From a virus: a stretch of DNA of 30,848 nucleotides. The position numbers and the translations under genes are program-made. The notes under the pieces are model-generated. The model was not told where the DNA came from and searched no databases. It saw only the letters and a program-made list of their open reading frames with translations. How positions within the stretch are numbered: the first letter of the stretch is position 1; the number at the start of each line of letters is the position of its first letter. The DNA lies in the IMG/VR virus record IMGVR_UViG_3300045988_027937, positions 1 to 30,848 of that record; one strand, written 5' to 3'. Below are positions 1 to 30,848 of this stretch, one piece after another.

Positions 1-99
1 GCCGGAAGTCGATTTGAGCGATTTTTGCTTTCAATTTGATTTTTTGCATAAATGTGATGATAATTTTATATCCGACGAAATTGCCCACCCAAAAAAAAC
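1..99. repeat. 99-bp terminal direct repeat, copy 1 (identical to 30750..30848); either a circular-closure overlap or terminal redundancy
   Basis: Read by eye: bases 1-99 and 30750-30848 are the same string (gccggaagtcgatttgagcg...ttgcccacccaaaaaaaac). An ORF runs in frame through the join. Confidence 0.95.
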
Positions 100-937
100 T
101 CTTGTCGATAAGTTTGTCGTTCCTCCGTTTTCTGTGTTCGATACAAGGCAAGGGTATTGGCAAGATAGAAAAAGAGCGTGGAAAAGTAAATGCGATTTCA
201 CTGAATTTGACGCACGAAACGGTACCTCTTATTTTGATCCGGTTGTTTGTGAATTGATGTATCGCTGGTTTAACGTAAAAGGTGGAAGCATTCTTGACCC
301 GTTTTCTGGCGGGTCTGTTCGAGGAGCAGTTGCGTGCATTCTTGGATATGAATATTACGGATTCGATTTGCGCCGTGAACAAATTGACGCAAATATGGCC
401 GTCGCTGCAAAGAATAAAATTCATCCGGAATATTATTGCGACGACAGCGCCAATATCGATGAATACATCGAAGATTGCAGTGTTGATTTTGTCTTTAGTT
501 GCCCACCGTATGTAGATTTTGAAGTTTACAGCGACGACCCAAGAGATTTATCAAATATGAATTATGACGATTTTTTGCACGCGTATGCAGAAATAATACA
601 AAAATGTTGCAGAAAATTGAAAAATAATAGATTTGCGGCGTTTGTTGTTGGTGAAGTGAGAGACAAAAAAGGTTTTTATCGTGACTTTGTAGATAAAACC
701 AAAAAGGCGTTTTCGGACTCCGGATTGCATTTTTATAACGACATTGTCATTGTAAACGCGATTGGGACAGGAGCAGCTCGGGCTTCTCGTCAATTTAATG
801 CGAAAAGAAAAGTTGTTAATCTTCATCAAAAAATATTAGTGTTTTATAAAGGCGACGAAAAACAAATTCACGGCGTTTTCGGTGATGTCGATTTACCAAA
901 CGAAAGTGAAATTTTAAGTACAACTGAAATGGAGTGA
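2..937 (+). CDS. DNA N6-adenine/N4-cytosine-type methyltransferase domain; 3' part of the ParB-MTase fusion
   Basis: AdoMet-binding motif I DPFSGGSVRG is followed about 65 aa later by a motif-IV-like FSCPPY. The peptide LPEVDLSDFCFQFDF is encoded at both window ends. The track ORF 14..937 only begins at an internal TTG. Confidence 0.85.
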   Translation, partial: PEVDLSDFCFQFDFLHKCDDNFISDEIAHPKKTLVDKFVVPPFSVFDTRQGYWQDRKRAWKSKCDFTEFDARNGTSYFDPVVCELMYRWFNVKGGSILDPFSGGSVRGAVACILGYEYYGFDLRREQIDANMAVAAKNKIHPEYYCDDSANIDEYIEDCSVDFVFSCPPYVDFEVYSDDPRDLSNMNYDDFLHAYAEIIQKCCRKLKNNRFAAFVVGEVRDKKGFYRDFVDKTKKAFSDSGLHFYNDIVIVNAIGTGAARASRQFNAKRKVVNLHQKILVFYKGDEKQIHGVFGDVDLPNESEILSTTEME

Positions 938-938
938 T

Positions 939-1334
939 TTGTTCTTGGGTAGACCACGAGCAGAAATAAGCCAAATTGAATTTGAAAAACTCTGCGGCCT
1001 GCAATGCACGCAAGAAGAGATTTGCGGCTGGTTTGGAGTTTGTTCTGATACGCTGGAGTCTTGGTGCAAGAGAACTTATGAGATGAATTTTTCGGAAGTT
1101 TTCAAGGAAAAGCGTGGCGTGGGGAAAATATCATTGCGCCGCGCCCAGTTTCGATTGGCGGAAAAGAACGCAAATATGGCAATTTGGCTCGGAAAGCAGT
1201 ACCTTGGCCAAAGTGACCGAGGCGAGTACACCGTTGCGGTTGACAGGCGGGAAGATGACCCGCTGACCTTGGCACTGAAAGAAACCGCGAGAGCAATAGA
1301 ACAGAACGAGGGAAGCAATGCCGGCATTAAGTGA
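939..1334 (+). CDS. terS: Terminase small subunit (HTH-type)
   Basis: 131 aa, located directly upstream of and overlapping the large terminase. An N-terminal HTH-like segment is followed by SLRRAQFRLAEKNANMAIWLGKQYLGQSD, typical of P27-type small terminases. TTG start. Confidence 0.75.
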   Translation: MFLGRPRAEISQIEFEKLCGLQCTQEEICGWFGVCSDTLESWCKRTYEMNFSEVFKEKRGVGKISLRRAQFRLAEKNANMAIWLGKQYLGQSDRGEYTVAVDRREDDPLTLALKETARAIEQNEGSNAGIK

Positions 1335-2547
1335 TAAGCAGCTGCAAATCTTGGCGTTTCCTTACACGCGCTTTGACGCTTTGATTGCCGATGGCGCCAT
1401 CCGTTCCGGTAAGACCGTTTGGATGATGTATGCGTTCGTTGAGGACGCTATGCGCCGATATGACAGGCAGCGGTTTGGCATTTGCGGAAAGACCGTTGAC
1501 AGCGCCGTAAAAAACATAGTTGTGCCATACCTTGGAATGACCGAGCCGAGGGAGCGGTTGGACATACAATGGTGTCGGAGCGACAAGCTGCTTGTTGTTC
1601 GGTGTGGCCAGGTCGAGAATTATTTTGAAATATTCGGCGGCAAAGATGAAAGCAGCTTCACGCTCATTCAAGGGCGAACGCTGGCGGGTATTCTGCTGGA
1701 CGAGGTTGCACTAATGCCCCGGTCGTTTGTAGAGCAAGCACTCTCCCGCTGCTCGGTTGATGGATCAAAGTTTTGGTTTAACTGCAACCCGGACAGCCCG
1801 CAGCACTGGTTTTACACCGAATGGGTGAGCCAGCCGGAGTCGCACAATGCCTTGCGGCTGCATTTTGAGTTGCGAGACAACCCGGCGCTGACGGAGCACA
1901 TACTCAAGCGTTATGAGACGATGTACACTGGAGTATTCTACCGGCGGTACATTCTCGGTGAGTGGTGCGTCGCCGAAGGCTTGGTTTACGATTTTGGCGA
2001 GGACAATATAACCGACGAGGTGCCGACGAATGGAGAGTATTATATCTCAATTGACTACGGCACGCAAAATCCGTTCTCTGCTGGCCTGTGGTGTGTTTTA
2101 GGTTCAAAGGCAACAAGGGTTAAGGAGTTCTATTATAATGGCCGCCAAAAGGCTGTACAAAGGACAGACGAGCAGTATTGCGACGATGTGGAGCAGCTGG
2201 CTGATGGATATAAAATCCGAAAGGTCATTGTTGACCCGTCTGCGGCTTCATTTATCGCAGCACTGCGGCAGCGTGGCTTCAATGTCATTAAAGCTGACAA
2301 TACAGTCCTTGACGGCATTCGCCGGGTATCGGTTTACCTGCACGCTGGCAACATCCAAATTCACCGCTCTTGCGTTGACAGCATTGCAGAGTTTGGGCTA
2401 TATCGCTGGGACGACAAGGCAGGGGACGACCGAGTGGTTAAGGAGAACGACCACGCGATGGACGATATTCGCTATTTTGTAAACACGATTTTGCGTAAAA
2501 AAATCGGCAAAAAAGAAAGTCCGCTTATTCTAAATGCGGCTAAATAA
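1318..2547 (+). CDS. terL: Terminase large subunit (PBSX/Terminase_3-like)
   Basis: 409 aa with Walker A DGAIRSGKT, Walker B-like GILLDEV, then a C-terminal nuclease half. Positioned between the small terminase and the portal. Confidence 0.9.
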   Translation: MPALSDKQLQILAFPYTRFDALIADGAIRSGKTVWMMYAFVEDAMRRYDRQRFGICGKTVDSAVKNIVVPYLGMTEPRERLDIQWCRSDKLLVVRCGQVENYFEIFGGKDESSFTLIQGRTLAGILLDEVALMPRSFVEQALSRCSVDGSKFWFNCNPDSPQHWFYTEWVSQPESHNALRLHFELRDNPALTEHILKRYETMYTGVFYRRYILGEWCVAEGLVYDFGEDNITDEVPTNGEYYISIDYGTQNPFSAGLWCVLGSKATRVKEFYYNGRQKAVQRTDEQYCDDVEQLADGYKIRKVIVDPSAASFIAALRQRGFNVIKADNTVLDGIRRVSVYLHAGNIQIHRSCVDSIAEFGLYRWDDKAGDDRVVKENDHAMDDIRYFVNTILRKKIGKKESPLILNAAK

Positions 2548-2562
2548 AAACACGATGAAAGG

Positions 2563-4134
2563 GTGGTTACAATTTCTACTTATTTGACTTTCCAAGACCT
2601 TGAAGCGTGCGGGGCATTTGAGGGCAAACGGCAGGCGTTTGTCCTTTCCGCTATCCGCCAGCACAAGGCAGGGCAGCTTTACCGGACTGCTTGCCGGGCG
2701 TGGGAGTATTATCGCGGGTTAAATCCGACGATAATGCACTATGAAAAGTTAATCTATGACTTGCGTGGCGACGCTCATATTGACAGATGGGCACCGAACC
2801 ACAAGATCACAAGCAATTTTTTCAATTTTGCGATCACGCAAGAAAATCAGTATTTGCTCGGTAACGGTGCCATTTTTGGCGATAAAAAGACAAAGGAAAA
2901 GCTGGGCGGCGGACAAGGTGAACTGCACGGCGGTTCTTATGACTTTGACTACCAACTGCAGAATATCGGCAAGTCTGCTTTGATTGGCGGCGTGGCTTTT
3001 GGCTTTTGGAACCTTGACCATCTTGATGTGTTCGATGTGACAGAGTTCGTCCCTTTGTTTGATGAGGAAAGCGGAGCGCTGCGTGCTGGCATTCGCTTTT
3101 GGCAGCTTGCAGACGACAAGCCGCTGCGGGCAACTCTTTATGAAGTGGACGGCTACACGGAGTACCTAAGCCCGACTGGCACCAATGAAAAAATCTTGAT
3201 TATTCAGCCAAAGACCGCCTACAAGATGAAGGTGCGGCACTCTATCGCTGACGGAACCGAAATTTACGACTTCGAGAATTACCCGGAATTCCCGATTGTT
3301 CCGCTGTATGGCAACGACAAGAAGCAGTCGGAGTTGGTTGGTCGGCAGGGTACGCTCGACGCATTTGACCTTATCAACAGCAACCTCGTGAACAACGTTG
3401 ACGAGGGCAACATGATCTACTGGGCGATCACCAACGCTGGCGGAATGGACGATGAGGACGACCAGCGGTTCTTGGAGCGGTTGCGGACAATGCATGTTGC
3501 TCATATTGACGATGACGGCGCGCAGGTTGAAGCCCACACAGTTGAAGCACCGATAAGCGCGTCCGACGCTGCGATTGATACAATCAAGGCGCGGCTGTAC
3601 GAGGACTTCATGTGCTTGAACGTTCTCGACCTTTCGGCAAACTCAAAAACTGCCACGGAAATCCGGGCGGCATATCAGCCGCTTGACAGCAAGACGGATA
3701 TGTTCGAGTATTGCGTTACGAATTTTGTGGAAAAGATTTTGCAGATTGCAGAAATCACCGACAGCGTCAGCTTCAAGCGGTCAAAGATTGTAAATCAATC
3801 CGAGGAAATGCAGATGGTTCTTTCCGCTGCCGAGTATTTGGACGACGAAACAATTACAGAGCAAGTCTGCTTCTTGCTTGGTATTGGCGACCAGGCGGAT
3901 GAGATCATCAAGAGAAAGAGAGACGAAGAGGGCAGCCGGGTCGAGATTGACGACGCACCAGCCCTTGATGGAGCAGAACCGGCAGGGAAGCAGTCAGAGC
4001 AGGATGTTGGCCAGCAAGGTAATGAGCCGACCGGAAGCGGGCAGGCTGACGACTTGGACGCCTTGACGGATGAGGAATTGCAGGCGCTGCTTGAAAAGAT
4101 CACCGAGAAGATGAAAAAGAAAGGCGGAAAATAA
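2563..4134 (+). CDS. Portal protein (SPP1 gp6-like)
   Basis: 523 aa, immediately after terL, with an acidic C-terminal tail. GTG start after AAAGGG. Confidence 0.85.
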   Translation: MVTISTYLTFQDLEACGAFEGKRQAFVLSAIRQHKAGQLYRTACRAWEYYRGLNPTIMHYEKLIYDLRGDAHIDRWAPNHKITSNFFNFAITQENQYLLGNGAIFGDKKTKEKLGGGQGELHGGSYDFDYQLQNIGKSALIGGVAFGFWNLDHLDVFDVTEFVPLFDEESGALRAGIRFWQLADDKPLRATLYEVDGYTEYLSPTGTNEKILIIQPKTAYKMKVRHSIADGTEIYDFENYPEFPIVPLYGNDKKQSELVGRQGTLDAFDLINSNLVNNVDEGNMIYWAITNAGGMDDEDDQRFLERLRTMHVAHIDDDGAQVEAHTVEAPISASDAAIDTIKARLYEDFMCLNVLDLSANSKTATEIRAAYQPLDSKTDMFEYCVTNFVEKILQIAEITDSVSFKRSKIVNQSEEMQMVLSAAEYLDDETITEQVCFLLGIGDQADEIIKRKRDEEGSRVEIDDAPALDGAEPAGKQSEQDVGQQGNEPTGSGQADDLDALTDEELQALLEKITEKMKKKGGK

Positions 4135-4250
4135 TGGGAACTGAAATTCAAGACGGCTGTGTTGTATTCTATCAGTGGTACAAAGGTAAGTTGGTCAGCA
4201 TTCCATACGATGGTTCCGTAGCTGCTGACCCGGAAGCGTCAAAGAACTAA
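4134..4250 (+). CDS. Small hypothetical protein (38 aa)
   Basis: Its ATG overlaps the portal stop (TAATG). It encodes MGTEIQDGCVVFYQWYKGKLVSIPYDGSVAADPEASKN and fills the portal/gp7 gap. It is below the track's size cutoff. Confidence 0.35.
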   Translation: MGTEIQDGCVVFYQWYKGKLVSIPYDGSVAADPEASKN

Positions 4251-4266
4251 AAAGGAGGCGCCAGCG

Positions 4267-5196
4267 TTGGCAGATAAGGCACACAGAGAAACAGACAAGT
4301 TATTGCTTTCGCTGGAGCGCCGCATTCGGCGGATATACCGGCAGACGCAAGATGAGGTGCGGCAGGCCTGGGACGCTTATATGGCGGAAACCGAGCCAAG
4401 GCTGGCCAGCTTGCAAGAGCGGTATGAAGCCGCCAAGAAAACCGGCGACAAGGCAGAAATCAAGCGGGCTGGTCGTGAGTTGGCATTTGCCAAGCGTGAA
4501 ACGACTGTACAGAATGACCGGTTCAAGAGCATTGCGGAACAGACCGCCGAGAACTTGAGCCGGGTTAATGAAATCGCGCTTGAATACACCAACGGCAGGC
4601 TGCCGGAAGTCTACGCTTTGAATTACAATGCGATAGGGAAAGCCGCCAAGCGAGAACTGCGGGGCTTTTCCTTTTCGCTGGTAGACGCTCACACGGTTGA
4701 GAATTTGATCTTGCGAGGTGATCGCTCCCTGTTGCCGCTGCGGAAGCTGAACAAAGCCAAGGATGTCCGGTGTAATATGAAGAAAATCAATTCCGAGGTC
4801 CTTCAAGGAATTCTGCAAGGAGACAGCATTCCGAAGATTGCAAACCGCATTGCCAAGGTGCAGCAAATGAATATGCACGCAGCTGTTAGAACTGCACGGA
4901 CGGCTGTCACCGGTGCTGAAAACAAAGGGCGTATGGATATGCTCGGCGAGATGGAAGAAAAGGGCGTTGTGGTCAACAAAATGTGGATTGCTGCGCACGA
5001 CGCCAGGACGAGAGACTGGCACGCCGAACTCGATATGAAGTCCGTGCCGCAGGATAAGCCGTTCGTTAATTCTATCGGCTCTATAATGTACCCAGGTGAC
5101 CCGGCGGCAGACCCTGCGAATACATACAACTGCCGCTGTGCCCTTGGATACAAGATAGTAGGTTTCAAACCGCTTAGTGAGGTAAGCAAAAAATGA
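4267..5196 (+). CDS. Head morphogenesis / minor capsid protein (SPP1 gp7, Mu F-like)
   Basis: 309 aa, follows the portal. The C-terminal DWHAELD...PGDPAADPANTYNCRCAL segment is the signature end of the gp7/F family. TTG start after AAAGGAGG. Confidence 0.85.
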   Translation: MADKAHRETDKLLLSLERRIRRIYRQTQDEVRQAWDAYMAETEPRLASLQERYEAAKKTGDKAEIKRAGRELAFAKRETTVQNDRFKSIAEQTAENLSRVNEIALEYTNGRLPEVYALNYNAIGKAAKRELRGFSFSLVDAHTVENLILRGDRSLLPLRKLNKAKDVRCNMKKINSEVLQGILQGDSIPKIANRIAKVQQMNMHAAVRTARTAVTGAENKGRMDMLGEMEEKGVVVNKMWIAAHDARTRDWHAELDMKSVPQDKPFVNSIGSIMYPGDPAADPANTYNCRCALGYKIVGFKPLSEVSKK

Positions 5197-5531
5197 GCGA
5201 AAGCGTAACAGTAAAAGACAACACGGAAGAATTTGAAGAGGCACTACAAAATGCTATCGAGCGCGGGCTTGAAGCTATCGGAGCGTCGGCGGAGACGCAC
5301 GCAAAGACGAATGTGCGGGACTTTCCACGAGTTGACACCGGGCGACTTATGAACAGCATTTCACACGCCACCACTAACAAAGCGGCGTATATTGGCACAA
5401 ATGTTGAATATGCGCTGTATGTAGAGGAGGGCACCCGAAAAATGGCGGCTGCCCATTATTTACGAAATGCCGCGACTCAAAATACTGCGGAGTACAAGCA
5501 ACTGCTTGAGGACAGCCTGCGAAACGCTTAA
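5193..5531 (+). CDS. HK97 gp10-family protein
   Basis: 112 aa. RVDTGRLMNSISH...AAYIGTNVEYALYVEEGT matches the gp10-family core (vDTG.L..Si ... Ya..vE.G). Confidence 0.65.
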   Translation: MSESVTVKDNTEEFEEALQNAIERGLEAIGASAETHAKTNVRDFPRVDTGRLMNSISHATTNKAAYIGTNVEYALYVEEGTRKMAAAHYLRNAATQNTAEYKQLLEDSLRNA

Positions 5532-5553
5532 TCATTAACTTTTTGTATAATCG

Positions 5554-5582
5554 TTGACAAAAAATTCTGCTTGCTGTATAAT
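5554..5582 (+). promoter_or_regulatory. Consensus sigma-A promoter TTGACA-17-TATAAT upstream of the scaffold/capsid genes
   Basis: TTGACA at 5554-5559, 17-nt spacer, TATAAT at 5577-5582, located in the 166-bp gap 5532-5697. Confidence 0.7.
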
Positions 5583-5697
5583 TAAGGCAAGAACAAAAAT
5601 CTAACGGCAAAGAAAAGCCGCCGAGGAAAAGGAGACAAGGTTCTTTTGGCATTGGCGGTCATTGCTACGAAAAAGAACGGAGGAATGACTTATCGCA

Positions 5698-6303
5698 TTG
5701 ACAAGAAAAATGCTCAAAGCAATGGGCATTGGCGAGGAACAGATTGACCAAATCATTGAAGCCCACGCCGACACGGTGGACGCACTGAAAGAGGAGCGGG
5801 ACACCTTGAAAGGCAAGGCGCAGGAATTGGCGAGCGTCCAAAAGGAATTGGACGAAACGAAAAAGCAGCTTGAAGCAGCCGGGGATAACGATGGCTACAA
5901 GAAGCATTATGATGACCTTAAGCAAGAGTTTGACGAATTCAAACAGGCCGCAAGCGTTAAGGAAGCACACACGGCAAAGGCGACGGCTTACCGTAAATTA
6001 TTACAGGCCGCAGGAGTTTCCGATAAACGAGTTGACAGCGTGTTGAAGGTGTCGGACATCGACAGTATCGAACTTGACGCAAAAGGCCAAATCAAGGGCG
6101 CTGACAAGCTGACGGAAGCCGTCAAAACTGAATGGGCTGACTTCATCGTGTCCGAGGGGCAGAGAGGTGCGAACACTTCAACGCCGCCCGGGAACACGCA
6201 GAATAAGACCGTTTTTTCCGCTGATGATATGAAGAAAATGTCTGCCGCAGAAATCAATGCCAATTGGGAGAATATCAAACAGTCGTTGAAATCGACAAAC
6301 TAA
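5698..6303 (+). CDS. Scaffolding protein
   Basis: 201 aa, highly charged and coiled-coil (E/K/D/Q-rich), directly upstream of the major capsid gene. The start is uncertain (TTG 5698 or ATG 5710). Confidence 0.75.
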   Translation: MTRKMLKAMGIGEEQIDQIIEAHADTVDALKEERDTLKGKAQELASVQKELDETKKQLEAAGDNDGYKKHYDDLKQEFDEFKQAASVKEAHTAKATAYRKLLQAAGVSDKRVDSVLKVSDIDSIELDAKGQIKGADKLTEAVKTEWADFIVSEGQRGANTSTPPGNTQNKTVFSADDMKKMSAAEINANWENIKQSLKSTN

Positions 6304-6326
6304 ATTGAAAAAGGAGCAAGAAAAAG

Positions 6327-7184
6327 ATGGCTATTTCTTCTTTTATCCCGCAAATTTGGGACGCACGACTGCTGAATGCGCTGGATAAATCGCATGTCTT
6401 CGCTAATGTGGTCAATCGTGACTACGAGGGCGAAATCAAGCAGCAGGGTGATACCGTTAAAATCAACACTATTGGTGCTGTAACCATCGGCGACTACACC
6501 AAGAACACCGATTTTACCAGCGGCCCGGAAGCGCTGGCTACCACCGCACAGAGCCTGACCATCGACCAGGCTAAATACTTCAACTTCCAAGTTGACGATG
6601 TGGACGCTGCCCAGGCTGCCGGTGATGTGATGGACAAGGCAATGGAGCGCGCAGCTTATGGCTTGAACGACGCCGCTGACGCTTACCTGGCTAAACAGTT
6701 GGCCGATTCTATCACCGCTGGCAACGGCAACCTTGTTGCTACCGACGCTGTGGCGCTGACCGCTGCAAATGTGTACGAGAACGTCGTCAAAATGAAGCTG
6801 CTGCTTGACAAGGCGAATGTGCCCACTGTCGGCCGTTGGCTGGTAGCACCTCCCGAGATGATCGCTCTCATCTTGCAGGACGACCGCTTCGTTAAGACCG
6901 GCGGTTCTATGGCCGAGGATGTGCTACAGAACGGCGTTGTCGCTCGTGCTGCTGGTTTTGACATTTATATGTCAAACAACTGTTTCAGCAAGACCGCAAC
7001 CGGCACCACGACCTTTACTGTCACCGCTGGCGACGAGGGTGCGTGCACCTATGCCGAGCAGATTGTGAGCACCGAGGCTTATCGCCCCGAGAAGCGCTTT
7101 GCTGACGCCGTGAAGGGTCTGCATGTGTATGGCGCAAAAGTTGTTGACGCTAAGCGTCTGGCCGGTTTGAAGTGCACATTCTAA
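6327..7184 (+). CDS. Major capsid protein
   Basis: 285 aa following the scaffold. The N-terminus MAISSFIPQIWDARLLNALDKSHVFANVVNRDYEGEIKQQGDTVKIN is typical of this capsid family. RBS AAAGGAG. Confidence 0.8.
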   Translation: MAISSFIPQIWDARLLNALDKSHVFANVVNRDYEGEIKQQGDTVKINTIGAVTIGDYTKNTDFTSGPEALATTAQSLTIDQAKYFNFQVDDVDAAQAAGDVMDKAMERAAYGLNDAADAYLAKQLADSITAGNGNLVATDAVALTAANVYENVVKMKLLLDKANVPTVGRWLVAPPEMIALILQDDRFVKTGGSMAEDVLQNGVVARAAGFDIYMSNNCFSKTATGTTTFTVTAGDEGACTYAEQIVSTEAYRPEKRFADAVKGLHVYGAKVVDAKRLAGLKCTF

Positions 7185-7226
7185 GCGAAGCAAAACCGAA
7201 TTAAGACCTAAGACAAGGAAGGCGGC

Positions 7227-7658
7227 GTGACTATGCTGACAGAAATTTGTGCAAAGTTGCACAACTACTTCTTGGTTCCGAATGGAATTCACAAGGGGGA
7301 GTTCAAAATTGAAGGCGGCAAAATCACGCCGCTGGACTTTTTGCAGGAAGGTCAATACTTCCGCATCGTGGGGAGCGTCTTTAATGATGGCGTTCATAGG
7401 TATGCCGAGGCTGACTCGGATTTGACCGACGAGGCTTTCAGCGGGGCGATATGGGCACTGGCGATACCTCCTAAACTGGTGGACTTATCAAGGGAAATCA
7501 AGGCGTTTTGCGAGAGCGAGGCGGGCAAGCCCGGCGCATTTGTGAGCGAAAGTTTCGGCGGATATTCTTATAACCGAGGAACGGACACAAACGGTGCTGC
7601 GCTTGACTGGCCTGCTGTCTTTCGTTCACGCTTAAACGAATGGAGGAAACTGCAATGA
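7227..7658 (+). CDS. Head-tail connector/neck protein (putative)
   Basis: 143 aa. Named from its position after the capsid gene, with translational coupling to the next gene. Confidence 0.45.
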   Translation: MTMLTEICAKLHNYFLVPNGIHKGEFKIEGGKITPLDFLQEGQYFRIVGSVFNDGVHRYAEADSDLTDEAFSGAIWALAIPPKLVDLSREIKAFCESEAGKPGAFVSESFGGYSYNRGTDTNGAALDWPAVFRSRLNEWRKLQ

Positions 7659-8011
7659 GCCTTTTGGCACAAGCAATGACAGAGTGCGTCTTTGTACGGA
7701 AAATCGACAAGCCGGACGGCGAGGGCGGATATACCACCAGCTGGGTGGATGGTGCACCGTTTAAGGCGGCAATCACTTTTGACAGTTCGATGGAAGCACG
7801 CACGGCGGAAAAAGCAGGAGTTACAAGTCTGTACACCGTTACCGTTCCAATCGGCACACGGATTGAATATTACGATGTGTTCAAGCGGCTGTCGGACGGC
7901 AAAGTGTTCCGTGTGACTTCCGACGGCGACGACAAGATGACGCCAAAATCCGCCAGCTTCCAAGTGTTCCAAGTGACGGCTGAGGAGTTCACGCCCAGCG
8001 TTGGCGGGTAA
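7640..8011 (+). CDS. Head-closure / head-tail adaptor protein (SPP1 gp16-like, putative)
   Basis: 123 aa. Named from its position and the GGYTTSWVDGAPFKAAI segment typical of head-closure proteins. Confidence 0.5.
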   Translation: MEETAMSLLAQAMTECVFVRKIDKPDGEGGYTTSWVDGAPFKAAITFDSSMEARTAEKAGVTSLYTVTVPIGTRIEYYDVFKRLSDGKVFRVTSDGDDKMTPKSASFQVFQVTAEEFTPSVGG

Positions 8012-8034
8012 AATAAGCCGTCAGCGGGCGAGAA

Positions 8035-8230
8035 TGTAGCATTGTAGGCGCCGTTGTAGTGGCAGTTTGTAGTATGCCAAAAATGGCGCCGTTGAGCCAA
8101 AAACAAGGTACTTTATATACTCTCTCTACAAACTCTACAAAGTTTTAGAGAGTAATATAAAGAGGGGCATATATATTGAAATATATTAAATACAGAACCT
8201 TGTTTTGTTGTAGCTTTTGTAGTTTTGTAG
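8035..8230. repeat. Iteron module A: 4x TGTAG, dyad, 2x CTACAAA, AT-rich core, 3x TTTTGTAG
   Basis: TGTAG starts at 8035, 8043, 8055 and 8068. The dyad AATGGC-N8-GCCAAA lies at 8082-8101. CTACA starts at 8126 and 8135. The AT-rich core spans 8140-8208. Further TGTAG copies start at 8209, 8218 and 8226. It lies in a 246-bp non-coding gap and is colinear with 29771-29960. Confidence 0.85.
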
Positions 8231-8257
8231 TAAAGTCCAAAGGGGAGGGCAAAGCAA

Positions 8258-8641
8258 ATGGCGCAGACCAAAGCGGCAGCGATACAAGCGTTTTTTGAGC
8301 GCTTCCTGCCAGCGTATGAGGAGACGACGGTGCCGCAGGGCGCAGCACTGCCGTATTTGACGTACGCGCTTGTGACAGACAGCTTTCACGCTGATGGAAG
8401 CGGCGATACCAGCATTTCCGTTTCGTTGTGGTACAGGGGAACGACTTGGAAGCCGTGCAATGCGATGGCCGACAAGATGAGCGAGACACTTGGCTTTGAC
8501 GGATTAGTCATTCCCGCTGCTGATGGCTATATATGGCTAAAGCGCGGCACGCCGTTTGCGCAGAATATGTCCGACCCGGACGACGACCAAATCCGGCGGA
8601 AGATAATCAATGTCACCGCCGAATATCTAACAAAAAATTAA
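8258..8641 (+). CDS. Neck/tail-completion protein (putative)
   Basis: 127 aa, RBS AAAGGGGAGGG, positioned just before the major tail protein. Confidence 0.4.
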   Translation: MAQTKAAAIQAFFERFLPAYEETTVPQGAALPYLTYALVTDSFHADGSGDTSISVSLWYRGTTWKPCNAMADKMSETLGFDGLVIPAADGYIWLKRGTPFAQNMSDPDDDQIRRKIINVTAEYLTKN

Positions 8642-8656
8642 GAAAGGATTTATGAA

Positions 8657-9259
8657 ATGGGTAAATTTGCAGTTATTCCCAAAAGCACTTTTGACGACCT
8701 GCAACTTGACGCGGGCGTCTTGCTTAAGAAATTTACACCCGGCACCACGACTGAACCGGCGGACGAGGATATTATTTGCGCCACCACTGGTGGTATCAAC
8801 GCGACTTGCGTGCCGACTTATTCCGACTTCGGCGAGGATGTGGACAACTGCCCGAACGGTATGAAAGAGTTGAAGCACCTCGACAGCTGGGAATGCAAGC
8901 TGGCGTTTACCGCTTTGGGTACAAGCCCGAAAGCAATCCGGCTCTCGCTTGGTTCTGCCGATGTTGACAAGGTTGACACAACGAAGATCACGCCCCGGGC
9001 GGACATCGCGCAGGCGGACTTTTCCGATCTTTGGTGGGTTGGTGACAAAGCAGACGGCGGCTTGGTCGCTATTCAGCTTAAGAACGCATTGTCCACCGGC
9101 GGCTTCTCATTGCAGACCGCAAAGAACGGCAAGGGGCAGATTTCCGTAGAGCTGACCGGCCATGTGTCTATCACTGACCAAAAGACCGTGCCGATGGTGT
9201 TTTATTCCACCGGTGCAAGCAAGGCTGCGCAGAGCAAGGCCGCTGCGGTCAACAAATAA
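8657..9259 (+). CDS. Major tail protein
   Basis: 200 aa, positioned immediately upstream of the chaperone pair and tape measure. Confidence 0.65.
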   Translation: MGKFAVIPKSTFDDLQLDAGVLLKKFTPGTTTEPADEDIICATTGGINATCVPTYSDFGEDVDNCPNGMKELKHLDSWECKLAFTALGTSPKAIRLSLGSADVDKVDTTKITPRADIAQADFSDLWWVGDKADGGLVAIQLKNALSTGGFSLQTAKNGKGQISVELTGHVSITDQKTVPMVFYSTGASKAAQSKAAAVNK

Positions 9260-9286
9260 GAATTTTTGTTTAGGAGGTAAACAAAT

Positions 9287-9658
9287 ATGAAAATTTCCGA
9301 ACTAACGACAGAGCGGGCAGCGGATGTCCTTTGCGAGGTAAGCATTTACGCGCTGAATATCTTGGGCGATAAAGAACTGCTTGCTTCTCTGCGTATGCAG
9401 CTTGAGGGCACGGACGGCGACAGTACCAAAGCGGAGTTGATCGCCGTTGCAAGCGAAAAAATTGCCGAACTTGTCCCGCTGCTGCTAAAAAAGCACAAAG
9501 ACGATGTGTTCGGCATTGTCGCAGCTGTGAATGGGCTGACGCTCGAGCAGGTGCGGCAGCAGAAAATCATCAAGACAATGACCGCTATTAAAGAGATGGC
9601 ACAAGACAAAGACTTGATTGATTTTTTCAAATCCTGCGTGTCCACGGAAAAAGCGTAA
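9287..9658 (+). CDS. Tail assembly chaperone (G-like)
   Basis: 123 aa, acidic, positioned before the tape measure. It contains a slippery heptamer near its 3' end. Confidence 0.75.
   Translation: MKISELTTERAADVLCEVSIYALNILGDKELLASLRMQLEGTDGDSTKAELIAVASEKIAELVPLLLKKHKDDVFGIVAAVNGLTLEQVRQQKIIKTMTAIKEMAQDKDLIDFFKSCVSTEKA
9622..9628 (+). promoter_or_regulatory. -1 programmed ribosomal frameshift slippery heptamer T_TTT_TTC
   Basis: The zero-frame codons are GAT TTT TTC AAA. The -1 frame has its last stop (TGA 9619-9621) immediately before the heptamer and stays open to 9945. Confidence 0.75.
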
Positions 9659-9945
9659 CAAGGGCGTTAATTGACGCCCCTAAACTGACAGTACAAGGGC
9701 TGGTTCTCGCTCTGCCGTTACTTATTGAGCGGCAGTCCGAAGAACTGGCCTTTCGTGTTTATTTGACGAATTGCGCAAAAATTTTGACCGAAAACACGGC
9801 CAAGTCGGCTGGCGGTTCTTATTTGACTAAATCGTATTTGGACATCATCAACCCGCCGCCGCCGGAGACACGCACACCTGAGCAGGTAAAACAACAAATT
9901 CTCGGCAAGTTGAAAGACACGGCCGAAGAAAGGAATAACGACTGA
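9622..9945 (+). CDS. T extension of the tail assembly chaperone (G-T fusion made by a -1 frameshift from 9287..9628)
   Basis: The -1 frame is open over 9622-9945 and ends in TGATG overlapping the tape-measure start. The track shows only its distal part (9763..9945). Confidence 0.7.
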   Translation, partial: FFQILRVHGKSVTRALIDAPKLTVQGLVLALPLLIERQSEELAFRVYLTNCAKILTENTAKSAGGSYLTKSYLDIINPPPPETRTPEQVKQQILGKLKDTAEERNND

Positions 9946-11870
9946 TGAATTTATTTGAATTATTCGTCAAAATCGGAGTTGACGACCAAGCAAGTGACAA
10001 GGTCGGCGCTGTCGGTGACAAGATCAAGAGTGGACTTGGAAAGGCAGCCAAGGTTGCGGGTGCCGCCGTTACTGCCGCGGCGACTGCTGCCGGAGCGCTC
10101 GTGAAACAGTCTACTGAAGCGTATGCGAATTATGAGCAGCTGGTCGGCGGTGTTGACACGCTGTTCAAGAAGTCGTCGAAAAAGGTGCAGGCGTACGCCG
10201 CAAATGCGTACAAGACCGCCGGTCTGTCTGCCAACCAGTATATGGAGACGGTGACGAGTTTCTCTGCGTCACTTTTGCAGTCCGTTGGTGGAGACACAGA
10301 CAAGGCGGCAGAAAAAGCAAACATGGCAATTACCGATATGTCGGATAATGCCAACAAAATGGGATCGAACATGGTGGACGTTGAGAACGCCTACAAAGGA
10401 TTTGCAAAGCAGAACTATACCATGCTCGACAACTTAAAGTTGGGATACGGCGGCACAAAGGAGGAAATGGCTCGGCTTCTGCAGGACGCGGAAAAAATAT
10501 CCGGAGTAAAATATGACTTGTCAAGTTACTCCGATGTAGTCGACGCAATACATGTTGTCCAAACGGAAATGGACATCACAGGCACAACGCAGCGTGAGGC
10601 AGCGACGACTATTGAGGGCTCCGTGAATTCAGCTAAGGCAGCGTGGCAAAATTTGCTTACTGGAATGGCGGACGACAACCAGGACTTCCAGGGGCTCGTG
10701 AATCAGTTTGTTGACAGCGTTGCTACCGCAGCAAACAACATTCTTCCAAGAGTGCAGCAAGCGCTCGAGGGTGTCAGTTCGTTGATCGAGAAGCTGGCGC
10801 CTGTGATTTCCGAAAAAATACCTGAACTGATAACGGCAGTGTTGCCATCGCTTGGCGAAGCCGCTCTCGGTATCATTCAGTCATTGGTTGACGGTATAAA
10901 TCAATCTTTGCCTGCGCTGCTTCCGGCAGTGGTAAGCGTCGTCACAACTCTTGCAACCGGCCTTATTGAAATGCTGCCGACCATTTTGGAAATGGGGCTA
11001 AATATAATCACGCAGTTGGCTCTCGGAATTGCCCAAGCGCTGCCGGAACTTGTGCCGACGATAGTTAATGTCGTATTGCAGATTGTAACAACGCTGACAG
11101 ACCCCGAAACGCTAAACAACTTGCTTAATGCTGCCGTTACGCTGATCACAGCGCTGGCTACCGGATTGATCAATGCGCTGCCGGTTCTCTTGCAGCAAGC
11201 TCCGGTAATTATCGGAAACTTAATCACTGCGCTGAATGCAATGTTGCCCAAGATCCTGCAAATGGGCATAACGATTATCGTCAGCGTTGCTCAAGGATTG
11301 GTTGCAGCACTTCCGAAGATTGTAAAGGCGGCACCGCAAATTATAATGTCAGTCGTAAGAGGCGTCGCGGGGTCCATATCTTCTCTGTTCCGTATAGGCA
11401 AGGACATTATAAGCGAGGTCGGCCACGGATTTAGCGAAGCCGTTGATGGTGCCCGCGACTGGGGTCGTGATATGATCGACAACTTCGTGTCAGGCATTCA
11501 AGAAATGTGGGGCAATCTTGTAAGCACAGTAAGCAACACGGCGCAGAAAGTCCGGGACATTTTGGGCTTCTCCGAGCCGAAAAAAGGCCCGTTGTCGAAC
11601 TTCCACACATACGCTCCGGATATGATGAAGTTGTTTGCAAAAGGCATTAAAGAGAACGAGTGGCTTGTGCTTTCGCAAATACAGAAATCGTTTGACTTTG
11701 GCGAGCAAACAATCAGCGCGGGCTACAATGTTAAAGGCTCCGGCGCTGGTGGCGTTGGTGGTGTTGGCAATATCAATGTTACACTCGGAATCGACCCGAA
11801 CGCCAGCTTGAACGCACTTGCTCGTGCTCTGCTGCCTGTTCTTAAGATCGTCGCAAAGGAGGTAGGCTGA
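9945..11870 (+). CDS. Tail tape measure protein
   Basis: 641 aa, Ala/Leu/Gly-rich and helical, with a TP901-type core (AYKTAGLSANQYMETVTSFSASLLQ). Canonical position. Confidence 0.9.
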   Translation: MNLFELFVKIGVDDQASDKVGAVGDKIKSGLGKAAKVAGAAVTAAATAAGALVKQSTEAYANYEQLVGGVDTLFKKSSKKVQAYAANAYKTAGLSANQYMETVTSFSASLLQSVGGDTDKAAEKANMAITDMSDNANKMGSNMVDVENAYKGFAKQNYTMLDNLKLGYGGTKEEMARLLQDAEKISGVKYDLSSYSDVVDAIHVVQTEMDITGTTQREAATTIEGSVNSAKAAWQNLLTGMADDNQDFQGLVNQFVDSVATAANNILPRVQQALEGVSSLIEKLAPVISEKIPELITAVLPSLGEAALGIIQSLVDGINQSLPALLPAVVSVVTTLATGLIEMLPTILEMGLNIITQLALGIAQALPELVPTIVNVVLQIVTTLTDPETLNNLLNAAVTLITALATGLINALPVLLQQAPVIIGNLITALNAMLPKILQMGITIIVSVAQGLVAALPKIVKAAPQIIMSVVRGVAGSISSLFRIGKDIISEVGHGFSEAVDGARDWGRDMIDNFVSGIQEMWGNLVSTVSNTAQKVRDILGFSEPKKGPLSNFHTYAPDMMKLFAKGIKENEWLVLSQIQKSFDFGEQTISAGYNVKGSGAGGVGGVGNINVTLGIDPNASLNALARALLPVLKIVAKEVG

Positions 11871-11871
11871 T

Positions 11872-12240
11872 ATGATAGCGATTAAGATAAACGGCGTTGT
11901 TTATGAAAATGTCGGTACCATCAAGCCGTCTGTGGCGTATGAGTATCATTACGACGTCGTCACGATGGACGGCCGCCGCCACCGGGACATTAAGGGCAAG
12001 CGCACTAACTACGATGTGACCTTTTTCAACAACGATTTTGCGGCTTATGACGCGCTTAAAACGCTGCTAATGACCGCCGACAGCGTCTTGCTTGAAGTGC
12101 CGGACAGCAACATCGGGACAAACACAGGGGAGTATTCCGTCACTGTGACCGGCGACGACATTAAGGGAGTCTTGTATGACGGCAGCTATTACAGCACGGC
12201 ATTGTCTGTTACATTCGAGAGGGTGACTTGCGATGAGTAA
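11872..12240 (+). CDS. Distal tail protein-like (small)
   Basis: 122 aa. Named only because it is the first gene after the tape measure. Confidence 0.4.
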   Translation: MIAIKINGVVYENVGTIKPSVAYEYHYDVVTMDGRRHRDIKGKRTNYDVTFFNNDFAAYDALKTLLMTADSVLLEVPDSNIGTNTGEYSVTVTGDDIKGVLYDGSYYSTALSVTFERVTCDE

Positions 12241-13915
12241 GAACAAATATGGTTTTTTCAAGTATTTAGACTTCTCCGCAAGCGCCGCCAATGGGGCAAC
12301 ATTCGATATTGTCCGAATTGCTCTGCAAAAAGGGTTTGACACTTCCAGCGGTATCGTTTCAAAGGTGTTCAGCGGAACAGGCGATCAAGATTTTAGGTCG
12401 TTTGAGCCGCAGGGGTTCAATTTGAATGAAAAAGTAGCGCTGTTTGGTCAATCCGGAATTGCGCAAGGCGTCATAACGGCTTACAGAAGCGACAGTAATG
12501 GGCTTTTCGTCGATGGCGAGTCAAACTTTCCGTTTAAGATAGAAATATCGCTTAAAGGCTATTATTCAATGTCTGGGATCACTATAAAATCACGGAATGT
12601 GATTAAATCGCTGAAAATAGAGGCGTTCAGGGACAACGCTTCGGTGGCTTTGGGGCAGTTTATTGGCAGCGAAAAAGGAGAATTCTTCCCGCTTGTGATA
12701 GATAATGCGAATAGCATTACGTTGACTGTCGAACAGGCGGAGCCGCTGTCGTTCATCGGCATTTGGGGTATTCAGTTTGGCACCGCTCGAGAATTTGGCG
12801 ACGAAAGCATTATATCCGCGTCGTTGTCGAAGCTGTATTCGCTGACGGCAAAGTCGTTGGAATACGATACGCTTGACTTGACGGTGCTTGACCCGCAGCG
12901 TGGTGATTATCTCGTGCAGAACAAGCAGGCGATTGACTTCTGCGTTGGAGACAAGCCGATTGAACGCTTCTATGCAAATCAAGGGGCGGAAAACGGGGAC
13001 AACACGACGACGATACAGGCGTACAATGTTGTGTCCGTGTTTGAAGCGCAGACGCTTGGTGGTTTCTTCGGAGCCGACGCAAGTAGAGTTATTGAGTTGA
13101 TTATAAAGCCTATCGGATATAATGTTCTCGGAATGGATATAGCCAACGCTCCGACTATTGACGGCTATTTGCCGATCTGCACTATAAGAGAAGCGCTGCA
13201 ATACATTGCGATTGGTTCCGGTTTGCGGTTCAGCAGCCAAGACGGGATTGACAACAACCGTTGCTTACTTGCAGAGCCTGTTCCGACAGTGCCGGAGGAG
13301 ACGGCAGTAGAGTACACGGAGGCAAACATTGTAGGAACGCCAAAATACGACAAGACAGACTTGGTCAAATCCGTCACGCTGAAGCTGCACAAGCTGTCGC
13401 AAGTCAAAGATACCGAGGAGTTGTACCACTGGTACATCGCCAAGAATAAAAAGGTAAAAATCACATTTAGCAGCCCGCACGCAAACTTAAAGGCGTATGA
13501 GGTGACTGGACACAATGCGGACGGTGACGACCTGGTCGCAGAAACTCCGAGCAAAAATGTAACTTTTGAAAAAAAAGAAGCAAATTATTGCGTCGTGGTT
13601 AATAAGTCGAGCAACAAGATTGTTATTATCGGAAACAAATACGAAGATACAACGGTTGAGTATGTTTCAAAAAGCGCTGAGTTGGCGGACAACGACGAGG
13701 CAAGCGAGGTCAGCTATGAAACTTACATTTGCACGGATGACCCGCAGGCAATCTGCGACGAATTGCTGGAGCAGAACAACCGGCGCACGAAAATAACATT
13801 CAGCACCCTTGACCGGCCTAAGATCGGAAAAGCGTACAACATTTTGGGCAAGGTGATGGTGATTACAAAAGTCACGGACACGCTGACGGGCGTATATGAA
13901 GTGGAGGCGATATAA
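12233..13915 (+). CDS. Tail tip / tail-associated (Tal-like) structural protein
   Basis: 560 aa. Named only because it is the second gene after the tape measure. Confidence 0.5.
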   Translation: MSKNKYGFFKYLDFSASAANGATFDIVRIALQKGFDTSSGIVSKVFSGTGDQDFRSFEPQGFNLNEKVALFGQSGIAQGVITAYRSDSNGLFVDGESNFPFKIEISLKGYYSMSGITIKSRNVIKSLKIEAFRDNASVALGQFIGSEKGEFFPLVIDNANSITLTVEQAEPLSFIGIWGIQFGTAREFGDESIISASLSKLYSLTAKSLEYDTLDLTVLDPQRGDYLVQNKQAIDFCVGDKPIERFYANQGAENGDNTTTIQAYNVVSVFEAQTLGGFFGADASRVIELIIKPIGYNVLGMDIANAPTIDGYLPICTIREALQYIAIGSGLRFSSQDGIDNNRCLLAEPVPTVPEETAVEYTEANIVGTPKYDKTDLVKSVTLKLHKLSQVKDTEELYHWYIAKNKKVKITFSSPHANLKAYEVTGHNADGDDLVAETPSKNVTFEKKEANYCVVVNKSSNKIVIIGNKYEDTTVEYVSKSAELADNDEASEVSYETYICTDDPQAICDELLEQNNRRTKITFSTLDRPKIGKAYNILGKVMVITKVTDTLTGVYEVEAI

Positions 13916-15627
13916 TGGCATCGGGCAGAATTCTTGGCGAAATGTTTGACACGCCGGATTATAAGCTATGGGTTGATTGGCGGTCGGTCGTTGACAATAT
14001 GAGAAATAGCTCGCTGGTTACGGCAGAAATGTACATTCAGTACACAGGCAGTGGAACCGGTGCGGCTGGGCAATGGAACGTAGCGCCGATTTTGACCATT
14101 GACGGCAAGAAGCACGAAGCGACCGACACGGCGATTGATACGAGCAGTGGGCAGCCGGTTCTGCTGTTTGGAGTGTACAATCAGCTGGTGGAGCACGACC
14201 CGGATGGCTACAAAGCGGCAGAGATCAAGGGAGAAGTTGGCGGGGTGACCGGCACGACGCTCATTGGTGGCGGCAGGATCAACGGAATTGCTGCGATGGA
14301 CAAAGCGGATGTCGCAAAGCCAGTTTTTCTCGGAAATGTGCAAATTTTGGCCGGATTTGATTATGCCAGGGTTTCGTTTCAAACGGGAACGAACATATCG
14401 CTGGTTGAATATTCACTGAATGGCGGCGATTTCGTTTCCACAAATTATTCCGGATCGGCAAACATTTTTTTCTATATTCGCGGTTTGCAAATCGATACAG
14501 TTTATTCGCTGGTGGTTCGGATCACCAAGGCGGAAAACGGAATGCAGGCGCTGTCATCGAATGTTACATTCAAAACCTTGAAAGTCTATGTGAATGATTT
14601 TGTACTTACAAAAGACTATATATCTGTAAATCTTGGTGAAACCGCAAAGTTGGTCGAGGGCGTTGACTATTTCTTGTACCCGGAAAACGCAACCGACAAG
14701 TCGCTGACAGTCAAAAACACGAACAGCAGCGTTTGCAGCGCTGAATATATAGACGGATCCGTGTTGGTGCGCGGTAAGGCAAAAGGCACGGCAGACCTGC
14801 GGTTGTCTGTAAATAGCACGCTGCCTATTTATGGAGTGCCGGAATTCCGGGTGCGTGTCAATGTCAAGGTTCCAGTAGAGGGCGTTCGCTTCAATATAAA
14901 GCAAACGACGCTGCGTGTTGGGGACACTTGGCAAGCAGATTACACCGTGCTGCCGATTGGCTGTGACGGCTACGATGTAGAGTTGCGGTCGTTTGCGCCA
15001 AGCGTTGCAACTGTTGACGGCTCTGTGGTGACAGCTGTTGCTGCTGGTGTTGCTCAGATCGGTGTTACAGTGACTGCCGACGAAAAGGAGTACACGGATG
15101 TTTGCGAGGTGACCGTTGTCGCCGCCGGGTCACTCGAGGGCTACCAAAATTATTACGAGCCCGTCGACTTTTTGACAGAGAATGTGCTCAACGATGTTTG
15201 GCGAAATGCGCAAATCATCAAAGCGTTGTTTGATCTGCAAACGAAAGACAAATACAAAGTTGGAACAATCACGAAGCCGCCACAAAGCACGGTTGACGGA
15301 GTTGTGCAGCCATACGGCGGGACGCAACTGGCGGATGTAAAGGCTGTCCTTGACGGAGTTGAAACGGATATGCAGGTGCTTAACTCTTCCAAGATTGAAA
15401 GCGTATATTACATCACGAGCAGTTATCGCATTGACCCTTGGGGGATTGACAAGGCCGGAGTTTGGCGTTGGCTGCAAGTCTTAGATGATCTATTCCAAAT
15501 GCTGACCACGGATGTCGGCTACTGGGGTTACTTACAATGCGCAGACGGCACACCAACCGTTGACGGCAGAACATTGGCGGCTCGTGGAACTTCTGTTGCG
15601 GTTGACTTTGCGAGCGTAATATTGTAG
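13915..15627 (+). CDS. Tail fibre/receptor-binding-type protein with Ig-like (Big_2-like) repeats
   Basis: 570 aa. Two Big_2-like segments are visible: VNLGETAKLV...SLTVKNTNSSVCSAEYIDGSVLVRGKAKGTADLRLSV and LRVGDTWQADYTVLP...VATVDGSVVTAVAAGVAQIGVTV. Confidence 0.6.
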   Translation: MASGRILGEMFDTPDYKLWVDWRSVVDNMRNSSLVTAEMYIQYTGSGTGAAGQWNVAPILTIDGKKHEATDTAIDTSSGQPVLLFGVYNQLVEHDPDGYKAAEIKGEVGGVTGTTLIGGGRINGIAAMDKADVAKPVFLGNVQILAGFDYARVSFQTGTNISLVEYSLNGGDFVSTNYSGSANIFFYIRGLQIDTVYSLVVRITKAENGMQALSSNVTFKTLKVYVNDFVLTKDYISVNLGETAKLVEGVDYFLYPENATDKSLTVKNTNSSVCSAEYIDGSVLVRGKAKGTADLRLSVNSTLPIYGVPEFRVRVNVKVPVEGVRFNIKQTTLRVGDTWQADYTVLPIGCDGYDVELRSFAPSVATVDGSVVTAVAAGVAQIGVTVTADEKEYTDVCEVTVVAAGSLEGYQNYYEPVDFLTENVLNDVWRNAQIIKALFDLQTKDKYKVGTITKPPQSTVDGVVQPYGGTQLADVKAVLDGVETDMQVLNSSKIESVYYITSSYRIDPWGIDKAGVWRWLQVLDDLFQMLTTDVGYWGYLQCADGTPTVDGRTLAARGTSVAVDFASVIL

Positions 15628-15655
15628 AATAAAAATATAAAGGAGGAATTCCGAA

Positions 15656-16348
15656 ATGGCATTATCACCAATCAAGTTGAATGTGAAAGCCCAGCAGCTG
15701 GAAGCACTGGCAAATATGCTGACCGGAGAGGACATCGTGTTCGTGTTTGACGCTGGTGGAGCGATCAAGGACAGCGTTGCTTTTACTCTTGACAGCGCTC
15801 TGTCTGAGGGCAGCCAAAACCCTGTCGCAAACGCTGCGATTACTGAAGCAATCAATGACCAATCGGCAAGGGTTGCAAAGCTGGAAGCGCACAAAGGCGT
15901 GTCTTATCTGCAAGCGTGTTTGTCAAGTGACACGAAGATCACGAAAGAAGGCACATACGAAAATCCGGTTATTCTGCCGTTCACTGGGACTACACGCAGT
16001 GACGGATCGGGTCTTAGCCTCGGCAACAATGGCGTTGTTATCGGCGCAGGCGTTAAAAAGGTTCGGGTGTCGGCGCAAATGTACATGTGGAATTCGACGG
16101 CTCTGACTCGATGTGAAATCAATGTTTACATCAGCAATGCCGACGGCACTCGGTCGCGTCATCTCCGATCAATTACAAAGCGTGTCGATAATTATGAAAC
16201 GATTTCGACTTCGCAAATTATTTTACCGGTTACCGAAGGCCAGACGGTGCAAGCTGCTTATGTCGGAAAGCCGGACACGACAATCGTCTCATATAAAGAC
16301 AGCACTCTCTTGATCGTTGAAGTCGTAGAATGGGAGGACACGAAATGA
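15656..16348 (+). CDS. Tail fibre protein with a jelly-roll-like C-terminal head
   Basis: 230 aa. It carries the fibre motif LDSALSEGSQNPVANAAITEAIN and a beta-rich C-terminus. Confidence 0.5.
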   Translation: MALSPIKLNVKAQQLEALANMLTGEDIVFVFDAGGAIKDSVAFTLDSALSEGSQNPVANAAITEAINDQSARVAKLEAHKGVSYLQACLSSDTKITKEGTYENPVILPFTGTTRSDGSGLSLGNNGVVIGAGVKKVRVSAQMYMWNSTALTRCEINVYISNADGTRSRHLRSITKRVDNYETISTSQIILPVTEGQTVQAAYVGKPDTTIVSYKDSTLLIVEVVEWEDTK

Positions 16349-17013
16349 ACGTATATCTAAAAGACAGCGTGTTCACCACCAGGATCGACACAAGCGAGAA
16401 CTGGGCAGCCGCCAACCCGGTGCTGTACAAAGGCGAACGAGGCATTGACAGCACCGAAGGAAAGGAAAAGGTCGGAGATGGTGTGACGGCTTGGAACGAT
16501 CTGCCGTGGTTTGGCAGTGGCGGGTCTGCCCCTGCTGCCGAGATTTGGGAGCCTGTGTTCTCCAAGACCTTTGACGAGGACACCACGGTCAACCAGCAGT
16601 GGAACCTTGCCAAGCCCTGCCGAAAGATCAGGCTGCGTATGGCTGTGGCTGGCAGTGCTTCTAATTCATCGGCCGGCGATGCCACTGTGTATCTGAACTC
16701 TTACACGTCCAAGTGCTTTCTGCCAAATGTGTTCCGGTTTGAGACGGACGCGGCGAAAGGTTGTCTTGCGGTAGCGGAAGCTGATGTCACCGGCAACATG
16801 GTGTGCGTGCAAACGAACAAGACGAACATATCCAGCAACTTCAACGCGGCCAACGTCTTGGCAGGAAATGCAATATGGAATGCAAGCGGGATCACCTTCA
16901 ACATTATGAGAGATATAGAAAATCATGGTGCCATTAAGACGTTGTCGTTCCCAACGAACGGCAAGACGATCGGAGCGGGCACCCAGGTGGAAGTATTGGG
17001 GGTGGCAAAATGA
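16345..17013 (+). CDS. Tail fibre/RBP-type protein with the conserved fibre N-terminal motif (hyaluronidase/Mtd N-terminal-like)
   Basis: ATG at 16345. NWAAANPVLYKGERGIDSTEGKEKVGDGVTAWNDLPWF matches the widespread fibre N-terminal motif. Confidence 0.55.
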   Translation: MNVYLKDSVFTTRIDTSENWAAANPVLYKGERGIDSTEGKEKVGDGVTAWNDLPWFGSGGSAPAAEIWEPVFSKTFDEDTTVNQQWNLAKPCRKIRLRMAVAGSASNSSAGDATVYLNSYTSKCFLPNVFRFETDAAKGCLAVAEADVTGNMVCVQTNKTNISSNFNAANVLAGNAIWNASGITFNIMRDIENHGAIKTLSFPTNGKTIGAGTQVEVLGVAK

Positions 17014-17189
17014 ATGTTGAGACAGAAAGCCGCATTGCGTTTTTGAAGTCTGAGCTGGAGGAGACGGACTACCTCTGCTTGAAGTACACGGACGGCGCTT
17101 TGTCTGAGGATGAATATGCGCCAATCCGTCAAAAGCGGGCAGAATACCGGGCAGAAATCAACAAGCTGCAAGAAAGCAGCGAAAACTAA
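17010..17189 (+). CDS. Small coiled-coil protein (59 aa, XkdX-like position)
   Basis: ATGA overlap with the previous gene. It encodes MNVETESRIAFLKSELEETDYLCLKYTDGALSEDEYAPIRQKRAEYRAEINKLQESSEN and is below the track cutoff. Confidence 0.5.
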   Translation: MNVETESRIAFLKSELEETDYLCLKYTDGALSEDEYAPIRQKRAEYRAEINKLQESSEN

Positions 17190-17206
17190 GAAAGGCGGTC
17201 AAAAAA

Positions 17207-17470
17207 ATGAAAGTAAACAAAGAAACAATCGCAAGAACGGTGGTGCTGTTCGTGGCGCTGCTTAACACCGTGCTGAATGCCTGCGGCAAGAACCCGCTAC
17301 CGTTCAGCGACGACGAGGTCTACACCGGAGTGTCTGCCGTGGTGGCAACCGTTGCCGCTGTGTGGGCTTGGTGGAAGAACAACAGTTTTACGGCTGCGGC
17401 TGTCAAAGCAGACGAGGTTTTGAAGATTGAAAAGGCCGAGGGCGGCACCGAAGACGAGGGGGAGCAGTGA
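17207..17470 (+). CDS. Holin (Phage_holin_1 / phi LC3 family)
   Basis: 87 aa with two TM segments. GKNPLPFSDDEVY...AVWAWWKNNSFTAAA is the family signature. It overlaps the endolysin start. Confidence 0.85.
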   Translation: MKVNKETIARTVVLFVALLNTVLNACGKNPLPFSDDEVYTGVSAVVATVAAVWAWWKNNSFTAAAVKADEVLKIEKAEGGTEDEGEQ

Positions 17471-18396
17471 TGGGCACACTTCTTTATTATTGCCGGCAGA
17501 CAACCGAGGCCTGCAAGGGCATTCGGTACGCCAGCAAGAGTCATCCGTATAAGTACGGCACTTCCGGATGTATTTACACCAGCGGCTGTGGGGTGTGCGC
17601 CAGCTTGATGGTTCTGCGAAACTTTGGCGTTGTGCCCGCTACGATGAACACAAAGAAATGGGCGGCCGAGTGTGTCAAGATGGGCGCAAGAGCGGCAGAG
17701 GGTACGAATATGGCCAAAATTGCCGAACACTTCAAAAAGTTTTACGGCATTACCGCCAAGCAGACAAAGAGCACCGAAACGCTGAAAAAGCATTTGAGGA
17801 ACGGTGGGCGCGCCATTATCTGTGTCACCGGCGGCGGTAAGCGGCTGTTCAGCAACAGCGGACATTATATCTATGTTGGCGGCATTGACAAGTCCGGCAA
17901 TTTGATCGTTCTCGACCCGTATTGGTACGACGGGAAATTCACCTTGACGGCACGTAGAAAGGCTTATACAAAGGTCAAGAACGATCGAGAAGTCTATGTG
18001 CAGCCGTCAGCGCTGGCGGCAGACATTGGAAGCATTTGGCTGTTCACAGCACCGAAAGGCGTTAAACCGCTGTGCAGCGTAAACGATGTAAACCACAAGA
18101 AGCCGAAGCCGGTGGCTCCGGTGGTTCACCTTGGCCAGCACATTTTGACCGCCGTTCGTGGAGTTTACAAAGGTTGCGGCGCAGATACCGGGCGCAAAAA
18201 GGTCAGCGACTTGTCAGAGGACGGACAGAAGCACGCTACAACAGCCAAGAGGTCCGCATTTGCGTTTTTGAAAAAAGGGACGATAGTTTCCTTGCTTGAA
18301 GTCAAAAAGGCGAAATCGGGCAACCTGTGGGCTAAAATACCCAGCGGTTGGATTTGCATTTGGGAAAAATCTGACAACACCCTGTTCGTTAAGTAA
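17467..18396 (+). CDS. Endolysin: cysteine-peptidase-type catalytic domain plus C-terminal SH3-like binding domain
   Basis: 309 aa. The SGCGVCASLMVL (Cys) and SGHYIYVGGID (His) pattern points to a cysteine peptidase. The C-terminal GTIVSLLEVKKAKSGNLWAKIPSGWICIW segment is SH3b-like. It follows the holin. Confidence 0.7.
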   Translation: MMGTLLYYCRQTTEACKGIRYASKSHPYKYGTSGCIYTSGCGVCASLMVLRNFGVVPATMNTKKWAAECVKMGARAAEGTNMAKIAEHFKKFYGITAKQTKSTETLKKHLRNGGRAIICVTGGGKRLFSNSGHYIYVGGIDKSGNLIVLDPYWYDGKFTLTARRKAYTKVKNDREVYVQPSALAADIGSIWLFTAPKGVKPLCSVNDVNHKKPKPVAPVVHLGQHILTAVRGVYKGCGADTGRKKVSDLSEDGQKHATTAKRSAFAFLKKGTIVSLLEVKKAKSGNLWAKIPSGWICIWEKSDNTLFVK

Positions 18397-18413
18397 GCAA
18401 AGGGGGGCAGGTT

Positions 18414-18653
18414 GTGGGAATGAATAAGGACGACCTTGAAGCAATGCGGTCAGAATTTGACGACAGATATGTGCGGCGGGCGACCTGCGACGAAAGGCAC
18501 AGAGCAGTCAGCAATAAATTTGCGAATGATGACAAGCGCATTGAATTGCTGCTCCAGCGGCTTGCTTCGTATGATAAGCTGCTATGGATAATCACCACCA
18601 GCGTCGTCGGAACGCTCGTGACATCGGTGGTATCTATTATTATACACGGATAA
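18414..18653 (+). CDS. XhlA-like membrane protein (lysis accessory)
   Basis: 79 aa with an N-terminal coiled coil and a single C-terminal TM segment (LLWIITTSVVGTLVTSVVSIIIHG). Confidence 0.5.
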   Translation: MGMNKDDLEAMRSEFDDRYVRRATCDERHRAVSNKFANDDKRIELLLQRLASYDKLLWIITTSVVGTLVTSVVSIIIHG

Positions 18654-18666
18654 GGGAGGAATTGCG

Positions 18667-18951
18667 ATGGACAACAACAAACAGTGCGACGGCTGCCAAG
18701 GAGCGGCAAATGTGCCTTACGCAGCATTCGAGGCAGTGTCTGCCAGGGCGGAGCGGAACATTCGGCGGCTGGCTTTGATTATCGTTTTTTTGATCCTTGC
18801 GCTAATCGGTTCAAACATTGCTTGGCTGTGCTATGAGAGCCAGTTTGACGATGTCACAAATCAAACAGAGCAAACGGTAACGCAAGACACGGCAGGCGGT
18901 GGCGATAACAATTTCGTAGGCGGTGATTTGGTTGGCACGACAGACGATTAA
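18667..18951 (+). CDS. Single-pass membrane protein (lysis-region accessory)
   Basis: 94 aa with a central TM segment (LALIIVFLILALIGSNIAWLCY). RBS AAGGGAGGA. Confidence 0.5.
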   Translation: MDNNKQCDGCQGAANVPYAAFEAVSARAERNIRRLALIIVFLILALIGSNIAWLCYESQFDDVTNQTEQTVTQDTAGGGDNNFVGGDLVGTTDD

Positions 18952-19054
18952 AACAAGAACTGTCACGCGCAGAAGAGTGCGAAAGACAGGCGGGAATTCA
19001 GGCTACAAAAAATGCCCGACTTGCAAAGGCAGCGGGCGGGTGAGGTCAAGATGA
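18932..19054 (+). CDS. Possible small basic zinc-finger peptide (40 aa, CxxCxGxG)
   Basis: A TTG start gives MARQTIKTRTVTRRRVRKTGGNSGYKKCPTCKGSGRVRSR, with a DnaJ-type CPTCKGSG motif. The RBS is weak and the ORF overlaps the previous gene's end. Confidence 0.3.
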   Translation: MARQTIKTRTVTRRRVRKTGGNSGYKKCPTCKGSGRVRSR

Positions 19055-19055
19055 G

Positions 19056-19277
19056 GTGGAGCAGATGAGGGCTGACGATGTGGCAGATCCGTCAAGAGAA
19101 CAGTGGGAGCACTTGATAGAGCAGTACATTTTCAACGAGCAGCACCGCCGGATATTCAAGCGCAGGTGGCTTGACGGCGTTTGTTTTGAACCGCTGGCGG
19201 AGGAGTTTGACATTTCTGTCCGGCACGCACAGAACATCGTCTACAAGTGCGAAAAGAAAATTTTGCGCCACATTTGA
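19056..19277 (+). CDS. Sigma-70 region-4-like HTH transcription regulator (candidate late-gene activator)
   Basis: 73 aa. RRIFKRRWLDGVCFEPLAEEFDISVRHAQNIVYKCEKKILRHI fits the region 4.2 pattern (R..f......G.s..eiAe...is...v.....ra..kl). Confidence 0.6.
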   Translation: MEQMRADDVADPSREQWEHLIEQYIFNEQHRRIFKRRWLDGVCFEPLAEEFDISVRHAQNIVYKCEKKILRHI

Positions 19278-19287
19278 CAGCCGGCCG

Positions 19288-19316
19288 TTGACAAGACCGC
19301 CGCAATCGGCTATAAT
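19288..19316 (+). promoter_or_regulatory. Perfect consensus sigma-A promoter TTGACA-17-TATAAT with no ORF behind it
   Basis: TTGACA at 19288-19293, 17-nt spacer, TATAAT at 19311-19316. Confidence 0.7.
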
Positions 19317-19322
19317 GATGTT

Positions 19323-19500
19323 GTTGGTAGAGCGGCCACCCGAAGCGCCGTATTTCTGCTGGACTGAGCGTTTGCTCTGCGCCAGGCAGCGGGTAACTAT
19401 CAACACGTCGGACGGCAACCCGACAAGCATATTCTTTTCTCCTTACAAGAATGTGACGAGCAGAAGGAAACACCCGGTCAACTGGCTGGGTGTTTTCTTT
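19323..19500 (+). ncRNA. Candidate ~180-nt non-coding RNA or attenuator leader
   Basis: It is bounded by the consensus promoter and an intrinsic terminator, has no SD-preceded ORF, and contains local hairpins (for example GTCGG-N8-CCGAC around 19408-19425). Confidence 0.4.
19468..19500 (+). terminator. Rho-independent terminator
   Basis: AAACACCC (19468-19475) pairs with GGGTGTTT (19488-19495), with inner pairs in the loop, followed by TCTTT. Confidence 0.6.
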
Positions 19501-19640
19501 ATGCCAAGAAAGCCACCGCTGGGACACTTGCCGTGGATCACTGACAGATGTGCGGGTGGCATAATCGCCTTTATTTTACGATGAGATTTTGGAAAAGTCA
19601 AAAAATATAGAAAAAGTATTGAAAAAGTATAAAAAAAGTA

Positions 19641-19669
19641 TTGACTTTTGCCGCCGAATGTGGTATTAT
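19641..19669 (+). promoter_or_regulatory. Early promoter TTGACT-17-TATTAT (TGn extended -10) with phased A-tract repeats upstream
   Basis: TTGACT at 19641-19646 and TATTAT at 19664-19669, preceded by TGG. Three AAAAAGTAT repeats lie at 19611-19641. It shares 21 nt (ATAAAAAAAGTATTGACTTTT) with the promoter at 24159. Confidence 0.7.
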
Positions 19670-19725
19670 ATAATCACAGGGAGGGGGAAAGGAACCCCGA
19701 CCGAAGCTGAAAGGAGAACAACACA

Positions 19726-19926
19726 ATGGAAAAGATTTACAGATTTTACAACGACACAAAAACAACATCCAGCATTTTAGAATTGATCGATATTGACATT
19801 GCAACAGGAAAGGTCAAAGGTCGTGACATTTATACTGGTAGAAGGGTAACGGTTAAAAGAAGCAATGTTCTTGATCGAGCATATTTAACTGAATATGAAG
19901 CGGCCAGAAGATTAAAAAAGGCATAA
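19726..19926 (+). CDS. Hypothetical early protein (66 aa)
   Basis: RBS AAAGGAG lies 8 nt upstream of the ATG. Confidence 0.6.
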   Translation: MEKIYRFYNDTKTTSSILELIDIDIATGKVKGRDIYTGRRVTVKRSNVLDRAYLTEYEAARRLKKA

Positions 19927-19961
19927 ATAAAAAAAGTGCTTTATTGAAAGGAGAACAAAAA

Positions 19962-20216
19962 ATGACAGATAGTGAAAGACTTGCAGCAATTAGACAAGCA
20001 TTGAAAGAACACGGATACAGCAACCGCAAGGTTGGCGTTCGGTATGACGGATATGCCATTTGGCTGACAATCAAAGATTTGGCCATTGACATCAAAGAAA
20101 TTGAGCAACTCACAAAAGGCTATGAAAGCTACGAGCGAGACGAGTTCACCGGCGAGATCTTAAGCGGCGGAAACACTTTTGTGTTTGTTAATTACGCTTA
20201 CGGCTTAACGGCTTAA
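19962..20216 (+). CDS. Hypothetical early protein (84 aa)
   Basis: ATG at 19962 after GAAAGGAG. The track ORF starts earlier, at TTG 19944. Confidence 0.6.
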   Translation: MTDSERLAAIRQALKEHGYSNRKVGVRYDGYAIWLTIKDLAIDIKEIEQLTKGYESYERDEFTGEILSGGNTFVFVNYAYGLTA

Positions 20217-20294
20217 ATGCTTCTGCTGGGGTTGAGCACATCAGCCCCAGCCCACATAATAAGCTGGCGAGCTGAAACGCGGAAGGAGAAAGTT

Positions 20295-20687
20295 ATGAAC
20301 GCATATATCGTGAGAACCGCAAAAGACAAGAAAGAGATCAAACGCTTCGACACATTGAAGGACGCTTTTGAAGCTATCGAGCGCTACGAGGAGCGGGACG
20401 AAAAGGCTGGAACATTCACCAAGTGGGCTTATGAAGTCGCCTATGAGGGCACCTGGTATAGTGTGGCTGACATCGACATTCGAAAGAACGGCGAGACCGG
20501 CGACGAGGAGCTGCTTTGGATTGGAGACAACGAACAGGAGGCGCTGGAGGCATTTGAGCGGCTGTGCTGGGAGAACCGTCACAATATGAAGAACCGCCGC
20601 ATTGAACTTCGCAAGATGGATTACGACCCGAGAGACCCGGAACGCTGCATTGAGGGCTACGACGACTTGAAGAAGATGGAGGGCTAA
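20295..20687 (+). CDS. Hypothetical early protein (130 aa, highly charged)
   Basis: ATG at 20295 after GGAAGGAG. The 5' extension in the track has no RBS. Confidence 0.6.
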   Translation: MNAYIVRTAKDKKEIKRFDTLKDAFEAIERYEERDEKAGTFTKWAYEVAYEGTWYSVADIDIRKNGETGDEELLWIGDNEQEALEAFERLCWENRHNMKNRRIELRKMDYDPRDPERCIEGYDDLKKMEG

Positions 20688-20691
20688 TGCG

Positions 20692-21015
20692 ATGGACATT
20701 CACCAGACAATCTACTGGCACCTTGGCGGCTATTCGACAAAGCTGTTCGGCAAAAACAAGCGTGTGCTGCCGGAGTACAGCCGTTATATGGCGGTGCTGC
20801 TGCAACACTTGTTAGACGGAGAGCGGCATTTCTACATTTGCCGCCGACACGGAGAGAGCCGAACAGAGTTGGCATTTTTGAACGCCTTACATATCAAGGG
20901 CGCGTCGGAATTTACTCCGGACAAGATTTGGCTAAAGCTGGACGGCAGACGGAAAGAAGTCAAGCGGCTGATTGAACTTGCCGAGCACTTGGAAAGAGAG
21001 GCGACAAAGCAATGA
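20692..21015 (+). CDS. Hypothetical early protein (107 aa)
   Basis: GGAGGG lies 8 nt upstream of the ATG. Confidence 0.6.
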   Translation: MDIHQTIYWHLGGYSTKLFGKNKRVLPEYSRYMAVLLQHLLDGERHFYICRRHGESRTELAFLNALHIKGASEFTPDKIWLKLDGRRKEVKRLIELAEHLEREATKQ

Positions 21016-21314
21016 GAAATGCAATATCTGCCGTGCTGCGGTGGCTTGGTTGTGCGGTGGCCTGCGTGGGCTTCTGCTTGGTTTCAGAGCGGTTTTGGTG
21101 GTTGCCTATACCGTTTATAGTCTTTGGCAGTTTAACCGTCTTAGCGGGCGTTATGCTTGCCGTAGACGATTGGGAGGACGATGGGCACAAAAAAGACGAC
21201 CAGCAGCAGCCAGTCGCCCGAATTACAGACTTTCAGCAGACCTATTTACTTGCTTGCTCACTTGGCAAGGATGAGGACGGCTCCAGTGCGTCCAACCGGA
21301 GCATTGCGGAGTGA
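21012..21314 (+). CDS. Small membrane protein (two TM segments)
   Basis: ATGA coupling to the previous gene. Its 3' end overlaps the convergent minus-strand ORF by 73 nt. Confidence 0.5.
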   Translation: MRNAISAVLRWLGCAVACVGFCLVSERFWWLPIPFIVFGSLTVLAGVMLAVDDWEDDGHKKDDQQQPVARITDFQQTYLLACSLGKDEDGSSASNRSIAE

Positions 21315-21577
21315 TAGAGCGCTGGAGCGATCACCTGGAGCGTGTCCATTAGCTCGTCCATAAGGTCGAGAACCTGGCAGGTGTCCAATCCGTCAGCGGC
21401 AGCCAAGAAGTCGCTGGAGCCGTCAGTGCTCACAGGCTTGGTGGACTTGCTTGCACCGCCAGTAAGGTGGTCACGGACGATATATAGCCAGGCAAGGCGC
21501 TCAACCGTTGCCCAGGTCGTGTCGTGGTTGCGTTCCAGGTCGAGTATATCTTGATTGAGTATATCCAAAGAAATCAT
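21242..21577 (-). CDS. Hypothetical protein (111 aa)
   Basis: ATG at 21577, preceded on the minus strand by GAAAGGAAAAAG. The track's 21616 start lacks an RBS. Confidence 0.5.
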   Translation of the reverse strand: MISLDILNQDILDLERNHDTTWATVERLAWLYIVRDHLTGGASKSTKPVSTDGSSDFLAAADGLDTCQVLDLMDELMDTLQVIAPALYHSAMLRLDALEPSSSLPSEQASK

Positions 21578-21608
21578 AGCTTTTTCCTTTCGTATTGGGG
21601 GTGATAAA

Positions 21609-21743
21609 ATGAACAAAGAGGTTGTTTTCGTTTACACTTTCGCAGACGGGTATCGCTGCTGGTGTGCTGGGTTCGATAAAGTCGAATCGCAACACGCAGA
21701 AGCAAAGCACGGAAAGCTGGTCAATGTGCAGCGGGAATATTAA
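21609..21743 (+). CDS. Small hypothetical protein (44 aa)
   Basis: It encodes MNKEVVFVYTFADGYRCWCAGFDKVESQHAEAKHGKLVNVQREY. A GGGGGTGA RBS-like sequence lies upstream, and a terminator follows. Confidence 0.4.
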   Translation: MNKEVVFVYTFADGYRCWCAGFDKVESQHAEAKHGKLVNVQREY

Positions 21744-21749
21744 GAAACA

Positions 21750-21780
21750 GGGCAGAGCGAAAGGCTCCGCCCTTTTTTTT
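21750..21780 (+). terminator. Intrinsic terminator (probably bidirectional) between the convergent genes
   Basis: GGGCAGAGC/GCTCCGCCC stem with one mismatch, followed by T8 (21773-21780). On the minus strand the same hairpin is followed by TGTTTCTT. Confidence 0.65.
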
Positions 21781-22339
21781 AGGCTGTCACAACGCCATAA
21801 TTCAGAGAATATCTTGCGAGCAATCCGTCTTGCTCTGCGCAGATCGCAGCAAGGTCATAATCCAGGCACTCTAAGTTTATGCGCTGTCTTTCGACGCGTT
21901 CCAACTCGCAGTCTACCGACTGAACAAGTTTCTTGACTTCACAAGACGCGGCAACTTCGCCAAGTTCGTGCAAGTCTGCGTATGCCTGTTCGTAAAGCTT
22001 CTTGGTTTCGGTTTCCCAAGAGTGCCAGCGTAGAAATGCGTCGCGAACGGCTTTGCGTTTGGTTCCTGCGTCCACTTGCTGGCGGGTATATCCGCGCCAA
22101 GCGTCTGGAATGATCTCCGGGTCTTTGGCGGTCACTTCCGGCAGCAGATGATTGAAGCGCGAGACGAAATACAGGGCAGTTTTTTGATGTTCAAAAAACT
22201 CGGACATCGCCTGGCATTCTTGCTGTCGCTGATAGCCGCAAAGGTTCAAGAATCCGAAATATTCAGCCAGCTGGCTGTGCAGCATTATTCCCTCGATTTG
22301 GTGGGCATTTATGCGCCCAAAAATTTCACTTGCAGTCAT
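21779..22339 (-). CDS. Ferritin-like four-helix-bundle protein (tentative); last gene of the minus-strand operon
   Basis: 186 aa, all-helical. INAHQIEGIMLHSQLAEYFGFLNLCGY...MSEFFEHQK and RWHSWETETKKLYEQAY resemble ferritin/Dps helices A-C, but the metal-ligand spacing is not canonical. Confidence 0.35.
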   Translation of the reverse strand: MTASEIFGRINAHQIEGIMLHSQLAEYFGFLNLCGYQRQQECQAMSEFFEHQKTALYFVSRFNHLLPEVTAKDPEIIPDAWRGYTRQQVDAGTKRKAVRDAFLRWHSWETETKKLYEQAYADLHELGEVAASCEVKKLVQSVDCELERVERQRINLECLDYDLAAICAEQDGLLARYSLNYGVVTA

Positions 22340-22351
22340 AGGCGGCCGCCT

Positions 22352-22753
22352 TTACAGTTTTTCTACCGTCACGGACAGGTTGTTGACAACGGCAGTAGAA
22401 CCGCCAAGCACAAAGGACAGAATGGAACTGTCACATCCGCAGGCATTGCGGAGAATGGCGCTCACTGTCAGCGTAACGGTTTCGTTTACAGCGGCTGTGG
22501 TGGCGCTTGAAGTTGCGCCGATCACGGAGACGCCGTCCTTTTGGGCTGTCAAAGAAACAGTGCCAGCAGCAGGAGGCGTAACGGTGGCCACGGCGGTCAC
22601 CTTGTAATAGCCGCTTCCGCAAAGCGTGATTGTGTTGCCGTCCTGCCGGATGTTACAGCCAAAGCGGCGTGAGGTCACTCCAACAGGAATAACGCTGCCG
22701 GCCGTGATTGTGGGTTCGGTGGTATTTGTTACATAAATTGCAGATTTTGACAT
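22352..22753 (-). CDS. BclA-C-terminal-domain / C1q-TNF-like jelly-roll protein (stand-alone, no collagen repeats)
   Basis: 133 aa. The pattern AGSVIPVGVTSRRFGCNIRQDGNTITLCGSGYYKVTAVATVTP..GTVSLTAQKDGVSVIGATSSATTAAVNETVTLTVSAIL...LSVTVEKL is typical of this fold. RBS GAAAGGAAAAA. Confidence 0.45.
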   Translation of the reverse strand: MSKSAIYVTNTTEPTITAGSVIPVGVTSRRFGCNIRQDGNTITLCGSGYYKVTAVATVTPPAAGTVSLTAQKDGVSVIGATSSATTAAVNETVTLTVSAILRNACGCDSSILSFVLGGSTAVVNNLSVTVEKL

Positions 22754-22781
22754 TTTAGTTTTTTCCTTTCGTAAAAGATTA

Positions 22782-22807
22782 GCGGGAGCAGCTTTTGCCG
22801 CCCCCGC
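22782..22807 (-). terminator. Strand-specific hairpin (partial terminator/attenuator) inside the minus-strand operon
   Basis: The minus-strand RNA GCGGGGGCGGC-AAAA-GCUGCUCCCGC forms an 11-bp stem with two G-U pairs, then UAAUCUUUU. On the plus-strand RNA the same positions are A-C mismatches. Confidence 0.4.
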
Positions 22808-22840
22808 CGGGTTAAATCCTCGCCGTGGTGGCGTGTGTTG

Positions 22841-23416
22841 TTAAATGTTGCAGCAGCTGTTACAGCCGCAGAACGGAGACGGGCCCGCATTGTACGCGTA
22901 GCTTGTCGGATAGCGCACGACGCCGCAAAAACGGCTGTCCATTTCAAGGCTTGTCACCTTGTCACGCAGCGCCTGGATCTCGTTCGTCTGAATCAGCTGC
23001 CGGGTGGCTTCGCCCTCTGCGTGAATCGCCGTTGTGATGTCGCAAGCGTTCTGATTCATCTGTGCAGACAGGTTGGCCGTCGCAAGCTGGTTCTTGCAGC
23101 AGCAGTCTGCCAGCTGGCCTTGGATTGCTCGACCCTCGGTCAAAATGCTGTTGTTCAGCGCGAAAGTGCTGTCGCAAATGCCGTTGCCGATAGTGTTCAG
23201 CCGGTCGTTCAGCTGGCCGAATTGCTGGCCGAACAGGATCTCCTGCTGGCTGGCAGCGGTTGCGTACTGGCCGAATTCGCCCTGTCGGTTCCAGCCGTTG
23301 CCGTTGAAGCCCCAAAACAGGAAGAGCAGGATCACCCACCAAGCACCGTTGCCGCCAAATGCGCCATTGTCGTCACCTACGGCTGCCCGCAGGTCGGAAA
23401 GTGAATAGTTATCCAT
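22841..23416 (-). CDS. Cys-rich single-pass membrane protein with a Gly-rich/hydrophobic YjcZ-like N-terminus
   Basis: 191 aa. It contains GAFGGNGAWWVILLFLFWGFNGNG, internal degenerate repeats each containing Cys (GICD, DCCCKN, NACDITTAI), and a C-terminal FCGCNSCCNI. RBS GAAAGGAAAA. Confidence 0.55.
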   Translation of the reverse strand: MDNYSLSDLRAAVGDDNGAFGGNGAWWVILLFLFWGFNGNGWNRQGEFGQYATAASQQEILFGQQFGQLNDRLNTIGNGICDSTFALNNSILTEGRAIQGQLADCCCKNQLATANLSAQMNQNACDITTAIHAEGEATRQLIQTNEIQALRDKVTSLEMDSRFCGVVRYPTSYAYNAGPSPFCGCNSCCNI

Positions 23417-23466
23417 TTTTTTGTTTTCCTTTCGTTAGATTTTTATAAAATGGGCTGTGCACCGCC

Positions 23467-23703
23467 TCATTTTAACATTGATTGGATTTGCTCCGCTTGG
23501 GCTTTCAACTGTTGAAATTGCTGTTGACTCATCTGCCCGGTGTTGAGCAAATTCTGTACAATCGCCTGCGGGTCTTTCCCACCAAGGGCTTTGCGGAATT
23601 CAGCAAGCTGCTGCAAGAAATTCCCGCCGTTATTTGCCGGCAGGTTCTGCGGCTGCTGCCCGCTGTTTGGTTTTCGCATTGCGTCCAGAATCGGGTTGCG
23701 CAT
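23467..23703 (-). CDS. Small Q-rich protein (78 aa)
   Basis: Strong SD GGAGGAG lies 7 nt upstream of the ATG at 23703. The start sits 74 nt inside the upstream ORF. Confidence 0.55.
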   Translation of the reverse strand: MRNPILDAMRKPNSGQQPQNLPANNGGNFLQQLAEFRKALGGKDPQAIVQNLLNTGQMSQQQFQQLKAQAEQIQSMLK

Positions 23704-24037
23704 TGATGATCTCCTCCAGTCTTGCTATGCGCTGTTCAAGGTCTGCGTTTGTCGGCTGTTGCGTCTGTTCGTGCGGTGTGATGTTGAATGCCGACACAGT
23801 CTTGTAACCTGCGCCGTCTGTCTTTACAAGCCACACAAGCGGCTGGCTTTCGTCCAGCAGTAATGCGCTGCTGTTCGGTGCCAGCGGGTAGGCCTGCGCT
23901 CCGTTCTCTCCGTTGACAGTGACCACATCACAACGCTGTTGCATTGCTTGATTTTGCTGCATTGCCGCAAGTCTGTCAGCGTATGGATTTCCGTAGGGCT
24001 GCACGCCCTGCATATATCCGTTGAATGTGTTATACAT
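23630..24037 (-). CDS. Hypothetical protein with a Q/N/Y/G-rich N-terminus, beta-rich core and C-terminal coiled coil; first gene of the minus-strand operon
   Basis: 135 aa. RBS GGAGGG lies 8 nt upstream of the ATG at 24037. Confidence 0.6.
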   Translation of the reverse strand: MYNTFNGYMQGVQPYGNPYADRLAAMQQNQAMQQRCDVVTVNGENGAQAYPLAPNSSALLLDESQPLVWLVKTDGAGYKTVSAFNITPHEQTQQPTNADLEQRIARLEEIINAQPDSGRNAKTKQRAAAAEPAGK

Positions 24038-24158
24038 TGACTGTTCCCTCCGTTTCTATCTCTATTTTAGAATTTTACAGTTTGTATTTCCACGAGCATA
24101 TCACGCAAGATTTATACCGATTGTATAAAAGAAATATAAGAAAGATATAAAAAAAGTA

Positions 24159-24187
24159 TTGACTTTTCCGCTTTTTGGGTGTAATAT
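24159..24187 (+). promoter_or_regulatory. Promoter TTGACT-17-TAATAT for the replication/recombination operon
   Basis: TTGACT at 24159-24164 and TAATAT at 24182-24187. The upstream 21 nt are identical to the promoter at 19641. Confidence 0.7.
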
Positions 24188-24234
24188 AGTAAATGTCAAA
24201 GGGAGAGTAACTTCCAGACGAAAGGAGAATATAT

Positions 24235-24495
24235 ATGAAAGAAATTAGACGAATTTCCGGCGCAAAAGTAAGACAGGCTTGCATTGAACACGATTGGTTC
24301 ACTTGCGGAGATATTGACGCATACAATGCTCTTTTTGAATTCGTAGGTGACATTAATCGTGAGGGCAAAAATGTTAGCAAGGCTCGACTTGAGTGCATTG
24401 CTGAAATGATAAAAGATAATAGCGAAACGGATTATAACATTCCAGAGATTATGTTCGTACTGAACGCAGAATGTTGCACCACTTATTTTGAATGA
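24235..24495 (+). CDS. Hypothetical protein (86 aa)
   Basis: RBS AAAGGAG lies upstream of the ATG. Confidence 0.6.
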   Translation: MKEIRRISGAKVRQACIEHDWFTCGDIDAYNALFEFVGDINREGKNVSKARLECIAEMIKDNSETDYNIPEIMFVLNAECCTTYFE

Positions 24496-24515
24496 CTAAA
24501 AAGGAGGAAGACAAA

Positions 24516-24809
24516 ATGGCACTAAAAGAACACCGGATTTTAATGATTGATCTTCTGAAAAAAGAAATAGCCGCCAACAGCTGGCTGACGGCTTGCAGCG
24601 ACGAGGAAGTGGATGGCATTTGCCAAATGGCTGTGCGGTTCAACCGCGATGGGTTCGACACTGACGCGCTTGTGTGTATATCGATGGCAATACAAGGCTT
24701 CAGCTACACGGAGGACAGCCGGGTGGAGATCGCCGACAAGCTGGTAAACAAATGCTGCCGTGTGCTGCTGGTCAATGACGGCGACGGCAGCCGCTGGGAC
24801 GGGAGATAA
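24516..24809 (+). CDS. Hypothetical protein (97 aa), a possible distant paralogue of 24235..24495
   Basis: ATG at 24516 after AAAGGAGGAAG. Confidence 0.6.
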   Translation: MALKEHRILMIDLLKKEIAANSWLTACSDEEVDGICQMAVRFNRDGFDTDALVCISMAIQGFSYTEDSRVEIADKLVNKCCRVLLVNDGDGSRWDGR

Positions 24810-24864
24810 AAAGATAAGATAGCGCCGGGCGGGAACAAAGCCCGGCAAGAAAGGAGAACAAGAA

Positions 24865-25275
24865 ATGAACAGATGTGCGATTTGTGGCCGTGTCGTTGAC
24901 GGCTGGGAGATCAGCGGCGGCGTGTGTGACAGCTGCGCAGAAGCTATGGACGATGACAAGATGGTTTGCCCGATTTGCGGCAAAGAACATTACAAAGAGG
25001 ATATGCCGCACGGCGTTTGCTCCGACTGCTTGGGCGAGACTGCTTGGAAGTTTGACACAGTCAAGGAGATCGTCGGAGACGAAAAAGAGAGCGTTCAGCT
25101 ATCTGCGTTGGTAGTTTCAATGTTAGACCCGGACGAAATCGAGGAAATCTGCGAGAGAGAAATCCGAAAGGCTGTTGAAGCCGGAGAGGTTGACCTTTCG
25201 CCGGTGATAGAAGCGGACGAGGACTGGTTCTGCGAGCGCTTCATTGAACACGATAGAAAGGAGGGTGAGAGATGA
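24865..25275 (+). CDS. Zinc-ribbon protein (two CxxC...CxxC pairs) with an acidic C-terminal half
   Basis: The Cys pairs are CAICG...CDSC and CPICG...CSDC. RBS GAAAGGAG. Confidence 0.6.
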   Translation: MNRCAICGRVVDGWEISGGVCDSCAEAMDDDKMVCPICGKEHYKEDMPHGVCSDCLGETAWKFDTVKEIVGDEKESVQLSALVVSMLDPDEIEEICEREIRKAVEAGEVDLSPVIEADEDWFCERFIEHDRKEGER

Positions 25276-25430
25276 GCGACACGACAATTAGGGACAACTT
25301 GCTGTTGGTCAAAATGACCGACGACGAGAAAGAGCAAATCCGTCAGGCGGCTAAACTGCTGGGGCTGACTATGTCAGCTTATGTTCGTATGGTTCTGCTC
25401 GCAGCAGCGGGCAAAGAGAAAGGAGAGTAA
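25272..25430 (+). CDS. Ribbon-helix-helix (CopG/MobC-like) DNA-binding protein (52 aa)
   Basis: MSDTTIRDNLLLVKMTDDEKEQIRQAAKLLGLTMSAYVRMVLL fits the RHH pattern (beta strand, then lt.eE...i...A...g.s.s.yvR). It is below the track cutoff. Confidence 0.65.
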   Translation: MSDTTIRDNLLLVKMTDDEKEQIRQAAKLLGLTMSAYVRMVLLAAAGKEKGE

Positions 25431-25434
25431 AAAA

Positions 25435-26061
25435 ATGGCTATCATTGTAATGATTTACGGCCAAAGCGGCACAGGCAAGTCCACCAGCTTGCGAAACTTC
25501 GCAACGGATGATGTGGCAATCGTAAATGTGAGTGGAAAGCCGCTGCCGTTCAAAAACAAATTGAAGACCTACAATAGCGACAATTATGCCAAGATTGAAA
25601 AGGCTATTGCAGCAGCACCGCAGCAGTCCATTGTGATCGACGACGCAACCTACTTGATGGTCAACGAGTTTATGCGAAACGCTAAGGTTACAGGGTATCA
25701 AAAATTCACCGATATGGCTCTTTCGTTCAATCACCTGGTTGAATTTGCCGCCAAGCTGCCGGACGACAAAATCGTCTACTTCTTAGGACACAGCGACCAA
25801 ATGGACGATGGCCGGGAGCACTTCAAGACGATTGGGAAAATGCTGGACAATTATGTTACTCTTGAGGGGCGGTTCACAATCGTTCTCAAGACAGTTGTGC
25901 AAGATGGCCGATACTGCTTCCAAACGCACAACAACGGACAGGACACCGTCAAGAGCCCGTTGGGAATGTTCGACCAAGACTTGATCGACAACGATCTCAA
26001 AGCGGTTGACAGCGTTATCCGTGAATATTACGACATTGGCGGTGCAACCGATGAGCAGTGA
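25435..26061 (+). CDS. Sak4-like / AAA_24 RecA-fold ATPase (recombination)
   Basis: ATG at 25435. Walker A YGQSGTGKST and Walker B VIDDATYL. It is followed by a DUF669-type SSB, as in Sak4 modules. Confidence 0.7.
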   Translation: MAIIVMIYGQSGTGKSTSLRNFATDDVAIVNVSGKPLPFKNKLKTYNSDNYAKIEKAIAAAPQQSIVIDDATYLMVNEFMRNAKVTGYQKFTDMALSFNHLVEFAAKLPDDKIVYFLGHSDQMDDGREHFKTIGKMLDNYVTLEGRFTIVLKTVVQDGRYCFQTHNNGQDTVKSPLGMFDQDLIDNDLKAVDSVIREYYDIGGATDEQ

Positions 26062-26287
26062 AACGCTGAACGGCGTTAAATCGTTTATTGACGGAACCGC
26101 CACTGTCGTTGTACACTTTCCAGTAGACTGGCAAGGTCGCAGCTTTGTGTGTTGTGTACAGTGTCCGTATCTGTCGAGCAGCAAGCGATACTGCCAGCTT
26201 AATCAGCAATCGGTTCAATTTCCGGAGCATTATATTGGGTATGATTGCCCGCTAAAATTTGAAGAACAAAAGGAGTTTGAAAAATGA
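26051..26287 (+). CDS. Small Cys-rich hypothetical protein (78 aa)
   Basis: The ATG at 26051 overlaps the previous gene's end. Confidence 0.5.
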   Translation: MSSETLNGVKSFIDGTATVVVHFPVDWQGRSFVCCVQCPYLSSSKRYCQLNQQSVQFPEHYIGYDCPLKFEEQKEFEK

Positions 26288-26862
26288 AAAAGTTTGATTT
26301 CGAAGCAAAAAAAACAGGGATGTCATCCGACCCGCTGCCCGCTGGTGGGTATGTGGTGAAGATTGTAAATGCGCTCATCAAGACATACGATTGGGGCGAA
26401 GTGCTGGTCGTTTCTTTTGACATCGACGAGGGCGAGTATAAAGACTTCTTCCGTCTGCAGTTTAAAAATTCACCTTTCGAGGACAAGAAATGGAAAGGCA
26501 ACATCCGTGTGACGGTTCCGGATAAGGCCAATCAGTGGTACGAAAGCCAGCTGAAGCGGTTCGGAAACTTGATTGCTTGCTTAGAGGAGAGCAACGACGG
26601 CTATCATTGGGACTGGGACGAAACGGCACTCAAAGGCAAGCGCATTGGCGTTCTGTTCCGAGAGAGAGAATGGGAGTACAATGGCAACACCGGCTGGACG
26701 ACCGAGGCTTGCTCTATTCTGTCGGTGCAGGACATCCAAAACGGCAAGTTCAAGACGCCAAAGGCAAAGCCGCTGCCTGCAAGTCAAAAACCGGCTGCCG
26801 TTGACAGCAACGCTGATTTTGAAGTCATCGACGACGGCGACGATGACGACCTGCCGTTCTAA
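26284..26862 (+). CDS. DUF669-type single-stranded-DNA-binding protein
   Basis: 192 aa. N-terminal LPAGGYVVKIVNA...DIDEGEYKDFF and an SSB-style acidic tail DDGDDDDLPF. Confidence 0.7.
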   Translation: MKKFDFEAKKTGMSSDPLPAGGYVVKIVNALIKTYDWGEVLVVSFDIDEGEYKDFFRLQFKNSPFEDKKWKGNIRVTVPDKANQWYESQLKRFGNLIACLEESNDGYHWDWDETALKGKRIGVLFREREWEYNGNTGWTTEACSILSVQDIQNGKFKTPKAKPLPASQKPAAVDSNADFEVIDDGDDDDLPF

Positions 26863-27380
26863 TGCGGCAGGCTGAAATTGAGGCGGTGCTGGACACAATG
26901 CAAATCGTTGTTGACACGAGAGAACACCGAACAGCGGAGGCCGTCAAGAGATGGGAAGCCTTTGGCGTTCCGTATCGTCAAGATAAGCTGGACTTCGGCG
27001 ACTACGGGGCGGAATTTGACCTACCTGGATTTGGCAAATGGATTTGCCCAGCTGTGGTGGAGCGCAAAATGTCATTGACAGAAATTTGCGGTAATTTCTT
27101 TCAGCACCGAGATCGGTTCGTTCGTGAGTTTGAGCGAGCAATGGCGGCAGGCTTCAAAGTCTATCTGCTGATCGAGGGCGAAAGCTGGGAGGCTGCATAC
27201 GCTGGGCGTTACCGATCAAAGGTTCTGCCGCAGTGCCTGGTGGCAAGCCTAACGGCTTGGATGGCTCGGTATAACTGTGTCGTTCTTTTTTGCACCGCCA
27301 GGACGGCGCCGAAGTTGATTAAAGAGGTGCTATATCGTGAAGCAAAAGAAAGGCTTGCACAGTATGGATACAAAAATTGA
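26862..27380 (+). CDS. ERCC4/XPF-Mus81-type nuclease (putative Holliday-junction resolvase)
   Basis: 172 aa with VVDTRE, then GDYG, then VVERKMSLTE (a GDY...ERK signature). Confidence 0.6.
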   Translation: MRQAEIEAVLDTMQIVVDTREHRTAEAVKRWEAFGVPYRQDKLDFGDYGAEFDLPGFGKWICPAVVERKMSLTEICGNFFQHRDRFVREFERAMAAGFKVYLLIEGESWEAAYAGRYRSKVLPQCLVASLTAWMARYNCVVLFCTARTAPKLIKEVLYREAKERLAQYGYKN

Positions 27381-27424
27381 AAGGTGAAAGGAAAATAACA
27401 CAAGAATTGTCAAAACAAAAGGAG

Positions 27425-27517
27425 GTGGTCAAGATCGACACTCCGGAGTTGGTACTGGTGGAAAAACTGGCAGACACCGAACGCGGAAATGGCGGATTTG
27501 GGAGCACAGGGAGGTGA
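27425..27517 (+). pseudogene. Relic of a dUTPase C-terminus (motif V only)
   Basis: It translates to VVKIDTPELVLVEKLADTERGNGGFGSTGR*. RGxxGFGSTG is the terminal motif V of trimeric dUTPases. No motifs I-IV are present upstream (frame open only from 27341, no ATG). Confidence 0.6.
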
Positions 27518-27524
27518 AAGATGA

Positions 27525-27737
27525 ATGAAAAAGCGTATAAAGCTGCGGGCGATGACAGAAAGCGAGTTTTGCAGAACTCAAGAATGCGAAACTTGTCCGG
27601 AATTTCTTCCAACATTAGGCAACCAGTTTAAGACAAGATGTATGTCGAGCATTAAAAAGATGTTGTCCGGAGAATATGGCGATAAGCCGTACCGCAACAG
27701 TGACGGCAAGTATATTTTGGTGCAAGCAGATGATTGA
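27525..27737 (+). CDS. Hypothetical protein (70 aa)
   Basis: GGGAGGTG lies 8 nt upstream of the ATG at 27525. Confidence 0.5.
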   Translation: MKKRIKLRAMTESEFCRTQECETCPEFLPTLGNQFKTRCMSSIKKMLSGEYGDKPYRNSDGKYILVQADD

Positions 27738-28290
27738 TTATGCAACAGAAATCAAGGAACGGCTAAACACGGCGGAGGTGCTGGAAGCATACGGAATTCA
27801 CATTGACAGGAAAGGGCGGGCTGTCTGCCCTTTCCACAACGACAACACGCCGTCAATGCAGGTCTATTCCGGAAGCAATGGCTACCACTGCTTTGCGTGC
27901 GGAGAGAACGGAGACATTTTGACATTCGTACAAAAATATTTTGGAATTTCTTTCTTGAAAGCGTGCGAGAAGTTGAACACGGACTTTTCGCTTGGCTTGC
28001 CGATTGGACAGCGAATTTCTGTCAGAGAACAGCGGAAGATGGAGCGGGCAACCAGGGAACGCAAAGAAAAGCGCAAGGCAGAAAAGGCAATGCAGGAGCG
28101 GTTGGAGCGTGACTACTGGGCAGCGTTCGACGAGTGGGCAAGACTGGACTGCCAGCTGCGCAAATACCGACCACAGGCCGCCACAGAGCCGTTAAACCCA
28201 CTTTTTGTTGAAGCGCTACAACGGATAGGCTTGGCAGATGAAAGGCTCACACAGGCCGATTTAAGGAGGCGAGGAAGTGCTTACAGATGA
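27730..28290 (+). CDS. CHC2 zinc-finger (DnaG-primase-type) protein
   Basis: ATG at 27730. The sequence CPFHNDNTPSMQVY...YHCFACGENGDILTFV is the CHC2 finger. Confidence 0.85.
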   Translation: MIDYATEIKERLNTAEVLEAYGIHIDRKGRAVCPFHNDNTPSMQVYSGSNGYHCFACGENGDILTFVQKYFGISFLKACEKLNTDFSLGLPIGQRISVREQRKMERATRERKEKRKAEKAMQERLERDYWAAFDEWARLDCQLRKYRPQAATEPLNPLFVEALQRIGLADERLTQADLRRRGSAYR

Positions 28291-29743
28291 ACAGATACAA
28301 GTAATTGCAACGCCGGAGCAACTGCTTAACACCGACCTGCTGCTGGACTTATGTGAGGAGCGGCCGGAGGATCAAGCAAGGCTGGCGGCGCTGATGGCTA
28401 TTAAGGCAAAGGAATTCGGCATACAACAGGAATTCAAGAGCGTACTCAAAGCGTTTAACAAGGCCAACGAGAGCCTTGCCAAAGAATACAAGCGGACAAA
28501 TGCAAAGCTGCGCTGCGGTGTTGACTTGGATTTTGATGCAAACGGCCGGCCGGTGGTGTCGATAGACAACTTTGTAAAGGTACTCGAGGGCGACCCACGG
28601 TTCTCCGGTATAAAGTTTAACTTGCTTACATACAGCCCGGAGAAAACCGTCAATGGAGTGGCTGAACGGTGGACGGACGCTGACGACGCAGAAATGCGGC
28701 GGTATATTGAGAAGAAGTACGGCTTCCACAGCGTACAGAAAAGCGAGGACGCTATGCGTATTGTGCTGGCTCATCACGAATACCACCCAGTGCGTGAGAT
28801 TGTGGACGGATTGGAATGGGACGGCGTTTCGCGGATTTCCTACTTCTTAGCAAAGTGGACGAAATGCGAAGACACACCGTACACCCGAGAAGTCAGCCGC
28901 CTTATCTTTGCCGGCGGTATCCACAGGCTATACAATCCAGGTTGCAAATTCGACGATATGCCGGTGCTTATCGGCACAAAGCAGGGCGAGGGCAAGTCAA
29001 CGCTGATCCGCTGGCTTGCTTTGGCGGACGAATATTTCACGGAGGTCAACGAGTTTGATGGTCAGCGCGGCATTGAATCCATCGAGGGTGCGTGGATTTG
29101 TGAGGTTTCGGAACTGCTTGCAATGACACGCACCAAGGAGCAAGAGGCCGTCAAGTCCTATCTTACCCGGCTAAATGATCGCTACCGAATGCCATTTGAC
29201 AAGCGAGTGACCGACCACCCACGGCAGTGCATTTTTATAGGCACGACCAACAAAGAGCAGTTTTTGACCGACAAGACAGGCAACCGGCGGTTCTATCCGG
29301 TGCGGGTGAAGCAAAGCGGATATGAGTTGTTTGACAATGAAAAGCAAATCAAAGCCGACATCCGACAGTGCTGGGCAGAAGCGCTTGAACTGTACAAGGC
29401 CGGCAAGTTGCTGCCGTATGCAGACCGGTCGCTGATTGACGACATCCGCAAGGAGCAGGCAGAAGCAACGGAAGATGATTTCCGTGTCGGTATGATTGAG
29501 GACTATTTGGAAAACAAAACCGAGATTTGCGTGCTTGAACTTTGGCAGGAGGCTTTGCGGATGGGCGAATATTCCAAGCCTACCAAAAAGGAAAGCCAAG
29601 AGATCGGGCTCATACTCCAATCAATGAGCGGGTGGGTCAAGCAGCCTTATCCGAAGAAGTTTCCGGTGTATGGAAACCAGCGCTGGTGGGCGAACGAGGA
29701 TAATTCCGACCAAATCGACCTTGACGACATCCTTGAAATTTAG
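28277..29743 (+). CDS. VirE-family primase/helicase-like P-loop protein
   Basis: 488 aa. Walker A GTKQGEGKST and the FIGTTNKEQFLTDKTGNRRFYPVRV signature. GTG start after AAGGAGG. Confidence 0.85.
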   Translation: MLTDEQIQVIATPEQLLNTDLLLDLCEERPEDQARLAALMAIKAKEFGIQQEFKSVLKAFNKANESLAKEYKRTNAKLRCGVDLDFDANGRPVVSIDNFVKVLEGDPRFSGIKFNLLTYSPEKTVNGVAERWTDADDAEMRRYIEKKYGFHSVQKSEDAMRIVLAHHEYHPVREIVDGLEWDGVSRISYFLAKWTKCEDTPYTREVSRLIFAGGIHRLYNPGCKFDDMPVLIGTKQGEGKSTLIRWLALADEYFTEVNEFDGQRGIESIEGAWICEVSELLAMTRTKEQEAVKSYLTRLNDRYRMPFDKRVTDHPRQCIFIGTTNKEQFLTDKTGNRRFYPVRVKQSGYELFDNEKQIKADIRQCWAEALELYKAGKLLPYADRSLIDDIRKEQAEATEDDFRVGMIEDYLENKTEICVLELWQEALRMGEYSKPTKKESQEIGLILQSMSGWVKQPYPKKFPVYGNQRWWANEDNSDQIDLDDILEI

Positions 29744-29770
29744 CCGAAAATCCTCCGCTTTCGTGGTGTT

Positions 29771-30032
29771 TGTAGCGTTGTAGTAGACTTTGTAGTCAGA
29801 CTTTGTAGTGCAAAAATTTGGCGCAACAAAGCCAAAAAAACCACATTCTCTATATAAACACTACAAACACTACATTATTTGAGAGAATAATATAAAATAA
29901 GGAAAAAAGTAAAAATAGAAATATATTTATAGCAGACACCGTAGTTTTTGTAGTTTGTAGCGGCTCGAAAGTCTAAAATTTGGCGTGGTTGAGCCAAAAA
30001 TGGGTCGCTACAAACTCACTACTACATTGTAG
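29771..30032. repeat. Iteron module B (extended copy of module A)
   Basis: TGTAG starts at 29771, 29779, 29791 and 29804. TTTGGC-N8-GCCAAA lies at 29817-29836. CTACA starts at 29861 and 29870. The AT-rich core spans 29875-29939. (C/T)GTAG copies start at 29940, 29949 and 29956. A second dyad lies at 29979-29998, followed by CTACAAAC at 30008 and the palindrome CTACATTGTAG at 30022-30032. Confidence 0.85.
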
Positions 30033-30058
30033 GTTGCTTTGCAGAAAGGGACGAGATA

Positions 30059-30388
30059 ATGGACAAGAGTTTAGAAAAATCTGCCGCTGACGGCAAAATC
30101 TTACCAAAAGGGCTGACAGCAGCGGACAGCGCCGAGTATATCGGCCTGTTGGCTATATATCGGCTGTTCCGTGCTGGGCTGATGGACAAGGAAACCGCCA
30201 AACGGCAGAAAGGAGCATTGCGGTACAACTGCACCAAGCTGCGGTCGGAGGCAGAGTTTTTGAGCCGTGAAGCGCTGGCGCTGGATGAACGAATCACCGC
30301 CGCAACGGAAGCGTACACCGATGACAAGAACCTGGACACAGCGGAGGAGTTATATCGCGCGTTTTACCATTTGCCGCCAAAGCGTTGA
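30059..30388 (+). CDS. Hypothetical helical protein (109 aa), first gene after module B
   Basis: RBS GAAAGGGA lies upstream of the ATG at 30059. Confidence 0.55.
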   Translation: MDKSLEKSAADGKILPKGLTAADSAEYIGLLAIYRLFRAGLMDKETAKRQKGALRYNCTKLRSEAEFLSREALALDERITAATEAYTDDKNLDTAEELYRAFYHLPPKR

Positions 30389-30435
30389 TTTTTGGCGGCT
30401 TTTCTGCTACAATTAGATTTAGGAGGTGCATTTGA

Positions 30436-30848
30436 ATGAAAGTTGAAATGCGAGCGCTGGACAGTATCAAACCGTATGAGAAAAACGCGAAAAAGCACGA
30501 TCAAACCCAAATTGACAATGTAGCCGAGAGCATTCGGCAGTATGGATTTGTGCAGCCGATTGTGGTTGATCGTGACGGAGTAATCGTGATCGGTCATTGT
30601 CGAGCACTTGGAGCGAAAAAACTCGGATTGAAAGAGGTGCCGTGCGTCTGCGTTGATGACTTGACGGAAGAGCAAGTGAACGCATTGCGTATCGTCGACA
30701 ACAAGACAAATGAGAGCGATTGGGATTTTGATTTGCTCGAGCAAGAGTTGCCGGAAGTCGATTTGAGCGATTTTTGCTTTCAATTTGATTTTTTGCATAA
30801 ATGTGATGATAATTTTATATCCGACGAAATTGCCCACCCAAAAAAAAC
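30436..30848 (+). CDS. ParB/Srx-like nuclease domain; 5' part of a ParB-domain/DNA-methyltransferase fusion gene that continues at base 2 after removing the 99-bp overlap
   Basis: ATG at 30436 lies 10 nt after AGGAGG (30421-30426). The translation MKVEMRALDSIKPYEKNAKKHDQTQIDNVAESIRQYGFVQPIVVDRDGVIVIGHCRALGAKKLG fits the ParB-like N-terminal pattern. There is no stop before the window end, and the frame is continuous with 14..937 (30436 maps to -313, same phase as 14). Confidence 0.85.
   Translation, partial: MKVEMRALDSIKPYEKNAKKHDQTQIDNVAESIRQYGFVQPIVVDRDGVIVIGHCRALGAKKLGLKEVPCVCVDDLTEEQVNALRIVDNKTNESDWDFDLLEQELPEVDLSDFCFQFDFLHKCDDNFISDEIAHPKK
30750..30848. repeat. 99-bp terminal direct repeat, copy 2
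   Basis: Identical to bases 1-99. Confidence 0.95.

Follow-up and report, generated by a model that had tools for sequence, protein, structure and literature searches.

What is a repeat module laid out like a replication origin doing between the head and the tail genes of a phage? The question arises in the window, by which we mean the whole stretch of viral DNA analysed here, 30,848 nucleotides in length. In a self-comparison its bases 1-99 equal bases 30750-30848, and the window therefore represents a closed phage genome of 30,749 bp. Relatives come from human gut metagenomes and from genomes of Clostridia (Oscillibacter, Acutalibacter), and a megablast search with 25 kb of the window gave no match among 50,697 annotated phage records. 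Neither an integrase nor a repressor was found in the phage genome. The cumulative GC skew climbs monotonically round the genome and gives no sign of one or two origins. With gene order given for the plus strand, the features on which the argument draws are as follows.

About 24124, plus strand: early promoter
25272-25430: RHH ORF, NikA/TacA-like
25435-26061, plus strand: Sak4-like annealing protein
26284-26862, plus strand: SSB-like protein
26862-27380, plus strand: ERCC4 nuclease
27676-28290, plus strand: pri, a CHC2 zinc-finger primase-like gene directly 5' of rep and overlapping it
28277-29743, plus strand: rep, a VapE-type SF3 helicase-initiator and the proposed iteron-binding protein
29771-30032: module B
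30059-30388, plus strand: 109-aa orphan gene
30373-30399: terminator
30436..937, plus strand, across the circle junction: ParB-methylase gene
939-8011, plus strand: terminase, portal, head genes and head closure
7640..8011, plus strand: gene for head closure (head completion), flanking module A on the left (PHROG head closure Hc1; sub-threshold Pfam Phage_HCP)
8258..8641, plus strand: neck or tail-terminator-like gene, flanking module A on the right (PHROG matches to head protein and tail terminator families)
8657-9259, plus strand: major tail protein gene (PHROG major tail protein)
8258-18396, plus strand: tail and lysis genes
19056-19277: 'sigma-like' ORF (sub-threshold Sigma70_r4, E=0.0097; no PHROG match)

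The repeat module between head and tail genes

Module A fills the 246-bp gap between the stop of the head-closure gene at 8011 and the start of the next gene at 8258, its right array ending 27 nt 5' of that gene's ATG. It lies 9.0 kb beyond module B and 9.0 kb downstream of rep, and it is composed, from left to right, of the following elements.

8035..8072, plus strand: left array of four direct TGTAG iterons (starts 8035, 8043, 8055 and 8068; spacings 8/12/13)
8079..8103, no strand: A-tract-flanked TGGC-N8-GCCA element (TGGC-N8-GCCA at 8084-8099)
Within 8114-8119: TATATA box
8126..8139, minus strand: two inverted iterons at the left edge of the AT-rich core (CTACA at 8126 and 8135, spacing 9)
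8141..8207, no strand: AT-rich core, a putative DNA unwinding element (67 bp, 75% A+T)
8209..8230, plus strand: right array of three direct TGTAG iterons (starts 8209, 8218 and 8226)

A preliminary description of the locus had counted nine TGTAG/CTACA pentamers and held them to be clustered beyond chance. All nine were found at the coordinates listed above, and the clustering is borne out, as nine copies in 196 bp compare with 0.18 expected (Poisson P=5e-13), the pentamer rate outside both modules being 0.93 per kb with both strands counted; in 300 dinucleotide-preserving shuffles of the genome the highest count in any 200 bp was four. The TATATA box and the AT-rich core that it reported are likewise present. 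Its dyad, described with six-base arms, holds in part: the element is real, and the three TGGC-N8-GCCA sites of the window all fall within the modules, but in module A the arms are only 4 bp long, and many relatives have them reduced to GGC...GCC.

The core is extreme on the scale of the genome. When duplex stability was computed over the whole genome in segments of 60 bp, the segment starting at 8132, which begins within the inverted iterons of module A, ranked as the third least stable, and the least stable of all (29871-29930) lies nearly entirely within the core of module B; ranks two and four are AT-rich early promoter regions. No terminator was found 5' of module A, and a promoter scan of the module returned one weak site only (9/12), with no site at the matching position in module B. 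The structural genes own sigma-70-type promoters at 30385-30413 and 5554-5582, and the latter matches 12/12 consensus bases.

The twin module beside rep and the SaPI-type origin

Module B is intergenic, its first iteron lying 28 nt past the rep stop, and consists of these elements.

29771..29808, plus strand: left array of four direct TGTAG iterons (spacing 8/12/13)
29814..29838, no strand: perfect dyad TTTGGC-N8-GCCAAA
29861..29874, minus strand: two inverted iterons (CTACA at 29861 and 29870)
29875..29947, no strand: AT-rich core (79% A+T)
29949..30032, no strand: right side, with TGTAG at 29949, 29956 and 30028, a second dyad at 29976-30000, and CTACA at 30008 and 30022

The recurrence of the layout of module A at 29771-29960, proposed from the first inspection of the sequence, is real: A and B align almost without gaps at 74-79% identity, their iteron spacings are identical (8/12/13 and 9 bp), and 26 nt separate GCCA from the first CTACA in both. 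Only the extent of the twin had been drawn too short, since eight pentamers lie within 29771-29960 and three more follow up to 30032, the module running to about that position with a second dyad, two further CTACA and one further TGTAG. Every cis feature of module B is present in A, including the divergent iteron pairs round the core, and a TATAAA/TATAAT box 3' of the inverted iterons is kept in A, in B and in a second clade of TGTAG phages (clade 2, described below).

The cores of A and B also have conserved blocks in common, such as TAATATAAA and GAAATATATT, which plain unwinding leaves unexplained and which in that respect speak against reading A as a second origin. In both modules the right-hand iterons reach within 10-30 nt of the downstream ribosome-binding site, a position that would also suit a regulatory role. 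Folding of the plus-strand RNA is better than that of shuffled sequence (z = -2.8 for A and -5.4 for B); the predicted folds differ between the two modules, and the whole window had no Rfam match at E <= 1.

The gene next to module B indicates what kind of origin this might be. The rep product, of 488 aa, matches the Pfam VapE-like_dom with E=7e-64 and SaPI1 Rep, whose complex with DNA is PDB entry 7PDS (PMC9371898), with E=8e-47 by phmmer; a profile built from ten Rep homologues extends the match to residues 29-464 of the 477 in 7PDS (E=5e-99). This alignment, a homology resting on the sequence profile, spans residues about 400-464 of SaPI1 Rep, which form its C-terminal domain, and the phage protein is a predicted full-length homologue of SaPI1 Rep with that domain, here at residues about 415-488, included. 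The pri product (204 aa) carries a CHC2 DnaG-type zinc ribbon (Pfam Zn_ribbon_DnaG, E=9e-21) and belongs to PHROG DNA primase families; no catalytic primase domain was identified in it. Thus, the gene order at module B is pri-rep-ori. Among the ten ORFs scanned between 24235 and 29743, four of which match no family, there was no match to a DnaB-type helicase, to a loader or to a gp38-like protein, nor did the ORFs scanned there include a gene for an initiator of the RepA/Pi/TrfA type.

Three kinds of protein had been put forward in the preliminary description as possible binders of the modules. The VirE/VapE protein, that is Rep, is the candidate to which the evidence points; the RHH and the 'sigma-like' ORFs are not. 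The former (25272-25430) is NikA/TacA-like, and no link between it and the modules was found; the latter (19056-19277) has nothing beyond its sub-threshold Sigma70_r4 match.

In the Staphylococcus aureus pathogenicity islands (SaPIs), Rep is a self-loading helicase-initiator that recognises penta- or hexanucleotide iterons through its C-terminal winged helix; a SaPI origin comprises 6-12 of these iterons immediately downstream of rep, with an AT-rich region in the middle that has two or more iterons per side in opposite directions, and when cloned it replicates given pri-rep in trans (PMC9371898). The origin definition applied here comes from that source. Module A has nine iterons, within that range. 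Its core is flanked by two CTACA on one side and three TGTAG on the other (75% A+T), and that of module B by two CTACA and two TGTAG (79% A+T). Immediate proximity to the 3' end of rep holds for module B and not for A. Given the Rep homologue, the primase-like gene just 5' of its gene and the architecture of the module, B can therefore be classed as a SaPI-type origin.

The likeness to the pri-rep-ori of SaPIs and other PICIs (7PDS, 7OLA) accordingly extends to a Rep homologue with a primase-like gene just upstream of rep, to pentanucleotide iterons in opposite orientation on both sides of a central AT-rich region, and to the position of module B immediately 3' of the rep ORF. The phage differs in being a complete tailed-phage genome, not a satellite island, and left of the core its modules additionally have an array of four direct iterons as well as a TGGC-N8-GCCA dyad. 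Furthermore, the SaPI origins described are single and lie beside rep, whereas this phage has two, the second 9 kb from rep in the structural operon. Adjacency to rep, a part of the SaPI origin description that is true of B only, counts against the origin reading of A.

The iteron origins of theta plasmids (RepA/Pi/TrfA) are similar in that short direct-repeat arrays, there bound by an initiator which the plasmid encodes, stand beside an AT-rich unwinding element. However, their iterons measure ~17-22 bp and are helically phased, whereas the phage words have 5-7 bp and irregular spacings of 8-13 bp; moreover, plasmids of this kind have an initiator that is not a helicase, and their origins depend on DnaA and DnaB.

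Iteron words and second copies across lineages

We inspected the DNA 3' of the gene in 43 viral contigs encoding Rep homologues. Most homologues obtained by the protein search (29-70% identical) are followed directly by a module of the same architecture, with repeats in direct orientation, a close pair of inverted repeats, a stretch rich in A+T and further direct repeats, and among Rep homologues beyond the clade to which the window belongs the repeat word changes from lineage to lineage, as given here with the identity of each Rep to that of the window.

Clade 2 (L102, L104, L113, L116), 68%: TGTAG
L120, 35%: TGTAG
L105-L108 and L110, 69-70%: GTTACA
L111, 64%: GTTACA
L114 and L115, 54-55%: GTTACA
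L112, 56-57%: GGTTCC
L117-L119, 32-33%: TGTCTAC
L121 and L123, 30-31%: TGTCAAC
L122, 37%: GTTACC

An automated count agrees with this assignment, with 5-12 occurrences of the commonest 6-mer over the 450 bp that follow rep and hardly any elsewhere in the locus. A search with the pattern of the GTTACA module, based on DNA only, returned 120 loci, 38 of which carry a Rep homologue, and in the GTTACA loci that were checked the module stands directly 3' of the Rep homologue gene; the pattern TTGTAG-N6-TTGTAG-N6/7-TTGTAG was uninformative, as mostly unrelated contigs were among the matches listed. In several lineages (L117-L123) a VRR-NUC nuclease gene comes next after the module, which thereby lies inside a replication gene cluster. 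Downstream of its module, the L105 clade has a distinct consensus sigma-A promoter (TTGACA-17-TATAAT-type).

A change of iteron word is accompanied by a change in one part of Rep. The C-terminal domain of the L105 protein, whose lineage has GTTACA, is 50% identical to that of the window, against 72% for the remaining protein; for clade 2, which has TGTAG, the values are 66% and 69%. This disproportionate divergence where the iteron word has changed is suggestive of a C-terminal domain that may set iteron specificity.

The module is conserved in two clades of related phages. Among 18 distinct close relatives, the proportion of variable positions depends strongly on the class of site.

Iteron pentamers, module A: 1/45 variable (2%)
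Spacers in the left array, module A: 50% variable
TGGC-N8-GCCA element, module A: 16% variable
Other positions of module A: 35% variable
Third codon positions, flanking genes: 63-67% variable
First and second codon positions, flanking genes: 6-13% variable

The iterons of the left array are invariant across all 18 relatives, and the pentamers of module A are under strong selection. Clade 2 keeps the module as well: its genomes have two TGTAG modules each, the first after rep or after a methylase gene inserted behind rep, and the second at the same junction between the head-closure gene and the next gene, although identity to the window is 68% for Rep, 68% for the head-closure protein and 50% for the product of the next gene. 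The layouts are clade-specific. In the window's clade A and B have four direct iterons plus the dyad in common, and the modules of clade 2 have a leading CTACAAAG besides three direct iterons and one inverted iteron; alignment scores between A and B are highest within a genome (70 and 71, against 38-62 between clades). Both the shared layout and the within-genome maximum fit a situation in which A and B track one trans-acting factor.

Beyond these two clades, the junction looks different. Module A is absent from seven viral contigs and from 8 of 10 genome contigs with homologous head-tail genes, in whose fetched DNA no Rep homologue was found, the seven viral loci spanning only about 6 kb, in which no replication genes were seen. 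In contigs without module A, the head-closure gene and the next gene abut (12-18 bp), or unrelated ORFs intervene. Likewise, in a GTTACA-clade contig that extends from the portal gene past the tape-measure gene and into the gene behind it, the junction measures 15 bp and a second iteron cluster is absent over that span; the contig's portal is 68-69% identical to the window's, and the tie of the contig to a GTTACA Rep consists of 95-97% portal identity only. Three complete cultured genomes with VapE-type genes, those of Corynebacterium SamW, Staphylococcus phiSa2wa and Streptococcus Javan630, each show one clear iteron cluster, placed right after the VapE-type gene. A fourth cultured phage, from Bacteroides, gave a weak iteron-cluster signal. 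In a set collected through the terminase, comprising 80 loci with 10-kb flanks, a Rep homologue occurs in 4/80 and none of those has the head-tail genes in common with the window; the phages of this set are mosaic. Since a second copy is absent from the structural relatives, from the GTTACA clade and from the three cultured genomes, it is a derived feature of TGTAG lineages and not general to the replicon.

Possible roles for a second copy in the late region

We favour the reading, to which we assign a probability of roughly 0.55, that the SaPI-type origin of this phage is present in full a second time as module A, where Rep would bind, melt the DNA and load. The preliminary description had likewise suggested that the module is a replication origin, a second one placed in the late region, and the comparison of genomes lends support to that proposal. 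Rep (28277-29743), as a putative self-loading SF3 helicase-initiator of the VapE/SaPI Rep family, would read TGTAG pentamers through its C-terminal winged-helix domain and occupy the iterons that flank the core, namely the two CTACA on the left and the three TGTAG on the right, together with the four-copy array further left. It would then melt the AT-rich core and load itself there, whereupon the CHC2 primase-like protein and host polymerases would begin synthesis. Module B, directly after rep, would be the canonical origin, and module A would offer the same loading site, so that the genome would contain two Rep-dependent initiation sites. The binding of TGTAG by Rep, the melting of the core and the firing of A are steps that we infer. 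As a cloned SaPI origin replicates with pri-rep in trans, a complete copy of the origin should require no other element in cis. At the same time, the extra copy may serve something other than initiation, because this type of replicon works with one module in the GTTACA clade and in the three cultured phages.

Other roles have to be weighed against this second-origin reading. Module A could be a promoter or operator of the tail genes that depends on Rep or another activator and ties their expression to replication; A and B do stand directly 5' of plus-strand genes with iterons close to the ribosome-binding site, no terminator precedes A, and the TATAAA/TATAAT box after the inverted iterons is kept. 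We nevertheless regard this as quite unlikely, and the activator-dependent late promoter, which the preliminary description had offered as its alternative, is disfavoured because homologous modules of other lineages lie between rep and the VRR-NUC gene, because the L105 clade has a separate consensus promoter after its GTTACA module, and because the structural genes already have sigma-70-type promoters. The promoter scan also yields just the one weak site in A, unmatched in B, and structural relatives express the same tail genes with a junction of 12-18 bp. A different use of Rep binding is suggested by phage P4, the alpha protein of which is reportedly a primase-helicase with a C-terminal origin-binding domain and is said to need a second iteron-bearing region several kb from ori. 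That region, crr, is a helper required in cis and is not known to be a full origin copy. On this analogy, Rep bound at A and B would loop the 9 kb that separate them, a step that would be required for firing at B or stimulate it, and only B would fire. The parallel lies in P4 alpha and in short iterons at two separated places on a small circle, but P4 combines primase, SF3-type helicase and origin-binding domain in one protein, which this phage splits into pri and rep, and the iteron sequences are unrelated; in addition, crr is an iteron set, whereas A is a complete copy with an AT-rich core of its own, and relatives with the same type of replicon manage with one module. We therefore hold a crr-like helper to be very unlikely. 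Least credible of all is a module without a replication role, whether as an origin duplicate that is neutral or selfish, or as a structured intercistronic RNA. Related phages have no gap at this junction, which indicates that A arose as an insertion, and the plus-strand RNA folds better than shuffled sequence. However, one variable position in 45 within the pentamers stands against 50-67% in the neutral classes, and two clades keep the site although their flanking proteins are no more than 50-68% identical. We reject an RNA element, as the folds of A and B differ and arise from the inverted iterons; no Rfam family matches either.

The rival that deserves most attention, though we still think it unlikely, follows phage SPP1, where gp38 bound at oriR has been proposed to stall forks and thereby to trigger recombination-dependent synthesis of concatemers (PMC3485210, PMC6316719). 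By analogy, Rep would bind tightly at A without firing and block forks coming from B, and recombination proteins of the phage would process the stalled fork and thereby switch theta replication to a recombination-dependent mode that yields concatemers. SPP1 resembles our phage in having two similarly organised origins, oriL and oriR (repeats in direct orientation with an AT-rich unwinding element, 9-13 kb apart), of which one lies beside the replication genes and the other, oriR in the late region, breaks into the order of the late structural genes; one initiator presumably binds the two (PMC3485210, PMC6316719). The genes for the Sak4-like, SSB-like and ERCC4 nuclease proteins just upstream of pri-rep would suit such a switch, which would also account for a second copy in a replicon type that works with one. 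On the other hand, a barrier needs binding sites only, yet A keeps a genome-extreme AT-rich core and divergent iteron pairs, and the function of SPP1 oriR is itself a model and unproven. The initiator families, moreover, are unrelated: SPP1 relies on gp38 together with gp39 as loader and gp40 as DnaB-type helicase, in contrast to the self-loading SF3 Rep predicted here. The surroundings differ too, with oriL inside gene 38 where module B is intergenic, and with oriR in a moron-gene segment between transcription signals where module A sits in a 246-bp gap of one operon.

Beyond the second-origin reading itself, we tentatively suggest, as a speculation that we would rate well below an even chance, that module A is more than a redundant copy, namely a programmed Rep-bound site in the late operon that times the switch from circle-to-circle replication to concatemers, either by firing late or by stalling forks from B, and that perhaps couples tail-gene expression to replication. 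If this were true, A would be a convergent equivalent of SPP1 oriR, independent in mechanism and based on a self-loading SF3 helicase-initiator.

Both the SaPI-type origin and, from SPP1, the idea of a second origin in the late region were known already. Our literature search returned no account of a SaPI-type origin in duplicate whose second copy is fixed at a head-tail junction, and this arrangement was not seen in other lineages. The search likewise returned nothing relevant on two iteron origins in a phage, or on iterons together with VapE. According to the lineage survey, tailed phages of Clostridia, Staphylococcus, Streptococcus, Corynebacterium and others commonly have pri-rep-ori with lineage-specific words, and the survey of iteron words helps to locate origins in uncultured phage genomes; it also matches Rep C-terminal domains with their iteron words, in pairs suited to the study of recognition specificity. 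As a putative second independent case of two origins beside SPP1, the best-known one, the phage offers a much simpler replicon, with one initiator, 5-bp iterons and a genome of 30.7 kb, and many natural variants of it exist in human gut metagenomes. Two clades with the second copy at one junction and sister clades without it provide natural comparisons, which could help to test why some phages keep two origins.

Circular genome, promoters and genes outside the modules

The first 99 bp of the window are identical to its last 99 bp (positions 1-99 and 30750-30848), and the assembly is therefore a closed circle, 30,749 bp in length. Features of this circle considered here are as follows.

5554-5582: sigma-70 promoter, TTGACA-17-TATAAT, among the structural genes and 5' of the gene at 5698-6303
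5698-6303: gene for a 201-aa product, downstream of the 5554-5582 promoter
19606-19649 and 24124-24167: two copies of an AT-rich promoter-like block, each ending AAAAAGTATTGACTTTT
21779-24037, minus strand: block of five genes, none of known function
Within 30373-30413: strong hairpin terminator, GCCGCCAAAGCG...TGGCGGC and then a run of T residues, closing the 109-aa orphan gene
Within 30373-30413: extended -10 promoter, TTGATT-17-TGcTACAAT, preceding the methylase and terminase genes
30436..937: ParB_N-methyltransferase gene (416 aa), spanning the circle junction

To judge from the promoter at 5554-5582, which lies amid structural genes and matches the sigma-70 consensus at 12 of 12 positions, the structural genes seem to be served by host-type promoters. 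The two AT-rich blocks, which rank second and fourth among the least stable regions when duplex stability is computed over the whole genome, are probably early promoters. Furthermore, the hairpin terminator of the 109-aa orphan gene overlaps the extended -10 promoter.

Within the minus-strand block, 22352-22753 gave a weak BclA C-terminal-like match. The genome as a whole yielded neither an integrase nor a repressor. The ORF at 19056-19277, termed sigma-like in the preliminary description, matched Sigma70_r4 only below threshold (E=0.0097), while the ribbon-helix-helix (RHH) ORF at 25272-25430 encodes a NikA/TacA-like protein of 52 aa; for neither ORF was a link to the candidate origin modules established.

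Candidate origin modules and host assignment among relatives

In four relatives (L103, L109, L249 and L251) from clade 2, a clade in which Rep is 68% identical to that of the window, a DNA methylase-like gene is inserted immediately after rep and the module lies 3' of that gene, so that strict adjacency of origin and rep can be lost in some genomes of this clade. A AAAACCGCATAA(C/A)A-like motif stands beside GCCAAAAAC in the relative loci L102 (~4190-4230), L120 (~3880-3900) and L123 (~3930-3950), and lineages carrying this motif in their origin modules encode a Rep only 30-68% identical to that of the window. The TGGC-N8-GCCAAAAA element of the window looks like the counterpart of this motif, which may represent a host-factor or priming site.

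Module A, the element between the head-closure and tail genes, is also present on L455 (CAVKXW010000018.1), a contig of 34 kb that belongs to the same clade as the window, with one iteron mutated to TGTAT. This contig was binned into a 'Bacteroidaceae' metagenome-assembled genome, a placement that is probably a binning error, because all remaining genome relatives are Clostridia.

Iteron-like arrays elsewhere

On a contig unrelated to the window (L056, IMGVR_UViG_3300002898_001107), six direct TGTAG and one CTACA occupy ~2790-2900, in the gap that follows a major-tail-like gene and precedes another gene for a tail protein. The 11.5 kb covered on this contig contain no Rep homologue, and the array may constitute a further iteron-like array within a late operon. 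On L065 (IMGVR_UViG_3300049811_000069), direct and inverted TGTAGCA arrays surround a very AT-rich stretch (~3900-4270), directly 3' of a 757-aa gene whose product, as judged by eye, is primase-polymerase-like; BLAST revealed no similarity between this product and the Rep of the window. At the L065 locus, the same origin layout may be used by a different initiator family.

Follow-up and report, generated by a model that had tools for sequence, protein, structure and literature searches.

Small antisense RNAs that cover the ribosome-binding sites (RBS) of phage genes are known from phage P22, which makes Sar, and from phages P1 and P7, which make c4. Sar acts purely in cis, as the antisense RNA to a real gene, ant, and c4 is processed from the transcript of its own target and works in lysogenic immunity. 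Among Firmicute sRNAs, RNAIII of S. aureus and RsaE/RoxS occlude Shine-Dalgarno (SD) sequences with pyrimidine-rich hairpin loops, and the DapZ and MicL class consists of sRNAs of the 3′-UTR type that have an internal promoter. To our knowledge, regulatory RNAs have been described for very few lytic phages, and for almost none that infect Gram-positive gut anaerobes. Phage-encoded sRNAs are rare in the literature; lambda OOP, PreS and VpdS shape the lytic programme, and PreS and VpdS have host targets (bioRxiv 10.1101/2024.10.31.621285). The locus described here resembles lambda OOP, PreS (LPR1) and VpdS of a Vibrio phage (bioRxiv 10.1101/2024.10.31.621285) in that it specifies a short phage RNA with its own promoter and terminator. 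It differs from these RNAs, which are Hfq-dependent or cis-antisense and belong to phages of Gram-negative hosts, in that its host is an uncultured gut Firmicute, and no homology to them was found.

The window analysed here is the whole 30,848-nt stretch of IMG/VR record IMGVR_UViG_3300045988_027937. Its first 97 nt are identical to its last 97 nt and it is therefore a complete circular assembly of ~30.75 kb; judged by its sequence, it is the complete genome of a siphovirus from the human gut. The closest cultured relatives by capsid protein are siphoviruses of C. perfringens (56% identity). The gene order assigned with PHROG and Pfam starts with a methyltransferase, the small and large terminase, portal, scaffold and major head protein, and continues through the tape measure and tail genes to a C39-like endolysin (17467-18396) and small membrane proteins. 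The late (lysis) operon, at the very end of which the sRNA gene lies, closes with a gene for a 73-aa protein (19056-19277). Its similarity to sigma-70 region 4, which stays below threshold, is all that underlies the label 'late regulator' that the original prediction had given this gene. On the 3′ side of the studied region are small genes of unknown function (19726-21314), a cluster of minus-strand genes (21242-24037) and, from 24235, a second rightward block with genes for Sak4, SSB, primase and a VapE-type helicase. No integrase or repressor was recognised in the genome, and no lysogeny module was seen. The features of the region and the candidate target sites are collected in Table 1.

Table 1. 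Features of the RNA gene, its surroundings and the candidate target sites, in window coordinates.
Feature	Position	Strand	Remarks
Promoter P1, TTGACA-17-TATAAT	19288..19316	+	score 12/12
Structured sRNA, ~180 nt, predicted	19322..19502	+	inferred TSS 19322-19324; inferred 3′ end in the U-tract
Domain 1	19322..19405	+	9-bp closing helix 19322-19330 / 19397-19405; variable multibranch interior
Hairpin 2 (GUCGG...CCGAC)	19407..19424	+	99% of cells paired
Hairpin 3, candidate 'anti-start-site' hairpin	19428..19455	+	10-nt pyrimidine loop 19437-19446
SD + 8 nt + ATG on the minus strand	19428..19446	-	ATG at 19430; mirror of hairpin 3
Intrinsic terminator T1	19460..19504	+	core stem 19468-19495; U-tract 19493-19502
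60-nt block, imperfect inverted repeat	19505..19565	-	near-identical in 20 variants, including the most divergent
Convergent early-type promoter, TTGACT-17-TAAAAT, putative	19573..19601	-	hexamers kept, spacer varies
Phased A-tract / 11-nt repeats (GAAAAAGTAT)	19602..19640		common to the divergent promoters
Early promoter P_E1, TTGACT-17-TG-TATTAT	19641..19669	+	extended -10; phased A-tracts; conserved
Candidate target, start site of gene 19726-19926	19707..19728	+	GAAAGGAGAA...ATG
Candidate target, start site of gene 19962-20216	19944..19964	+	TTGAAAGGAGAA...ATG
Candidate target, start site of gene 20295-20687	20281..20297	+	GGAAGGAGAAA...ATG
Candidate target, first gene behind second early promoter	24220..24237	+	GAAAGGAGAA...ATG
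Candidate target, start site of gene 24865-25275	24849..24867	+	GAAAGGAGAA...ATG

Twenty-one distinct versions of the region were recovered from human-gut viral and metagenomic contigs of ~20-35 kb by way of the neighbouring protein, a 17-mer of the terminator and a conserved 23-mer, and the covariance model matches these 21 variants. Their intergenic DNA is 79-92% identical to the window and their version of the neighbouring 73-aa protein 95-97% identical, so that the region evolves faster than its coding flank. The RNA could not be assigned to a family by eye, and the covariance search agrees: the whole window gave no match at gathering thresholds to any family of Rfam 15, a set that covers riboswitches, 6S, phi29 pRNA, tmRNA and known phage motifs, and under permissive settings the best sub-threshold matches (E 0.55-8) cover the terminator hairpin only. 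ARAGORN reported neither a tRNA nor a tmRNA; a tRNA-like reading of GUUGGUAGAGC was rejected on this ground and because its GAGC is not conserved. The region had no counterpart among 50,697 phage records searched with blastn, a 22-mer scan of 185,579 genomes gave no match, and scans of IMG/VR with the 17-mer and the 23-mer yielded the same clade together with chance matches that the covariance model rejected. Homologues of the 73-aa gene with 40-63% identity occur in more distant phages and in prophage-like contigs of Clostridia MAGs; the sRNA is absent from 44 loci with such distant homologues and also from loci L018-L021. In the collections searched, no carrier of the RNA was found outside a single narrow clade of phages.

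The original prediction had pointed to a best-possible sigma-A promoter at 19288-19316, a terminator ~150 nt 3′ of it with a stem at 19468-19495, and the lack of any SD-preceded ORF between the two. All three are borne out. The promoter, P1, is present in 21 of 21 variants with an invariant TTGACA, a 17-nt spacing and either TATAAT or TAAAAT as the -10 box, and its spacer comes in three unrelated sequences among them. Hexamers that stay where the spacer diverges are what is expected of a sigma-A (sigma-70 type) promoter, and by sequence P1 behaves as one. The exact string TTGACA-17-TATAAT occurs twice in the window and in none of 100 shuffled versions. Its second copy (5554-5582) lies just 5′ of the scaffold and major head genes, so that the perfect promoter seems to be kept for very high expression; expression of the sRNA is accordingly predicted to be very strong.

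The terminator stem begins 152 nt beyond the -10 box of P1, and the stem that had been foreseen forms the inner part of a longer hairpin (19460-19504; 20-bp stem, -28.5 kcal/mol, z -7.15) that is followed by the tail UUUUCUUUAU at 19493-19502. T1 thus has the GC-rich hairpin and subsequent U-tract of an intrinsic terminator; a simple terminator scan overlooked it solely owing to its G.U pairs and to the definition of the loop. Its helix has a pairing probability of 0.91-1.0 in all 21 variants. In the variant alignment, 99.7% of its paired cells are pairs when read on the + strand versus 78.4% on the - strand; 72 of the cells are G.U, and the 72 variable cells of the 5′ arm all alternate between A-U and G.U or between C-G and U.G. 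The last late gene ends with its stop codon 10 nt before the -35 box of P1, and there is no terminator in these 10 nt. T1 should therefore end late transcripts too and is probably the terminator of the late operon as well, in which case the sequence of the sRNA would also form the 3′ end of late transcripts.

The list of + strand ORFs confirms that none preceded by an SD lies between P1 and T1. The only ORF that had been noted through the region, 19171..19584, is indeed the sole one on the + strand. Indels among relatives in the transcribed part measure 1, 2, 4, 5, 7, 15 and ~45 nt, and a + strand protein is excluded because those of 1, 2, 4, 5 and 7 nt break the frame.

Folding of 19322-19505 gives a minimum free energy of -77 kcal/mol and a z of -4.97 on the + strand versus -1.38 on the - strand. 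Separate folds of all variants arrive at one architecture, composed of domain 1, hairpin 2, hairpin 3 and the terminator. In the model-based alignment 94.5% of the cells are paired, compared with 37-54% in slid controls, and the same structure read on the minus strand has 85% of its cells paired overall (78% in the terminator). The closing helix of domain 1 includes the predicted 5′ end of the RNA, and one of its pairs varies compatibly between G.U, G-C and A-U. The interior of this domain is plastic, with one hairpin in two unrelated sequence versions and ~45 nt missing in 3 variants; the domain also has a segment, CCAGGCAGYGGGU, that is kept among the variants. A possible tertiary pairing, CCCR/YGGG, shows a compatible change between the long and short forms of domain 1. 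Hairpin 2, which is extended by a 15-nt insertion in 4 variants, holds the clearest double-sided change, a compensatory exchange of U-A and G-C in 8 of the 21. Double-sided changes are found at 5 pairs in all; their small number reflects a shallow set of variants (effective number of sequences 1.3), which is also why the covariation lends support but does not decide the matter. Stronger evidence for an RNA structure on the + strand comes from the strand test.

The region thus shows what is expected of a structured non-coding RNA, namely a structure that is kept beyond the sequence, is strand-specific, undergoes compensatory change and does not code for protein. We conclude from the sequence that 19288-19502 is a self-contained gene for a ~180-nt non-coding RNA, with a sigma-A promoter and a constitutive intrinsic terminator. 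The transcript had originally been offered either as a stand-alone RNA of ~180 nt or as a leader. Its own promoter, the strand-specific fold and the non-coding sequence favour the former, and the evidence weighed below speaks against an attenuator, riboswitch or antitermination leader.

A function for the RNA is suggested by hairpin 3. The stem of this hairpin comes in four sequences (UUCUU/AAGAA, UUUUU/AAAAA, AUUUUU/AAAAGU and UUACU/AGUAA), and its loop reads UUCUCCUUAC in the window and UUCUCCUUUC in 15 of 21 variants, with the core CUCCUU kept in 20. The loop contains CUCCUUUC, which we take to be the sense of the anti-SD tail of 16S rRNA, and UUCUCCUUUC extends this anti-SD sense in both directions. 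Loop and 5′ arm (...CAUAUUCUU) are jointly antisense to a whole start site that consists of GAAAGGAGAA, 8 nt and AUG; they are likewise complementary to (U)UGAAAGGAGAA followed by AAAGAAU and AUG. The 10-mer GAAAGGAGAA has exactly 4 copies in the window (0.06 expected), and all of them are situated 6-8 nt upstream of start codons, at 19726, 19962, 24235 and 24865. The genes at 19726 and 19962 are the first two behind the early promoter P_E1, that at 24235 is the first behind the paralogous P_E2, and that at 24865 lies two genes further along in the P_E2 block. The third gene behind P_E1 (20295) has GGAAGGAGAA at its start site, and no late gene in the window carries GGAGAA.

The pairing itself favours these sites. 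At the 19962 start site, 15 of 17 positions match the antisense of the consensus hairpin, and the 20295 start site offers 11-14 contiguous complementary nt in relatives. When the consensus hairpin was compared with 41 gene start sites, early sites accounted for five of the six that pair best. When the cognate sRNA is compared with its 6-kb neighbourhood, the longest contiguous stretch of complementarity (10-14 nt) falls at early-gene start sites in 10 of 13 phage loci. The motif moves with the promoter-leader cassette and is also present at loci with a different first early gene. The loop is hence a conserved single-stranded seed complementary to start sites, as would be expected of a trans-acting sRNA. 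Covariation between seed and targets was not found: the loop of the window carries a U-to-A change and those of L001 and L007 deviate too, and the target motifs in these three are unchanged. An anti-SD loop pairs with every start site, because all Firmicute start sites carry an SD, and the energy advantage of early sites over others is a few kcal/mol only. Duplex predictions for the whole sRNA against start sites, in which accessibility was ignored, gave long interrupted duplexes and were uninformative. Exact complementarity between the sRNA of the window and other parts of the genome does not exceed what chance would give and is limited to 9-12-mers.

Given a motif that occurs only at early-region start sites, the pairing ranks and the complementarity in relatives, we propose that the RNA is a trans-acting 'anti-start-site' sRNA that silences the translation of early genes, a reading to which we assign a probability of roughly 0.4. 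The sRNA would be supplied by the consensus promoter P1 and later also by read-through from the late operon. It would pair in trans with early start sites, with the exposed loop of hairpin 3 as the seed, and the pairing would extend into the 5′ arm, covering both the SD and the AUG and thereby blocking 30S binding. As the sRNA built up during infection, early protein synthesis would be turned off, which would amount to an early-to-late switch at the level of RNA. A tentative and, on present evidence, doubtful extension holds that the early genes possess a private extended RBS, GAAAGGAGAA-N-AUG, and that the abundant sRNA mimics and out-competes the anti-SD of 16S rRNA as a class-specific off-switch of translation, which would time the passage from early to late. 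Under such an off-switch, a convergent antisense transcript from an early-type promoter may buffer the sRNA early in infection. The conservation of domain 1, of hairpin 2 and of the 60-nt block is left unexplained by the anti-start-site model.

The minus strand of the region has signals of its own. The sequence TTGACTTTT has only 3 copies in the window, one in the putative convergent promoter and the other two in P_E1 and P_E2, so that the former looks like a third promoter of the early type. It stands back-to-back with P_E1 across the A-tract repeats, an arrangement of repeats that recurs upstream of the second early promoter at 24159, and it converges on T1. The 60-nt block folds with a z of -2.49 on the minus strand versus -0.14 on the plus strand and is probably the 5′ hairpin of a minus-strand transcript. 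Elsewhere in the genome, exact complementarity to this block likewise does not go beyond chance. Two motifs in it, UGGAUCAC and AGGUGCGG, presumably resemble the 3′ end of 16S rRNA; a role for the block as a look-alike of that end was rejected, as the first motif falls in the variable apex. The 5′ part of the block is a CRISPR protospacer. An RNA anti-CRISPR that mimics a repeat was also considered and rejected: the best local alignment to the type II-A CRISPR repeat found on the contig with the spacer scored below the shuffled mean.

Twenty of the 21 variants have, opposite hairpin 3, a minus-strand start site made up of a canonical, early-type SD, 8 nt and an ATG, and two rival explanations start from this site. 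In one, the locus would resemble a type I toxin-antitoxin system, in which a hydrophobic peptide of ~20 aa (MLVGLLSDLLIVTRSLVGVE) is encoded on the minus strand, with the + strand sRNA as the antitoxin. The promoter-like sites converge on a common terminator, the SD-ATG is strong, the antisense partner has a consensus promoter, and peptides of 18-27 aa with a similar N-terminus are present in 12 of 21 variants. Yet close relatives differ widely in the length of this ORF (18-112 aa), its variable sites are distributed 5/8/5 by codon position without an excess at the third, and the substitutions in it (V<->G, D<->A, L<->P) are the ones that leave the + strand hairpin intact. A toxin or other functional peptide is rejected on these grounds, and no conserved small hydrophobic ORF was found on the minus strand. 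No addiction role is evident either, since the phage genome is circular and no integrase was found in it, and we regard this explanation as extremely improbable. The main rival to the trans model is a cis-antisense module, in which a minus-strand transcript from 19601..19573 would leak past T1, run antisense through the sRNA gene and enter the sigma-like and lysis genes, likewise antisense. The + strand sRNA, abundant and perfectly antisense to this transcript, would neutralise it through duplex formation, RNase III cleavage and promoter collision, with its start site occluded; in a possible reverse version, the minus transcript would sponge the sRNA early in infection. The hexamers of the putative minus promoter are conserved over a variable spacer, it shares TTGACTTTT with both early promoters and no other place in the genome, and the minus-strand start site is of the early type. 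The complementarity of hairpin 3 to start sites could merely reflect a genuine start site on the minus strand that this promoter drives. Because the minus-strand form of the T1 hairpin is weaker (78% of cells paired) and has a poor U-tract, read-through is plausible, and the better folding of the 60-nt block on that strand points the same way. Against this, no product to be regulated is evident, since the minus-strand ORF is conserved neither in length nor in sequence; selection acts on the structure of the + strand and not on that of the minus strand, and a simple cis-antisense role would need no conserved multi-domain fold. The minus promoter, moreover, lies in AT-rich repeats, where matches to hexamers come more easily. 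We consider the cis-antisense module unlikely as the function of the locus; it and the trans model could coexist.

Equally unlikely in our estimate is a trans-acting RNA aimed at the host, whether by pairing with host mRNA or as a decoy or sponge for an RNA-binding protein or defence system, in which case the likeness to early start sites would be incidental. Such a target could account for what the early-gene model does not, the conserved CCAGGCAGYGGGU of domain 1 and hairpin 2. It would also suit the very strong expression predicted from P1, given that the genes behind the one other perfect promoter are those for scaffold and capsid, and sRNAs of phages that act on host targets have been described (bioRxiv 10.1101/2024.10.31.621285). 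The RNA has no similarity, however, to the host CRISPR repeat, to tRNA or to any Rfam family, and its family is restricted to one narrow phage clade. A replication origin, at which the structured RNA, the inverted repeat and the 11-nt phased repeats would act together and the RNA would serve as primer or activator, is highly improbable. An origin with an RNA primer or activator has been proposed for lactococcal phage c2. The region is also non-coding and lies between the late and early operons; its 11-nt repeats resemble iterons, part of it is AT-rich, and an imperfect palindrome of 49 bp in it is nearly invariant. But the 11-nt A-tract repeats also precede the second early promoter at 24159 and for this reason look like upstream elements of promoters, a strong terminator separates the RNA from the 60-nt block, the phage encodes its own primase and helicase, and the GC skew gives no origin signal. 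A cis-acting leader, be it an attenuator, a riboswitch or an antitermination RNA that controls read-through into the early genes, would fit a position upstream of the early operon in the same orientation. The terminator helix, however, forms with high probability in every variant and no conserved pairing competes with it, the linker before it carries more indels than any other part of the RNA, and a strong conserved promoter with its own leader stands between the terminator and the first early gene. No riboswitch family was matched, and the variants show neither mutually exclusive terminator and antiterminator pairings nor a dependence on read-through. One candidate antiterminator, the hairpin-3 loop paired with the purine-rich 5′ arm of the terminator, was discarded as inconsistent across the variants. 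We give a leader next to no credence.

The locus offers an RNA that is cleanly bounded by a perfect promoter and a strong terminator and exists in 21 natural variants, along with a falsifiable hypothesis about its targets in the form of a 10-mer found only at the starts of early-region genes. Were the trans-acting 'anti-start-site' reading true, the developmental timing of a phage would be enforced at translation initiation by an anti-SD mimic, and the temporal switch would be made of RNA and not of a repressor or sigma factor. It would also provide a compact orthogonal pair of RBS and anti-RBS for Firmicutes. Were the cis-antisense rival true, the locus would be a compact convergent-promoter switch at the boundary of late and early genes.

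Several described systems share parts of this arrangement. Like the convergent RNA I and RNA II of par on pAD1 and the type I loci of Bacillus, the locus would have two small converging units with one terminator, and it has an SD-ATG opposite the antisense RNA; unlike them, it has no conserved toxin ORF, and its terminator is optimised for one strand only. As in the DapZ and MicL class, the promoter of the sRNA is placed at the end of an upstream operon and the terminator is common to both. The sRNA can therefore arise both from its own promoter and from a longer mRNA, although processing from the late mRNA is, unlike in that class, inferred. With RNAIII and RsaE/RoxS it shares a multi-hairpin structure with an intrinsic terminator and an exposed C/U-rich loop in a stable hairpin, which is proposed to be the seed. 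Those RNAs are chromosomal and use UCCC or CCCC motifs, whereas the loop here copies the core of the 16S anti-SD, CUCCUUUC, and the 5′ arm would cover the spacer and AUG in addition.

The nearest parallels are Sar and c4, which like the present RNA are small phage RNAs with their own promoter that adjoin the genes they control and block translation by pairing with the SD and the start codon of phage mRNAs, as is proposed here. The position of the sRNA just upstream of its proposed target operon, in the same orientation, is that of c4. Unlike either of them, it is proposed to use a generic, extended anti-SD loop to reach several early start sites in trans, which are dispersed in the genome, it belongs to a phage that shows no lysogeny module, and it has no homology to them in sequence or structure and no match in Rfam. 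Small phage RNAs that cover an RBS are already known, and the new part is the idea of a private RBS that is countered by a mimic of the anti-SD.

The window begins and ends with the same sequence (positions 1-97 and 30750-30846) and therefore represents a whole genome, assembled as a circle and about 30.75 kb long, in which neither an integrase nor a repressor was recognised.

Evidence on the host comes from a protospacer at 19504-19532, in the conserved block that directly follows the terminator of the predicted sRNA. Two human-gut contigs (L101 and L106) hold this sequence as a 30-nt spacer in an array of more than 40 repeats. The window contains matches to five more spacers from this array, located around 4492, 7346, 7904, 18064, and 25430, and further spacers match relatives. 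Together, these matches identify the spacer-bearing bacterium as a host or former host of the phage clade. The cas9 reading frame of L101 is apparently broken into two overlapping ORFs. Phage contigs of the group also sit in metagenome-assembled genomes labelled Bacteroidaceae, Akkermansia, and Gastranaerophilales (L056, L057, and L075; genome_contigs). Because the promoters and Shine-Dalgarno sequences are of Firmicute type and the CRISPR match is to a type II-A system, these labels are most likely binning artefacts and not hosts.

Features of the phage genome and of the matching CRISPR locus
Feature	Position	Strand	Remarks
73-aa protein gene	19056-19277	+	last in lysis operon
Five-gene leftward cluster	21242-24037	-	between two rightward early blocks
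Second early promoter, TTGACTTTT-...-TAATAT	within 24118-24237	+	
Second perfect promoter, TTGACA-17-TATAAT	5554-5582	+	166-nt gap before scaffold and major head protein genes
CRISPR array repeat, GTTTGAGAATAGTGTAAATTCATAAGGTAGTTAAAC			array carrying the conserved-block spacer
Spacer-bearing CRISPR locus	L101 5990-8900		type II-A; neighbours cas9, cas1, csn2

The conserved block also matches a short stretch of the sRNA itself. A hairpin loop in domain 1, the multibranch 5′ part of the sRNA, presents GGCCACCCG (19333-19341), which in most relatives is complementary to CGGGTGGCC on the plus strand of the block (19553-19561); the window reads CGGGTGGCA at this position. The minus-strand sequence of the block is identical to the sRNA GGCCACCCG.

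Upstream of the sRNA, the 73-aa protein resembles sigma-70/ECF region 4, the −35-binding helix-turn-helix, at a sub-threshold level only. Homologues with 40-63% identity occur widely among phage-like contigs that were assigned to bins of Clostridia from gut and rumen, and the genes downstream of them differ. The placement of this putative free-standing region-4 domain, adjoining three promoters with a common TTGAC(A/T), is suggestive.

The second early promoter region shares 11-nt phased A-tract repeats and the start site GAAAGGAGAA with that at 19641, as if a promoter-leader-RBS cassette had been duplicated; in the related locus L013, a copy resembling the second cassette stands in place of the first. 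The leftward cluster, served by separate terminators near 21200 and 21750, gave no functional matches for its five genes bar one weak hit, of a single product to the BclA C-terminal (C1q-like) region. Finally, the second perfect promoter is followed by a leader of ∼110 nt with modest structure (z −2.3), and its position suggests that the ‘late’ structural genes have a consensus host-type promoter.

Follow-up and report, generated by a model that had tools for sequence, protein, structure and literature searches.

The window, the whole 30,848-nucleotide stretch of record IMGVR_UViG_3300045988_027937 analysed here, carries a minus-strand block of genes in what is otherwise a plus-strand, SPP1-like siphovirus genome. 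The plus-strand genes are ordered as methylase, TerL, SPP1 portal, capsid, tail, SPP1-type holin and C39-like endolysin, followed by early and replication genes, and no integrase was seen in the stretch of genome that the window covers. All five minus-strand ORFs of the initial annotation (genes A to E; 135, 78, 191, 133 and 186 aa) were verified in position and length, and they are real genes under strong purifying selection, with dN/dS values of 0.02-0.08 against approximately 90%-identical relatives (0.03 for the holin and lysin in the same comparison). The suggestion that they have no standard phage function is borne out, as Pfam, NCBIfam, PHROGs, PADLOC and PDB sequence searches returned no known virion, lysis, defence or conversion family. 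The module proteins match no known defence system in PADLOC, which indicates that this is not a described defence system. The block is found well beyond this phage: at 90% identity, the number of clusters in its families ranges from approximately 1,300 for A to 4,000 for C. It represents one instance of an accessory module that is widespread in phages of gut anaerobes, under separate regulation and built around a Cys-rich membrane protein (C) and a BclA/TNF-like protein (D).

Gene A (23630-24037, minus strand; SD GGAGGG) encodes a 135-aa protein with a Q/N/Y-rich N-terminus, a small core of a helix and three strands, and a C-terminal helix. It matches phrog_21718 (E 1e-9), and among its 1,291 homologous clusters none is named and none has a Pfam domain. 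Its AF2 model reaches a pLDDT of 69 overall and 81-89 in the core, and Foldseek found no PDB match. Gene B (23467-23703, minus strand; SD GGAGGAG) overlaps A by 74 nt and encodes a Q-rich, helical protein of 78 aa that matches phrog_22984 (E 1.3e-14) and starts with M-x-NPILQAM, an N-terminus kept in relatives. The dN/dS values of A and B against approximately 90%-identical relatives are 0.036 and 0.078, respectively. A, B and C have no match to any characterised family in Pfam, NCBIfam, PHROGs and PDB sequence searches.

The hallmark protein of the module is the 191-aa product of gene C (22841-23416, minus strand; ribosome-binding site CGAAAGGAAAA), in which a Gly/Asn-flanked N-terminal hydrophobic segment is followed by a helical central part containing an invariant CCC and then by a C-terminal tail rich in Cys. 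A single hydrophobic segment is present in every family member, and six of the 10 Cys are invariant (C81, C105-107 and C183, C189), in agreement with the membrane-protein and Cys-rich character noted initially; the likeness to the YjcZ family proposed at the same time finds no match in NCBIfam or Pfam. C matches phrog_16490 (E 8.6e-11), and none of its 3,984 clusters is named beyond 'hypothetical protein'. A homologue, gp66, is encoded by the crAss-like phage cr53_1 (hhalign 97.6%, E 5e-12). The dN/dS of C is 0.017 at approximately 90% identity.

Gene D (22352-22753, minus strand; ribosome-binding site CGAAAGGAAAA) encodes a 133-aa stand-alone jelly roll of the BclA-CTD/BxpB/C1q/TNF-like type, and this assignment, which repeats that of the initial annotation, is supported by Pfam, PDB sequence matches, AF2 and Foldseek alike. 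Sequence similarity to BclA is weak but consistent (identity 10-23%), with a full-length Pfam BclA_C match (E 8e-4) that scores under the family threshold and matches to BclA in PDB at E 2e-4 to 1.6e-3. The AF2 model (pLDDT 93, pTM 0.85) has the BclA CTD as its best Foldseek match (E 1.2e-10, TM 0.77), followed by F-BclA, BxpB and ExsFA, and then by TNF, C1q and PRD1 P5. The BclA CTD and BxpB/ExsFA of the Bacillus cereus group thus share the jelly roll of D (Foldseek E 1e-10 to 1e-8, TM 0.73-0.82), and BxpB/ExsFA are, like D, stand-alone domains of approximately 130-150 aa. Different from these proteins, D lacks both the collagen-like repeats of BclA and the exosporium-targeting N-terminus of the BclA/BxpB group, and it is phage-encoded, including relatives in non-sporulating contexts; its trimerization and peptide anchoring are putative. 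Best matches in BFVD are stand-alone gut-phage proteins of 130-150 aa, and the dN/dS of D is 0.063 (approximately 90%-identical relatives).

Gene E (21779-22339, minus strand) occupies the variable fifth position of the module and starts 12 nt past the D stop. Its SD is weak (AAGG), so the initial statement that all five genes have good SD sequences applies to A through D. The 186-aa helical product is distantly ferritin-like, as had been proposed, if weakly: a 56-sequence profile has ferritins as its top four PDB matches (E 3e-3 to 1e-2), with colinear alignment along helices A-B and C-D, and Pfam Ferritin is matched at E<0.01 by two of the 56 members. The family counts 476 representative clusters. 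H21 is its sole invariant residue and E47, E109 and E145 are nearly invariant, and the profile-ferritin alignment shows that the His of the ferritin helix-B EExxH is not conserved. A 175-aa protein of Clostridium perfringens phage 17DYC is homologous to E (hhalign E 2e-11). The dN/dS of E is 0.081 against approximately 90%-identical relatives, and in other lineages DUF7841 takes its place.

The block had been described as a self-contained five-gene operon; its ORFs stand, but it is not self-contained, given a sixth gene beyond E and a conserved terminator between C and D. The sixth gene, F (21242-21577, minus strand; 111 aa; dN/dS 0.027), lies beside the module as 43 ORFs across loci, those of C. 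perfringens phages included. Exactly three copies of CGAAAGGAAAA are present in the window, against 0.04 expected, and all are minus-strand ribosome-binding sites, as proposed; the third belongs to F (21582-21592), outside the five-gene block to which it had been assigned. Between F and E is a conserved plus-strand ORF of 44 aa (21609-21743; SD GGGGGTGA read from the sequence), which was called in all window-like contigs and has a dN/dS of 0.031. The terminator placed at 21750-21780 corresponds to a good hairpin at 21749-21773 (10-bp stem with A8/T-rich flanks, z = -4.05), which is bidirectional, ending both E and the 44-aa ORF. Another terminator is found 3' of F (21194-21219, minus strand; 11-bp stem plus U6, z = -3.16). 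The gap between C and D contains an intrinsic-terminator-like hairpin (22781-22808, minus strand; 12-bp stem plus U-run, -32.2 kcal/mol, z = -4.19), preceded by a small CGCC/GGCG hairpin and conserved across lineages, with pairing kept while the stem sequence varies. This strong conserved hairpin with its U-run indicates that the unit is not one uniform operon.

Upstream of A, the AT-rich divergent control region (24038-24234; GC 32% at 24000-24199) was also correctly recognized at the outset and contains divergent sigma-70-like promoter matches. The leftward match, for A, is TGGAAA-17-TAAAAT at 24092-24064, with its -10 box 27 nt ahead of the A ATG, and the rightward early promoter match is TTGACT-17-TAATAT at 24159-24187. 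A 19-nt direct repeat is present at 24069-24087 and 24108-24126 (79% identity, 39 nt apart). In relatives, the promoters 5' of A resemble sigma-A promoters of the extended -10 type without an evident -35 box, often sit straight after the upstream terminator, and have two to three direct repeats in 11-bp phase ahead of the extended -10. Of 51 distinct regions 5' of A, 36 contain such 8-mer repeats in approximately 11-bp phase versus 16% of shuffles, and 11 contain three copies versus 0.4%; within the module-locus DNA examined, the repeats are found only at the module promoter. This combination of extended -10 and activator-type repeats does not resemble sigma-E/K/G promoters.

The module genes travel together across many genomes. 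Of 90 related loci with adequate flanks, 80 preserve the order A-B-C-D; the fifth position is variable, occupied by E or DUF7841, and F may or may not be present. Carriers include both temperate and virulent phages with unrelated structural (SPP1-like siphovirus, crAss-like) and lysis genes; partner holins are Holin_SPP1 or Phage_holin_1, and partner endolysins C39-like, amidase plus SPOR, M23 or, in locus L102, a putative one recognized by eye. Cultured carriers include the C. perfringens phages vB_CpeS-17DYC and HMD-PC1 and those of the phiCP13O group. C and DUF7841 are also side by side in crAss-like Bacteroides phages, and a C homologue is present in a B. uniformis phage. Temperate relatives carry the module after the late operon and in the same direction, with the lysis genes on one side and, on the other, a convergent integrase or the end of the prophage. 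Virulent relatives carry it between the lysis genes and early/replication genes, and in virulent C. perfringens phages and L102 it lies ahead of replication or recombination genes.

Several natural deletions have been identified in genomes that are 86-93% identical at the DNA level, removing D plus E (L113), part of E (L114) or approximately 122 nt within C (L029), and A/B went undetected in another (L087), which suggests that parts of the module are dispensable. These variants come from metagenome assemblies and may represent defective genomes or assembly errors, a point that also bears against the host-directed reading given below.

We tentatively propose that this mobile, autonomously transcribed accessory module encodes a membrane-tethered, host-directed complex, for example for exclusion or envelope modification. 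Constrained genes, fixed synteny, genomic position, varied partners, own signals, dispensable parts, a membrane tether and the fold of D make this a possible reading. The single hydrophobic segment at its N-terminus would hold C in the cytoplasmic membrane. The helical, Cys-rich body of C is probably on the cytoplasmic side, as export signals are lacking in A, B, D, E and F, the charge bias points that way, and exported proteins in Firmicutes tend to be cysteine-poor. The topology of C is ambiguous, with one K/R only on either side of the segment. C may recruit the TNF/BxpB-like trimer of D together with the small A and B proteins into a membrane-bound complex, turned on by a lineage-specific HTH protein. 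Such a complex would act on the infected cell or the lysogen and not be a virion part. Its most likely role would be to exclude competing phages or otherwise alter the cell envelope; superinfection exclusion, adsorption blocking and a changed cell surface were among the initial suggestions and may still apply. In the window phage, the whole module appears to have been inverted and might now fire divergently from the early promoter region.

Morons, conversion genes and exclusion cassettes, such as the Streptococcus pyogenes and Staphylococcus aureus prophage toxins, lactococcal Sie2009 and T5 Llp, sit between the lysis genes and attP/integrase, the position of the module in temperate relatives, and share with it an own promoter and terminators, a membrane-anchored product and dispensable parts. 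Unlike them, the module is a fixed set of four to six genes with very strong conservation and a putative dedicated regulator, is carried by virulent phages too, and has no sequence relation to described exclusion proteins. The case for exclusion is drawn from where the module lies, its autonomy and the membrane anchor. Most known exclusion proteins come from single, fast-evolving genes, and the four to six highly conserved genes of the module count against this role.

The module might instead encode a dispensable virion fibre or decoration, with C as a trimeric coiled-coil shaft plugged into the particle by its hydrophobic N-terminus, D as a TNF-like knob, and A and B as assembly or adaptor proteins, which we consider unlikely. 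Knobs of collagen-like or tail-fibre proteins share the fold of D, as does PRD1 P5; C shows a weak Pfam match to the triple beta-spiral of reovirus sigmaC (E 0.021), and curators have labelled C homologues 'spike protein/glycoprotein' and 'outer capsid protein/viral fiber'. Both this fold, typical of fibre tips, and these labels suit a virion fibre and count against a host-directed complex. Strong purifying selection and the position after the late operon in temperate relatives are also consistent with a fibre. Reovirus sigma1/sigmaC, adenovirus fibre and PRD1 P5 consist of a shaft with an anchor at its N-terminus and a TNF-like knob, and C offers a hydrophobic N-terminus and long helical region and D the knob fold. 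In the module, however, shaft and knob would be separate polypeptides, and the N-terminal segment of C, flanked by Gly runs, resembles a true transmembrane helix, unlike viral-fibre anchors. A structural attachment would need to suit a range of unrelated capsids and tails, those of SPP1-like siphoviruses as well as crAss-like phages, and the genes lie outside the structural operon with their own promoter and terminators, among early/recombination genes in virulent C. perfringens and B. uniformis phages. Natural deletions occur, and tail-fibre ORFs of module loci contain no D-like domain.

Adjacency to lysis genes in Clostridia and crAss phages suits a lysis-linked role, which is an observation against the host-directed reading; the module could be an antiholin or lysis-inhibition sensor tuning timing, or act late, at lysis or thereafter, for example in outer-layer disruption or protection of progeny from debris. 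It lies directly 3' of holin and endolysin in many Clostridia phages, the order in cr53_1 is holin, LysB/FtsL-like protein, DUF7841 and C homologue, and a small TM protein, p94, co-travels with it. The i-spanin Rz and phi29 p16.7 have an N-terminal TM followed by a coiled coil, an overall architecture that C may share, conserved Cys and closeness to lysis genes being common to Rz only. We regard this role as quite unlikely: the module shows no holin, antiholin or spanin family similarity in Pfam, PHROGs or NCBIfam, no sequence similarity links C to Rz or p16.7, the basic DNA-binding tail of p16.7 is missing from C, and there is no o-spanin partner. Hosts are mostly monoderm Clostridia that need no spanin, and cr53_1 already has a spanin-like gene. 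In C. perfringens phages, approximately 4 kb and more than 10 genes separate the module from the lysis genes, and the window copy lies on the other strand, adjoining the early promoter.

A redox or metal device of strict-anaerobe phages, in which the Cys of C bind metal or Fe-S or form disulfides under oxygen and E handles iron or oxidants, coupling redox state to a phage decision, appears very doubtful. The invariant Cys of C and the distant ferritin likeness of E fit it, as does the host range, since all carriers found infect gut anaerobes (Clostridia and Bacteroides) and none turned up among phages of aerobic or facultative Firmicutes in a 50,697-record phage collection; this restriction may reflect gene exchange within one habitat. 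E is optional and replaced by the unrelated DUF7841, the EExxH His is not conserved in its family, and no cofactor-binding motif was recognized in any library.

The initial proposal of a spore-coat or exosporium remodelling cassette in sporulating hosts, altering the spore surface or carrying phage in spores, is highly improbable: every one of the solved structures nearest to D belongs to a Bacillus spore-surface protein, C is Cys-rich as are the exosporium proteins ExsY, CotY and CdeC, C. perfringens sporulates, and the small HTH regulator shares GerE architecture (Pfam GerE match at E 0.079 only), but C and DUF7841 homologues occur in phages of Bacteroides, which do not sporulate, D lacks the collagen-like region, no sporulation family of Pfam or NCBIfam was matched, and the absence of chromosomal homologues together with sigma-A-type promoters leaves this reading unsupported. 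A scan of 185,579 species genomes returned 18 loci only, all in MAGs or uncultured-isolate bins and several on phage-sized contigs; those inspected bear the same phage module, none of the 18 is a chromosomal sporulation locus, and no homologue was found outside a phage or prophage context. It is thus unlikely that the module is spore-specific.

A candidate regulator of the module is a 73-aa sigma70-region-4-like HTH protein (19056-19277, plus strand; dN/dS 0.024), which matches Pfam Sigma70_r4 below the cutoff (E 0.0097) and has an L001 homologue that clears the Sigma70_r4_2 cutoff. Such a gene usually accompanies the module, homologues having been identified in 72 loci with jackhmmer. The gene is directly 5' of A on the same strand in approximately 33 of 90 loci, and in window-like loci it is nearby on the opposite strand, the window copy being separated from the module. 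Alt of lactococcal phage TP901-1, a late-promoter activator that binds upstream repeats, and the small stand-alone HTH protein GerE are the nearest known parallels to this arrangement, in which a small HTH gene accompanies a promoter that has phased repeats 5' of an extended -10 and no evident -35 box. The likeness is at the level of architecture and binding by the module protein is putative; late-activator genes such as alt precede terminase, whereas the module HTH gene follows the lysis genes. Similar HTH proteins pair with similar repeats, namely TGGCG in L031 and L035 and TTGGCAG in L092 and L100.

The minus-strand block of the window is one copy of a mobile accessory module of gut-anaerobe phages, in which gene order is fixed and sequence strongly constrained. 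The module is built round a membrane-anchored Cys-rich protein (C), frequently has a BxpB/BclA-like TNF-fold protein (D) as a partner, and is usually accompanied by a small cognate HTH gene. The initial annotation described genes A to E as a self-contained five-gene operon. Their coordinates and lengths were correct (A, 23630–24037, 135 aa; B, 23467–23703, 78 aa; C, 22841–23416, 191 aa; D, 22352–22753, 133 aa; E, 21779–22339, 186 aa; all on the minus strand), but the operon itself has to be redrawn: a sixth minus-strand gene, F (21242–21577, 111 aa), belongs to the block, a hairpin lies between C and D, and the set is a widespread module.

The remainder of the window is an SPP1-like siphovirus genome on the plus strand, which agrees with the mostly plus-stranded organization first described. 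From left to right it encodes ParB/methylase, TerL, an SPP1-type portal, a Mu-F-like protein, capsid, tape measure, a Big_2 tail protein, an SPP1-type holin (17207–17470, plus) and a Peptidase_C39_2-like endolysin (17467–18396, plus); the N6/N4 DNA methylase at the left end (14–937, plus) adjoins a ParB_N gene seen in relatives. The early/replication set 3′ of the lysis genes comprises NikA-like, ERCC4, dUTPase, DnaG zinc ribbon, VapE and ParB_N genes, and a double-zinc-ribbon protein (24865–25275, plus) is among the first rightward early genes. No integrase was seen in the 30.8-kb window or in the ±10-kb Pfam-annotated contexts of contigs of approximately 33–34 kb. An identical C protein is listed on a single contig of 0.2–1 Mb, which could be an integrated copy of the window phage.

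The coding sequences of A and B share 74 nt, and the start codon of E lies 12 nt past the stop codon of D. Three copies of the motif CGAAAGGAAAA are present in the window, where 0.04 would be expected, and all are minus-strand ribosome-binding sites. Its presence in three of the five genes had been proposed; there are indeed three copies, serving C and D, but the third belongs to F. Likewise, the good Shine–Dalgarno (SD) sequences assigned to all five genes were recovered for A and B (GGAGG-type) and for C and D, but that of E is weak. Compared with 3–19 relatives approximately 90% identical at the DNA level, dN/dS values are 0.036 for A, 0.078 for B, 0.017 for C, 0.063 for D, 0.081 for E and 0.027 for F. 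This strong purifying selection on every block gene indicates that the genes are genuine, and the constraint on the module is as strong as that on the holin and lysin (0.03 in the same type of comparison). A conserved plus-strand 44-aa ORF (MNKEVVFVYTFADGYRCWCAGFDKVESQHAEAKHGKLVNVQREY; 21609–21743) between F and E has a strong SD and a dN/dS of 0.03 and could have a regulatory role; it starts 32 nt from the divergent F start and ends at a bidirectional terminator. At their 3′ ends, F and the convergent phrog_33952 gene (21012–21314, plus) share 73 nt (21242–21314). The A–F block is inverted as a whole relative to co-directional relatives such as L015–L017, and no inverted repeats of note flank it.

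Signals in the DNA indicate that the module is transcribed autonomously. The divergent AT-rich region proposed as its origin was borne out: GC content is 32% in the intergenic stretch 24000–24199, which contains back-to-back sigma-70-like promoter matches. By eye, the boxes upstream of A resemble sigma-A promoters and not those of sporulation sigma factors. The terminator placed at 21750–21780 corresponds to a predicted bidirectional hairpin 3′ of E (21749–21773, z = -4.05), which also ends the 44-aa ORF, but the block continues past it to F and to a further minus-strand hairpin at 21194–21219 (z = -3.2). The C–D spacer (22754–22845, minus) contains a hairpin pair, consisting of CGCC..GGCG and then GGGGCGGC-loop-GCCGCCCC with a U-run; the hairpin 3′ of C lies at 22781–22808 on the minus strand, and the folded 92-nt region has a predicted energy of -32 kcal/mol (z = -4.2). 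The pair is kept across divergent lineages, its pairing preserved even though the stem sequences vary by lineage, and is probably an internal attenuator. With a conserved hairpin after C, A-B-C and D-E are probably expressed at unequal levels.

The HTH protein (73–90 aa, scarcely more than sigma70 region 4) was found in 72 loci. Its homologue in the related locus L001 scores above the Pfam Sigma70_r4_2 threshold, and the window copy matches at E 0.01. The gene lies immediately 5′ of A on the same strand in approximately 33 of 90 loci; examples in relatives are at 7787–8059 of L001 and 6942–7211 of L102. The window copy (19056–19277, plus) is kept apart from the module by the inversion and four inserted genes. 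Direct 8-mer repeats spaced at approximately 11 bp are present in 36 of 51 distinct A-upstream regions (16% in shuffled controls), 11 of which contain three copies (0.4% in controls); examples are at approximately 5300 in L031, 7281–7300 in L098 and 3722–3745 in L100. In the locus DNA examined, such phased repeats were found only at the module promoter. On inspection by eye, the final repeat frequently supplies the 5′ arm of a terminator hairpin, and the T-run of this hairpin merges into a TGnTAnnnT extended -10 box located 25–35 nt ahead of the A start codon. Similar HTH proteins are paired with similar repeats (TGGCG in L031 and L035; TTGGCAG in L092 and L100) and differing proteins with differing repeats, the repeat sequence being lineage-specific. 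The HTH protein is probably a module-specific and lineage-specific activator of an otherwise insulated transcription unit.

Protein A has a Q/N/Y-rich N-terminus, a conserved core (VNGxxGAxAYxxxPNSSxLLLDExxPxVWLxxxDGAGY) and a C-terminal helix. Its AlphaFold2 (AF2) model is of moderate quality (pLDDT 69 overall, 81–89 in the core), and neither PDB profile and sequence searches nor Foldseek of the model returned relatives. Protein B is helical, contains 20% Gln and belongs to phrog_22984. No family matches were obtained for F, the 44-aa ORF or the 94-aa single-TM protein encoded 3′ of the endolysin (18667–18951, plus), homologues of which are found with the module at many loci, in one orientation or the other.

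The N-terminus of C contains a conserved SLSD motif and a single hydrophobic segment between Gly/Asn runs, followed by the very highly conserved NRQGEFGQYATAASQQEILFGQQFGQLNDRL. A CCC triplet is invariant, the C-terminal part carries the motif GVVRYPxxYxYxAGxSPFCG...C, and six Cys residues in all are invariant. Few K/R residues flank the hydrophobic segment, so the topology is uncertain. Firmicutes tend to keep cysteine out of exported proteins. Because of this tendency, the more acidic N-terminal flank and the absence of signal peptides from A, B, D, E and F, we infer an N-out/C-in orientation, in which the Cys-rich body would be cytoplasmic. The C profile retrieved only noise from PDB (AhlC at E 0.2). 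Similarity of its N-terminus to YjcZ had been suggested, but no NCBIfam or Pfam YjcZ-type model matched it at E ≤ 1 beyond noise, and the likeness is limited to the composition of the Gly-flanked hydrophobic segment.

The assignment of D as a stand-alone BclA-C-terminal/C1q-like protein is well supported. Although the match to Pfam BclA_C (PF18573; 19.7 bits, E 8e-4) does not reach the gathering threshold of 38, the alignment is full length (D 7–129 to positions 2–123 of 128), and BclA entries are the best PDB sequence matches of both D alone and the D family profile. The AF2 model (pLDDT 93, pTM 0.85) predicts a ten-strand jelly roll superposable on the BclA C-terminal domain (CTD), with Foldseek E-values of 1e-10 to 9e-10, TM scores of 0.76–0.77 and an rmsd of approximately 3 Å against 3twi, 3tyj and 1wck. 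In the ranking, BclA CTD is followed by F-BclA and BxpB/ExsFA (TM up to 0.82, reached with BxpB), and then by TNF, C1q and PRD1 P5. Whole BclA comprises an N-terminal exosporium-targeting region and collagen-like GXX repeats, whereas D lacks both, its jelly roll beginning at residue 5 of 133. The exosporium proteins BxpB and ExsFA are, like D, stand-alone proteins of this fold. In a viral structure library, the best matches of D are stand-alone 130–150-aa proteins of uncultured gut phages, followed by C-terminal knobs of collagen-like and tail-fibre proteins, and the D-family profile matched at least 644 clusters in a collection of 5.8 billion proteins. BclA/BxpB-type TNF-like domains thus recur as a stand-alone phage protein, beyond spores or fibre tips. 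The idea that D is a receptor-binding-protein decoy mimicking the phage's own fibre tip was dropped, as the D HMM finds no D-like domain elsewhere across 117 loci.

The ferritin-like character proposed for E is plausible but weakly supported. Neither the single sequence (against Pfam) nor a 5-sequence profile gave a match. A 56-sequence profile does reach ferritins, which take the first four places among its PDB hits (colinear, E 3e-3 to 1e-2), and two of the 56 members match Pfam Ferritin (PF00210) at E < 0.01, but aligning the family to ferritin shows no conservation of the His in the canonical helix-B ExxH motif. Across the family, which comprises 476 representative clusters, H21 alone is invariant; E47, E109 and E145 come close to it.

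IMG/VR contains 245 relatives of C, and the 5.8-billion-protein collection contains 1,291 homologous clusters of A and 3,984 of C. The C family alone thus amounts to approximately 4,000 clusters at 90% identity in public metagenomes; the few A, C and D clusters that bear a name are labelled only 'hypothetical protein', and Pfam domains are absent throughout. Families were called by iterative HMMs in all 90 loci with adequate flanking DNA. Co-occurrence is evident, with A-B-C-D unbroken in 80 loci and A, C and D present in 84. The slot after D may hold E (often then F), a DUF7841 protein (PF25223, E 8e-23) or F alone, or be empty. A literature search found no paper mentioning DUF7841 and nothing relevant on BclA-like prophage proteins. 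The lysis neighbours differ: Holin_SPP1 and a C39-like endolysin in the window, Phage_holin_1 and Peptidase_M23 in prophages inserted beside comEC, an amidase and a SPOR domain in MT835537, and a putative endolysin, recognized by eye, in a Lachnospira MAG. In temperate relatives the module lies directly 3′ of the lysis genes, co-directional with them, and is directly followed by a convergent integrase or by the end of the prophage. With morons and lysogenic-conversion cassettes it shares a predicted promoter and terminator of its own and a site between lysis genes and att/integrase; however, it is not confined to temperate phages and is also present in integrase-less and virulent ones. Natural deletions were identified in metagenome assemblies: L113 lacks D and most of E (window 21925–22732), L114 part of E and L029 approximately 122 nt inside C, and A and B were not detected in L087. 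These four genomes are otherwise 86–93% identical (compared with window 21889–23010), so parts of the module appear dispensable.

A recognizable version of the module is carried by the virulent Clostridium perfringens siphophages vB_CpeS-17DYC, HMD-PC1, PMQ04, XP41-N3, CPD1 and CPQ4. Their A′ and C′ share PHROGs with A and C, hhalign identifies an E homologue (E 2e-11), B′ and F′ resemble B and F by eye, and a different beta-rich protein stands where D would be. These genes belong to the early region, with an anti-repressor gene on one side and Gam, recombinase and ThyX genes on the other. A comparative study of C. perfringens phages (PMC3118219) was searched for sporulation, sigma factors and virion structural proteins, and no discussion of them was found. 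Homologues of module genes also occur in crAss-like Suoliviridae phages. In cr53_1, the order is holin, LysB/FtsL-like protein, DUF7841 protein and C homologue; its DUF7841 protein is 42% identical to Clostridial DUF7841 (E 8e-21), and its C homologue (hhalign 97.6%, E 5e-12) has a C-like Gly-flanked WWW-rich hydrophobic segment, CCC and a CGCGC tail. At 3169–6488 of this locus (L118), DUF7841, the C homologue and two unknowns stand directly 3′ of the holin and a spanin-like gene; in-frame stops in its late genes under table 11 indicate stop-codon recoding. In C. perfringens and crAss phages, the possibility that the gene following C is a divergent D was examined with hhalign, which revealed no relation. 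A C homologue also lies among the recombination genes of a cultured Bacteroides uniformis phage. No carriers were found among Bacillus, Staphylococcus, Streptococcus, Listeria and Lactococcus phages in a collection of 50,697 records. The module spans phages of Gram-positive Clostridia and Gram-negative Bacteroides.

No described system with these proteins was found, and characterised relatives are lacking for A, B and C. NCBIfam and Rfam searches of the module gave no matches, and PADLOC gave none at E ≤ 0.1 for A–F, the HTH protein and the 44-aa ORF; DUF7841 matched only PbeC (E 0.07). Tentatively, we favour a model in which the module products gather on C at the cytoplasmic membrane and would target the host cell during infection or lysogeny, for instance to keep out other phages or to alter the envelope. 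Such a host-directed role is suggested by the location in an accessory hot-spot between lysis and lysogeny/early genes, insulation by terminators and an activator-type promoter of its own, free combination with unrelated virion and lysis modules, occurrence in both temperate and virulent phages, and tolerance of partial deletions. If this is correct, the module would be an unusual multi-component variety of a familiar phage accessory function; if not, it may represent a machine of a new type. The latter is conceivable but doubtful: HTH and A-B-C-D (with E or DUF7841, and F) would form an undescribed multi-protein machine of gut Bacillota and Bacteroidota phages, turned on by the lineage-specific sigma-region-4-like activator, in which a membrane-tethered Cys-rich coiled-coil scaffold docks a putative TNF/BxpB-like trimer and Q/N/Y-rich low-complexity proteins. 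Its function would be novel, such as a redox-gated exclusion/lysis switch or a phage-induced cell-envelope structure.

Somewhat less likely is a dispensable virion fibre, its shaft formed by C and its knob by D, to which the fold of D and the labels 'spike' and 'fiber' on C homologues point (the curator label in cr53_1 is 'spike protein/glycoprotein'). A lysis-linked role is unlikely: the module adjoins the holin in Clostridia and crAss phages alike, but A–F match no holin, antiholin or spanin family in Pfam, PHROG or NCBIfam, no module protein has a lipobox, and the window carries a separate SPP1-type holin and endolysin. Still less probable is a redox or metal device, with which the invariant Cys residues, the ferritin-like E and the restriction of carriers to phages of anaerobes would be consistent. 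The spore-coat/exosporium cassette first proposed is very improbable, since C and DUF7841 occur in Bacteroides phages, the promoters look to be of sigma-A type and no chromosomal homologues were found in 185,579 species genomes, even though the nearest solved structures to D are spore-surface proteins.

That scan, which bears on the expectation of host homologues in sporulation loci, yielded only 18 loci, all in MAGs or uncultured-isolate bins (Dysosmobacter, Oscillospiraceae, Clostridia and Lachnospira, several probably mis-binned). Several are on phage-sized contigs, and every one inspected has the phage module. Phage-sized module contigs in Bacteroidaceae, Paludibacteraceae or 'archaeon' MAGs (L087, L095, L099, L100 and L104) are probably binning errors, which makes host assignment from them unsafe. 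The module is unusually widespread and conserved for an uncharacterised unit, although it settles no long-standing question alone. As a conserved multi-gene unit with its own regulator that is common in human-gut phages, it is likely to affect phage–host or phage–phage dynamics in the microbiome, and it is open to experiment in the cultured lytic C. perfringens phages that carry it.

Follow-up and report, generated by a model that had tools for sequence, protein, structure and literature searches.

The window analysed here, the whole stretch of 30,848 nucleotides, is a circular phage assembly of ~30,749 bp in which bases 1-99 recur as 30750-30848; nearly all of its genes lie on the + strand, and the genome has a G+C content of 49.8%. 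Its virion and lysis genes encode a terminase, an SPP1-type portal, a head-completion protein, a head/tail-terminator-like protein, a holin and a lysin-like peptidase, and its replication genes encode a VapE-type Rep, a DnaG zinc-ribbon protein, an AAA_24 ATPase, an SSB-like protein and an ERCC4 nuclease. The phage, which comes from a gut community, is tailed and complete and does not represent a satellite island. Among GenBank phages, we found no match for 25 kb of the window, nor for the intergenic element described below (module B) when searched alone, and all of the relatives used here come from IMG/VR and MAG collections. IMG/VR holds ~18 close relatives of the phage and many distant ones. 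In the genome collections, the closest match is a contig of whole-phage size in the bin of a Bacteroidaceae MAG, while relatives at 65-70% occur in MAGs of Acutalibacteraceae, Ruminococcus and other Clostridia, and the host of the phage is uncertain.

Module B follows the rep gene and the gene in front of it, and is composed of short repeated boxes (iterons) around an AT-rich centre:

27676..28290, + strand: gene in the 'pri' position, encoding a 204-aa DnaG-type CHC2 zinc-ribbon protein (Pfam, NCBIfam and PDB matches)
28277..29743, + strand: rep, encoding a VapE-like SF3 helicase-initiator, a homologue of SaPI1 Rep1 (Pfam, phmmer and Foldseek)
29744..30058, + strand: module B, the predicted primary replication origin, comprising the entire 315-bp intergenic gap after rep
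29770..29808, + strand: outer-left iteron array of B, 4 x TTGTAG starting at 29770, 29778, 29790 and 29803
29817..29836, no strand: dyad 1 of B, a perfect TTTGGC-N8-GCCAAA (sequence reading)
29861..29874, - strand: inner-left iterons of B, CTACAA at 29861 and CTACA at 29870 (motif search)
29875..29940, no strand: AT-rich centre of B, the predicted DNA-unwinding element (base composition)
29941..29960, + strand: inner-right iterons of B, (C)GTAG at 29941 and TTGTAG at 29948 and 29955 (motif search)
29979..30032, no strand: right-hand extension of B, consisting of dyad 2, CTACAA and CTACA-T-TGTAG

The module starts 1 nt past the rep stop codon, which ends at 29743, and its first iteron lies at 29770. 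It carries 11 TGTAG pentamers in the order ++++ -- ++ -- +, and 9 of the 11 are exact TTGTAG hexamers. The inner-left iterons are TGTAG on the - strand and are directed away from the AT-rich centre, which has 78-82% A+T in 40-bp windows and is near-invariant among close relatives. In the right-hand extension, which was also found in a lineage with a 68%-identical Rep, dyad 2 (again TTTGGC-N8-GCCAAA) occupies 29979-29998 and is followed by CTACAA at 30008 and CTACA-T-TGTAG at 30022-30032. The preliminary description of this locus had placed four TGTAG at 29771, 29779, 29791 and 29804, and all four are there, the TTGTAG hexamers starting one base earlier. The perfect TTTGGC-N8-GCCAAA, the CTACA strings at 29861 and 29870, the AT-rich core, the second dyad and the palindrome at 30022-30032 were likewise found in the sequence as described, and so were three right-hand GTAG strings, although at 29941, 29950 and 29957 and not at 29940, 29949 and 29956.

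A second gap, between the head-completion gene (7640-8011) and the following late gene (8258-8641), holds a similar element, module A:

8012..8257, + strand: module A, the second origin-like copy, a 246-bp gap
8034..8072, + strand: outer-left iteron array of A, ATGTAG at 8034 and TTGTAG at 8042, 8054 and 8067 (motif search)
8126..8140, - strand: inner-left iterons of A, CTACAA at 8126 and 8135 (motif search)
8141..8207, no strand: AT-rich centre of A, up to 82% A+T
8208..8230, + strand: inner-right iterons of A, TTGTAG at 8208, 8217 and 8225 (motif search)

The 315-bp gap had been said to repeat module A element by element, and the comparison bears this out. The two modules align with 74% column identity across ~230 common columns, they have the same orientation and an identical box pattern, ++++ -- [AT-rich] +++, and the boxes of the left array are spaced by 8/12/13 nt in A as in B. 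Module A is without the right-hand extension of B, and the longest exact word common to the two is 13 nt. Because the boxes, their order and their spacing are identical, A and B would be expected to be served by the same initiator. On the circular map, the distance from A to B is ~9 kb. The arc from 30059 to 8011 contains a hypothetical ORF, a ParB-methyltransferase gene, the terminase, the SPP1-type portal, the head genes and the head-completion gene, and gene annotation thus agrees with the content previously assigned to it.

TTGTAG occurs 33 times in the window, compared with 11.0 +/- 3.4 times in shuffled sequences, and 0 of 100 shuffles reached 33. The two gaps account for more than half of the copies (17 of 33), with 8 located in A and 9 in B. 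When the 16 TTGTAG outside the modules, in ~30 kb, are taken as the Poisson background, ~0.17 copies are expected per 315 bp, and the probability of the 9 observed in B is ~2e-13. The clustering of the boxes in the modules is real and far beyond chance.

The dyads contain a further motif, TGGCG-N3-4-(A/T)(A/G)AGCCAAAAA, with one occurrence in A and two in B. It is strongly conserved in close relatives and partly in the 68%-Rep lineage, but is absent in the GTTACA and TGTAAA lineages, and the dyad of the preliminary description is likewise unconserved in more distant relatives. The symmetry of the dyad may be incidental, since the left arm of the AGCCAAAAA motif varies in A. Other readings of these sequences were tried and rejected. 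For sigma-54, the GG-to-GC spacing of the TGGCG...GCC motif is, by eye, one base below the consensus. As a terminator, the dyad is without a T-tail on the + strand, and the match on the - strand has no - strand gene to end. A small ORF in the AT-rich core, behind SD-like AGGAG/GAGGGG strings, has a start codon and frame that are unconserved between A, B and the second lineage. The scan of viral contigs with the pattern CTACAAACNCTACAA was unspecific (at least 120 loci, mostly unrelated) and was left out of the results. Rfam and tRNA scans of the whole window gave no match, indicating that modules A and B are not a known RNA. The GC skew and its cumulative form stay positive over the entire genome without a turning point, and give no origin signal.

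The rep product (488 a.a.) matches the Pfam VapE-like_dom with E=7e-64. Its sole sequence match in the PDB is 7PDS (SaPI1 Rep1; phmmer E=8e-47), a Rep1-DNA complex from the S. aureus pathogenicity island SaPI1 (PMC9371898). An AF2 model of Rep, built on 37 homologues (pLDDT 80), also had 7pds as its best PDB match in Foldseek (E=1e-27) over ~458 columns, which is near full length, and a C-terminal winged helix with the topology H-S-H-H-S-S-S is predicted in this model at residues ~402-473. The gene in the pri position lies directly 5' of rep and overlaps it. Its product matches Pfam Zn_ribbon_DnaG (E=9e-21) and the DnaG zinc-binding domains 1d0q and 2au3 in the PDB, whereas the NCBIfam dnaG match covers residues 23-143 only, and no catalytic/TOPRIM primase domain was detected in the 204-aa protein with Pfam, NCBIfam or the PDB.

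We compared the Reps of lineages with different boxes. The Rep of the window and those of the second TTGTAG lineage are 81% identical in the core and 59-60% identical in the last 88 residues; for the GTTACA-lineage Reps, the corresponding values are 89% in the core and 43-52% in the C-terminal tail. The order of the two lineages is thus inverted between core and tail, which is the direction expected if the C-terminal domain sets the iteron specificity. In addition, a 'QPYPK' signature in the predicted wing is common to the TTGTAG lineages only. Pairwise comparisons of the Rep C-terminal domain and the box type at matched core identity revealed no general trend of covariation. A role of the C-terminal domain in reading the TGTAG boxes, proposed by analogy with SaPI1 Rep1, is only weakly suggested by these comparisons.

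The Rep family is large, with >4,000 homologues at E<=1e-20, and a cluster of short boxes 3' of rep is common in relatives of Rep from 70% down to ~32% identity. Among the relatives with at least 64% identity, 17 of 18 loci have at least 6 boxes within 1 kb after the gene, and the 18th has 4. The boxes are lineage-specific (TTGTAG, GTTACA, TGTAAA, GTCAAC, TGTTAA, AGTAAC or GATACA) and accompany rep across the family, regardless of the downstream gene or the packaging module. The close relatives are ~90% identical to the phage at the nucleotide level genome-wide, and among them the boxes are near-invariant while the spacers drift. In the 13 distinct variants of B, 2 of 55 columns are variable in the boxes versus 71 of 264 elsewhere (p=6e-5), and in the 18 distinct variants of A, the counts are 1 of 45 and 84 of 207 (p=4e-8). 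The outer-left array of B illustrates this pattern, with boxes that are invariant across the 13 variants and spacers that are not. The bin 29801-30000 of B is 95.4% identical to the close relatives, above both the flanking coding DNA and the genome-wide value of ~90%. This pattern of variation reads as the footprint of a selected protein-binding element.

Such an element might control transcription, with a TGTAG-binding activator or repressor through which B would start the packaging/head unit and A the tail unit. A and B each lie directly 5' of long + strand late blocks, B at the early/late boundary, and TATAAT-like strings are found within the AT-rich cores. However, a consensus scan detected no promoter in B and a single weak match in A, TTGAGC-18-TATACT, which is unconserved: the -35 element is TTAAGC in 8 of 18 variants, the -10 region is variable, and scans of the second lineage's A' module and of L149, a GTTACA-type phage, gave no match, in the latter case for the + strand. 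The inner boxes in one lineage yield a marginal, promoter-like TCTACA-18-TAAAAT (9/12) on both strands, but these matches arise because CTACA resembles TTGACA. The genome has strong consensus promoters outside the modules (TTGACA-17-TATAAT at 19288, and others at 19641 and 24159), and a terminator with an extended -10 promoter lies downstream of B at 30373-30413. Neither A nor B has a + strand terminator, no sigma factor or late activator was identified by Pfam, and the head and tail genes form one tightly coupled operon in relatives. The family-wide attachment of the boxes to rep, whichever gene comes downstream, also argues against this explanation, which we regard as unlikely. The proposal that the two modules set up separate late transcription units is not supported, as A and B contain no conserved sigma-70-type promoter and no + strand terminator. 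The early/late intergenic gap could also hold unrecognised regulatory sites.

The distribution of module A bears on how it came to lie among the late genes. It is present in all close relatives and, at the same insertion site, in 6 of 6 contigs of the TTGTAG lineage with the 68%-identical Rep, where the capsid gene is barely related (22% identity). In contrast, none of the 12 other relatives of the head-completion gene carries it, and it is also missing from L059, L061-66, L070 and L149, in which the two late genes are adjoining. The gap at the head-completion junction is 0-36 bp in relatives without the TTGTAG system, and in relatives with 50-81% capsid identity the homologue of 8258-8641 begins 9-36 bp after the head-completion gene. 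Since the head-tail junction is so tightly coupled in relatives without A, where a 10-bp junction is seen, we interpret module A as an insertion. No lineages other than the two of the TTGTAG type were found to have it, in each case alongside a TTGTAG-type Rep and the predicted origin, and by this distribution it is old and has been kept at one site. The modules do bracket the packaging/head genes, as the preliminary description emphasized, but this geometry is better read as an origin and a copy of it inserted in the late operon.

The inserted copy might be a decaying relic, with B as the origin and A as the non-functional remnant of an accidental duplication. Module A lacks the extension of B, its AT-rich core is more variable than that of B among close relatives, and most Rep lineages have a single module. 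A remnant of this kind would not be expected to have boxes with 1 variable column in 45, nor to be retained at one site in two lineages whose Reps and capsids are 68% and 22% identical, respectively. Furthermore, the overall identity of A to the close relatives (~91%) equals that of the flanking coding DNA. We therefore consider a relic to be improbable, even more so than control of transcription.

The two direct copies had also been proposed as boundaries for module exchange, that is, as linkers that allow the packaging/head module to be swapped between phages. The direct repeats do flank one functional module, and the two TTGTAG lineages differ by a replacement of the capsid gene, with both flanking modules retained. 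However, the similarity breakpoints of the 18 close relatives fall elsewhere, at 0-1000, 2250-2500, 4000-4500, 5250-5750, 10250, 24000-24750 and 27250-27750, with none at A or B, and the nearest mosaic spot is the ParB-methyltransferase gene, at least ~400 bp downstream of B. The exact identity between A and B extends over at most 13 nt, selection is on short boxes and not on long tracts, and an exchange of A with B within one genome would remove essential genes. This makes a role as recombination boundaries very improbable. Least probable of all are packaging signals, namely pac- or cos-like sites with repeated boxes bound by the small terminase subunit: B does lie ~1.6 kb upstream of the terminase genes, and terminase recognition sites frequently contain repeats, but there are two copies, one of them sited between head and tail genes, the boxes track rep in relatives with other packaging modules, and the layout of iterons, AT-rich region and inverted iterons is that of an origin.

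Taken together, the gap after the helicase gene is most likely the replication origin of the phage, of the SaPI type. We interpret B in this way because of the homology of Rep to SaPI1 Rep1, the SaPI-like layout of the gap and the family-wide occurrence of boxes after rep, and the same three observations back the preliminary assignment of an origin beside the replication genes. Module B is thus probably the origin of a phage-borne pri-rep-ori replicon of the SaPI type, with A as a second copy of its core. Rep (28277-29743) would be a self-loading SF3 helicase that doubles as the initiator, and its C-terminal winged helix would recognise the 5-6-nt TGTAG/TTGTAG iterons. Rep hexamers would form on the opposed iterons that flank the ~65-bp AT-rich centre, and would open the DNA and load there, after which the zinc-ribbon primase-like protein from the upstream gene may assist priming. 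Module A would be a complete second core (iterons, AT-rich centre, iterons) that was inserted in the late operon of an ancestor of the TTGTAG lineages and retained.

Module A is most likely a second functional, origin-like site for Rep binding, analogous to oriR of phage SPP1. It could be a second initiation site, or Rep bound on A could stall the forks derived from B and so aid the switch from theta to sigma (concatemer) replication. As a tentative idea, possible rather than probable, the retained second core may serve as a programmed start site or fork barrier that ties the replication mode, or the dosage or expression of late genes, to Rep levels, which would amount to an independent reinvention of the oriL/oriR arrangement of phage SPP1. 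The origin itself is expected biology, and the conserved duplicate in combination with a self-loading helicase is a modest twist.

These results provide a testable origin annotation, an iteron cluster after a VapE-type rep, for a large family of uncultured gut phages, and they suggest that complete phages, too, use the pri-rep-ori replicon known from staphylococcal satellites. The conserved second copy may offer a natural system in which to ask whether two initiator-binding sites are a recurrent switch of replication mode, a question that is unsettled for SPP1. In addition, comparing closely related Reps and the lineage-specific boxes that go with them could aid in mapping how the winged helix reads its iterons.

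Origins built from short direct repeats are familiar from iteron plasmids and phage lambda, where a replicon-specific initiator acts next to an AT-rich unwinding element. Repeats and an AT-rich element are common to those origins and module B. The plasmid initiators Rep, pi and TrfA and the lambda O protein are not helicases and recruit the host DnaB, and their iterons are usually 17-22 bp long; in contrast, the phage would use a helicase-initiator and iterons of 5-6 nt. The satellite phage P4 resembles the present phage in having short iterons at two separate cis regions: its alpha protein, a primase, helicase and initiator, binds them at ori and at crr, several kb apart. Both regions are required for one origin in P4, and alpha is a single fused polypeptide, unlike the separate Rep and zinc-ribbon protein of the phage.

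The closest system is that of the SaPIs, exemplified by SaPI1 Rep1 and the SaPIbov1 ori. The SaPI ori directly follows rep, which is itself preceded by pri, and has 6-12 penta- or hexanucleotide iterons, at least two of them on each side of a central AT-rich region and in opposite directions; the iterons are read by the winged helix in the C-terminal domain of Rep (PMC9371898). Module B matches this ori in its adjacency to rep, in the number and length of its iterons and in the AT-rich centre with opposed flanking iterons. The phage Rep is homologous to the SaPI protein and likewise a self-loading SF3 helicase, with a winged helix predicted at its C-terminus. A primase-related gene is also found upstream of the phage rep, but it encodes a DnaG zinc ribbon alone. 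The iteron sequence differs, and the phage has outer arrays, the right-hand extension and the GGCG...AGCCAAAAA motif, all of which are outside the SaPI model. A further difference is the second ori-like copy of the phage; to our knowledge, no second origin has been described among SaPI-type replicons. SaPI/PICI islands are helper-dependent and without virion genes, whereas the phage encodes its own virion genes, so that the two have the replicon type alone in common.

For the pair of modules, the nearest parallel is SPP1, in which oriL is located among the replication genes and oriR belongs to a segment breaking the order of the virion genes (PMC6316719). Both oriL and oriR consist of repeats and an AT-rich unwinding element and are bound by gp38, and fork stalling at the gp38-bound oriR has been proposed as the trigger of the theta-to-sigma switch and concatemer synthesis (PMC6316719; PMC3485210). 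The initiation machinery differs: SPP1 employs gp38 with the DnaB-type helicase gp40 and its loader gp39, whereas the phage has a single SF3 Rep, and its replication genes gave no match to a DnaB, a helicase loader or a gp38-like protein. Moreover, oriL is located inside gene 38 while B is intergenic, and no sequence similarity is implied. As the initiators are unrelated, the dual origins of SPP1 are best taken as an analogy to A and B, not as a class to which they belong. In SPP1 as in the phage, there are two alike elements, one at the replication genes and one that breaks the order of the virion genes, and the distance between them on the circular map is ~13 kb for oriL and oriR versus ~9 kb for A and B.

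The two ends of the window share an exact direct repeat of 99 bp (1-99 = 30750-30848), which identifies the contig as circular (or terminally redundant) with an assembled length of ~30,749 bp, and the join of the circular map falls inside the ParB-methyltransferase gene (30436 -> 937). Across the genome, Pfam and PHROGs gave no match to a lysogeny gene such as an integrase or a repressor, and no functions were assigned to the genes of the sole leftward (- strand) block, 21779-24398. The phage may be virulent, plasmid-like or temperate. Regarding the host, the closest match in the genome collection was L203 (CAVKXW010000018.1), a 34-kb contig with a 97% identical Rep (the VapE-like helicase-initiator) binned in a 'Bacteroidaceae' MAG, an assignment that looks like a binning artefact; more distant relatives (L204-L208) sit in Clostridia MAGs (Acutalibacteraceae, Ruminococcus).

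The Rep and capsid proteins of the close relatives (L043-L069, L123-L138) are 97-99% identical to those of the window, whereas the DNA is only ~90% identical, implying a long divergence under strong purifying selection. Such divergence is useful for footprinting of non-coding elements. The ParB-methyltransferase gene (30436-30749 and 1-1000) is a mosaic hot spot, where only ~28% of the close relatives align, compared with ~94% in the adjoining bins; further patches replaced relative to these genomes are 24201-24800 and 27401-27600.

Besides the TTGTAG/TGTAG boxes of the iteron system, modules A and B, the origin-like copy and the predicted replication origin, carry three copies of a conserved 25-nt motif, AAAWWTGGCG-N3-4-(A/T)(A/G)AGCCAAAAA, which stands outside that system and is missing from more distant lineages:
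8084-8103, copy in module A
29814-29838, copy in module B
29976-30000, copy in module B

Directly 3' of module B, the ORF 30059-30388 (109 aa) had no family match. Two overlapping elements lie at its end:
30373-30399, strong terminator at the end of the ORF
30385-30413, extended -10 promoter before the ParB-methyltransferase gene

Elsewhere, the two copies of an A-rich repeat, family D1, both of which end in AAAAAGTATTGACTTTT, coincide with strong sigma-70-like promoters:
19595-19669, D1 copy
19641, sigma-70-like promoter TTGACT-17-TATTAT
24124-24187, D1 copy
24159, sigma-70-like promoter TTGACT-17-TAATAT
At 19288 there is a perfect TTGACA-17-TATAAT promoter. All three promoters are probably early promoters, possibly with a common operator.

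The second TTGTAG-box lineage, with a Rep 68% identical to that of the window, has a separate cluster of 6-7 GCAACA hexamers in the head-gene region, located as follows (counted from the rep end):
L141, +9631..9820
L157, +9106..9295
L163, +8109..8298

In the relative L196 (Rep identity 53-55%), rep is directly followed, at 4773-4786, by a homologue of the window ORF 30059-30388, and an origin-like GTTACA / AT-rich / TGTAAC module is found at 12985-13270, 8.2 kb from rep. This arrangement indicates that the origin does not always adjoin this gene.
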